NCBI GenBank assembly: GCA_016748015.1
Contig: JAAOMT010000200.1
Span: 370,984 to 434,983, forward strand
Direction of reading: 5' to 3'
DNA length: 64,000 nt
From: Geosiphon pyriformis uo1
Taxonomy: Eukaryota > Fungi > Glomeromycota
Below the pieces are notes generated by a model. It was not told the origin of the DNA. It did no database searches and was given only the letters and a program-made list of their open reading frames with translations. Made by a program: the position numbers and the translations under genes. Below, one piece after another: positions 1-64,000 of this stretch (positions within the stretch are counted from its first letter, which is position 1; the number at the start of each line of letters is the position of its first letter).

Positions 1-474
1 TATTGCTTCTTTGTTGAACATTTTCTGGCTGAGGTCTTTGTATAGTGTTTTCAAGTCAAGCTGTTCTCCAATTTTGTAGAACCAATAAGCTGGAGGAAGT
101 CTTTTTTTCCATTCCTGGGCGTTGTCAGGTGTCTACTCCCCTGTTTCAGGGAGTTTGGTCTCATGAGCTAAAGCTTGTTTTATTTCTTCAAGCTTGGGAA
201 CCAAGTATCTTCTTTTGTAACCTTTTTCTTGTTCTTTGCCTCCTTCTTTTCCACCTCCCGCCCAAAGGCAATTTTTCTTTCCACATTGCCTTTTGGGTGG
301 TGGGTAGGGGAGGGAATGTTTAGTTCTAATTGAACTCTCATCCTCCTCTCTCCTGCTCTTATCTTTGTACCATATCTCTTTTTTATCAATTGTTATTTCT
401 ATTTGAAATGTCAATTTTTGAATTGTTTCAAATAATTGTTTAGATAATTTTAAAATTTGATCTGAAAGGTCCAT
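1..474 (-). pseudogene. Family A extra ORF downstream of integrase (ORF3), unknown function, runs off window
   Basis: ATG at 474 gives MDLSDQILKLSKQLFETIQKLTFQIEITIDKKEIWYKDK; homologous ORFs at the same position in families B and C. Confidence 0.7.
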
Positions 475-554
475 GTTGAAATTTCTATCATTTCTTGCTG
501 CTTTTCGGATGCTATATATATTTGAATTCCCCAATTTAATTTGCTGCCCATTGT

Positions 555-1922
555 CTACGTTTCGATAATGATGATTGGTTCCAGATCTCATGGTATATCT
601 TCTGGTCTGATTAATGAAATTTGTGTTCCTAGTTGAGGTACTGATGATGATGATTCCTGTTTTACATGATAAATTTTTAACTGATTTCCATGCGCTACTT
701 TCTTTAAAATTCTGTCTTCCAATTGTAATTTGTAAGCTCCATTTTCTAATGCTTCGTGTATGTGGAATGGATCATTCCACTTTGGATTGAACTTTCCACT
801 CCACTGTTTTTCAGCTTTTGTATGATGTAACAGTACTTGGTTTCCAATCTTGAATTCCATTGGTTGTTCTGGCAGGTGTTTATTATGTCTTTCTTTTTGT
901 CATTCTTGAGCGTAATTAATATTGTCAGCTGCTGTTCTTTGATTGTTTTCCAACATTTCCATTAGCTGCTACATTCTTTGGTATAAGATAGCCTCAAAAT
1001 TCTCTTCATTGATTGTTTTTGTTGGGTATGGTGGTATCATTCGTTCAATTGGTAATATAGCTTTTCTTCCATAGACTAGTTCAAATGGTGTGAACTGAGT
1101 CATATTTTGTTTCAATATTCAGTATGCAAAGAGTACAGAAGGTATAAATAAGTCTCATTTTTGTCTGTTTTCATGACTTATTTTTGCTAGTGCTTTGCAC
1201 AGTGTTCTGTTAAACCATTCTACCAGTCTGTTCGTTTGTAGGTGGTATGGTGACGATAAGGGTCTCCTTATTCCAAACCGTTGGCTTAGTTCAGTCAGCG
1301 TATTATTAACGAAGTGTGTTCCCTGATCAGATAATAATTCTTTCGGACATTCATGTCGGCAAATTAGGTCTTGATGCACAAATTTGGCAACTGTTTTGGT
1401 GTCGGCCACTTGGATTGCTCTGGCTTCTGGCCATTTTGTAAGATAGTCTACGGCTATAGCAATATAGTGATTTCCTTGAGATGTAATTGAAAGAAGTCCA
1501 ACCAAATCGATCCCAATTCTATCAAATAGATTTCCAACTGGAATGGGTCAAAGTGGTTTTGTTGATCTTGTTCCTCCTTTTTGCTAACATGTGTCACAAT
1601 TGAGCACGTATTCGAAAATGTCTTTGTGTATTATTGGCCAATAGTATAAGTTTAGTGTTTTTTTAAGGGTAGCGTCTTTGTTAAAGTGTCCTGCAGTCGG
1701 ATCTGAGTGCATGCTATATAGTATAGTTTCTTTTTTATTGTCTGTGATTAGTCGTTGTGAGTTGGGGTGGTTTCAGCATTCTCATCAATATAGTTGGTTG
1801 TCTTGAATAAAATAATTTTGGGCTTGTTTTCATATGGTACTCTGTTCCTGTTGAGATAATATCTCCTTAAAACATAGTGTTAATAGGTACTGATGTAGTC
1901 ATTGATAAGTGAGTGTGTCCAT
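555..1922 (-). pseudogene. Family A integrase (H2C2 zinc domain, rve core, GPY/F-like C-terminus)
   Basis: ATG 1922 (MDTLTY); H..H..YYWP..CDTC; AVDYLTKWPEA, LLSDQGTHF, VEWFNRTL; KWNDPFHIHEALENGAYKL. Confidence 0.92.
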
Positions 1923-1932
1923 GGGTCTGGGA

Positions 1933-3300
1933 TTAGGTTTGTGGCATCCTCAACAAACTGTCGGCATTGGTGTTCTTAGATCCTTCCTTGTAATGGACTT
2001 TGAGTAGGAATTGTTGCAGATAAATACTCTATCTCACATATTTTTCTTCTAGTTGTGGATTGTTGAGTAACCAAATAAGTTCTTTGTGGTTGGTATATAA
2101 GTCAAATGGTTGACTGAGGTAATATTTCCAAGTCTGTATGGCCCAATAAATGGCGAGACATTCCAGATCTGTTGTGCTGTAATTCTTTTCTGCTGGGCTA
2201 GTACTGCGACTAGCATAGGCAACTGGGTGTTCTCTATTGTCTGGTCCTATCTGTGATAAGACTGCTCCTAGAGCATTTTTTGATGTATCTGTAGTGACAA
2301 TGAACCGTTTAGTGAAATTTGGGTAAATCAGGATTGGGGATGTAATCAATCGCTGCTTAAGATAGTCGAATGCTTTCTGTTGATCTTCCTTTCACAAATA
2401 CAGTATGTATTTGGACAACAATTGATGAAATGGTTTTGCGATGTTCGAGAAACCTTTGACAAATCGACAATAATATCCTGCTAATCTTAGAAATCCTTGT
2501 AATTCTCTGAGGTTGATTGGGGCTGGAAAATTTTTGACTTTTTGTACTTTATCTGGATCGGATTTAACTCCATTCTTGCCAATTACATGTCTTAGAAATT
2601 TTAACTCGGTTTTTCCAAAGAAGCACTTCTCGGGATTGAGTTTCAATCCGGCACTACGAAGGCATTCAAAAACTTGTTGCAGGTGAAGCAAATGGTCTTC
2701 GAATGTTTTGGAGAACACATTTGTGTTATCTAGGTAGACTACTACTGATTTTTAAAGGATTCCTTTGTATACTACATCTATCAGGCATTGAAACGTGGCA
2801 GAAACATTACAAAGTCTAAAAGGCATTACGTTAAACTCGAAGTTTCTATCTTGAGTGGTAAACGCTGTTTTTTTTTTATCTTTGAGGTCCATTTCAACTT
2901 GCCAGTAATCACTTGCTAAATCTAATGATGAGAACCATTTCTTTTTCTCTAGATTGTCCAGAATTTCCTGGATGAGGGGAGTGTGATAACTATCTCCTCG
3001 TGTGACGCTATTTAGTTTTCGATAATCTATGCAGAATCACACTTTTCTGTTTTTCTTGGTAACCAAGACTACTGGCGAGGACCAAGAGCTTAATGATTCT
3101 TTGATTAGACTGTTATCAAGCATCCATTGCACTTCTTGCTTAATTAGGTTATTGCTAGATGGGAGTATATGGTAAGCTTATTGCTTAATTGGTTGAACGT
3201 CTCCTGTATCAATCTGATGCTTCATGATGTCAGTGCATCCGAATTCATTTTGCTGACAAAGACATTGGCATACTGATTCAGAAGGACTTTGAGTTGCATT
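1933..3300 (-). pseudogene. Family A reverse transcriptase + RNase H
   Basis: CIDYRKLN, LDLASDYWQV, VVYLDNTN (decayed YLDD), LKLNPEKC; TTDTSKNALGAVL, VAYASR, NYSTTDLECLAI; ends NADSLLRMPQT-stop at 1935-1933. Confidence 0.93.
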
Positions 3301-3755
3301 TGTTGTAGAGTACTTAAATTTCCTAAATTTAATTTATTGATCTCTTCTGGTGTGAACAAATAACTTTCTTTTGGCAAATTCCATACTTGTGAGGTAATGT
3401 CACAGAATAAGAATAATTGTGCAAAATTTGGAATAGACTGGGGTTTTTCAGAATTCTAACTATCTGTGGATATAGAACTGATGAGAGTCCCTTCGGGAAT
3501 TTCAATGACCTCTTCTGTCGGGTTGTAGATGGGAATTTTGAAGTGTTTATGGGCTTTGGCTGGTAGGTATAAATTAGCAATATCAGCTAGGGAACAGATT
3601 TCAGGACTAGCTTCAAATAATAGGGCTTGATCTTGGATCTTTTGATTCACCTTGAGGATGTATTGTCGGTATGGGGGAATGGAGATGACAGTGTCAGTGT
3701 GGATAAATTCTACCTGGTCACTGTTTTTCTCTGTGAAACTAACTGGTACGTTTTC

Positions 3756-4170
3756 TCTTCCACTTGATTCAAATCCGTTGATTCCTCAGACAGTAAGCCC
3801 TAACTCTTCTCGGGTTGTTACCAGGGTTAATTGGGGTATTTTGATTAGGGGTAAGAAGATAGCTTGGGCAATCTTTTCTTGTGATTTTATTTTGTAGGGT
3901 CTGTCTGAATTGTTCTGTAGCATCACAATAATGTTTCCCGTGTAACTGGCATCGATAATTCCTCCTTTTATGTCGATTCTTTTCTTGGCTAGACTAGATT
4001 GAGAGACAACTTGTACTATTGTATTAACAGAAATTTCTAACACTATCTTAAGATCTATTTTTACAAGGGAATGTGGGGCTATAATGATGAGTGATTGTTC
4101 GGGGTATCATAGGTCGAAACTGGCATTAGTGTCATGTGCTCTTTTGAAGCAGATTCCTTCTTCGTTGTCA
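3756..4170 (-). pseudogene. Family A dUTPase domain
   Basis: All five trimeric dUTPase motifs, decayed: ASFDL, SQSS, GGIIDASYTG, EKIAQ, GINGFESSG. Confidence 0.9.
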
Positions 4171-4199
4171 CTGTACCATTTTAGCTCTAGTTTTTTGGA

Positions 4200-5180
4200 T
4201 AGGTTGGGATATGCGAGATACTATTCTGTTTTGGTATCCTTAGTTGGATCTTGAAACGACATGTCCTCGGTGATCAATACCTCTTCTTCAGGTTCAGGTA
4301 GTTCGGTGATTGAAAACAGTATTCTTGGAGGCAGATTGAACATGAGATCATATTCATCACAATACTGGAAGTGACAGGGGATCAAACAGTGATTGCATGG
4401 TTTGGTATTCAAATCAGCCAACCTTTGCTCCTGTTCCTCGTGAGTTGGGGCCAATTCCTGATATTAGTTCTGAAATGCATCTGGGTCATCTGTGAAGAAA
4501 TCATCCTCGGGGTAGTCGGGTCCAGTATATTCGGGCATCCAAGAGTTGTCCTTAATTTCTCATATTTCTTCAGATGTGGCACCTTCGGCCTTGGCGCTTG
4601 CCATTCTCCAGATTTTGTGGTCATCGTGTGGATAACCGTCTAGTCTGTTGAGTGCTTGTTTCCAAGCGTCCTCGATGGGAGTTCTCTTTCGTACCCAATT
4701 GTTGATTAATATGGTGTATTGACAAGTCTCGTCACATGTTTTTTCTCTGCCAGGCACATCATTCCAGAGTTCTTCATCTGGCAGGATTTTGCCACATGCA
4801 AGGCACGGCATGTGGTCCCACTTGCCTTGTCGTTTTGGTCATCCAAATCTTTCCAGTAAACAAGGCCTGCAATAGTATTTGGTGGCAGTGGGCCATTCTT
4901 TGTTGTTCCTGATACATGCGCCCATAGTAGATAGTTTTTTTCCACAATTGACACATATTAGTCTTGGGGGTTGGTAAAATAAGTTTCTTTGGTCCAAGGT
5001 TACGTATCCTAGTGATGACGATTGGGGTTCTTCTTCGGCTCTGCCTTTTCTTTTTTCTTCCCAGATTGGTGGTGGGGGTAGTTCAGTTTGATAATCATCC
5101 GCCCATGAAAACTGATAGGTCTCGATGGTTGGTGGCATTGATGTGTCTTCGAATTTAATAAGAGGTTCCTTAGTATGTTG
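4200..5180 (-). pseudogene. Family A Cys-rich domain of unknown function between protease and dUTPase
   Basis: CVNCGKKL..YYCRPC..PCLAC..CDETCQY..LDGYPHD..CNHCLIPCHFQYC; homologues in B and C. Confidence 0.7.
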
Positions 5181-5199
5181 GTTTTTAAAGTGTCCGCAT

Positions 5200-5600
5200 G
5201 TAGCTGGAACTCAGGCATGCTGTCTGTTAAATGTGAGTTGAAATTTTTGGGTGTTCTAGTCGAAAGTAGCATTGGCTTTTGACAACCAGTAATTTCCTAT
5301 TAGAGCTTGATATTGAGTAGCTTCCATGATGAATACTTTGGTAGGGATTTGGATTCCATTAATCTCAAAGGGGAAGTTGTCAATTTCTCCTATTGGGGTT
5401 TTTGTGTTCCCATCTGCTGTAATGATCCAAGCAGTAGCAGCACAGTCTACTCGGCAATCTAGTTGGTCCATGAGCTGCTTCGTGATTATGCTACCAGCTG
5501 ATCCGCTATCCAGGATTAATTTAATATCTATTCTTCTGACTCTGACATTAGTGTATAGGGCCATTATTGGTTTATCATGATTGATGGCTGCTTCACTAAA
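5200..5600 (-). pseudogene. Family A aspartic protease
   Basis: LILDSGSAGSII active-site motif and ALIGNYWL. Confidence 0.9.
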
Positions 5601-5689
5601 AAGGCTATGTGTGTTCAAATTATCGATGTCAAAAAGAAATATGGTGGCTAGGGTGGTGTTTTCGGTAATAGTGGCTGGTGGGATATTGC

Positions 5690-7719
5690 TTTTTGTTTGC
5701 TTGGAAGGTTGGAAAATTCATTCTATATTCCTCCTTTCACAGGTGTAGATTTATCAAAACTCTGGTCTTCCATAAGACTGAGATAGAAAGCTTGATTCGG
5801 GTATCCAGTTGGTGTTGGTCAAGATTGGGCAGGACCACGAGAGATTGGTTAAGACGGTCCACTGTTGGTTTGCACTTGATTGTTGTTGGGATTTTTTCAT
5901 CCCTGATTATAGTCTATAGCTTGAGGTCTGGATGGGCTGTAAGAGAAAGTTTGATAGTGAGGGATTGTTTGTGTCATTAGTGGTAGTTGATAATAATTCT
6001 AGGGCAGTGGTTGAGTGTATGGAACTTGTTGTGCATATAAGAGCAGTTGATTCTGAGGTATGGAATATTGGGGTACCATGTTTTGCTGATATCTGAGTTG
6101 CTGGTATGGGTTTCCTTGATTTTGGTCCATGATCTTCCTTCTACAGTCACGGGCGATGTGTCCAGGTTTCTGACAGTAGTAGCAGTTGTGGGGATCAGAT
6201 CTCCAAGGTTGTTGCTGTTGCTGACAGTTCTGTTGCTGTGGGTATCTGCTGTTGTTGTTATTTTCTCTCTGTTGGGGTGGTTGGTAAGTTCCTGTAGTTC
6301 CGGCTAAGAATCTCTCAATTTTCTGAGTTAGTTTCTCACTCAATTGGGTTATCTTTGCATCAATGTCAGAGATTCTGTTAATGGCTAAATTAATGGCTTG
6401 GGTATGGTTTGCTTCTTGTTCTGCAGACTCAAAATCGCGAGTGAGAGTGACAACGTCTTGTAAACTGATCAGATGACGGAGTCTTACAGATCTTAGAATA
6501 CTACTTCGCAATTTTTTAATGAATTGATTAAAAACTTGTGCCGTGGTGTAGTAGTCCCTTTTGATAGCTAATATTTGACACAGGATTTGATTGAATCATC
6601 TGAAATAAATAGTTACTGCTTTGTGATTTTTTTGTTTAATTATGCTGAATTGATTCTGCAATCGAATTAATGTATTGGGGTCACAGAAGTATTGCAGAAA
6701 TGCGAGTTTAAACTCAGTAAAGGAGGTAGGCTTCTCTGCCAGGCTCTGGTACCACAAATTGGCAGTTTTGGTCAGAAAGAATGGCAGTGCTTGAACTGTG
6801 TGATCATCATTCTAACCATTAGCAGTAATTGCTTTCTTGGCGTCCGTGATCCAAGAATATGCGTTATCTTCTTCACCAGAGAATTTTTCTAATTTAGTGA
6901 TATCCTGGTAAGCCATGATCTGGTTAATGGGTGGGATGTTACTGGTTATGTTTAAAGGGATTAATGTCTATGTATTCGAGTGTTCTCTAAGTGCTAATGC
7001 TGGTTTCTTTCCTTTGTCACTTGAACCAATAGGTTGTAAGATAGCTGTTTTTTCTGTCAGAGGAGATGCTGATTCTGCTAGGTTTTGTGCTGGTGGCTGT
7101 TCCCAAGTTGACGGGTTTCTTTCTGTTTGACCAGCTGCTGGAGTAAGATTTCCAAACAGTGATCCATATTCTCCTAGTGATTTGATCTAACTGTGTTGAT
7201 TTCAAGGGTGTGGATTTCTAGGAGTTTGTGATGTTTCCAACTGGGTTTCCGGGGGTGGGTTGAATACAATTCTACTTTGGGGTGTCTGATGATATGATGG
7301 AGTTGTTGGAGAGAAGACCCTTGGTTTCTTGTTGACCGTGAACTTGGCTTGGACAGTTACAAGATTGTTGGATTCGTTTTTGTATTCCTTAAAGTCGGAT
7401 TCCACTGGTTGTTGTACTTGAGGGAATCATTGTGCCACATAATATTTAATGTCTGTATCGATTATGCACAGAGTTTCAGCAATTGCTTGAGTAGTCGTGG
7501 CTGTTGAGTACCCTAGTAAGCTTTGATGGATTTGTTCTCCAAGTCTTCCTGTATCAGTTGCGCGGCCTAACAAGCAGTCAATTTTTGCGTTGATATAGTT
7601 ACAAAAATCACTTTCTATGTAAGCGGTTCCTGCTGGTATTCCTAGGTCTTTTCGAAATATTGAAATAGTGCTTTTCCATATGAGGAGTGGTCTTTTTCTA
7701 TTGTTCCAATAGTCGCCAC
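5690..7719 (-). pseudogene. Family A gag (N-terminal extension, capsid-like domain, zinc knuckle, Q/P-rich tail)
   Basis: MAYQDITKLEKFSGEED from 6916; CYYCQKPGHIARDC knuckle; upstream helical region starting at GTG 7719. Confidence 0.85.
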
Positions 7720-7761
7720 TTTTATGTATTTTTGGAGGTGCTCTGTCTCTGTGGATTTATA

Positions 7762-7779
7762 ACCTCACAGGGAGCACCA
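7762..7779 (-). promoter_or_regulatory. Primer-binding site (18 nt) of family A
   Basis: Plus strand acctcacagggagcacca fits tRNA positions 59-76 (5-nt T-stem arm, 7-nt acceptor arm, discriminator A, CCA), 2 nt from the LTR end. tRNA identity (elongator Met or Ile-like) not determined. Confidence 0.85.
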
Positions 7780-7781
7780 AA

Positions 7782-8865
7782 TGTTATGGGTAAACTTGGT
7801 GGGTATGGGAAATGGTAACATTTAGTGCTCTCAATTATTGATGATGCATCTTTCACGTAATTCTGTTGGCTTAGTCTTGATTATTAGTCTCTGAAGGTCT
7901 ATTCCTGGATGTGAATTTTACCCATTGAGTTCTTTGGTTATAAGACACAGAGTTTGTCTTTTGTTGATTTTAACGTTTTTTGTAAATGTAAGCTTTCTTC
8001 TCCAAGCTAATGAGTGCAGTCGTTAGGGTCTGACATTGTCTTTTCGCCCTTCTGGTAAGCTAACAAGATAATGTTAATATCCAAAACTTAGGGGGAGCTT
8101 CTCTCTTTTACCAGGCTATCATGAAGTCTATTCCCAGACAGTTGATTTTACTATGTTGCTGCTCCACAAAAAATTAAGACAGAAAAAGAAAAAGAAAAGA
8201 AAAGAAAAGAGAGAAAAGATAAATTAATATCATCAATCGCTGTAATCAAGAGCAATTGGTCCAAATTGTTAATAGGTTTGAGGCAGTTATGCTAAGAGCA
8301 ACTGTTCTAGAATGGAGATACGAGACAAGGGTTAATTCATGTAAATTCTATGAAGTTCGAGAACATGAATTCATGATTCTGATTTCTTTTAATAATTGGT
8401 TTATTTCAGGAGATGAAATAAGGAAGATAATAAAGGATGAAGGAGTATGAATATTTTAATTTCTGGTTTAGAGGTTTGTATCTATTTTTTTCTTCTCTGT
8501 CTTTTCTTACTTCTACAACTACTTGCTTTTATACATTCTTTTGGTTATACAGGATTGCTTTTAATTATCTCGCTATCACTAGCTATTGCTTTGTTGTTTC
8601 TGTTATTGCTTCGTTTTTCTATGTTATCGCTAATTATCCTATGTTATAACATGTTATTTGACATTATTACATGTTATTCTGTGTTATTCTGCATTATAAC
8701 ACATTATCCTACATTATTGTGCACTATTCTGTGTTATCCTGTGTTATAACACGTTATTCAATGTTATAATGCGTTATCCAATGTTATTGCATGTTATTCT
8801 GTGTTATGTCACGTTTTGGTCATGTTTCTTCATAACTTTGGATCGGTTTTTCTACTTGGGTAACA
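7782..8865 (-). repeat. 5' LTR of family A (~1.08 kb)
   Basis: TGTTA...TAACA termini, adjacent PBS, homology to solo LTR 43224-44226. Confidence 0.9.
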
Positions 8866-8898
8866 CTGCTGCGAGAGTGAGAAAATTTTTAGGAAAAA

Positions 8899-10908
8899 TT
8901 GCTTTACTTTATTCTTTTACCTTTTGTTTATCAAGTCATTTCTTCTACTATACCTCTATTTGTCACAATAGAACTGGTAGGCTCTTCTGCTGGTAGTTCT
9001 GGCTCAGTTTCGGCTGGTTTGGGGACCCATCAGAGTGCGAAGAAGAAATGCGTGGATACGGTCTACTTTCAGAGTGCATCCTACAAGAAACCAAAGAAGT
9101 CTGTTGCTGGTAATTTGGTTAACTTGTCTGCTGGATCACTTAGCTTGGAGGATATTGGTGGTGTTGGTGCCAAGTCTGTGGAGTCTTGGAGCAGTGAGGT
9201 TGGCAGTGTTGCTAGTAGTGTCAGTGGTCTCTTAGATGTCAAAAATATGGCGAACACGGTGGCTGAAAAAACCAGCTATGCAGAATCAGATGAGAATAAT
9301 AGCATGGACAAAAATATGCCGAGAAAGACTCGTACTCAAACGTATATGCTGGACAACCCACCAAAGCAATCTTTGTTCGACCATATGAGTGATGACAATG
9401 ATGTGCTGGAGCTTCCTCCTCCTAAATTCAATGGTGCCAATCAGATGCCGCATATCAGGTCACGTGCCCTGGAAAAAAGGAATTTCAAGCCAGTAAAATT
9501 TTTCACATTAGATATTGAGGTTTTGGCAGTACCTGGGAAGACAAATGTTGATAAGTTGATGGCAGTTAAAAAAATCTTTTATCAAATTGATGGTTTTGGA
9601 GAAGCTTTAACTTCAAAATTTCCAGAAATAATAAGATCATCATTTACATCTGAAAAAAGTTTGATTAAGGCAAGAAAAATGGCAATTGGTGAGAAGATTT
9701 TGGTAAATGATGATCTAAGGAAAATAAACAGCCATTCAGATCAGGAAATAATTGTTAAAGAAATCTCAATGGATCTTTCCAAATTGGCTGTGAATTCAGC
9801 ATTTTCTAAATTTGGCAGAATTGTTTTAATCAAAATACAGCTAATTGGTCTTTGACAAAAGACTCTGGTTGAGTTTGAGTCATCTAAAGTAGCTAGTTTG
9901 GTTGCATCCAAATGGTCAGTCTTCATGGGAAAAGATTTGGTGCATGTGGCTTTGACAGTCAGTGATAAACAAACATGAGTATCAAGGGATTGGCATTGTG
10001 TTTTGCTTTATATGCTTCCAGTTGGCACCACTGCCCATGATCTTTCCAGTTTGTTGGATTCATATGGTGGGAGGACTTGTTTCATTGGCCGTAATCCTAA
10101 TTCATATGTTTGTGATAGATGTGCTGTAATTTGTTTTGGTGATAAGGTGTCCAAGTTGGCTGCTATTGGTATCATTTCAGTTTTCAAGGGTGTAAGTTTG
10201 TGTTGGGCTGGTTTTTCTTTGGCCAGTTGCACTTGTTGTAAACAATTTGGTCATGTTACGGTCAACTGTCTCTTGGATGAAAATTCTGGTGTTCATAGAA
10301 AGAGAGTGGTTTCTGATTAAGATTGGGTTTGTCTGGCTGGGATATATAAGAAAAAGTCAGCTCTTATTGCTCATCCAGTCTTATTTGGTAGTAAAACATG
10401 GGCCCAAGCTGTTGGTGGCTCTTCTTCTTGTGTGGTTCCCTCTGGTTTAGTTGGTGCTGGTTTGCGTTCTGGTTTGGTTTTTTCTTCAATAATAACTGAC
10501 TCTCCTACCATTTTTTATTTGAGTGACCGGCTGGCAATTTTGGAATGCTCTTTGGAGCTTTTGACTGACCGCATTTTTGGCATTTTGGTTTGTCTGGAAT
10601 CCATTGGTTTGGTTCTTGTGGTGATCTCATCTCTGAGCTCTCTTCCTGCTGTTTCTGAGGCTTTGACTTCTGATGTGGATTTTAATATGATTGTGGATAC
10701 TGCTTTGGTCTTGTCTAGTACTCTTCCATCCATTGTTCATAATGCTGTTGTTGAGCTTAGCTCTAGTAGTTCCAAAGTCCTCACTGCCAAAGTGAGTGGT
10801 TTGGAAACAAAATTGATTGCTTTGGAGGCCTCAGTTGGTTCAGTTTTGAATAAATTAAATATTCTGTGCTCTGGTTCGGGTTTGTCAGTTCCCCTGTCTT
10901 CTCAATGA
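8899..10908 (+). pseudogene. LINE ORF1 (RRM-like domains, CCHC knuckle, coiled coil)
   Basis: SAFSKFGRI..LVEFES RRM-like segment; CTCCKQFGHVTVNC; heptad-like C-terminus. True start uncertain. Confidence 0.8.
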
Positions 10909-13900
10909 CTCACTTAATTTGGAAAATTGCCACGTGTAATGTTAAAGATATGAACAATTGTGTGAAGCAGGCAGACATTGTATGATGGCATAAAGATATG
11001 AACAATCTGGTCTCCATTGTTACTGAGACAAAGTTAAAAGTCATGGTTTGTCCATGGATTGCCGATAAGTTCGATGGTGTTCGTGTTTTTACTTCTGGTC
11101 TGGATTCTGGTCACATGGGATTTGGTGTTGCAATAATTATGGACTCTTCTTTGGTGAAACATGTGTGCAAGATTTCGGAGGTACCTGGTCAACTGTTGTC
11201 AATAAGGCTGCTCTTTGAGAATAAACTTTTTGTGTCTATTCTGGGGCTGTATGCTGGTGCGTCTTTAGTGGTTCAGTTTTCTCAGGCTAGTGACATTAAT
11301 TTTCTTGTTGCCAAAGCTGTAAATGAGACTTCTTTTGTCATTCTTAGTGGCGATTTCAATGAAGATGGGTCTCATAAATGTGCCAGTTTCAGGAAGTGTT
11401 TTGATTTGGGTCTGGTCAACTCTCTAAGTGGAAGTGCTTTTGTGAAGTCACTGACATAGTGCAATTTTTGTGGTGTTGCCAAAACAATTGATTACATGTT
11501 GGTTTCCTCTAGTTTAGTTAATACAATCATGGATCATAGTGTGGTGGGTGTTGAGGATTTTTTTGATACTGATCATAGGGCTGTTTCTGTTTCTGTGGGT
11601 CTGGGTGTTTTGTTGGATGTGCAGCTGCTGTCACTATACAAACAGGCCAATAAAAATTGTTGGAAGTTTGATGTTAAAAATACCAGTGGAGGGAAGTGGT
11701 TGGAGTTTAAGAATGCTACAGCTGCTAATGCTTCTATGCTTTCAGATGCATTTGTTGCGGCTACAAATTTTCAGATAAGGATGCAATGTGGGATGTTGTT
11801 TGCAAAATATTGATTCTCTCAGCTGGTGAGACATTCAAGAAAAAATGGTTCAAGGGTTATAGTAGTGTTTTCAATAAGGTTTCTTCTAAGTTTTATAGAC
11901 TGAAACTGCTTGTGTCTAAGCTTGTTAAGGCCTCTTGTCTGGTTTTTGGTGGAAATTTTGCTTCTTTGTTGGATACATGGGACAGACTTGACTCAATTGG
12001 TGCCTTGTCAATAAAGTCTCTATTTCTTTTGGGTTCTGGTTTTGATGCTATTTGCTCCGAACTGGCTAAGGCAAGGAAGGTTTACTACTCTTTGAAGATG
12101 ATGGAATCTAAGCGCACTGAGGAATCTCGTATTAGGCAGGCTATTGAGAAGAGGATGGAGAGTTTTGAAGTGGACAAGGGACGCACCATTAGAAGTGTTC
12201 TAGAGCATCCTTTCCATAAGATGGTACTGGATCACTTAGTTACAGGTAAAGAGTTGGTCTTGGAGCCGGATTTGGTTAAATCTAAGGTCGATGAGATCAT
12301 GGAAGGTTGGACTAGAAAGCATGTAGTAATGCTGAATATTTCTGATACCTGGGTGCGCCAATTTCAGCCTTTGGATTATGTCTTTAATGATGCCTTCTCT
12401 GAAGTAATGTGTTCAATTGGTTTTAATGAGTTGCTTACAATTGTCTCTAATTTGCCTGATGGTAAGGCAGTTGGTCTTTTTGGTATCTTTAATGAATTGT
12501 GGAAACACTATGATAGAAAGGTTTTGAATATGCTTTTGTTATTGCTGAATTTTTGTTTGGTACATAAATCTGTTCTTGGATCTTGGAAGGAAGCTTGGGT
12601 GTCAATGATTCTTAAACCGTATGAATGGGAGGGCATTCTCACGAATACCCATCCTATTGTATTGATTGAAATGGCCTGCAAGATTCTTTCCAAGATTCTC
12701 TCAGACAGAATTTTTTCGGCCTGCAGCAGGTTTAATGTTCTGTGTAGGGACAATGCAATCGCCCATTTTTGCCATTGGTTCTGTGGTGAAAGATGCATTA
12801 AAAAAGAGCCGAGAACTGTGGCTGGTTTTGTAGGATATGTGAAAAGCATATGATTTTGTTGGCTGGGTGCATCTCAGAAGGAGTTTGGTTAGGATTAAGA
12901 TGTGTGACAAGTTTATTAGATTTTTTGGTGACATTCACAATGGTCGCATCAACAGGGTGATGATGGATTTTGGCTTGACTAATGGTTACCGTGTTCATGA
13001 TAGTCTGGACCAAAGGGAGGTTTTTTTGCTGCTTCTTTGGTGCATATTTTATGATTTGCTCTTGTGTGAAGTCAAACAACAGGAAAGCATGTGTGGTTAT
13101 AGGTTGAACTCTCATTTTATTTCCAGAATTGGTCAGGTAGAGCCTCAGGCCAGGCTGATGTCATTCTTTGTTGCTGGTGCTTTTGTCGATAATACTATTT
13201 GGGTTGGTGGTAGCCGGGCTGCTACGCAGCACATTCTCAATGTTGCTGGTGAATTTTTTAGGATTAATGACATTTTAATTAACAATGACAAGACTGTAGC
13301 CATTCCTATCAACAGTCAGATTGCAAATCTTTCTTTGACTATCAATGACTCGTCTATTTCTATTGCCAAAAAGAGTGAACCTCATTGATATCTGGGTATT
13401 TTTTTGTCTTCTAAAGGTCTTTTGATGCCTAGTCTGGCTAAAGCTTGCTCAGACGTTTGGTTCTTTGTTAATTTTGTTCTGAAGAAGACAATCTTAGACA
13501 AACAATTCGCATATTTGGTTTCTGTAGTTCTTCTGTCTATCATCAGCTATAGAACTCAATTCAGCTTTGTTTCTGTTGGTGTGTATAATAAGTGGGACTC
13601 TATGGTTCGCAGGTGCTTGAAGTCTAAGTCTGGACTGCCACTCGACTTCCCCAATGATGCAGTTTATTATCCTTCTTTGTACAATTTTAAAACTTTTGAA
13701 CAGATCCAAGCTGAGAGTAAATCGGCTGCTGTTTTGGCTTTTGCGAATTCAGTTGGTATTTTGGGTCATTTGTTTTCTCACAGGTCTCATGATCTTCAGG
13801 CTCTCAGTTGATGTCCCTGTCATTCTTTGCTGTTTTCAGCTCATGTTTATGTCAGCCCTTCAAACAACTTTCTGTCAGGTGTGGTTCGTATTTTTTCTGG

Positions 13901-15568
13901 GTGTGACTTGTCTTTGGGTGCCTCTCTGGCCAGCACTTTTCGTCTCCGAAATGGCACTCCTATGTCTCTTGTTCTAGGTGAGCCAAGATTTCTCAAATGT
14001 GTCTTGTCACTCAAGCACTATAGTATTGCTTTCGTGGAACAGCTTCGTAACAGACATGGTATTGCTTTCAGTTAGAAAACCTTCAAATGTTGGAAAAGGC
14101 TGGATCCCTATAGCCCAGTTCCTGTTTGGTTTGATATTTCTGTTTGGTTTCTTGGTAGCGTTGTTCCTTTTTCTGGGTGCTCTCTCCTAATAAGTGATCA
14201 CGCTTCTCCTGATATTTGTCTTTCTCGCAATTTTGGCATGGTTTGCAACAATTTATTGGACATTGACACTGCTGTTCGCCTCTCTGTATATACGGATGGG
14301 TCTCTAAGTGGTTTGGGTACTGTTGGTATGAAGGCTGGTGCTGCTGTTTTTTTGAGAACATTGATTCAGAGTTGGGTGTGAAGGTGTCTGGTTTGGTTTC
14401 CTCTACACTTACGGAGTTGCAGGTCATTGCTTTGGCTCTCGAGTGTGTTCCTTTTTTCCATTTGGTGGATTTGTTCTCGGACAGCCAGGCTGCTTTGGAT
14501 GTATGCAAATCCAAATCTCTACTGGCTCGACCAGACTTTAGGAATTGTTGTTGGATCGAGTGTCGCCACATTGCTAATATTATTTATGATAAGAATTTGG
14601 ATGTGAATTGGATCAAAGTAAAGAGTCATTCAAGTGTCCCTAACAATGACTATGCTGACTCACTTGCAGGGGTTTCTGCCTCATCTTCTTGGTGGCTGTT
14701 GCACAGGATTGGTGAACGGTTTTTAAGAGCTGGTGACTCTGCCATTTCTGGTAATTCAAGATATTTTGTTCGTGATATCTTCTGGTCAATTCATCAAGTG
14801 TATTAGGAGGTTGGATCCAGTTCCCAAGTTTTGGTAGATAGTTTGCGAAGTGATGTTGATTGGACCAGATCTGTTTCGGTGTGGCACCTGGATTCTCACA
14901 TGGCTGCTGGCTTCACTAATTTGCATACTGCTGGCTTTCAGACTTATTTCATGAAAGCTCTGCATCATCAACTTCCTGTCACCATGCGTAAGCATCTATA
15001 TGATAGGCTTTACCCCAGTGTAGTGTGCTTATTTTATGGTGATGTTGAGATCTCCAATCATGTTTTTTCCTGCTCCTTTGACGCTGTGGGCTGTAAGCAT
15101 TTGATGAACACTTATGCGGCTGTTTGGGAGGCACACTCTCATTTATCTCGTTCTTCTTTGTGCATTTCACAGTTACTGTCCACTTGTGCTTCAAATTGTG
15201 TGGTTGGGGTGGCCTTATGTAAAGAATTTGTTTTCAATAATTGGTATTGTGAATCTGTCTCTGTTTTTAAAAATCCCAGGGTGGCAGCTTGTAACATGGT
15301 GTTTTTTGTGTGTGAGTTTTGTGCTGCATTCTGGGATGAAATCTGGTTGGTTTGTGTAAGACACTGGGCAGTGATAGAAAAAGATGGGCTAATTCCTTGT
15401 GATGGCTCCATTTTTGCCTCTGTTTTTGGTTTTTCTATGGGTTTTTCAGCAGGTGTTGTTAGATTATTAGGGATTGCTGATGCAATTGGCATTTGTTTCA
15501 GGTTTCGTAGGTCCTGTTTGTTTTTTTCTGGTGTTTGTGAAGAGGTTTCTGTTCATATAAGTGTGTAG
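10905..15568 (+). pseudogene. LINE ORF2: AP endonuclease, RT, RNase H, C-terminal Zn finger
   Basis: KIATCNV, VTETK, SGDFNE, IDY, TDH (APE); GAFVDN, YLGI (RT); YTDGS, ELQ, FSDSQAAL, KVKSHS (RNase H); CLF..E..HVFSC. Confidence 0.92.
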
Positions 15569-18500
15569 TGTTGTTTTGACTGGTCTGAGTAGCTGGTCAC
15601 GTGTAGAAAAAGCATGATTCACACCTAGTTTAGATCATTTAATGATGTATTGCACTAAGTAGAGTTTGGACTTCACTCATTAAACAAAATAAAAAAAAAA
15701 AAAAAATTTATTTAAATAATAAAATTTTTTAAATATATATAGTTTAATATTATATAAATAAGTTAAATATATTAACTTTTTTCTCTCTTATCTTCATAAA
15801 TCCTCAAAGAGCATTGTTTCTGAAAAGAAGTTTTTTATTTTTCTTGCTAGTTTATATCAATATTTTTTTACTTAATAACAACCCATTTTTTGTAAATTTA
15901 AAGGCTACTACAGGTGGCATTATGTCTAAAAAAAAGATATTCAAAGATGCTTTTCATGGCCCTGCTGGTGAGTTTTTTTCTCAGAAAAAGAAAGTTGTTC
16001 TTGGAAACATCAAACATTCTGGTGATAAGAAGGATATCTCCTTAAGTAAATCTGGGTCTAATGATAGCATATATTCTAATATAGATAGTCTGTCTGGTGA
16101 TAATGAGAATATTAGCATAACTGGTGCAAATAGTGGATCTTTTCTGGGCTTGGTTACTACTATTTTCAAGGTAAAGTGTGTTAATATTAATGCTGTCTTT
16201 AGCTCTCTATTCAGATATCCCAATTTTAATATAAATAATAATAAAGTTCTTCTCCCTTCTTGCTTGCCCATTTCTCTAAACAAGAAGTGAATTGACCTAA
16301 AAATTATCAAAACTCTAGTAGAAGTGTCAGTTAAAAAGTTGTTTGCTTTGGATATTAATTTTTTAGCAGTAGAAAAAAAATCTGCCACAGCTAAAACTCA
16401 ACTTATCAGAAAATTATTTTCATCAATTAATAATTTTGGAGGGAGACCACTACTTTCTCAAAATTTGAAGAGATCATCAGATCTATCTTTACTTCAAAAG
16501 GAAGCATGAAAAAGACTATATCATTGGCCAAGGAAAAAGAAATTAAAGTAAACAGCAATCTTAAAAAACAAGAAATTTGTTCAGATTGAGCTGTAGTTAT
16601 TAAAGAGATTTCCATGGATACACCTAAAAAAATAATTGTTATAGGTTTTTTTGAGTTTGATCAAGTAATGTTAATCTAATTACAACTTATTGAACTGTAA
16701 CAGAAGGCTGTAGTAGAATTTGCTAAATTGAGCCAGACTGATCAGTTGGCAGCCAAGTGGTCATTTTTAATTGGGAAAAATTCAGTGTGCATAGCCAAGA
16801 CTGTAGGAAATTATAATGTCTGAATATCAAGGAATCAGTTTAGGACACTTTTGTTTATCTTGCTGATAGGAACAACTGCTTATAATTTTGGTACTTTGTT
16901 AAAAGGAGTTGGTGGAAAAATGTGCATCATAAATTGGTCTCTGAAAACTGACAATAGGATTTGCTGTGTTGTAGTTGGCTTTAATTCTGATAAAAATTTG
17001 GAATTAGCTTTTTACATGGAGCTGATCTTTGGTGAAGTTAAGTTTTTTTGGACTAGAATAAATTTGGTTTGATATAAGAAGTATAGGCATTTTGGTCATT
17101 CAGCTTTTAAGTGTGATTTTTTGGGTGTGTTTGTTTTGCTGTCTTCAAAAAAGTCTTATAAAAAGGTTGCTTTTGAGAAAACCTATATCCAGCTTGCCAG
17201 ATTATATGAAAAGAAAAGTGTTTTGATTTCTCACTCTGCTGTCTTTGGCAAAAAATCTTGGATCTAAATGGTCTCATTAGCTGGTTCTTCTGGTGGTTTT
17301 CACTTCAATTTTAGTTTTGGTTTTCTTTTTTCTGGTATCTTAAGTTTAAATGGTGGTTGTCTTTTTGCTTTATCTGATAACTTATCTTTAAACACTTGTT
17401 TGGCCTTTTTGGAATGCTTTCTGGAGCTCTTGACTAATCAGGTCTTTAGCATTTTACATAAACTCAACAACATAAAATTGGTGCTATTGACTCTACACCT
17501 TTTATCTCAAGTGTTAAATACTTCAATTGCTACCAGTTTGAATTTGGATATGAATATGGTTGTGAATTGTCTTGAGTTATTGTCTTTATTCCCTTCTTCT
17601 GTTTTTTTTAATGTTTCAACACTGAGTCCAAATAGCTTAAAAGTTTTGACTACTAAAGTGAAATGTCTAAAATCTAAATTAATGGCTCTTGAGGTCTCTA
17701 TTGGTTCAGTTTTAGTAAAATTAGATTATTTGTGCGCTGGTTTGGGTTCTTTGGTTTCTTTATTATCTTAATAAGTTATTTAGTTTGGAAGATTGCTACG
17801 TGTAATGTTTGGAGTATTAACATTTCTACTAAGCAGAAAGATATTATTTATTGGCATAAAAAATCAGGAAATATGGTTTCAATTATTACAAAAATAAAGC
17901 TAAAATCTAGCATTAGGCCTTGAATCATGAATAAATTTAATAAGATTTAGGTTTTTTTGTTTGGTTTGAACAAGAGATTTTTTGGTGCTGGTATGACTAT
18001 TGTCATAAACTGTTCTCTTGTATATTATGTTTCTAAGATTGAGAAAGTTCCTGGTTATCTTATTTTAGTTCAGCTCTTCTTTAAGGGCAAGTTTTTGGTT
18101 ATGTTTTTGGGTTTGTATGCTGGTGCTTCTACTAAAGTTAAGTTTGAATTGGCTTCGAGAATCAACTTTTTCATAGTTGAAGCAGTTAATTCTAGCAGTT
18201 TTGTGGTTTTGGGTAGAAATTTCAATAAGGATAATGTAAAAAAAAATGCTAGTTTCAAGTTTTGTACTAATTTGGATTTGATCAATTTTTTTTATGGACA
18301 CTTGCTAGTCAAGACTCCTACTTGGGGCAATTCTAGAGATGTTGAAAGGATTATTGATTATATTTTTGTTAATGATAGCTTGTCATCATTGATTTTTGGT
18401 TATAAGATAGACTCTGTTTCAGACTTCTTTGGCACTGATCACAAGACTGTCTCAGTTTTGGTTAGCTTTAATGGTATGTTAGATGTTGATTTAAGCCAAG

Positions 18501-20595
18501 TGTGTAGGAATGCTAATCAAGACCACTGGAAATTTAAAGTTAAAAATACAAATGATAGTAAATAGACACAATTTAGAAAGATTTTTTATGCTAACATGTC
18601 AATAAATTCAGGTGATTTCGGAAGTATAAGAGAGCTGGGTAATTTGGATTGTATGTGAAAAGTTTTGCAAAAGATGATTGTGGATTCAGCAGATTTGGTA
18701 TTTTTTAAGCAGTATTTTAATGCTTTTGACTTTTCAAGAAACAAACATTTTTCTAAGTTTTACAGACTTGAATAGTTAATGACCAAACTGATCAAGTTTT
18801 AAGTTTTAATGATAGCTTAAGGTTTGTTTATCTTGTTAGAATTTGGTTGGCTATTGATAATAATAAAGCCTCTGTGGTTAGTGAAATGGTTAATGGAAAG
18901 ATAAAGTGTATGAACATTGTTAAGCAATTGTCATTGTTCAGAAAAAGTTATTGTTATTCTAAGTATTGTGAATTAGAGTCTGCTAAAAAGGCATCTATCA
19001 CCAAAATTATTGATAAGCACATGGAGAATTTTTGTTTGAGCAAAAGTAATATGATTAGAAGTGTTTTGAAGCAGTCTTTTTGCAAGATAATACTAAACTA
19101 CTTAGTGGTTGGTAACAATTTGTTCTTGAATCCAAAGGAGGTCAAACTCAAGGTTAATCAGATCATGGTCAATTGGATAAGAAAATGCATAGTATTAGCT
19201 ATGCAGTCTGACTTGTGGTCTCAACAGTATGCTTCTTTGAATTATATAAAGAATGATGCTTTCTCAGAAGTAATAAATGGAATCAGTATGGACAACTTGG
19301 TTTCAGCTGTTAAAAATCTGCTTATTGACAAGACTGCTAATATTTCAGGTATTATAAATGAACTGTGGAAACACTGTAATAAATCTGTAATGTTTTGTCT
19401 TTTGAATCTATTCAACAAATATGTATTGAAAAGTAATGTTTTTAGTCTTTGGAGAAATGCTTGGGTTTCAATGATTCTCAAGCCTTATAAATGAGATGAA
19501 ATCTTTACAAACATCCAGTCTATTGTATTAATTAAAACAGCAAGGAAAATTTTATCCAAAATTTTGTCTGATCACATTTCTCTGGCATACAGCAAGTTTA
19601 ATGTTCTCCATAATAACAATTTCTTAGTTTTAAAAAGTACTTCAACTCAGTCTTTGGTATTTACAGTTGGTTCTATTGTGAAAAATGCATTAAAAAAGGG
19701 CTGGAAACTCTGGATGGTCTTGCAAAACATGCACAAAGCTTATGATTTAGTAGAAAAAGCCAGTTTAAACCAAATTAAGATGTGTAACAAATTTATTAAA
19801 TTTTTTGAGAATATATATTTGAACAGAACAAACAGAATAATGACTGATTTCAGTCTGACCAATGGTTACAAGATACATGATAAGCTTAACCAAGATGAAG
19901 TCTTCTTCCTACTTCTTTAGTGTATCTTTTATGATCTGCTTTTGTGTGAAGTCAAAAGACAGGAACACTTATGTGAATACAGAATAAATTCCAAGTGAGT
20001 AGCAAAATCAGGCAGAATAGAAGCTCAATCTAGTATGACTATGTATCTTGCAGCTGGAGCTTTTGTAAATAACACTATCTGAATAGGTAACAGTCAAGCA
20101 GCTACACAACATATTTTGAACATAGCAAGTGAGTTTTTTGCCCTTCATAAACAATGAGAAAACTGTTGCTATTTCCATTAATTGAAGAATCAGAAACACT
20201 TCTTTATTTATCAATGGTGTACTAATTGCAATTGTTAAAAAAGATGAAGTTCACTAATACCTGGGCATATTTTTGTTAATAGAAAAACTTTCAAAACCTA
20301 ATTTAATTTAGGCCAATTCAGATGTTAGATTTTTTTTGAATGTAGTTTTGCATAAAGCAATATCTAATAAACAATTTTGTTACTTAGTCTCATTGGTATT
20401 ACAGCCTATTATTTATTACAGAATGTAGTTTAGTTTTGTTTTCAATAATGTATACAGTAAACTCTCTTTATAATCACACTTTTTGGTCAGCATATTTGTG
20501 GTGACTATAAAGAGATGAGACTATAAAAAATGATTAATATCTTATCACATAATCTATATATTACATGCATAATATAATAACCAATTATATATATT

Positions 20596-22155
20596 TTATT
20601 TAAAAAAGCTATTTATTTGCAACTGTTTTTTCTCTTCTTGAACTTTGAGAACAGTATTACAAATTAATGTTCTCAAAGTTTTAAAAAAGTCTGAATCAAT
20701 TTTTTCACTATACTGCTCTTCACAATAGCACAATGTATCTTCAAGTACAGTTTTACCTTGATGTATAGATAGCAAAGACAAAGGTTCATCTTTATCTTCA
20801 CTTTCTAAATCTTTATTTGCATTAGAATTTCCACTATACTTGTTGTTAATAAGATCCACAATTTCATTTTCTGAGGCATAAGTAAATAATAGTTCAAACT
20901 TGTCAATATTAATAAAGTCTATTGCCAATAGCTTGTCAATATCAACATGCTCAATAAGAACTTGTACTTCTTGTAAAAGTTTTTGTTCAATATCTAATAG
21001 ATGGACTGGCATTTGACTATTATTCAAAATTCTCATATGATGCCAACAGTTTTGGATTATAGTTGTTGTTACTGCTGATCACACATTAATTAGAAAGTCA
21101 ACTACATCCTTTAATATTACTGTTGATATTAGAATCTTGCCATCATACTGATTAATAAGATGAAAAAGAAACAACTTTTGGTATTGTGCTTTAAAGAATA
21201 CAATAATTTCTGTATCTAATGGTTGCAAATAGGATGTTGTATTGAATAGTAGATATCTAATCATAATATTAGATAATACGGAAAGTTCTCTACCATAGAG
21301 ACCAGCATTATCAAGCAATAGCAAAATCTTTTTTTTCTTGTGACATATTTTTTCATTTAATAAATTAAGCCATTTACTAAAAATATTGGTTTGCATCTAT
21401 GCTTTTGTATTGTAATGATAAGTGATTGAAAGTGCATTCATATTAATATTGCAAAAACATCATGGCTTTGCAGTTTTGCCAATAATTAAAAACTGCAACT
21501 TGATGCTGCCTATTGCATTATAAGCAAGAAGTATGGTAATTTGACTTTTATCATGCTTGGTGCCAGAGGTAAATCTTGTTGCCAAAGTTGCATTTGGTGG
21601 TATTCTAAAGAATAATGTTGTTTCATTGGTATTATAAACATTATTTAGATCATATTCACTAATAATCTCATGTAGTTTCTCTCATTCCTTTGGTAAAATT
21701 TCCAAGAAGATACTGTTTGCTTCACCATGCATCTTAATATGATGCAAATTATAACATTTTTTGAACTTTTCTAACCAACCATCTGATGCTTTAAAGTTAT
21801 TTTCTTTCAGAAACTTTTCAGCAAACTTGAGAGCTTTTGTTTGTAAAATTTTTCCAGTAAGAATGCAGTTGGTAGCTAGTGATCTAAGCATCCATTGTCT
21901 CAGTGCATTATTTATCTTCAGAAACATCTCTTTTCTGTTCTTTGTCAATTGATCAGAGTTGTCAGATACATTTTTTTCAATCCATTAGTCTAATTTTGTG
22001 AATATCTTTGTTACAGTAGAGCAGTTAATCTTTAAATTAAATATTTTGGTAAGTCTATTTGCTGAGTAGTCAGGATGCTTTAGTTTGTACTGGCAGAAAG
22101 CCTTTTTAGTCTCCAAGGAGATTGATGTTCGCTTTTGGTTTGCGTTTTTTGGCAT
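20596..22155 (-). pseudogene. pogo/CENP-B-type transposase (HTH domains + DDE_1)
   Basis: ATG 22155 MPKNANQKRTSISLETKK; FKASDGWLEKFKK; VYNTNET, LLLDNA, LQPLD catalytic motifs; C-terminal QLQINSFFK. Confidence 0.9.
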
Positions 22156-22419
22156 GTTAATAAGAACACACTTTTTATTGCATTTTGCTTTTTTAACACA
22201 TTGATGTATCTGTTATGTCTTAAATGTTATTTTGCCTTATATCTAATTGAATATGTAAGGTGCTTTATGTTATATGAGGTGCCTCAAATTATAAAAAGCA
22301 GCCAAATTATAAAAATGAAGGTTTTAATCCAACTGTAGGATTCTAAGTGCAAATAACAGATTCTTACTAAAAAGAAACCTAATTTTAATAATGCATCTGT
22401 AACACTTTTTGTTTTTTAC

Positions 22420-22532
22420 CTTCAATTGATGATCAATAATAAAAACTGTCAATTTGATTTTCTGCATACTTGCATAATTGCATAGAAAATAGCACAATGT
22501 TATGTTGTCAAGCCTTCTAAATATAACAATGC
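22420..22532 (-). pseudogene. Captured exon of a TilS-like PP-loop ATPase (tRNA(Ile)-lysidine synthetase family)
   Basis: GIVIFRRLDNITLCYFL..KLTVFIIDHQLK reverts by transitions alone to GIAISGGLDSM..DHQLR; bounded by ctaattaatatag and gtaaaa splice signals. Confidence 0.65.
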
Positions 22533-22671
22533 CTATATTAATTAGAATATCGATATAAAATACTTTATACAATGTTAGGGATATCAGAGTAAAAGTCAAC
22601 TGCAGTTTTTTAAAAAATGTCCTGATCATTATAAGTTATGAGATTTGATATATAATATATATAGGCATGCA

Positions 22672-23466
22672 ATGGCTTCTGAATTAATGTGGCCATATGT
22701 TGTTTCTAAGAAAAATCTATCTGTTGAAAGTTACTTAGAATAGACCCAAAATGAAATAGATCTTATGTTCAGATTAAAGTATAAACAAGTCTTTTTTTAT
22801 TTACAAACAATTATTAACTTTTACACTGGAGTTCATTTTAATAGGTCTTCATTAAGACTTGTAGCTAAATGAATGTTTGCACCAATTTGGTCTGCTCAGT
22901 ATCATCCTATTTACCAATTAATTGAAATTGCTGATGAAAAACAATGGTTATGATTGAAGCCTGAAGTTTGCAAGCTGATTCAAGAAAGAATTGTAATTTC
23001 TTGATCTAAACTTTTAAATCAACATCAAGACCATAATGCAATACTTAAAAAAATTAACAAAATGCTCAAATTGTTGATTTTTTCTATACCTTCACAACAG
23101 CATTGAGAAATTGCAGCACATAACTATATTAAATTTAAAAGATTGTGTACTAACCTTTTTAATGTCATTGGATATTCTAAAAGTGAAATATACAGGTCTT
23201 ATACACATCCTAGCTTTATTGCTAAATCAAATCTATTTCGAGTTCAAATAAGAAAGACACAGTTTGTAAATCCAAATGTCTCTAATCATGTTTTTTGTGA
23301 TATTGGTCATAAATATATATTAAGCAAAGAAATGAAAAAATTCAGTAAAATTGCATGAATGAAAAAAATAAACTTTTTTAAAGCAAAGCAAATTAAGAAA
23401 ACATTGTTAGGTACTTGGAAACCAATTCCAATAATAAGTAAAGAAGCAAATCATCAAAAAATGTAA
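22672..23466 (+). pseudogene. Decayed ~265-codon cargo ORF of unknown function inside the pogo element
   Basis: One frame (MASELMWPY..FAPIW..HPIYQLIE..HQDHNAILKKINK) broken only by TAG/TGA at transition-revertible positions. Confidence 0.55.
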
Positions 23467-24530
23467 ATCTGTTAATAAAATCACAACTATTATCTATTAT
23501 TAACTCTCTAATACCTCTTTTAAGTGATCATATTTTCGAAGCTTATCAAGTTAATTGTGTAACAGCCTAATAAATATTCTTTAAGAAGTTAGAAATATAT
23601 TGTATTGTGTACAGTTTTGTTTACGTTGGGTTGGGTGCATTACTATTTATAATTGGCATTTTTAAAACATGATATGTTGAGTCTAAGTTTGAATCTCTAT
23701 TTTGCATGATTATGTTTGAATTATGAAAAGCATTCAACACAGATTTATTTGCCCCAAAAAAGTTGATTTTTAATACATCTTTAAAACTATCAGTCAAACT
23801 TTTGCTCACTAATACTAAATATTGGTCAAATAATGAATATAATTACTAGTATGGAGCTTTTTTTTAATTGTGGATGTCAAAGTTGGTGTGAAAATGTATT
23901 TATTGGATATATATTAGAATCTTCATGCTCTGAGTTTTATTATTAATCACATTTTTTTCTTAAGGAAAGATAAATTCAAATTCCATTCTTAGTTGATTTG
24001 CTTGAGCAATGTTCCATTAACAAACTTGTTGCTAAAGAATCCCATTGGGCCATTATTCTCACTTGTAGGTCTGTTAATTTCTTCTTTCAATATGGTGAAA
24101 AAGTAATCTCATTAGCCAAAGTTTGATCCAGAATAACTTCATTGATATCTGCAGCAACAGTTTCCAAAGCACTACCAGCCTCTGAAGCACCACCAGTCTC
24201 CAAAGCACCAAGAGTAGCAGTACTGTATCATATATCAACTATTATTAAAACTCTCATAATACTTACAAACAACAAACCAGATATAATAGTTCCATTATTG
24301 TCTTTTAATAACAGTGACAACTTATAAAGAAGAAGAGTAATTGAATGTTGTAATATTTCAGAAATTTTGTTTAGTGTTCTATAATCATTTCCAGAAACTT
24401 TTCTAATTTTTTTTACTATTATAAAAAGAATGATTTCCATTGACAAATCAGGAAATCTTCCTAACTATATATGTTCGATTAAATATGAGATAATATCTGA
24501 TGTTTATATCTAATATTATATGATTATAGT

Positions 24531-24710
24531 GTGACTATAGAAAGTAAAAATTACTTATATTCTGCTATCATATTTGTGGAAATAGGGACTATAAGAAGAT
24601 ATATATAGTAAAAGTGACTATAAGGAGATAATATTATATATAAATGGTTTTGGTTTTTAAAAAAATGTGATTATAAGAAGATAGTGACTATAACCAGAGG
24701 GACTATAAAG
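24531..24710 (+). repeat. Subterminal GTGACTATAA-like repeats, likely transposase binding sites
   Basis: About six copies near the right TIR and two near the left (20501-20526); same motif forms the inner TIR. Confidence 0.7.
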
Positions 24711-27596
24711 AGAGTTCACTATATACTAAATAGGATGCCATAGTTAGAAAAAATTTAAAAATTAAGGCCAGTCTTTTACATAATTTTTCTACAGACATAT
24801 TACTATATCTTTTTTTCTATAGCATAAAATTTTTTAATCAAGTCTAGGCTAAAAGTAAGTTATTTTCTGTCATGAATTTTGCAAATGCTTTAGAAGTTTT
24901 TGGTAGGTTTTTTACCTATTATTACTTGGATTTACAAGTTTTTAGTTGGTTGCCAATTCATCTCTTGCATTATCTTGTTAGATTAAAAATCTGTTCTAAG
25001 GATAATTTTTTAGTCAAAATTGTGAAAATTTTTTCATTTTGTGGCTTATCTTTTTCTAATGCTCTGCCAAATGCTTTTCACTTTACTGGCAGTATGTTAA
25101 TCTCCAGTATTCTTGGGGATAGTAGTTTTTTCCAGGTTGCCTATTCTTTAAAGTATTATGATATAGCTTTTGTGGAACAGTTGCTAAACAGAAAAGAAGT
25201 TCAATTTGAATAAAAGTGCTTTAAATATTGAAAACATCTAGATTTGCAGAGTCTTATATCTGGTTGATTTGGCTCTACAGTTAAGTTTCTGGAGAATAAA
25301 TCTAGCATGGCTGATGTTGCATCTTAGTTTTCTGGTGTAAGTGTTCTAGACTCTAGTGCTAAAGTTCGGATTTGTCATACTAAGCAGATTTTACTGGAGT
25401 CTGGTTTATGCTCTTTTGACATGTATACTGATAAATTGGTGAAAAATTTTGGCATTACTTCAGTTGTTGGAAGTGCTGCTGCATTTTTTGCTGACATTAA
25501 CTTGAATATTAAAATTGGGGTCTATGACATTATGGCATCATGTCATTAACTTTGTTTAAGCTAAAAGCCATTTTTCTCATGCTTGATTGTGTTTTAGTTA
25601 ACTACAGTATGGTGGTTTTTTCAGACAGCCAAGCTGCTATTTGTGCATGTATTGATGAGACTAAAATAAATTTGCCTAATTTTAGAAAAAAATTGTAGAT
25701 AAAACATCATTAGATAATAAATTTAATCAGAATTAAGAGACTTTAGGTATTCTGAATAAAGGTCAAGGGTTATGTTAATATTGCTGAGAATGAGTAAGCC
25801 AATGCTATTATCTCTAAAGCTTGTTTTTTCATCTCATTTTTCTCTATATTAGTGTGTAAATTTTATGTGCTATTAGGTAATTTGGCACTGTCCTATAACA
25901 TTCATCATTATGTTAGAGATTTTTATAGAACTTTGTGTCATGTTAGATGAGAAAATATATCAGATGTTAAGGTAAAATTTGTTCACAATTTTCATAAAAT
26001 AGACTAAAAGAGGACTTTTAAAGTTTGGCATCCTGATAAAAACATAGCTTTTGATTACACAAGCCACTTTTTAGTCTCTTTGTAGACTTATTTTATAAAA
26101 GCCTTGTATAAGTGTTTGCTAATAGTTCTATGTAAATGTCTATATAACACTTTTTATCTGGGTGTGAGATGTATATATTGTGATAAGATTAACATTTTCA
26201 ATTATGCATTTAAGTGTGTTCATAATAGTGTAAACCAAAGTAGTATTTTTGCTGAGTTTGAACAGAGGTAGGCATTGTTGTTAAAAGTTATTGGTTTCTT
26301 TTCTAATATTATTAAAGATCTAATTTATTGCAGAAAAAACATTAATCTGTATTCTATTATAGTCAAAAGTTTTGTGCTCATAAGTTGGTACAATGAGTCT
26401 TTGGCAGTTTTCAGTGGTTTAGAGTTAGCTGATATTCAGATTGTAAATTTTGTAAGAGACTTGGCAATTACCCACAGATCTAGATCTAAACACAGAGCTG
26501 ATATAGAAAAAAAAACCTGATTGTTGCTATTATTAGTAATTTTTCTGCTAATGTTGATGGTAAAGGCAATTTGAGTGATGGAGTAATTGTGTTGCTTAGT
26601 GTTAATAAAATTTGGAGTGTATATTCTAAATTGTACTGTGGATGTCTGTTTTTTTCAGATTTGGGTGGTGATTTATCAGTGTTATTGAGTGTATAGTGTA
26701 GCTTTAATCAGTTTGAATGGTTGGTCACATGTAGCAAGTATGTGAACTGCATTTAGTTTACAATTTATATATGTTATATGTCTTTAGATAATAGTTGAAC
26801 CATACTTATAAAGCCAATTTAAAAAAAAAAAAAAAAAGTTTATTTAAAACAATTTAAAAAAAAAATAAATAAGTTTATTTTTAACTATTTTTAAATATGA
26901 AAAAAATTAATTATAAAATATTTTACAAATATTTTTTTAATTTTATATATATAAATAATTAATAAAAAATGAATTTTTTTTTTTAAAAAAATTATAAGTA
27001 AAAAAGTTTTCCATAAAAACATTTTGGCTGAGATTACTGTAAAATGGACATCTTTGACAAGTTTTTTATGTTCACCTATTTCAGCTGTTTTGTATTTATT
27101 TTTGATATATTCTTTGAATGTTAATTTTTATGCTATAATTTGTAAAGATTTTGTGTTGAGTAATTGGCTCATTGAGACTGTTTTGGTCTTTAAAAGAAAG
27201 AAAAAAACTGCTCTGGCTCTTATTGAATATATTAGATTTATGGTAAAATTATATTATGCCAAGATATAGATTGTTAAGTCTAAACATAAGGTGGATATAA
27301 AAAAGACTGGTTTGGTTAATGATAATGGTTTGATTGTAGACTTGTCTTATTGTGTGATATTTTTGTTATTGAATAGAGTGGTTTATATGCTTGGTATCAT
27401 AAAATCTTTTGTTGTTAGTTTTGATAAGTACAAAATGTGTTGTTTTTTTTTAGGTTTAGATAGTAATATATTTGTAGACATAAGTATATAGTATTGCTTT
27501 ATCTGGTCTAAGTGATTAGTCACATGTGGTAAGTACATGAGCTGTATTTAGTTTGTTTTACTTAGTTTGGCTCTATATACTAAATAGCAATTGGAC

Positions 27597-29834
27597 TTTT
27601 TTTTTTATTATGAGTTTTAATGAGTATAACCCAACCATTATCTAGAAATTAGAACTAAACTAAGAGATTCAGGGCTAAATATGGTTCATGCATTTACTAC
27701 ATATAACCAGCTATTCAAGCCAGTTCAGACTATATTACATTAATGTACCAGAAGAAAACTTACTTAGAGAAGACATTCTTTGAACAATCTCAAATAATGT
27801 AGCACTATTATTAACTAATCCAACCAACTACTTAGCTGTCTTAAAGACATCAGTCTTTACAGCAGCAGATTCATGTTTCCAAAGAGACATCAAATTAGAA
27901 AACATATTATCATCAAAAGATAACACACTTACATGAGAGCCAGACATATCAATATCTTCAAAACCACATTCAGTTTTCAGAGCAACCACTTCCTGCTCTA
28001 ACTTATTAACAGCTCTGCTAAAGATACTCATGTGAACTAAAACTTCGTTGACTCTGAGACCAAAAGCAGAACTTGAAACCACCATTAACAAATTGTTCAA
28101 AAACTTTGATCATAGAGCCAACAGGCTTAACAATAAATTCAACCAAAACAGAAAGCTTGGCCAAATCAGATTCCAAAGATGCCAGCCAGAAAAATACCAA
28201 AAAATCATTAACAGCAACAAAAGGAGCAGAATTCATTAAAGGAGGAAACTCAGAAAGAACAAAGAGAACAGATGCCTTTACATAAGACAAAAAACCAACA
28301 AAATGTGGTTTAAACATCTTGGAAGCCTTAGAAAGGAGAAGTAAAACAACCTTACAGTTCACAACCAAGTGGTCTATCTCTTGACACTGAAAACAATACT
28401 AACAACCAGGAGTTTTCCATCAGATATGACACTTTCTTAGTGTATCAGTTTTAACAACAGCAAGGTCCAAATTAGCTTGAGAGCCAAATGTAACCAGAGC
28501 AAAGTAAAAATAACAACCAAAATCAGGAGACTGAGGAATAAAACAACTCTGAACACCAACTTAAGAAACCATATCACTGATTTCAAAGACAGTGCAGCCA
28601 GAAAAAAGGTTGACCAACTTGGCCTTAAATTTATCATGAGACACAATTGTTTCTTGTTGATTCACAAGAAGAAGAATCCAAACACTATCCTTGGTCACCA
28701 AAACTGATTAATAATGGAGAACAGATGTGGCAGCAACCAAATTTTCAAAATAGACCACAACATACTGCCAAATACCAACAGGCTTTATCACAACATGAAT
28801 AATTATACCAAAAACACTGAGAGCTGTCTTAATATCAGCAGCAAACACACCCAAAGGCACATTATGCAGTGCAACAGTAGCAGAAAGAGAGCCAGACTTA
28901 AGAACCACCAAGAACTTGGCAATTTTGAGGATGGCCAAATATACAGAGCTTGTAAGTTCAACCAAAAATGCAGCTTCCAAAGACACTTGAGAAGCAAACT
29001 CCATGCAAAACAGCTTTACATTGTCTTTTAACACTGATTTTGCACCCAAAAAACCATGTACCAACTGAAAAACAGTCTTAACATGAGCCAATTTGATTTT
29101 AAAAATAGCATTAGGTACCAAAATGGAGGCCACCCACTCAGTAAACCTTTGGCGACTAGTAATAGTTTTCCAAGCACCATCAGAAGTAGCACCAGAAACT
29201 AGAGGAAGAGATTGCTTTGCCTCTAAGACTAATAATAATCTCCCAGAAAACACTATATTTAACAACACAGCTAGTGGTTGATCTTGGCCCATTTTGAATA
29301 ACATGCCAGATGATACTATGAAGATCTCATCTAAGATCTCATTGGAAACCACAAAGGAGTTTGGTGTAACAATAGCAGAAGCAAGCAATTGCTCCCATTT
29401 TTCTGAACTTTTGGTCTTTTTGACCATTTTTTTTGAAGAGGAGGTGCTATCAACACCAGATATAAAAATCATAGATGAAAAGACCAGCTTGTTAACTAGT
29501 TTATTATTAAACACTTTTGGGCTCTTAGTAGGTGTGGAGGCAACACTAGAATTAACCCAAATGTATTTTTTGAAGAAACTTTAACTGGTGAGAAACCAGT
29601 CAAAGATGAAAAAATTGCTTCAGTAACTACTAAAGACAGCTTATCATAATTACTGGGTAAAGAGAAGGCTTCTAAAACGTTCTGTCTAGTTGTTTTTACA
29701 ACAGAGAAAGCTTCTCTAGTTGAAATTTTATTAGATATCTCAGAACAAATATCAGGTACAGCTTTTTTACTCTTTGCTTTGGTCATGGTCATAAATTAAG
29801 AAGACAAAGAGCTTTTTTTAATAGTATTTTTTTT
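27597..29834 (-). mobile_element. ORF1-only non-autonomous non-LTR retroelement (HAL1-like)
   Basis: Single ORF1-like pseudo-ORF, LINE-type 3' UTR 27734-27607, poly(A) 27606-27597, TSD TTGGAC(TTT) at 27591 and 29835. Confidence 0.85.
27735..29792 (-). pseudogene. Divergent ORF1-like protein (RRM-like, CCHC knuckle, coiled coil, unique C-terminal tail)
   Basis: TALSVFG..GIWQYVVVYF..SVLVTKDSV aligns with LINE ORF1 SAFSKFG..GLxQKTLVEF..WSVFMGKD; CFQCQEIDHLVVNC knuckle. Confidence 0.8.
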
Positions 29835-30224
29835 TTGGACTTTATTCATTAATCTTATAATAATAATAATAATAATAAAAAGTCATCATATTATTTTTAT
29901 TAATTATATAATTAATAATTATTAAACTTTAATAAAATAATTTATTAAAATAATTTGAAATATTTTTTAAAAAAATTTTATTTAGATTTTTATTTTTTTT
30001 GTTACAAACTATATATCAATAACTATTATATTATATTAATATTTAATAATTTAAAAAAAATTATTTTAAAATAAACAAAATAAAATACACTATTGATCTA
30101 AATATTATATTATTTACAAAAAAAATTAAAAAAATTCTTTTTTTTATTGATTTTTTAATTATAACAAGAACATAAAATAGCTAAAAAATAAACTTTTTCT
30201 TTTCTTTTTTCTCTTTTGTTTTTG

Positions 30225-31415
30225 CAGTTTCTTATACAAGAAGCCAAAAAAGTCTAAAATTACTAATAACTTAGTAAATTTATTAACTAATCTTATATCT
30301 GTTAATATTTTGCAAACTAATAATAATAGTTACAAAAAATCTTAAAGTAATAAAGTAGATAACAAAAAAGTCAGCATTAGTAAAATATTAAACATAAAAA
30401 ACATAAAAATATAATTACAGGTAAAACAAATTATATGGATTTAAACATTTTTAAGATTAATAATATGATAAATAATACTACTTTAAGAAAAATACACATT
30501 AAAATATATGTCTTAAAACAGTTGTTAAATATGTTTTCTTTTGATAAAATAAGTAATAATAATAACAACATATTAGTGCTTTTAACTCTTAAGTTTGATA
30601 AATTTTAAAAATTGCTATTAATCAAATTATAAAACAATAAAATTAAAAATTTAAATTTAAAAATTTTTTTGAATTAAATATTGAAATTTCTGTAATAAGT
30701 TGTTATTAATAAAAAAATTTTTATTATGTTAATAGTTTTAGAAGTGGTATTTACTTCTTTAAAATTCTCAGATATTATTAAATTATAATTCATATTTAAA
30801 TTAAGCTTGAACAAAACAATAAAATTGGCTATTAGTAAGAAAATTTTGGTAAATAATAATATTAAAAAAGTAAATAATAGTATAGATTGAGAAGTGATTA
30901 TTAAAAAAATTCCAATTGATTTTTTTAAATCAGCTGTAAAATCAGTTTTTTTTAATTTTAATAAGATTATATTGATTAAGATACAGTTTATTGATTTTTA
31001 ATAAAAAATTCTAATTGAGTTTGAATTTGCTAATATTATTAATTTGGTTATAGCTAAATGATTAATTTTTATAAAAAAAAATTTTGTGTACATAATTAAA
31101 ATTGTTAATAATAAATAAACATAAATATTTAAAAATTGATATTAGATTTTGTTATATATTTTACTAATTAGTACTATTGCTTATAATTTTTTTAATTTAT
31201 TGGTTTCATATAATAAAAAAACTTGCTTTATTGGTTATAATCCAAGCATATATAAATATAACAAGTATATAATTGTTTGTTTTGTTAATAAAACATTAAA
31301 AAAAGCTGTTATTAATTTTATTTTGGTTTTTAAAGATATAAATTTATGTTGGATTGGCTTGTTATTAGCTGTTTGTACTTAGTGTAAACAATTTAATTAT
31401 GTTTTTAATATGTGT
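30225..31415 (+). pseudogene. LINE copy 5, extremely decayed ORF1 fragment truncated by an LTR
   Basis: Collinear with copy 1 ORF1 from tacaagaagccaaaaaag to the zinc knuckle; very low GC. Confidence 0.75.
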
Positions 31416-32351
31416 TATTACTCATAAAAATTAAAAATATTATAGATAAAGTAATAGCCAATCAAAAGTAAGTGTAGTAACAGAGAAATTCCAAGATTTA
31501 TCTAAAAGAATTACAGGATTCCAGAATTCTAGAATTCCAGGATTTTTTATAAAAAAGCACAGGATTCCAGAATCTTAAAATTCCAGAATTCTTCTAAAAG
31601 AATTGCAGGATTCCAGAAATCTCATATAACACTAACTATGTATATATAACAGTAGTATTAAAAATAAAAAAAGACATAATTTAGTTCAGTTTTCATTTTG
31701 TTAACATCTTTTTTTACTTCTATTAATTAATTTTTTATGAATAGTTACTATTCTCTAAAGTAAATTTATTAAAAAATATTAAATAAACATACTTATTATC
31801 ATCTAATTTATGTTATTATTATTTGATTGAGAATTTGAATCACTTTTTTAGTTATTAATACTTCATATTAATAAAATCTATTTAATCACATTAAAACAAT
31901 AGCTTTTAATTATGGCTATTAACAGAATACTAATTTCTTTTTTTCTTTTTATTTCTTTTATTTGTTGTTTTGTTGATTTACTAATTGATTAATAGGATTA
32001 AGCACTGAGTAATTGACATCAAAAGAATTAGTAAAAAACTTAAAAATAAAAATAAACACTCAGAATTTGAAAATAGCTTACTAAGAAACCAGCCATTAAG
32101 CTAAAAAAAAATTGATAGAAAAATCTTGCAAAAAGCTATAAATACCAAAGCACACTAACTCGAGAGTTGAGAAAAAAACTAAAAACATCATCAAAGAATA
32201 TTACTATTAAATTTCTGTTTATTATACAAAAGACTTAACCAAAATCTTTAGACCACAAAAACTTTTAGATATTACTAATACTATCAAACTATTGAATACC
32301 AAGTTATAAGTTTGTTATTTATTCTAACTACTTAAATAATTACCTGTAACA
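31416..32351 (+). repeat. Family B LTR (B1), followed by PBS and truncated gag to 32932
   Basis: tattactcata...ctgtaaca, then tttggtgctc; CCAAT at 31456, GAATTC/GGATTC repeats, TATA at 31641. Confidence 0.85.
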
Positions 32352-35300
32352 TTTGGTGCTCTTTGTAAGATATAATCTAACAGAAAACCAGCACTAGCAA
32401 CAACTATTCAAAACAGTGGCAGAATTAAAAGTAATAGAAACAAATTACTTAGAATTTATGAAATCTTTATTCCAACAATATTATTAATAGTTAAAATTAA
32501 CCAGTAATTATTGGCCAGCAGAATCAGTCTTTATTTGTTATATTAATAACAGAATTACATACTTTTTAGAAGAACCAACTGATATTAAATTAGCAAGAGG
32601 AAATTTCTACACCAAATTAATTCAATATACCAACTTACTATTAAATTATAACTTTGTTCTCACTATTACTAAAATCAACTAAAAAATTGAAAATTACATC
32701 CAACAAAAATTTCTCATTACCTATGCAGACAAAAACAAAAGAAAACTACAAATATTAGCAAGAATACCAAAAAATATACAACTACTTACTTGGAAAAAAC
32801 CAAGATTTATTTTACCTATTTACTCATTTTATCACTATATGCTTAAAAGTATTATCAATATATTATTAAAAGGTATATCATTATTAGCAAAAACATTATT
32901 ATAATATTTCAAAGACAACAAAAAAAAGCTAATATTACTCATAAAAAGTAAGAATATTATATAGTTAGAAAAATAGCCAATCAGAAATAGGCATAGTAAC
33001 AAAAAAATTCCAGGATTTCTCTAAAGGAATTCCAGAATTCTAGAGTTCCAGAATCTCAGAATTTTTTATAAAGAATTGCAGGATTCCAAAAATTTCATAT
33101 AATAACAACTATGTATATATAGCAGTAGTATTAGAAGCAAGAAATTCAGAATTTAGTTTAGTTTTAGTTTAGTATTCCTTTTTTTATCTATTAATTAATT
33201 TTCACTTCATGAATAGTTAATATCTATCAAAGTAAATTTATTAACAAAATATCAAATAAAACATATTTATTATTATCTAATCTATGTTACTATTATTTAT
33301 TTAAGCATTTAATCACTCTTCTATTTATTAACTCTTTATGTTAATAACATCTAATACTTAATCATACTGAAACAATAGCTTTTAATCATGTTTATTAACA
33401 GAATACTAATTTTTTCTTTCTTTATTTTTTTTTATTTTTTATTTTTTTTTATTTTTTTATTTTGTTGTTAATTTACTAATTAATTAAAAGAATTAATACA
33501 CAGAGTACTAACATTAGAAAATAATACTGATAAAAGACTTAAGAATAAAAATAGACATTTAGAATTAAGAATAGCTTATTAGGAGATACTGGCCATCAAG
33601 CTGAAAAAAAATTAATGGAATATAGATATTCTGAAAAATGATGGACATCAAAGCATACCAACTTAAAAGTTGAGAAAAAAAATTTGAAATATTACCAAAA
33701 AATATTACCATTGAATTTTTGTCTATTATATAAAGAACTCTACCAAAACTTTTAGATATAAAAATCTTCAAATATTACTAGCATTATTCAGTTATTGAAT
33801 ACCAAGTTATAAATTTATTATTTGTTTCCAGACTTCAAATAATCACCTATAACATTTAGTGCTCCCTGTAAAGTATAATTTAACAAAAAACTAGTATTAA
33901 CAACAATTATCTAAAACAGTAGCAGAATCAAAAAAACAGAGACAAACCACTTAAAATTCACAAAAGTTTTATTCCAACACTACTAAATTTACTTAGAATT
34001 AACAAGTAATCATTGGCCAGCAGAATTAACTTTCAATTTCTACATCAACAAAAGGATTAAATCATATTTAAGAGACCAAAAAAATCTGGAAACAGCATTT
34101 ACTAATTTTTATAATAAATTATTTCAGAGCATCATGCTTCTACAAAATTATTTGTTTGTGTTAATAATTACAGAAATCAATAAAAAAATTAAAAAACATA
34201 CCAGGCAGAAATTTTCTATTATTTTTGTAGATAACAACAAAAAAAATTACAAACACCAACAAAAACACCAAAAAAAATACAACTACTTACTTAAAAAAAA
34301 CCAAAAATAATTTTACATATTTATCCATTATATTATCACATGTTTAGAAGTACTATTAGGAGATGTATTATCATTAGCAAAAACACCATCAGTGAAAATA
34401 ACATTTCAAAGCCAACAAAAAAAAGCCAATTTATTAGGAACTTATGATAATTATTTTGAAAAATTTAAATCATGATTACCAATACTATTAGGATTTTGAT
34501 TACTGCCATCTTAACCCAATTTCAGAGTTACCAGTTCTTAGAAAATAACCAACTCAGAAGAAAAGAAAAACAAAGATTAGGAATTTAACTATTAAAACCT
34601 GATCTTAGAAAACCTGAAAATTCAAACTCTGATTATTCAAATCCAACAAAACCTGAATAATCTAAATCCAGCTCCTATTGTTCTCTAAGACTTACTTCCA
34701 GTAATTGTAATTGAGCCACCTTCAGTTGTACTAATTGTTAAACAATAACAACAACAGCCAAAACCACAATTTTAACTACTGTTACAACAAACACTTTAAC
34801 CACAATTACAACAACAACCAATTATAGCACCAATGATATATGCTTCTATTACCAAGTTAGAAAAATTTATTAGCAAAAAAAACAATGTTTAAGTTTAGTT
34901 GAATAACATTGCTAAAGCCATCATCATTAATAATTGAAATAATATTAGAGCTCTTCAAGCTATTCTGTATTTTCTTTAAGATACCACCAATTTATAGTAT
35001 TAAAGCTTAATTCAGAAATCTCAAATCTTCAACAAATTTAAAACTGAATTTTTGAGATACTTTAGCAATAATAACAGCATTAATCATTTCACAATGGCAT
35101 TTACCACCATTAAACAAGACAATATAGAAATAGTCACTACTTATTTAGGATGTTTTCATAGAAATTTGTGTTAAATACAAGCAATTAATATGAATTACTT
35201 TACAGCACCACAGATTTTGAACCAGTTTATTTGTGAGTTATACAGTAGTATTTTCCAGTGCATATGCTCATTATATCTACAAATACTTTAAGATACAGTT

Positions 35301-38300
35301 ACTTATACCAGAAATTTCAAATTAGCTGAACTAAAAGCCAATTATACTTAAGTTATTAACCTAGTAATAAATAAATCATCTGATATGAATTCCAAGTTGA
35401 AACAATTCAGTAATTTTATTAACCAGAAATTGAAGGGATACTTAGCTAACAATCAAGCAATATATTAATCTGCACAATGTTGTAACCTTCCAGAAATCTT
35501 CAATCAGTCTTAAAATTAGTCACATCTTTTTTTATTATCAACTCATTAATTGTGGCTACAAGAGATGTGTATCTGCTATAATTGTAGTAAACAAAGTTAT
35601 ATAAGGGTTGATTGCCATGCCAAAATTAATAATCAATGACCAGAAAATTAATATTAAAAACCCAATTACTGATTTTAAATTCTAAATTATCAATTAAGTC
35701 AAAGATCATATCAACTTTATTACATTTCAATAATACAATAAACAATATATTTACTGCCAATTTATTAGTTTCTAGCACCAGTAATTTATCAACTACAGCC
35801 ACAGATTATCTATCAACTCCAACTATTTCAAACACTACCACAAAACTCAGCTAAAATAACACTCAGAAACCAAAGACTAAGAATTATTTATACTCAACAA
35901 AACTGGATATTGGTGATAATTATGTACCAACCAATTTTCAGTTCATTAAATCAACTATTAAAATCATATTAGTAGAGTTCAAGAACTGAATACAACCAAA
36001 ACCTGAATTTCCAGAACTATTTAAGTTTCTTGATTATTCCAGAAAACACCCAATTCAACAAGCAGAAACCCAAATAAACTCAACTACTTACCAATAATAT
36101 TCCATCAGCAACTATTACTGAGAATAAATTATTATCACCATCTTCCTTTTTGAACTTAAGAAATCAGTTAAAATGCTTCTATTTAATAGAACTGCCCTTA
36201 AAGCAAAACCAATTACCATAATGTACATTAATGTAAAAGTTAATGGCCACTCTATTAAGCTAATTCTTAATAGTAGATTAGTAAGCAGTATTATTACATA
36301 ACAACTTATGAACCAATTAAGTTACTAAGTTGATTGCGCTGTTAGTACTAGGATTATTGTCAATAGAGTAATAAAAATGCCCATTGATAAGATTGACAAC
36401 TTTTAGTTCAAAGTCAATAACATCAAAGTATTAATTAAGATATTGGTAATAGAAGTCATGCAGTACCAAGCTTTTATTAGTAATAACTGGCTGTCCAAAA
36501 CTAATGTGGTGCTTTACTAAAATATCCAAGAGTTACAGTTTAGTTATAATGATTTGCAAACTCAAGTACTTGTTACTTGTGATTACTTCAAACCAACCAC
36601 AATACAATTACAACCACTAATTGAGTTTGAAGAAAAAAAAACAAATCTACTTGAAAAGCCTATCAAGTTTTATAGACCAAAGAAAAACACAACAAATTAT
36701 TATCTGTATTTAGTTGGGAAGAAAAAAAAAAGTGAAGGAAAGGGAAAAAAAACATCCTAAGCAACTATTTCTATATATATTCTATATATCACTTATCAAA
36801 AACAATTAAATTATTGCTGAACCAAATTAATTTGCATCAATTGTAGCAAAATTGTCAACAATGAGCACATACTGTAACAATAATAAGAAAAAACCAATAG
36901 TAACTAAGTATCACTGTCATCCATGTATTTTTAAATGCTTTGGATGGCCAAAAAAACAAGAAAAATAGAACAACAAACCATGTTTTGCTTGTAAAAAAAC
37001 TCTTCTAAACAAAGGAATATGGAACAACATTCCTAATTATAGAGAAACATATGATAAATTGTGTTAGCAAATGATTCTAATTAGCAATTGGGTAAAAAAA
37101 GAAATACCAATAAACACTTCCTGAACAAAAACTGTAAAACATTTGAATGGGTGTTTACAAAATGATGACAAAATCTGAAAAATAACAATTGCCAAAATTG
37201 AAGATATGATCTCAGAAAAAATTAAAAGAATTAAAAACAATCTACCAAAATCCAAAAAGATCATTTAGATTCCAAACTCTGATATTATCTTCAACATTAT
37301 GAATTCAGAACAATTCTATGAACACTACCAAGAATTGGCACCCACTAAAAAAAACAAAAGCAATAGTTAGAAGAGTTAAACACCCAACTATGTAATTATT
37401 GTTTAATACTATATGATTTTAAGTATTGTAATAAGTATGATCTTATTTACAATCCACTACCACAAATGATTTATTCAATCTCTGAAAAGAAAAAACCAAT
37501 TAGCAAGTACACAGTAGAATTAGAATCAAAGTTTAATCCCAATTCAGACTTCAATAATAACAATAACAATAGTTCTAATTCTGTTTACTATAGCAATAAC
37601 AACAATGATTTAAACTCTAATTATAACTCTATACAATATATTACACTTCCAGATCTGTTAATAGAACAAAAACTAAAATGGTTCAGCAATAATAAGGAAG
37701 GTATTATATCAGAACATATACATAATACCAATACAAGGTTTAATCTCAGATATCTAAAAAAAACAGCTATCAAATTAGAATCATGTTTACATATCAACAT
37801 TGATCTGAAAATAGCACTGGAAATTCTAGTAACAATGGTTCAATTAATATTGAGATCTAGTTTAACAAAGAAAAAAATCAGCATCAGAGAAGAAATAATT
37901 GATGCAAAATATGTAGAAAATATTATTATAATACTATAAAATAAATTAAAAAAACCATATATAATTAAACCAAATGAAAAAATAGCACAGGCAATATTCC
38001 TATTTCTGATAAAAACAGCTCAATTAGTACTAGTAAAAACAAAAAAAGAATTAGGGATCACAGCCAGAAGAAAAAATGGATTCAGATTCACAGATAGAAT
38101 AAACATATTAGTTAATATAGCAAAGAAAGAAACAATTAATAAGAGAGAAATTATCTTCACCCATTAATCAATCTTTATCTTACCATATGATCAGTATATG
38201 TTAATAATAAAGAGAAAAATAAGGGACCAGCTCCAGATTTTTGAAGCAGAACCAACTATTTGTGAATTAGAAAAGATTGGAATTACCAATCTTTACATAC

Positions 38301-39956
38301 TAGTCAAGAACTGTAAACACATCAAAATTTTTATCTACAACACAATTGGAGATATCATCAAAATACCAAGTAGAATTACCATTAAATACTTGAACACTAA
38401 AATTGAAAACCAATCACCAAACATTATTTCAGATTTTCTACAACTGTGCAGATATGTGAATATTATATTACAAACCATATACAGATGAAAAAAATGTTAT
38501 TTGCTCTAATCAGAACAATTAGACCAAATGAACTTAGAAAACTTAGACCCACTTCAACATATACAGCTCAAAATGTTACTCAATAATTTTACTAATATCT
38601 TTGTTAGTGAAAACAAATTTGACAGAACCAATATTATCTAGCATTAGATCAAAACTGAAGATACTATGTCAATTAAACAACAAGCATATAGAGTACTACC
38701 AGCAAGTCATAAAATCATTTAACAAAAAATTAACAGAATGTTAAACAACAGATTAATTCAATTATTAATGAATTTATAGTCATTACCAATAGTACTTGTT
38801 TAGAAGAAGAATGAAAAAATCCACTTTTGTGTAAATTACAGAAAACTCAACAATGTTACTTATAGAAACAGCTATCCAATTTCATGAATTCAAGAACTAT
38901 TTAATGCATTTGGAGGAAAGAAATGGTTTTTAATATTGGATCTAAACAGTGATTACTGGTAAGTAGTAATAAGTCTAACTAACAAAAAGAAAACAGTGTT
39001 TACAACTAGAGAAAGAAACTTTGAATTTGATATTATGTCTTTTGGCTTAATAAATACTCTAGCTACCTTTCAATGGTTTATAAAAATTGTTTACACCAGA
39101 TTACTATAAAAATCAGTAGTGGTCTACTTGGATAACATTAATATATTCTTAAAAACATTTAACAATTATTTCTACTATCTTCAACAAGTGTTTAAAAGAC
39201 TAAGAAGAACCAAATTAAAATTAAATACAAACAAGTGTTTCTTTAGCAAAACAGAACTCAAGTTTTTAAAATATGTTATAAGTAAAGACAGCATCAAAAT
39301 GGATTCAGATAAGATTGAGATAGGCAAAAACTTTCTAGTACTAACAAATCTTACAGAATTAAGAGCATTCTTGGAATTTGCTAGATATTATTGCTATTTT
39401 ATCCAGAACTTCTCCAAACTGGCTCAACCACTTTACCAGTTCCAAGTAAAAAATATAAAATAGCAATGAACTGAAACTTAACAAGAAGTTTTTAACATAT
39501 TGAGAAGAAAACTTATTCAAGCATTAGCATTAATCTATTCAGATTACAGCAAACTATTTATTATTACTACTGATGCATTAAATTAAGCATTGAAAGCAGT
39601 ATTATTACAAAAAAGACCAGATTAAAGAGAACATCCAATAGTATACACCAGCCAAAGCTTAAGTCCAACTAAAAAAAACTATAGAACTTCAGCATTAAAA
39701 CATTTGGCTATCTATTAGGCTGTCATCAAATAGAAAAAATACTTAAGTCAAAAGTTTAATGTATATACTAATCACAAAGGATTAACATTAATCCAAAAGC
39801 AAAAATTTACAGATAACTATCATGTAAGATAGAAAATAAAACTATTACTATTTAATATACAGTATATTATAAAAAAAGAAAAAAAATAGAAATGCCAATA
39901 GTTTGTTACAAATAAAACAAATCTAAAAACATTTCAACCCAAAAATATAACAAAAA

Positions 39957-41324
39957 ATAAATACACAAAAATATCAACAACTCTAACATTATATTAATAC
40001 TCAACAGTTCAAGAAGAAATTATCTTTAAAGAAACAAAACAACATAAAACAACAAGCAAAATATTTCATCACTTATTAAGATATATTATATCAGAAGAAC
40101 AAAAAAAATCCAGATTAGCCATTCAGAATAATCACAGAATCAAAAAAAGAAACAATACTATTTAATATACACTTAGATCCAACAGCAAGACATTTTTATA
40201 AAGAAGCAACCATAGAAAAAACCAGAAAAAAATATTATTGGCAATCTATATATTCAGATATTATCCAATATGTTCAAAATTGTAATGCTTGTCAGAGAAG
40301 AGAAAAAACAAGATCCAATAAACTACTAAGACCAATTAAAGTAGAACAATTATTTGATCAAATTGAAATTGACTTAATTGAACCATTAACAATAACTAGT
40401 AGAGACAATTATTATATAATAATAGTCATAAATTATCTCACAAAATGGCCAGAAGCAAAAACAATACAAAAAGCAAATGCAAAATTCATAGCCAAATTTG
40501 TTCACCAAGATTTGATTTGTTAATACAGATGTTCAAAAAAATTATTATCAGATTAAGAAACTCATTTTGTGAACAAAACACTAACAGAATTAAGTCAAAG
40601 ATTTGGAATTAAAAGACTATTATTATCATTATATTATTCACAAACAAATGGCTTAATAGAAAAGTTCAACAGAACATTGTATAAAGTAAGAATAAAAATC
40701 AGTTAAAAAAACCAAAATAAATAGAATTTGTTTATATCATTAGTATTATTTGCTTATTGAACAATAAAACAAGATACTACACAAGCAATATTATTTAAAT
40801 TTGTTTATAGTAAAACAGCAATATTACCAGTGGAGATAAATATTAATATATATTCAATAAAATCAATAACAAAAGCCAATTTTCAAAAAACATACAAATT
40901 AATAAAAACATTGAAAAACAAAAGATAAAGAGCAGCTGATAACATTCAAAGATCACAAAAAAAACAAAAAGAAAGACATAATAACTAATTACCAAATAAA
41001 CCAATTGAATTTAAGTTTAGAGACAAAATACTCTTATATTATACCAAAGTAGAAAAACAATAGAATGGAAAATTTAACTCCAAATGGGATGGACCATTTT
41101 ACATTGAAAAAATTCTAGAAAATGGAGCTTATAAATTAAAATAGGACAAAAAAATCTTAGCTAAAACAGTATATAGAGATCAGCTAATACTATTTCACAA
41201 TATAGTATTAGCATCCACCAATAATATTTTACAACTGGAAGTACAAAGAATACTAGTTAAACCAAATAAGATTCTACAAAATCTAAAACCAATTATTATT
41301 ATTAAAGCAAATACATCAATGTAA
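39957..41324 (+). pseudogene. Family B integrase
   Basis: YYWQ..CNAC, TKWPEAK, FNRTL, KWDGPFYIEKILENGAYKL; start decayed to ATA. Confidence 0.88.
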
Positions 41325-41370
41325 TTTATTATAACAGTATATAAAAAACCAGCATGCATGACAAAAAAAG

Positions 41371-42027
41371 ATGAAAATTACCAATAACATCTACTCATTT
41401 ACACAACAACTATTACAACTGATTTAACAACAGGAATTAAGCTTAGAAATTACCATTAATAAACACATAATTTAATACAAAAACAAAGAAATAATGTGAA
41501 AAAACCAAACTAAAAAGTGATATTTTAGACATTATACTTTTAAGAACACAATAGATAAGATAATGAAAAAGATAGAAAAGACATTAAAAATTTTAAGAAT
41601 ATTAATACCAGAACAAGAATTGATTTTAGAAAATTGAAACCAATAGATACAATAAAATCCAAAAAAATTTTGTTACTATTAGTTAAAACAACAATTAAGT
41701 ATTAAAAACTTATATATTAACAAAACAAAAAAGAAATTTGATCCAATTTGACTATAACAAATTGAACAACTTGTCAGAAAAAACAATTTATTCACATATA
41801 CAAGAGCCATTTACTAACTATAGATGGAATTTCAAGACAGACCAGAAATATTACTATACTTAATAATAGATACTGTAATTATTAATTAATTGGAAAAATT
41901 AATCAATATCTAATTTAAAAAATTACAGACCAAAATTACAAAAGCTATTTTGAAGAAAAAAGTTATGAAATTAATCTAAAAGAGAAATCTAGAAAGTTTA
42001 GAAGATTTTAATGGAGCTCAATATTAA
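41371..42027 (+). pseudogene. Family B ORF3
   Basis: MKITNNIYSFTQQLLQLIxQQELSLEITINKHIIxYKNK is homologous to family A ORF3; ends DFNGAQY-stop just before the PPT. Confidence 0.65.
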
Positions 42028-42998
42028 AAAGAGAAAATAATATTAAAAGTATTATATAGTTAAAAGAATAGCCAATCAGAAATAAGCATAGTAACAGAGA
42101 AATTCTAGGATTCTTTTAAGAAAATTACAGAATTTCTCTAAAAAAATTACAGAATTTCAGAATCCCAAAATTCTTCATAAGGAATTGCAGAATTGCAGAA
42201 TTTTAGGATTCCAGGAATTTTGTATAATACCAATTATATATATATAACAGTAGTATTAGAAGCAAAAAATTCAGAATTCAGTTTAATTTCAATTTAATAT
42301 TTTTTTTTTTATCTATTAATTAATTCTCACTTTATGAATAATTAATATTTACCAAAGTAAATTCATTAACAAAATATTAAATAAAACATACTTTTTATTA
42401 TCTAATCTATATTACTATTGTTTGTTTAAGCATTTAATTACTTTTTTATTTATTAATACTTTATGTTGATAACATTTAACACTTAATTACACTGAAACAA
42501 TAGCTCTTAATCATGGCTATTAACAGAATATTAAGTTCTTTTTTTTATTTTTTTTATTTTTATTTTTTTATTTTATTTTATTTTATTTTATTTTATTTTT
42601 TTATTTTGTTGTTGATTTATTAACTAATTAAAAAATTAATGTATAGAGTATTGATGTTAAAAAATAGCACTAATAAAAAACTCAGAAATAAGGATAGACA
42701 CTCAGAATTAAGAATAACTTATCAGAAAATACTAGCTATCAAGCTGAAAAAAAAATTAATGAAATATAGATATTCTAAAAAGTGATGGGCACCAAAGCAT
42801 ACCAACTCAAAGGTTGAGAAAGAAAACTTAAAATATTACCAAAAGATATTATCATTAAATCTCTGTTTATTATATAAAAAACTCCACTAAAACTTTTAGA
42901 TATAAAAATCTTTAGATATTATTAACATTATCCAGTTATTGAACACCAAGTTACAGATTTGTTATTTGTTTTTAGACCCCAAATAATCATCTGTAACA

Positions 42999-45678
42999 AT
43001 GTTTTTTAATGCTACATAGAACAGAGCTCTTTTATACTTAGACAGTTATTTATATGATAAAAATGAAATCTTGCAAATAATAAGTGTCAAAGTTGAAGAC
43101 ATTTTATTCAATAAAATACTTGTTATTAAAAATAACCCACCAGAATCTGTTAAAATTATTCTCATTCCAAACTCAGATATTTTTGTTAATATTTTGAGTA
43201 ATTTAAAACAATTTTATAAACATTGTTACAGGTAAACTGGATAAGATATAATGGTAACATTTGGTGCTTTATTTTTGGGTTTTTCAAGGTTGTCTGTTTT
43301 TTCTACAGTGTCAGTGTTATCAGTCTTTAAAGGTCTATTCCTGGATGTAAGTCTACCCACTAAGTTCTTTGGTTATAAAGCATAGAGTTTGTCTTTCATT
43401 AAGTGCAACTTTTTCCATAAATGTGAGCTTTCTTCTTCATGCTAACAAGCACAGTTGTTAAGATCTGGCATTGTCTTTTCACTTTTCTGGTAAGCTACCA
43501 AGATAACATTAATATCCAAAAACTTAGGGGAAGCTTTCCTCTTTTACCAGGCTATTACAAAGTCTATTCTAAAATAGTCAATTTTTTTATGTTGCCGCTT
43601 CAAACAAAAAGAAGAAAAAAAATTAGTTATCATCAATTGCCATGATCAAGAGCAATTGGTCCAAATTGTTAAGGGTTCAAGACATTTATGCTAATGACAT
43701 CTGTTCTGGAACAAAGGTAAGAAATACTGATTTTAATTTCAATTAAAATCTGTAAGATTAGAGAACATGAATTGGTAAATTGGATTTTTTTGGGTTTTTT
43801 TTGATAATTATTGTATTTTAGACTATAAATATATAATAAGTATAATATAAAGTAAAATTGATTGCTAACTAACTGTCTTTTCAACTTCTATAACTACTTG
43901 CTTTTATACATTATTTTAGTTTTACAGGATTGCTTTTAATTGCTTTATTATTGCTAACTATTGTTTTGTTATTGCTAGTTATTGCTCTTTATTGCTAGCT
44001 ATTGCCTGTTATTGTTAGCTATTGCTCATTATTGCTAGCTATTGCTCATTATTGCTAGCTATTGCTTGTTATTACTAGCTATTGCTCATTATTGCTAGCT
44101 ATTGCTTATTATTGCTAGTTATTGTTCACATTTGTCCTATGTTACTTTAAATTGTACCACGTTTTTCTTGTCATGTTTCTTTGTCATGTTTTCTCATAGC
44201 TTTTTGGTTTTTTTACTTGGATAACAACATTATTAAAATCTAGCACCTACTAAAAAAAAGTAAAAACAATATTTAGAACAATTAAACATTAGACTCTGTA
44301 AACATTGCTTAATTTTTAATAACTTCGAATATTATAATAATTGTAATCTTATTTACAATCTATTACTACATATAATCTATTCAATTTCCAAAAAGAAAGA
44401 ATCAATCAGCAACTGCACTTCAAAATCAGAATTGAAATTTAATTATAATTTAGATTCTAACAATAACAACAACAATAGTTTCAATACTGTTTATTATAGC
44501 AACAATAATGACAATAATTCAAACTTCAATTTTAACTCTGAACAATATATTGTGTTTCCAAATTTTTTACAAAAACAAGAACTTAAATGGTTTAGTTATA
44601 ATAATAAAAATATTATACCAAAATATACACACAATACTAATGTAAAGTTTGATCTCAAATATTTTGGAAAAACTACTATTAAATTGAAATTTTACTTATA
44701 TATCAATATAGATTTAGGAAAGCTAAGAGATTTAGAAAATCTTAATAGAGCTCAATATTAAAAAAAAAAAATATTGCTCATAGAAATTAGGAATTATAAT
44801 AAATAAATTAAATAGCCAATTAAAAATAAGCATAATAGAAAAAAAAATTATAAGATTTTTCTTAAAGAATTACAAGATTCCAAAATTCTAAAATTCCAAA
44901 ATTTTTTTTAAAAAATTGCAGAATTCCAGATTTTGAATTCTAAAATTTTTTGAAAAATTGCAAGATTTCAGAATTCCAGAATTTTTTTTAAAGAAATTAA
45001 AAAATTTCAAAAAATCTTGTATAATATAAATTATGTATATATAATAAAAGTATTAAAAGCAGAAAAAGTATTTAATAGAGTTTAAATTAATTTAGAATAA
45101 CAATACTTTTTTTTTCAAAAGATAGTTTTTTATAATTTGAAATAAAATCACATTAATATCAATAAAATATCTAATTATTATCTAATTTATATTATCATTA
45201 CTTGATTAAAAAAATATTAATTACTTTCATATTATCAATATTCTATATTAATAAAATCTAATATTTAATTATATTGGATCAATAGTTTTTGATTATGACT
45301 ATTAATGAAATACTAATTTTTTATTTTCTTTTGTTTTGTTTTTTTATTGTTTACTAATTGATTAAAAGAATTAAATACTAAGTATTAGACATCAAAGATA
45401 GCTTAATAAAAAATCCAAAAACAAGAATAGAAAACTTAAGCATAACTTATTAGAAAGGCAAAACTGTTATAATAAACTGGTCACCATATTAAAAAAAAAT
45501 TCACAAAAGAAATCATCAATTAAATTTCTGTTTATTATACAAAAGACTCAATCAAAACCTTTAAACTTCAAAATCTTTAAACTTCAAAATCTTCAAAAGT
45601 TATCAACATTTTCAGCTATTAAACACCAAGTTACAGATTTTTTATTTGTTCCAAAATTTCAAATAATCATTTATAATA
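42999..45678 (+). mobile_element. 3' part of an internally deleted family B element (Cys-rich domain, dUTPase N-terminus joined to 3' end, LTR 44772-45678)
   Basis: LYLDSYLYD and CKHCL motifs; junction near 44715 to gagctcaatattaa plus A-rich PPT; family B LTR follows. Confidence 0.8.
43224..44226 (-). repeat. Solo LTR of family A type with 4-bp TSD ACAT
   Basis: TGTTA..TAACA; acat at 43220-43223 and 44227-44230; homologous to 7782-8865. Confidence 0.92.
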
Positions 45679-48071
45679 CTATCAAAAAGTTTTTAAGTCT
45701 TATTAGTAGTTTTTATCAAAAAGAAAAATAGCAAGATTAAATTTTTGTAAATTATTGTCAACTTAACAATATGATAATTGGAAATGCATATCCTTTTTCA
45801 AAAATTAATAATATGCTAAATGCTCTTAGAAAAGCCAAGTTTTTTTCAACTTTAGACTTAAAAAATAGATAATAACAAGTTAAAATGGACTTTAAGGATT
45901 GCCCAAAAACAGCATTTACTACATAAAAAAGAAACTACAAGTTTAATATTATGCTTTTTAAACTCTGTAATATTTTAACAACATTCTAGTGACTAATAAA
46001 TATTGTTTATAAAAGACTTTTATGGCAATTAGTAGTTGTTTATCTTAATAATACTAATATCTATTCTCTAACTTTTGAAGTTTATTTGATCTACTTATAA
46101 GAAGTATTTCAACAATTATAGAAAACAAAATTAAAACTAAACATCAAGAAATATCACTTCAGAAAAACAAGCTTAATTTTTCTAGAACATATTATTACCA
46201 AAGATAAAGTTTAATCAATCTAGGAACAATTAGTGCTGTTAAAAATTTTTAAACTTTTCAAAATATTACAGAATTAAAAAGATTTATTAAATTAATCTCT
46301 TACTATTAAAAATTTATCAAAAAATTCTCTGAAATAACAAAACTCTTTAATTATATAACCAATAAAAATATATTATATCAATAAACTAATGAACAGCAAA
46401 AAATATTTAATACTCTAAAGAAAAAAACTTATTACAGCTTCAATTTTTGTCTACTTAGATTTTAGTAAAAGATTTTAGTTAACCACTAATGCTTTATATA
46501 CAGATTTTAGTACCATCTTATCACAATTAGATAACAATAGCAATAAACAAGTAATTGAATATGCCAGTAGAATACTTAAGCCAACAGAACTCAAATATGG
46601 CTTAACTAAATTAAAAACAGTAGCCATTATTTGAGCACTTAAACATTTTTAACAATATCTTCAAAATAGATCTTAATTTAATATTATTACTGATAATATT
46701 GGCCTCAAATAATTTAATAAAAAGAGTTCTAAACTCAATACAAAACAATTCTGATAAACTGATTTTTTTGTTAATTATAAATACATTGTGCACTATAAAC
46801 CAAGAAAATTACACACAAATGTTAATAGTTTTTCCAAAATAAAGCAAGATTGAATTAATACCAATAATCTAATAATTTTACAAACAAATTAATAACAAAA
46901 CAATGGATTCCAAAAACTACAACAACATTAAAAATTATTTGGAAATTCTCAAAATACCAGAATATTGGTTTTTAATTAAAAAACACTGATTACAAAACCA
47001 AACAAAATAATACTTTATCTATTACAACAAAATTTATTACTAAAATCACAAAAATTCAACAAATTTATTCAGATTAATCTAACAAAATAAAAAAAAACTA
47101 TTTTATACAACATATATACAAACTTGTTATTAATATACTTAAAACAAGATAATATAATTGAAAAAATACTTGAATATTATTTTCGATTATACATATACTA
47201 AAACATTCAACAATATATAAAATTATGTAATAGTTGTTAAAAAAAAAGAAATTTGTTCTATTGAATCTTTAAATCCAATTAAAGTTGAACAACTTTTTAA
47301 CAAAATAGAAATTAATTTAGTCAAATCATTATATCACCACTTAAAAAAACTATTATATTACAATTACAATAGATTATTTTACCAAATGGTTTAAAGCCAA
47401 AGCCATTTAAAAAACAAATGCAAAATTAATAGCAAATTTTATTTATGAAGACATCATTTATAGACATAGATATCTAATTAAACTTCTATTCAATCAAAAA
47501 ACACACTTTGTAAACAATTTAATACAAAAAATTTGTAAATAATTTAATATTAAACAACTTTTATTATTACTATATTATTTATAAACTAATAGATTAATAA
47601 AATGTTTCAACTAAATATTATGTAAATTACTAGCCAAAGTTTCAATTAATTTTAAGCAAAAATGAGTTATTTTTATTCTATTAGTGTTACTAGCATATAA
47701 AATATTAAAACAAAATACAATAAAGCACATATTATTTGATTAACCTATGAAAAAACAACAATGTTATCAATTAATTTTACTGTAGAAACATATTTAATAC
47801 AACTCATTATTAAAAAAAATTTCTAAGAAATATTTCAACAAAAAGCTTATATTTTTTTTAATACATTGGAAAAAAAACAATAAATTGTAATTACTTATAT
47901 TAAACACTTTCAAGCTCAACAAAAAAAATGGCATAACAAGAAATTGCTATTAATTATTAATGAATTTAAAGTTGGAAACAAAGTTTTATTACACAAAACT
48001 AAAGCTAAAAAACAATAAAGTGAAAAATTTAAACATAAATAAAACAGATTATTTTATATTCAAAAAATTTT
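45679..48071 (+). pseudogene. Decayed RT-RNase H-integrase fragment of family C type
   Basis: Collinear with 52900-50550; RNase H stop at 46851, integrase ATG at 46903. Confidence 0.8.
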
Positions 48072-48844
48072 AAATTCATAACATAATACTTAATAGCTAA
48101 TAATAATAGTAATTTCTAAAAGTTTTGAAGTCTAAAGATTTTAGTTGAGTTCTTTGTATAATAAACAGAGATTTAATTAATAGTTTTTCTCAATTTTTGT
48201 TTTCAGCATAATAGCTGGTTTATTCTAACAGTTGTGCTTTTCTAGTAAGCTATTCTTAAGTTTTTTTACTTTTGTTTTATGGATTTTTTACCAAACTATC
48301 TTTAATATTAATAACTTAGTGCTATTACAGATAATTATTTAAAGTGTTAATACAAATAACAAATCTGTAACTTGGTGCTTAATAGCTATTAATATTGGTA
48401 ATTTCTAAATGTTTTGGAGTCTGAAGATTTTGGTTGAGTTTTTTGTATAATGAACAAAGATTTAATTGATGGTTTTTTCCATGAATTTCTTTTTTTAGCA
48501 TGGTAACTAATTTATTTTGGCAGTTATATTCTTTGTTACTGGAGGTTTTTGGTCTCTTCTTAGCTCTTATATGTTTGTTGTAATGCTGTTAATTCACGAT
48601 TATGGGAAGTGTTTGAACCTCTGATAACTGAATTTATCTTCAAATTATCTCCTATAATTTGAACTGCTGGACTTATAAGTGGAATGGCCAATTCCATGCC
48701 AGTTGCTTTGTGTAGTTACATTATAATAAACATCAACTCTTTCTCAGGAATTGCTCATCTGGAAACTCACTAAAATGTGTAGTTACTTTGCTGTGAAAGT
48801 CAACTCTTCTACAGGAATCTTGTCTATAGGCTATTCTAATAATT

Positions 48845-48876
<32 letters not shown>

Positions 48877-49526
48877 AAATGTAAAAGAAATAGAATTCTG
48901 TCAAGGAAAACGTTTTTTATCCAGGCCTGGAGTCACTAACAGTTTACTGAAATTGGTAGCTAATCAATTTCAAAATGTTAGTTGGGTTTTGAGGATTTTC
49001 CAAGTGCAATAATTAAAGAATTTGGTTTTTCGAATTATTTGATATTTATTTCTTTTTTGTGTGTATAGGAATGGTTCTAAAAGGTAAATCTAAAGTAAGA
49101 TACATTTTTTCGAAGAGAAAAGCTCTTCTTTTATATAACTTGTCGTAACACTATTCTATAAACTTGAACTTTGTTCTTTTCTACAATTTTGCTAAACTAA
49201 AGATACATTTTGGCAAACTACAAGTTATTTCTGCAAACTATTAGATATTTTAGTGAACTATCAATTATTTTGGCGAATTTCTACAAATTTCAGCAAACTT
49301 TTGAATGTTACATATTTCGGGGTATTGCATGATTGATCATTGCACTTAGGTTACATTTGTGTTATGTACAAATTGGGTTATTAATTAAATGATAATTTCA
49401 GACATTTTGCTAATATAATAAGTAATAATTTGAAATGATAATATATGCTAATTAATGATAAGATTTATAAGAGTAATTTCATGTTAAATAATATCTCTAA
49501 TTTTGTCTGGTAACATAATCTCCTTC

Positions 49527-50205
49527 TCAAGACTGAGCTCCGTCGAAGTCCAAGTACTGTTTGTCATTTCCAGATAATAATTCAAAATTATTGAAGAAAT
49601 TTGGTCTGAAAATTGTTGAAATTTCAGTTCTGTGAGCTTTCCAATGTATTGAATCTTCAAAGGCTGTAAAATTGGGTTTTGTAAGACATTTTCACAGGTG
49701 TGAAATAGGTCATAAAGTCTAAGAGCAGCTCTTAGTTTATAATGACTGTTTGTAGATCCAGCTGTTGTCTTGAATTCATTGTGAAATTGTTTCCGAATAG
49801 CTTCTTTTGTGATGTTTGCTACTGTAAGCTCCCATTTTTGTTCGTGAAGTGTTTTTCCAATGTAGAAATATCTATATATTGGAGTATAGTTGTAGTTTTC
49901 TTCGTTAAGACACAGTTGAAGTTTTTGTTAAATAGTAGCATTTGACAGAATACTAATAGGAGTGAGCATTAAGTTTTCTCTTAAAGCAAGCTTTAAAAGT
50001 TCTGGCAAATGAATTTCAGAATAACTTCTTGTGTTCTTCTTATATGGGTGATATTTTTGTGAATTTGGGGCTAAATTTGTAACTACTTCTGTTTGGGTAT
50101 AATTAATGTGGTTTCCAGTAACAGTAATAGATAATTCAGATATTGTTTTTAAAGCTAACATTAGTTTTTGGAATAATTGTTGAATGTTTTAAGGAATAAT
50201 TATTA
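49527..50205 (-). pseudogene. Family C ORF3
   Basis: NIQQLFQKLMLALKTISELSITVTGNHINY..YKLRAALRLYDLF..YIGKL; N-terminus patterned like A and B ORF3. Confidence 0.6.
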
Positions 50206-50324
50206 TAAGAGATTTGAAATAAAAGAAAATTATTTTTGGTGTATGGGTTTTTATGTTATTTTTGTTTTGTTTTTGTAAGATTGTTTCTAAATTATAAGGA
50301 GATAACTATAATGATAAATTTAAA

Positions 50325-51710
50325 TTAAGTGTTCAAGTTGGAAGGTTGTTTAATAACAACTATTGGTTTTAAATTTCGGAGAATATTTTTGGGATTGATT
50401 AAAGGAGAATGTGTACCAATTTGTGGAATTAATAGTTCAGGATTGTTTCTGGAATTATAGTATTTCAAACAATCTCCATGTGCAACTTTTGCTAGGATTT
50501 TGTTATTAAGTCTTAGCTTGTATGATCCATTGCCTAGGACTTTATGGATAAAAAATGGTCCATCCCATTTATTTTCAAATTTTCCACTCCATTGTTTTTC
50601 AGCTTTAGTTCTGTATAAGAGAACTTTGTTTCCGATTTTAAATTCATTGATAACTGGAAGCAATTTGTCATCATGCTGTTCTTTTTGTTGAGCTTGGGAG
50701 TGTTTAATATTGGTGGCTGCTATTTGTCGTTTACCTTCCAATGTGCTAAGCAAAGTATAGGCTCTTTGTTGTAGTGTTTCCTGAAAGTTGTCTTTATTAA
50801 TTGGTTGTACTAAATATGTTTCCATTGTGAAACTAATTGGTAATATTGCTGTTCTTCTGTAGGTTAAATCAAATGGTATGTGTTTTGTGGTATCTTGTTT
50901 TAGTGTTCTATATGTTAGTAACACTAATGAAATAAAGAGATCCCATTCTTGCTCAAAATTGGTTGAGACTTTGGCTAATGATTTACACAATGTTCTATTG
51001 AAATGTTCTACAAGTCTATTTGTTTGTGTATGATAGGGCAAAGATAATAGTTTCTTGACATTAAATCATCCACAAATTTCCTGGATTAAATTGTTTATGA
51101 AATGTGTTCCTTGATCAAATAAAAGTTCTATTGGACATCTATGTCTACAAATGATGTCTTCATAGATGAAGTTTGCTACTGATTTTGCATCTGCTTATTG
51201 AATGGCTCTGGCTTTAGGCCATTTGGTGAGATAGTCTACAGCTACTGCAATATAATGGTTTTTTTGGTTTGTGATAGGTAGTGATCTAACCAAATTGATA
51301 CCAACTCAGTCAAAAGGCTGTCCAACTTTAATTGGGTTTAAAGGTTCTGTAGGGCGAGTTCTTCCTCTTTTTTAACAACTATTACAAAACTTAATGTATT
51401 CATGAATGTCTTTTCTTATTCGAGGCCAAAAGTAATATTCTAGTGTTTTTTGAGTGGTGCTGTCTTTACCTAGGTGTGCTGATGAAAGGTCTAAGTGCAT
51501 ATTATATAAAATGGTTTCTTTTTCATGTTCTTGTATTAATCTGAGTGGATTGTCTAGGTTTCTGAAGTTTCGATAATAGATCATGTTGTTGTATAAGAGG
51601 TATTATCTGGCTTGTTGTTGTAACCAATTTTTTTCATTTGGGGACCAATCTGTTGGGATTGTTAATGTCTCTAAATATTGTTTAAGATTGTTGTAGTTTT
51701 CGGGATTTAT
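50325..51710 (-). pseudogene. Family C integrase
   Basis: AHLG..YFWP..CNSC; VAVDYLTKWP; VEHFNRTL; KWDGPFFIHKVLGNGSYKL. Confidence 0.92.
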
Positions 51711-51756
51711 TGTTTGTTGTTTTGTTGTTAATTCAAATGAGTGTTGGTTTTGTATT

Positions 51757-53160
51757 CTAATCTTGCCTCATTCTTGAGAGACAATCAACGTTGGTGTGGA
51801 GTTTTCCTGGTTTGTGGTGTACAATGTATTGGTAGTTGGCTAAAAATTCTGTCCATTGGGTTTGTTTTGCGTTTAGCTGAGTGTTTTTGTTCTGAAGCCA
51901 TTTGAGTCCAATATTATCAGTAATAATATCAAATTTTTTGGGTCTGAGGTAAAGGTTGAAGTGATGTAGGGCCCAAATTACTGCTGCAGTTTCTAATTCT
52001 GTTGCAGGGTAGTTTTTTTCAGCTGGTTTCAATGTTCTGCTAGCATAAGCAATTACTCACTCATTTCTATTGTCATCTAACTGTAATAAGATGGCACCAA
52101 AGGCAGTATAAAAGGCATCTGTTGTTAACCAGAATTGGTTGCAGAAATCTGGGTAGGTGAGAATTGAAGCTGTCATTAGTTTTTCTTTGAGGATTTCAAA
52201 TGCATTTTGGTGTTCAGCAGTCCATTTGTATTTGACATTTTTGGTGGTAAGCTGGTTAAGAGATTTTGCGATTTCTGAAAATTTTTTGATAAACTTCTGA
52301 TAATAGAAGGTTAACCCTATGAATTCTCTTAGTTTTGTAGTGTTTTGAAGAGTTTTGAAGTTTTTGACAGCACTGATTTTTCCAGGGTCTGGTTTGATTC
52401 TATCTTTACTAACAATATGACCAAGAAAGGCCAAACTTGTTTTTCCAAAATAGCATTTTTCGATGTTCAGTTTCAATCTTGCTTTCTGTAATCATTGAAA
52501 AACTTCATGCAGGTGTTTAAGTATAATTCAAAAGATGGTGAATAAACATCAGTATCATCGAGATAAACAACTACTGATTTCCAAAAGAGGCCTTTGTAAA
52601 CAATGTCCATAAGTCTTTGGAATATTACTGGTGTATTGCATAATCTGAAAGACATTATGTTGAACTCATAATTTTCTTCTTGAGTGGTAAATGCTGTTTT
52701 GGGGCAATTTTTAAGATCCATGGCAACTTGCCAGTATTCACTCTCTAAATCTAATGTCAAAAAGTATTTGGACTTCTCAAGAACATCTAGCATGTCATTA
52801 ATTTGGAGAAAAAGGTAGACATCTTCAATAGTGACACTGTTGAGTTGTTGATAATCAACACAAAATTGTATCTTTCCATTCTTCTTTTTAACTAAAACCA
52901 CAAATGAGGCCCATAGACTTATTAATGGTTGAATAAGCCCATTGTTGAGCATCTGTTGTATTTCTTCACAGATAAATTGGTGACTTTCTGGAGCAACTTA
53001 GTAGGCTTGCTGTCACCTTGGTTTGGCATCTCCTGTATAGATTTGGTGTTGAACCAAATTGGTTCTTCTTAAGTTATTATTGTTTTTAGCAAAGATATTG
53101 ACAAATTCTGCAATTAGTTCTTTGAGCTGGCTCTGTTGTTGTGGTTTAAGTTGTTCAATG
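51757..53160 (-). pseudogene. Family C RT + RNase H
   Basis: FCVDYQQLN, KTAFTT, VVYLDD, TTDA, NYPATELE, ITDN; ends CLSRMRQD-stop. Confidence 0.93.
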
Positions 53161-53599
53161 TTAATTTGAGATAGTTTTTCTATGAAAACATGGTAGTTTT
53201 TAGAGCTGGAGTTTGGGTTGATTTTTGGTAGTGAATGTCCAATAATTTCAGAGAAATTGGGGACTGTTTGGGGTAATTCTTATTGAAAAATATTACTGTA
53301 AATAACTCCAATTTCTAAGTTATTTAATAAAACTATGGGGTAATTATTGGGGTTGTAAAAAGTAACTCAGACTTTCTTTGTTCCTTCTGGAATGTAAATA
53401 TTTGGGATTGAGATATTATGTTTCAAGCAGATTCATTCATTGGACTCAAAAATTTGTTGGGTGATTGTTGGCTTTGGGCAGGTATAGATTTTGGGGTGTT
53501 TTCCAAAAAGTGAAATAGTGATTGGTTGGGGAAGGCATAAAATCTGGTGAGACTTATTCTGTTCATTGAGAACTATGTTTATTGAAACTGTAAATTGTC

Positions 53600-54020
53600 C
53601 AGTTGAACCAAAATCTTGTGTTCCTCTTTCGCTTTTTCTCAATTGTTCTCTTTGGTTGACTAACTGTAAGCCCAAAATGTTGATTAAGAGTAAATAGATA
53701 GCTTGAGCAATTTTTTCGGCATGTTCAATTTTGAAAGGTTTATTAGTTTCATTTTAAAGTATTACTGTTATGTCACCAGTATATCCAGCATCGATTATTT
53801 TTTCTCTGACATTAATTTCTTTGCTTGCCAGAGAGGACTGGGAGGCAATTTGAACTATTGCTCCTGGCAGGATTTCGAGGGCAATTTTGAGATTGATTTT
53901 TGTGAGAGATTTGGGTTTGAGAACAAAAGTATCTTTGTCTGGATATCTTAGGTCATATTCAGTATCAATTTCATGTGCTTTTTCAGATTTTATCCCTTGT
54001 CTATTGTTGTTAAAGTATTT
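53600..54020 (-). pseudogene. Family C dUTPase
   Basis: TEYDL, SQSS, IIDAGYTG, KIAQ, RGTQDFGSTG. Confidence 0.9.
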
Positions 54021-54129
54021 GAGTTGTAAGGCAGGCTGATTTTTGATGAGATAGATGGGTGTTGCTTCAATTTCTTCTGTTGCTTCAAGTTCTCCAAATT
54101 CAATTTTTTTTTCATTGTTTTTACTGGGC

Positions 54130-57100
54130 AAAGAAATGCTAAGAGCATAGCATTCAAAGCACTATTGCTTATTGCAAGACATTATGCATTCTTTACACAA
54201 TTTAATGTTCATTTGCTCTAACCATTGGGCTTGAGCTTCTTTGGTCAGATAAGTGTGACTGGCAATTTGGTGATATATTTCTACTTTATCTTTGTAGTTG
54301 TATCCAGCAATTTCAAAAGTGTATGCAATGTATTCTGATTCTTTTATTTGACAAACATTTTCTTGAATGGCTCTATTGATTAAAGCCATTGCTAGATCAA
54401 AAATCATTTCGGCATTGTGAGGATAATAGTACAGTTTGTTGAGGGCACTGTTGTAAGCAGCATCAAAAGGGGTTCTTCTTGTTATTTTTTCTGAGATTAA
54501 AAGGGCATATTGGCATGTTTGATTACAGACTCTTCCTCTGAATACAACATCAATCCAGTCACATTTATCAGGTAATTGTTCTTTACAAGTTAAACAAGGT
54601 GTTCTGTCTCATTTTCCACTTCTTTTGACTAGGTGTCCCCATCGTTCTCAGTGACAGGATTTGCAATAGTAACAGGTATGGTTTCCATATTCTTCCTCGG
54701 GTGAAATACAAGCTCCCATTGATGAGAGTTTCTTGTGACAATCTTTGCATTTGAGTGGAATATAAAGAGGTTGTTTTCGTGGTTCTGGTTTTGAATAGGG
54801 AACATTCCATCTAGGTGTCACTGGTTCTTTTGTTTCAAGAGAATTGTTTGTTGAAAAATACTGTTGTTCAGTTTTATCAGCCTAATTGGAAGTTGATCCA
54901 AGTGCTATAAATGTTTCAATGATGGGTTTTTTTTCTTTCAGTTCGAATTTAAAAGCCGAGGCTTTTTCGGAATGTTTGTTAAATGTACTACAAGTGGCAG
55001 GTACCCAGGCATGTTGTCCTTGGTATGAGATTGTCAACTCTTGTGTCTTCCAATTCAGATTAGCATTGGCTTTTTGGAGCCAATCATTTCTGACAAGAGC
55101 TTGGTATTGGAAAACATCCATGATTAGAACTTTGACTGGAATGGTAATTCTGTCAATTGTAAATGGGAAGTTGTCAATTTTTCCTATTGGAGTCTTTTTC
55201 ATGCCATCAGCAGTGACAATGATTGTCTGAGCTGATCAGTCAATGTTCCTTTTTAGCTGCTGCATTAATTGATATGTGATGATGGTTCCAGTGGATCTAC
55301 TGTTTAAGATCAAGCAAATTGGCTTTTTTTCTGCTTCAGCTTCTGTGTACATTGCAGTGATGGCTTTTTGCTTGTTAGCCACTGCATTGCTAAGCAAGAA
55401 TGGTGATTCATTTGCTTCAAATTCGAAAGGGAATATATCTGAAAGGTTGGCGTTTTCAGCAATTCTGGCTGGTGGAATTGTGGTAAGAGTATAGGAAAAG
55501 TTTTGTTGTTGTGCTGCAGCTCTACCTTCTGAGAGTGCAGTATGGTGAAAATCCTGTTCTTCTGGCATTGTAAGATAACTAGATTGAGTATGATAGTGGT
55601 TGGGTCTTGGTTGAGCTAAATTTTAGAGAACCAATTGGTTGTTCGAATTGATTCTATTGTTGTTTACTTGGTATTGGTTTTGTGATATAAACTGATTTTG
55701 TGAAATCAATTTTCGAGCAAGCACTTGATAATATTGTGTGGTAGTTGTTGGTATTGCTGTTGGGTTGGCTGTGGGGTGGGCTGATAATAGTTACTTTGGT
55801 ATTGGGGTCTTGGTGGATAGTAAGCTGGTGGTGGTGGTTGATAATAAGATTGCTATGGTGAAGGGTAACATTGATTACTCCTATTTTGTTGGTCTTGTTG
55901 TAGCTTTCTGCAATCTTTTTTCCAGTGGCCAAGAATTCCACAGTAATGGCAATTTTGAAACTGGTTATTAGAAAATGATGCAAAGTTGTTTTGATTTTGT
56001 CTTTAAGGTGGTTGATATCTTTGGGATTGCTGTTGTTGTTGGTTGGTAAAATAGTTTTCAACTTTCTTGGTTAATTGGTCAATCTTTTCTTCAGCTGCTG
56101 AGCTAGTTTTTCCAATAGCCAGGTTAATAAGTTTGGTACAGTTGGCTTTTTCTATGGTCATTTCATAGTTTTTTGTCTGTTGAATAGCAGTGGCTAAATC
56201 TTCTGATGCATGTGAGCAAACTTTCTTAATAAGTTTGTCTTTTAGTCCAGCAATGAATTGATTCAAGATTTGTGCATTGGAGTAGTATTCATTGGTTTCC
56301 AATTGTCAAATTCTTCTAAGCAGTTTGTTGAATTTTCCAAAATAGGTCATAACTGATTCACTTGGTTCTTGCTTGATATTTTGGAACCAATTTCAAAGGG
56401 TGATGAAAGTGTTATTGTCAGTGAACTGTTCTAGAAAAGCAGTTTTGAATGCTTCCCAGTGTTCTGGTGGGGCTTTCAAGTTTTTAAACCATTTACCAGC
56501 CATTTTTTGTAAGAAGTATGGAATTGCTTTTAACATTCTGGCAGCATTCCAGCCATTTGCATCTTCTGCTTTTAAGACTTTGTCAAACCATTCTTGAGGA
56601 CTGGTTTCACTGTCTTTTCTTGTGAACTCAGGGATTTTTGCGATATATGTGGAGGCCATTTCTTCTTCGTTTTCTGAGTTTTCTGTTTCTTGTTCTGATT
56701 TGGTCTCTTTACTTCAATTTTTTGCTAAGTAGTCAATAAGATTTGTGCTGGTTAATATTGGTTTCTGTTGTTAAATAAGGCTTTTGAGTGACTGAAAATC
56801 TTCTATTCTTGAAAACTGAATAAGTGGTAAGCTTGGTGTTTGTGGTTGAGCAAGTAAAGTTGGAAATGGTGTAATTGAGAGTGGTAATTTAAAGCTGGTT
56901 CCTTGTTCTAGAGTTTGTAAATATTTGGCAGTGGTTTTAAGTGTATTGGGAGTAGTTCTGAATTTTTGTTTCCTTTTTTCTTTTTTTTCTTCTGTTTCCG
57001 ATTCAAAACCAAGAGAAAATTTCTGTTCTACTGGGTAATTCTCTTCACAATACTGAATAATATTGAAGTTGAGTTCTTTGAAATATGTTTCAAGTGTTTG

Positions 57101-57336
57101 ACTGTTAAATCCTGAGTGTTTAGATAAGAGTGATGTACTAAGCTTTTATATAAGTTGTGTCTAACTTCTGAAATGTTGTAGTCTCCAAAAAGATAATTGT
57201 TGATGTAATTTTCAATGTACTGGTAAAGTGTTTTCTTGAATGTTTCAATTCCGTTTGGGATGTTAAATCTCTGCTTGCAGTGGGTGTAGATTGACTGATA
57301 ATACTCTAGAGTTGTTGCATCTAATGTGGTTGTCAC
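54130..57336 (-). pseudogene. Family C gag, protease and Cys-rich domain
   Basis: GTG 57336; MASTYIAKIPEF at 56659; CHYCGILGHWKKDC; LILNSRSTG (decayed DSGS); CKDC, YYCKSC, CLTC, CKECIMSC. Confidence 0.88.
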
Positions 57337-57695
57337 TTTAAAGTTGTTTTTATTGTGTTGTTTCTATGGGAGAGCACCAAATATTACTGGAGGTTTTTGG
57401 TCTCTTCTTAGCTCTTGTATGTTTGTTGTAATGCTGTTAATTCACAATTATGGGAAGTGTTTGAACCTTTAATAACTGAATTTATCTTTAAATTATCTCT
57501 TATAATTTGAACTGCTGGGCTTATAAGTAAAATGGCCAATTTTGTGTCAGTTGCTTTGTGTAGTTACGTTGTAGTAAATGTCAACTCTTTCCCAGGAATT
57601 GCTCATCTGGAAGCTCACTAAAATGTGTAGTTACTTTGCTGTAAAAGTCAACTCTTCTACAGGAATCTTGTCTGTAGGCTACCCTAATAATTATA

Positions 57696-57729
<34 letters not shown>

Positions 57730-60700
57730 TAAAAGAAATGTTTTCTATCCAGGCCTGGAGTCACTAACAGTTTACTGAAATTGGTAGCTAATCAATTTCA
57801 AAATGTTAGTTGGGTTTTGAGGATTTTCTAAGTGCAATAATTAAAGAATTTGGTTTTTTGAATTATTTGATATTTATTTCTTTTTTGTGTGTATAGGAAC
57901 AGTTCTAAGAGGTAAATCTAAAGTAAGATATATTTTCTCGAAAAGAGAAGCTTTTTTTTATACAACTTGTCGTAACACTATTCTATGAACTTGAACTTTG
58001 TTTTTTTTTACAATTTTGCTAAACTAAAGATACATTTCAGTGAACTACAAGTTATTTCTGTGAACTATTAGATATTTCGGTAAACTATCAATTATTTTGG
58101 CAAATTTCTACAAATTTTGGCAAACTTTTGAATGTTACATATTTCAGGGTATTGCATGATTGATTATTGTACTTAGGTTACATTTGTGTTATGTACAAAT
58201 TGGGTTATTAATTAAATAATAATTTCGGACATTTTGCTAATGTAATAAGTGATAATTTGAAATGATAATATGCTAATTAATAATAAGATTTATAAGGGTA
58301 ATTTCATGCTAAACAATATCTCTAATTTTGTCTGGTAACATCTTCTAATAAGCTATTCTTAAATTTTACTCTTATTTCCAGATCTTTTATTAAGCTATTT
58401 TTGATATTAAATACTCAGTATTTAATCCTTTTAATTAATTAATAAACAACAAAAAAATAAAATAAAAAAAAAATAAAAAAAAATAAGAAATTAATATTCT
58501 ATTAATAGTTATAATTAAAAGCTATTGATCTAGTATAGTTAAATATTGAATTTTATTAACATAAAGTATTGATAAAATAAAATAAATTAATATTTCTTCA
58601 ATTAAATAATAATAACATGAATTTGATGATAATGAATGATTTTATTAATATTGAAATAATTTTATTTTAAGTTATAAAAAACTATTTTTTAAAGAAAAAA
58701 TTTTGGTTTAAATTAATTTGAACTCTATTGAATTCTTCTAAATACTTTTTTTGCTTTTAATATTTTTACTATATATATATAATTTATGTTATACAAAATT
58801 CTTGGAAATTCTGCAATTCTTTAAAAAAATCTTAGAATTCTCCATTTTATTATGCCTATTTTTGATTGGCTATTTTACTTATTATTATAATTCTTAATTT
58901 TTATAAGTAATATTATTTTTTTCTTTAATATTAAGCTCTATTGAGATTTTTTACATCTTTTAAATCTATATTAGTATGCATATAAGGTTCTAATCTAATA
59001 GCAGTTTTTTTGGATATTTGAAATTAAACTCTGTATTGGTATTATACATGTATTTTGACATAATATTTTTATTTTTATTACTAAACTATTTTAATTCCTG
59101 TTTCTGTAAAAAATCTGGAAATATAATATATTGTTTAAAGTTTTTATTAAAGTTTGAATTATTGTTATTGTTATTGCTATTGTGAACAGAATTGGAATCA
59201 TTGTTGTTATTATTATTAGAGTTTGAATTGGGATTAAATTTTGATTCCAATTATAAAGTACAACTGCTAATTGGTTCTTTTTCTTTGAGAATTAAATAAA
59301 TTATATGTGGTAATAGATTGTAAATGAAGTTATAATTATTACAATATTTAAAGTCATTAAAGATTAGACAATATTTATAGAGTTTAATGTTTAATTATAC
59401 TAAACACTACTCTTGTTCTTCTTAAATAAGTATTAGATCTTGGTAATAGAGTGGTTTTTTTCTTGGTCTCAACAAGTATAAAATGTGCCAACTATTATTT
59501 GTTTTTTTTGTGAAAATGGTAATTTTTAGTTTGTCCTTTTTTTTTTTTTTCTCTGGTTATTTCAAAAGAGTATTGATAATAGTTCATTGTAATTGTTTTT
59601 AACTTATAAGACTTAATAGACTTTCCAAATAGGTTTTTTTTTCCAAACTCAATTAGTAATAATTAGATAATAATGTTTGTTTTGAAGTAGTCACAAATAA
59701 CAGATATCTTAGTTTGTTAATTATCTTAACTAAATTGTAACTTCTAAGTATTTTAGTTGAGCATAGCATTGGTTTTGAACAACCAGTTATTACTAATAAA
59801 AACTTAATACTATATGGCTTCTATAACAAAAATTTTAATAAGTATAATAATACTATTGACTTTAAAAGAAAAGTTATCAATTTTGCTAATAGAAGTCTTG
59901 GTTGTTCTATCAGCTATAATAGATTTGGTATTAAGAGTAGCTCTATTGAAAAGAGGCATTATTGAAGATCATTTTAATTCAAAAGAAAAAATAGTTGCAA
60001 GTGACTTGTCTTTAGTAATTATTGCTGGTGAAATATTGTTAATAAGTAGTATTAAATTGGTTTCCAAGTTGTTAAATAAGTTGTTTTCTGGAGTAACTAA
60101 GAGACTTAAATAGTTCTGAAAATTCAGGTTTTGGGTGTATTCACTTTTTGAATTCTACTGACATAATTCTGATAACTGGTTTAATAAATTGGAGATTGGT
60201 TAATATATTATTATTGCCAATCTTCAATTCTGTTGAGTGTATATAATTCTTGGTTTTTAATTTCTAGTTGTTATTTGAATTAAATTTTGTGGCAGTATTT
60301 AAATTGGTTGGAGTTGATAAATTATTTGTGGCTCTAGTTAATAGATTACTGGCATTGAAGTTTAATAAACTGAAGGTATATATATTGGTTGTTATATTAT
60401 TAATACATAATAAGATTAGTATAATTCTAATAATAAATGGTTGGCATAGTTCTAGATTTGAAATCTGTAATTAAGATTTTAATATTGATTTTCTAATTGT
60501 TGGTTATTAAATCTAAAGCAGCAATCTGCTTTTAGATAATCTTGTTTATCACAATGGTAATAATTATATATTTTTTATTGTCATAATTGATTTGCTAATA
60601 ATAAATACAATTAATTTTGGAAATAATTAAAGTTTTCTTAATTGTTGTAACATTGTGGAGGCTAATAATTTGTTTGATTACTAGCTAAGTATCTCTCTAA

Positions 60701-62039
60701 TTTTTGGTTAATGTTGATGTTAGTTTTCTGTTGGATTAAATTTTACAAAAAGCACCAAATGTTACAGATAATTATTTGAAGTATTAAAACAAATAACAAA
60801 TTCATAACTTGGTGTTTAATAGCTGATAATATTAGTAATTTCTAAAGATTTTAGAGTCTGAAAGTTTTGGTTAAGTTCTTTGTATAATGGATAAAAATTT
60901 AATTGATAATTTCTTCTGTAAATTTTTTTTAGTATAATGGTTAGTTTATTTTGATAGTTGTATCCTTTTAATAAGCTATCTTTAAATTTTTACTCTTATT
61001 CTTGGGTTTTTTACCAGACTATTTTTAATATCAAATACTTAGTACTTAATTTTTTTAATCAATTAATAAACAACAAAAAAACGAAACAAAAAAAAAATAA
61101 AAAAAATAAGAAATTAGTATTCTATTAATAGCTATAATCAAGAGCTATTGGTTCAGTGTGATTAAATATTAAGTTTTATTAACATTAAGTGTTAATAGAA
61201 TAAAATAGATTAATATTTTTTTAATTAAGTAACAATAACATGGATTTAATGATAATAAATAATTTTATTAATATGAGAATAATTCCACTTCAAGTTATAG
61301 AAAACTATTTTTTAAAGAAAAAGATATTGTTCTAAATTAATTTAAACTCTATTGAATTTTTTTGGAATTACTTTTTTTGCTTTTAATACTTTTATTATAT
61401 ATATATAATTTATGTTATACAAGATTTTTAGAAATTTTGTAATTTTTCAAGAGAATCCTAGAATTTTCCATTTTACTATGCCTATTTCTGATTGGTTATT
61501 TTACTTATTATTATAATTCCTAATTTCTATAAGAAATAGCACTTAATTTTTTAATTAATTAATAAACAACAAAAAAAACAAATAAAAAATTAGTATTTTA
61601 TTAATAGCTGTGATTAAAAGCTATTGGTTCAGTATAATTAAATATTGAATTTTATTAACAAAAATTATTAATAATACAGAAGTAATTAATATTTTTTAAT
61701 CAAATAGTGACAATATAAATTAAATAGTAATGGATATTTTTATTTATATAGATATAATTTCACTTTAAGTTATAGAAAACTATCTTTTAAAGAGAGAAAT
61801 ATTAGATAATTACTTATTGTTAGCTACTGTTTTGAATGTTTTTTTCTGCTTTTAATACTCTTATTATATATACATAATTTGTGTTATATAAGATTTTTTG
61901 AAATTTTTTAATCTTTTTAAAAAGAATTTTGGAATTTTGCAATTTTTTAAAAAGAATTCTGGAATTTTTTTTTTATTATACTTCTTTTTTATTGGCTATT
62001 TTTTTATCTATTATGATTTCTATTTCTATGAATAATAAT

Positions 62040-62985
62040 AGTTTTAGAAAAAAGACATAAGTTTTTATATTGGACTTAAATAGTAATTATTAGTAGTAGT
62101 CATGAATTTAAAAAATAAAAAAAACAGCATTTACTATCAAAAAAATGAACTTTGAATTTGATATTATGTCTTTTGGTTTAACTAATATTTCAGCCATCTT
62201 CTAATAATTAATAAAAATTGTTTGCATTAGATTACTATTAAAATTAATAATAGTTTACTTAAATAATACCAATGTGTTTTTTAAAATATTTGATAATTAT
62301 CTCTACTATCTTTAATAAGTATTTAAAAGATTAAGATAAGCAAAATTAAAATTAAATGCTTCAAAATGTTTTTTTAAAAAAACAGAACTCAAGTTTTTTT
62401 GACATGTTATTAACAAAAATAGTATTAAAACAAATCCAAATAAGATTAAAATAGTTAAGAATTTTCCAATACCAATTAATCTTATTGAACTCTAATTATT
62501 TTTGAGATTTGCTAAATACTATTAATGTTTTATTTACAATTTTTCTAAGTTGGTTCAATTACTTTACTAGCTCTTAGCCAAGAACACTAAATATAAATAA
62601 ACAAAAAAACAACAAAAAACTTTTGATACATTAAAAAAAAAACTTATTCAAACTTTAGTATTAATTTATTTAAATTACAACAAGCTATTTATTATTATTA
62701 CTAATATATCTAACCAAACATTAAAAGCTATGCTATTACAAAAAAAATCAAATAAATAGAAATATCTAATAGTATATATTAGCCAAAATTTAAATCCAGC
62801 TAAAAAAAACTATAGAATTCTAGTATTAAAACATTTAGCTATTTATTAGACTATTATTAAATAGAAAAAATATTTAAGTTAGAAATTTAATATTTACATA
62901 AATCACAAAGGGTTAACAATAATTCAAAAGCAAAAATTTGCAAATAATTAATGTATCAAATAAAAAATAGAACTATTACTATTTT
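62040..62985 (+). pseudogene. Very decayed family B RT-RNase H fragment
   Basis: Collinear with ~38920-39850. Confidence 0.75.
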
Positions 62986-64000
62986 AATCATTCTGTTTGT
63001 AGATAGTTTGTAATGTTATGTTAACATATTTACACAGTTGTGGAAAGTCTGAAATGGCGTTTGGTGGTTGGTTTTTAATTTTGGTGGTTAAATATTCAAT
63101 GGTGGTTCTTTCTGATATCTCAATAATATCTCTTGTATTATTGTAGATAAAAATTTTGATGTGACTGTAATTCTTGGCTGGTATGTATAGATTGATTAAT
63201 CCAATTTTTCTTGATTCATAAAGTGTTGCTTCTGCTTCAAAAATCTGAATCTGATCTTTTACTTTTCTCTCTATGACTAATATGTACTAGTTATATAGTG
63301 GAATGGAAATTGATTAATGGATGAAGATAATTTCTTTATTGTTAACAATTTTTTTTTTGCCATATTGACTAGTACATCTATTTTACCTGTGGATCCAAAT
63401 TCCTGTATCTCTCTTGCTGTTATCTTTAATTTTTCTTGGTTTCTCACTGATACTAATTGAGCTATTTTAACCAAAGATAGGAATATTGCCTGTGCTATCT
63501 TTTCATTTGGCTCTATGATATAGGCCTTTTCTGAGTCATTTTGTAGCATTGCAATAATATTTCCTACATATTCTGCATTAATTATTTCTTCTCTGATATT
63601 AATCTCTTTTTTTGCTAAACTACTTCTGGATGCTAACTGAACTATTGTTGTTACTAAAATTTCTAATGCTATTTTCAAATCAATGTATGTGTACAAATAT
63701 GGTTCTAATTTGATGGTTTCTTTTTCTGAATATCTCAGATCAAACCCTACATCAGTATTATGTACTTATTCTAATATAATACCTTCATTATTATTACTGA
63801 ACTATTTAAGTTTCTGCTTCTTAGAGAGATTAGAAAGCACAATATATTGTTCTAGATTTGAATTGAAGTTCAAATCATTTCCATTTCCATTTTGAACAGA
63901 GCTGGAACTGTTGTTATTATCATTATCATTATTGGAGTTTGAATCAGAATGGAATGTTGATTCTGATTCTGATGCACAGCTGCTAATTGGTTCTTCCTTC
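62986..64000 (-). pseudogene. Family B-type dUTPase and flanking pol fragment, continues beyond the window
   Basis: VGFDL, ASRSS, IINAEYVG, EKIAQ, EFGSTG; collinear with ~37490-38490. Confidence 0.85.

Follow-up and report, generated by a model that had tools for sequence, protein, structure and literature searches.

LTR retrotransposons normally package their integrase as a portion of the Gag-Pol product. Elements of the Ty3/gypsy type (Metaviridae) have LTRs with TG...CA ends, a primer-binding site (PBS), a polypurine tract (PPT), a gag with capsid and CCHC knuckle, the order protease (PR), reverse transcriptase (RT), RNase H (RH) and integrase (IN), and an H2C2-DDE integrase with a GPY/F-type end. 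The errantiviruses (gypsy/17.6 type) make 4-bp target site duplications (TSDs) and carry a third ORF after the integrase that encodes a membrane-anchored Env. A dUTPase between PR and RT has been described in fungi, rotifers and planarians, for example in PosPlaTy3-5 of Postia; in the excerpted descriptions by which they were compared, PosPlaTy3-5, the Phanerochaete elements and Tuber Tmt1 have no separate integrase, Cys-rich domain or ORF3 of the type reported here (PMC2864245, PMC6431247). The bdelloid rotifer elements Juno, Vesta and TelKA are described, in the relevant parts of the report, as having both a dUTPase and the integrase in pol and an ORF3 that is often not Env, the ORF3 products being Env, TM, GDSL or DEDDy proteins (PMC5408684). 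A stand-alone Gypsy-type integrase ORF is described for the Ginger1 DNA transposons, which in the excerpted account have 4-bp TSDs, TGT ends and terminal inverted repeats and lack gag and RT (PMC2836005).

The window analyzed here, a 64,000-nt stretch of the Geosiphon pyriformis genome, contains three elements, A, B and C, all of which belong to Ty3/gypsy and all of which are decayed (Table 1). Domains were called with Pfam in A and C and with tblastn in B, and they follow a common order of gag (capsid, CCHC), PR, Cys-rich domain, dUTPase, spacer, RT and RH, then IN, then ORF3, as the first-pass annotation had proposed; the RH stop and separate integrase can be read in A and C, and decay has made the junction in B illegible. 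The PR-RT-RH-IN order, the gypsy-type RT and RH, the H2C2/rve integrase, and the direct LTRs with TG...CA ends, PBS and PPT are those of Ty3/gypsy elements, and in the PDB the closest match is the RT of yeast Ty3 (E 5e-98 with L003, an intact relative, as query). In contrast to other Metaviridae, the window elements have their integrase outside Pol with its own start, additionally carry the Cys-rich domain, dUTPase and ORF3, and lack a chromodomain; a Pfam scan that finds Chromo in two loci (L048 and L112) finds none in the integrase of A or C. Unlike in Juno, Vesta and TelKA, the integrase is not in pol, and ORF3 matches none of the rotifer ORF3 types in Pfam. Unlike the errantiviral Env, ORF3 (190 to 240 aa) has no hydrophobic segment, and unlike Ginger1, with which kinship was compared by description only, the window elements have direct LTRs, gag and RT.

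Table 1. Features of elements A, B and C and of two additional LTRs, in window coordinates
Feature	Coordinates	Strand	Evidence or remark
A 5' LTR (TG...CA), anti-PBS 7816-7832	7782..8865	-	sequence; stem z=-4.9
A PBS TGGTGCTC, 2 nt past LTR	7772..7779	-	
A gag: ~280-aa N-terminal extension, capsid, CCHC knuckle, Q/P/Y-rich tail; decayed	5720..7759	-	Pfam Retrotrans_gag 2e-07, zf-CCHC 7e-06
A aspartic protease	5178..5570	-	Pfam
A Cys-rich domain, ~215 aa	4326..4976	-	alignment; no Pfam family; low-confidence model
A trimeric-type dUTPase, motifs decayed	3747..4190	-	Pfam dUTPase 1e-17; motifs
A RT and RNase H, closing TAA 1933-1935	1936..3243	-	Pfam
A integrase: separate ORF, own ATG; H2C2, rve, SH3-like C-terminus	555..1922	-	Pfam
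A ORF3, truncated by window edge	1..474	-	73% over 84 aa to P0428; family profile E 4e-06
B 5' LTR, start decayed; PBS 33857-33864	32933..33854	+	
B gag to RT-RH, heavily decayed	33866..39886	+	tblastn; Cys profile
B capsid	34818..35762	+	
B PR	36131..36850	+	
B Cys-rich domain	36849..37462	+	
B dUTPase	~37637..38080	+	
B RT-RH	38618..39886	+	
B integrase	39957..41306	+	50% to A integrase
B ORF3, decayed	41371..42000	+	blastp E 1e-21 to P0415, 2e-14 to P0428, 6e-4 to C-family ORF3
B pre-PPT motif GGAGCTC, PPT, 3' LTR	42013..42998	+	LTR 85.6% to 5' LTR
C 5' LTR; TSD AAGA 58341-58344; PBS 57372-57379	57382..58340	-	
C gag: N-terminal extension, capsid, CCHC	55601..57370	-	Pfam
C PR, Cys-rich domain 54129-54767, dUTPase 53592-54032, spacer, RT-RH closing in TAG	51757..55559	-	
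C integrase: separate ORF, start codon decayed	50325..51710	-	
C ORF3, into 3' LTR through PPT; ~239 aa in intact Geosiphon copies	49484..50210	-	202 homologs; model pLDDT 81.7
C 3' LTR; TSD AAGA 48530-48533	48534..49515	-	93.1% to 5' LTR; 63 transitions, 3 transversions
Solo A-family LTR	43224..44226	-	exact 4-bp TSD and anti-PBS sequence
Extra B-family LTR, exact PBS, gag stub; directly upstream of B	31416..32932	+	

That A, B and C form one clade had been named beforehand as the check on their being a lineage, and they do so with support of 97 to 98 in RT-RH trees and 100/100 in the RT-RH-IN tree (51 rows), these trees being built without named GyDB, Repbase or REXdb references. Their nearest named relatives are gene models of Geosiphon pyriformis. 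P0061, an intact non-Geosiphon protein with PR-Cys-dUTPase-RT in one frame and all five dUTPase motifs, joins the clade (support 83). With modest support, a wider group is united by the separate integrase, and its named members are from Rhizophagus clarus, R. irregularis and Cetraspora pellucida; this wider split-integrase clade has support of 83/72 in the RT-RH-IN tree and 63 in a quick 107-row RT-RH tree. A FastTree branch of 72 rows (support 89) unites 5 window rows with 62 rows ending after RH without integrase, 3 fused rows and 2 unclassifiable ones, and 45 chosen split rows require 1 change on the 107-row tree versus 34 for shuffles. Several rows of the wider clade are AT rich, and shared composition can pull them together; ORFs ending at RH are also scattered outside the group among the matches listed (for example, L017, L020, L023 and P0203). 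Loci bearing Env (L011, Baculo_F) branch apart from the window clade in the RT-RH-IN tree, and two chromodomain-bearing loci are sister in that tree (96/95) and not in the RT-RH tree. Nothing related by layout was found among viral contigs. The wider group likely has Glomeromycotina (mycorrhizal-type) fungi as its hosts.

The first-pass annotation had treated all modules as one package, a view that gives way to one of two levels. The separate integrase, and probably ORF3 with it, belongs to the much wider group, in which the dUTPase is present in 2 of 49 relatives and the Cys-rich domain in none of the 49, and the Cys-rich domain and dUTPase characterize a narrow Geosiphon-type branch. The suggestion that the combination was undescribed stands insofar as the literature yielded no description of split integrase, ORF3, Cys-rich domain and dUTPase together (GyDB, Repbase and REXdb sequences lay outside the comparison), and falls for the dUTPase between PR and RT, which was already known. 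The lineage may already be on record, for instance among the unnamed families of Repbase or RepeatModeler or in other papers, with only a detailed description missing; we consider this doubtful. It would accord with the LTR expansion reported for Geosiphon, which in the excerpted account reaches 41.2% of the genome (PMC11952901), and Repbase, GyDB and REXdb were outside the scope of the search, but a full-text literature search found nothing on the layout, and fungal surveys, in the parts consulted, mention chromoviruses, Ylt1 and SN_1006 and include no Glomeromycotina in their sampling. On the reading that we prefer, A, B and C are probably dead members of a single branch within a wider Ty3/gypsy group with a stop at the end of RH, an integrase gene of its own that is likely expressed by reinitiation, and a conserved soluble ORF3 protein that likely binds nucleic acid.

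In A, the stop codon after RH is accompanied by an integrase ATG (1920-1922) in another frame; in C, RH ends in TAG (51757-51759) and the integrase, again in another frame, has a decayed start at 51710. The RNase H-end stop is also present in intact relatives, and in A, C and those relatives the integrase is not the C-terminal part of a Pol polyprotein, which is the usual Ty3/gypsy form. The offset from stop to ATG is +13 in A and +49 in C, and in the seven loci with DNA it is -5, -1 (ATGA), +2 (TAATG), +8, +17 and +166, the seventh having a 161-aa ORF in between. Six integrase ORFs aligned from the chosen Met have Tyr6 in common. The overlapping or close stop and start codons suggest reinitiation. 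ORF1 would yield a Gag-PR-Cys-dUTPase-RT-RH product that is cleaved by the protease, and the integrase would, in our somewhat favored scheme, be made by termination-reinitiation, in which case it must enter particles untied to Gag. The same lineage and layout could be served instead by a subgenomic RNA for the integrase and ORF3, either spliced or transcribed from a promoter of its own, which we judge rather unlikely: plain reinitiation does not readily account for gaps as long as +49 (C) and +166 (L005) or for the additional ORF that separates RH from IN in L007, and the ORF3s of LTR elements typically come from spliced messages according to parts of the rotifer report (PMC5408684), but a spliced message needs no coupling of the kind seen where stop and start overlap or nearly overlap (3 of 7 loci) or lie less than 20 nt apart (2 more loci and A).

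The LTRs of the three families are mutually unalignable, as first noted, with only T-rich tracts aligning between families. The shared PBS was likewise recovered, exact in A and C and with one transition in B; a further exact copy lies at 32354 in the extra B-type LTR, and these three exact copies are the only ones on either strand of the window. The 4-bp TSD proposed as shared is exact for C (AAGA/AAGA) and for the solo A-type LTR (ACAT/ACAT), each with a chance probability of about 1%, and not for B, which has CTAA versus ATGT at the coordinates given for its ends; only one end of A is within the window, the edge of which cuts the element inside ORF3. The anti-PBS stem that had been proposed for all three families is strong in A (0 of 300 shuffles as good), moderate in B (z=-2.5 and 4/300 shuffles in the extra B-type LTR, z=-2.0 and 14/300 in another B-type copy, z=-1.2 and 32/300 in B itself) and weak in C (z=-0.55; 82/300). 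In L003, gag and pol occupy different frames, the PBS is a different one and an anti-PBS stem is not clearly present, so that single-frame gag-pol, the PBS and the stem are not group-wide. Programmed gag-pol frameshifting was considered for A and C and rejected: the gag-PR shifts lie at different sites and represent decay, and neither P0061 nor P0011 is frameshifted. Across families, the N-terminal extensions of gag resemble one another only weakly (best E ~1e-3 between window pieces and 2e-5 via a Geosiphon model).

A host tRNA quite likely primes at the 8-nt PBS, access to which would be gated by the U5 anti-PBS stem; no tRNA was found in the 64,000-nt window. Self-priming from a transcript 5' end complementary to the PBS occurs in Tf1-type elements, and the present branch might similarly start its transcript at the anti-PBS, fold it onto the PBS and cleave it into a primer. 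A PBS-complementary stretch is found in 2/2 A-type, 6/6 B-type and 2/2 C (with a bulge) LTR ends, at 46 to 49 (A), 58 to 59 (B) and 23 (C) nt from the end of LTRs that are otherwise unalignable, and in A and B this stretch can base-pair with the end of the LTR as well. This mechanism is nevertheless improbable, given that the PBS begins with TGG two bases past the LTR in the usual tRNA pattern, that R plus U5 would measure only 23 to 59 nt, that the stem in C does not stand out from shuffled sequence, and that a TGG-type PBS is kept in L003 without a clear stem.

The Cys-rich domain consists of three Cys clusters around a helical part and likely binds zinc. It matched no Pfam family, its structure model is poor (pLDDT 53.7), and fold search matches covered only the three-helix part (Z at most 5.7). 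A look-alike in L067 was discarded as not significant (HH probability 5%; 28/1000 shuffles). Selection was gauged by codon-position identity between A and C, in place of dN/dS on consensus sequences. Identities at codon positions 2, 1 and 3 are 0.65, 0.57 and 0.38 in the Cys-rich domain (40% amino acid identity; four-fold sites 7/25) and 0.69, 0.63 and 0.39 in the dUTPase (48%; 6/26), and this purifying pattern (position 2 > 1 > 3) agrees with the proposal that the accessory modules were retained under selection. The two domains occur together in Geosiphon and two metagenome proteins only. Window-type dUTPases are 46 to 57% alike among split-integrase elements and about 33% alike to two post-RH dUTPases; a single RT clade of dUTPase-bearing elements was rejected (p-AU 0.0009, for a group defined after earlier trees were seen). 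The dUTPase would serve to prevent uracil incorporation into the cDNA, and the Cys-rich domain may, as a guess at its role, act inside the particle.

The ORF3 products of A, B and C are homologous and form one protein family, which is visible only through intermediates: direct tblastn among the three gave no match, and a profile from the C family alone missed A and B. P0428, to which the A fragment is similar, matches the C-family ORF3 at E 7e-10, and a profile built from C, L003 and L005 found 63 proteins, including an A-family and a B-like member. G, R and F are conserved in at least 90% of 35 ORF3 rows. Homologs occur in Racocetra persica and on a 19,119-bp ENA contig (P0420) equal in size to that of P0061. 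Of the three split-integrase loci whose sequence continues beyond the integrase, two have ORF3 behind it (L026 does not), and ORF3 was found in 2/134 loci overall. Many stops and frameshifts in each of A, B and C show that all copies are dead, and the gag-PR shifts are decay, but that the split integrase and ORF3 are themselves decay products and chance open frames is extremely improbable, since intact relatives stop at the same place, the intact locus L003 refutes it, ORF3 is intact (221 to 239 aa) in many Geosiphon copies, and distant homologs lie at the same position.

ORF3 is helical, with a highest 19-residue hydropathy of 0.5 to 1.3 in 8/8 members; an Env identity was rejected on this lack of a hydrophobic segment and on the lack of any Env family in Pfam for 35 members. 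Family and fold searches (Pfam, Foldseek against PDB and viral structures, VIA, PDB sequences and PHROGs) gave no significant match, and an Atlas search with P0427 gave unnamed clusters only. The best fold match (Z 4.3) and DUF1016_N (E 0.12) were not significant, and ParB-family helix-turn-helix proteins (Spo0J, ParB and KorB; Z 3.2 to 3.6, rmsd 3.5 to 5.6, 60 to 97 residues) tied with unrelated helical proteins. The protein is likely soluble and likely binds nucleic acid. Fungal hosts of these elements methylate and silence transposons. Rather than an envelope, ORF3 could tentatively be a regulator or anti-silencing factor acting on the element's own DNA or RNA.

A broader interpretation, which we regard as possible but short of probable, is an unnamed Glomeromycotina-wide clade of Metaviridae that places its integrase outside the polyprotein through stop-start reinitiation and whose ORF3 is a new nucleic-acid-binding family, possibly anti-silencing or packaging, kept across fungal orders; the Geosiphon branch would have gained a dUTPase along with a new zinc-binding domain and driven the LTR expansion of the genome. 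Hundreds of the hypothetical host genes annotated in Geosiphon are ORFs of these elements, which inflates the gene set. ORF3, a conserved non-Env accessory family whose structure is predicted with confidence and which has no named relative, is a candidate regulator, and a large natural group that encodes its integrase apart raises the question of how that integrase is produced and packaged.

In the A and C elements, Pfam searches identified capsid, CCHC, protease (PR), dUTPase, reverse transcriptase (RT), RNase H, and integrase, and tblastn recovered the same order in B, bearing out a layout common to the three Ty3/gypsy families. Between the protease and the dUTPase lies a Cys-rich domain of ~215 residues, in which three Cys clusters flank a helical middle; 34 of the proteins collected span it, and it was assigned to no family in a Pfam search. 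The gag and protease frames differ in A and in C, with the shift sites at different places, and the related proteins P0061 and P0011 carry gag and protease in one frame; ORF1 in this branch thus runs from Gag through RNase H, and the description of the elements as having three ORFs is right for it.

ORF1 of both A and C stops at the end of RNase H, and the integrase starts in another frame. This split is not decay. Among the 120 RT matches listed, many stop no more than a few residues from where RNase H ends, and others continue without an integrase. A tree was built from 245 of 258 collected rows, the other 13 having coverage of <60%; in it, a 72-row branch with a support of 89 contained the 5 window rows, 62 rows without integrase after RNase H, 3 with a fused integrase, and 2 that were unclassifiable; ORFs ending after RNase H were also scattered outside this branch. 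Forty-five split-integrase rows made up one side of a branch (support of 63) in a tree of 107 chosen rows. An RT-RNase H-integrase tree of 51 rows grouped seven split rows at 83/72 and united A, B, and C in one clade at 100/100. Rhizophagus clarus is a named member of the split-integrase group. Ten clusters from the group were also looked up and four were named; R. irregularis and Cetraspora pellucida came from these, and one cluster was labelled as a Bacillus MAG, which is likely contamination. An assembly of Candidatus Glomeribacter gigasporarum, an endobacterium, contains short RT pieces with 57 to 64% identity to the query at two loci (L117 and L130), and these are likewise likely to be contamination from the host fungus. 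One sub-group (P0183, P0192, and their kin) extends 200 to 400 residues beyond RNase H.

An intact copy, locus L003, encodes gag, pol, integrase, a 284-aa ORF, and ORF3 in order; the 284-aa ORF (L003:7404-8255) has no Pfam family. The stop-to-start offset from RNase H to integrase was -5, -1, +2, +8, +17, and +166 at six loci, +13 in A, and +49 in C, and a seventh locus has a 161-aa ORF between the two domains. Overlaps of the TAATG or ATGA type are a termination-reinitiation pattern, as in RNA viruses. The mechanism we prefer is that the integrase would be translated by termination-reinitiation past the RNase H stop.

Selection on the accessory modules, proposed in the first-pass annotation, holds for the Cys domain and the dUTPase. 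Amino acid identity between families is 25 to 42% for the former and 48 to 52% for the latter (protein-guided alignment somewhat inflates identity at codon positions 1 and 2), whereas third positions and four-fold sites are near saturation, so both were under selection during the active life of the families. Conservation between families extends to the dUTPase-RT spacer (28 to 42%); regions of this kind may resemble a degenerate dUTPase fold. Of the split-integrase relatives, 49 encode PR and RT in a single ORF; 2 of these have a dUTPase between the two domains and none has the Cys domain. P0061, sister to the window clade (support of 83), has all five dUTPase motifs, and P0179, with its start cut off, retains the dUTPase and the final third of the Cys domain. 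The full layout is therefore a narrow branch made up of Geosiphon, probably P0061 with the ORF3 homolog P0420, whose contigs are equally long, and perhaps P0179. Window-type dUTPases are of one subtype (46 to 57% alike), yet their carriers were rejected as one RT clade (p-AU of 0.0009), so that repeated loss or module swapping may account for the patchy distribution. Other arrangements include a NUDIX domain, another nucleotide-pool enzyme, ahead of the protease in the split-integrase relative P0175 and a dUTPase of a different kind after RNase H in P0211.

The ORF3s of A, B, and C gave no direct match to one another. A search of 1.84 billion representatives with a profile built from C and two loci of relatives (L003 and L005) yielded 63 proteins, including P0428 (73% identity to A ORF3 over 84 residues; E value of 7e-10 to the C family), whose locus tag adjoins that of an A-family Cys-dUTPase model, and P0415 (E value of 1e-21 to B ORF3). 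A distant member carries the name Racocetra persica; P0411, also returned, is an unrelated protein. The family core conserves G, R, and F, and no hydrophobic segment was found. The predicted structure is helical (pLDDT of 81.7), with no significant match in family or fold comparisons: ParB-family HTH domains scored Z values of 3.2 to 3.6, mixed with unrelated helical proteins, and DUF1016_N gave a nonsignificant E value of 0.12. Weak as these matches are, together with conserved residues of surface type they suggest that ORF3 may bind nucleic acid. ORF3 was present at 2 of 134 loci, and at 2 of the 3 split-integrase loci that were long enough.

Positions in the window of the three families and neighboring repeats
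Feature	Position	Strand	Remark
A element	1-8865	-	
dUTPase-RT spacer	3261-3746	-	
Decayed repeats resembling non-LTR retroelements with RNase H	8893-20300, 30710-31403	+	Weak Pfam match
Two copies of decayed non-LTR-like repeat	10774-13407, 17640-20276	+	
B left flank	31416-32932		Within gag of another B-type element
B element	32933-42998	+	
GGAGCTCA in B	42013	+	Immediately before PPT
B right flank	42999-43223		Within a Cys domain
Solo A-type LTR	43224-44226		
RT, integrase, protease, and dUTPase fragments	45747-48078 (+), 59681-60712 (-), 62118-62915 (+), 63008-63927 (-)		Same clade as A/B/C
Region holding C	48323-58922		Inside B-type LTR
C element	48534-58340	-	
GGAGCTCA in C	49541	-	Immediately before PPT

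The LTRs align only within families, and cross-family matches are confined to T-rich tracts, in keeping with their description as mutually unalignable. The remaining shared features stood in part. In A, in C, and at an extra B-type LTR, two bases separate the LTR from the primer binding site (PBS) TGGTGCTC; the PBS of B differs by one transition. A PBS-complementary stretch (anti-PBS) occurs in U5 of all LTR ends tested (A-type, 2/2; B-type, 6/6; C, 2/2, bulged), but folding was clearly better than in shuffles only for A (0/300) and one B-type copy (4/300), and not for C (82/300). Exact 4-bp target site duplications flank C and the solo A-type LTR, and A has one end only in the window, whereas the flanks of B are mismatched; recombination between two nested B-type LTRs likely produced them. 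The duplication at the solo LTR is compatible with decay from ACGT, and the AAGA of C is not. The motif GGAGCTCA also precedes the PPT in L003 (position 9190). Of 39 representative ORF3 proteins, 5 read through it in one frame and 8 in another within their tails, and its retention is therefore likely due to a cis-acting role at the nucleotide level.

Across the window, the sequence is rich in AT and poor in CpG. Every copy of A, B, and C is dead: stops and frameshifts are numerous, and the two LTRs of a pair differ mostly by transitions (C, 93.1% identity with 63 transitions versus 3 transversions; B, 85.6% with 122 versus 10). The A protease-to-dUTPase stretch has 491 protein relatives; among the 120 matches listed, 119 are Geosiphon pyriformis gene models and the other is P0061, an ENA protein. 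C ORF3 has 202, and all 120 listed are Geosiphon models. These matches make Geosiphon or a near relation the likely host. LTR elements make up 41.2% of the Geosiphon genome according to the available text of PMC11952901.

The first-pass annotation put the layout forward as a candidate undescribed lineage. Its PR-dUTPase-RT order is already known: as far as the accessible portions of these papers go, it is common to A, B, and C and to PosPlaTy3-5 (PMC2864245), planarian Burro, and rotifer elements (PMC6431247, PMC5408684), and dUTPases also occur in Tuber and Phanerochaete elements (PMC2864245). Fungal surveys, in their available text, name chromoviruses, Ylt1, and SN_1006 (PMC3248453, PMC2864245), and no such layout appears in the accessible parts of PMC2774666, PMC2836005, or bioRxiv 2021.03.30.436303. 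The separate integrase, ORF3, and Cys domain are undescribed in the literature searched, although the Repbase, GyDB, and REXdb catalogues may hold these elements. The A, B, and C lineage is a real, unusual Ty3/gypsy variant, and it is broader and more modular than first pictured.
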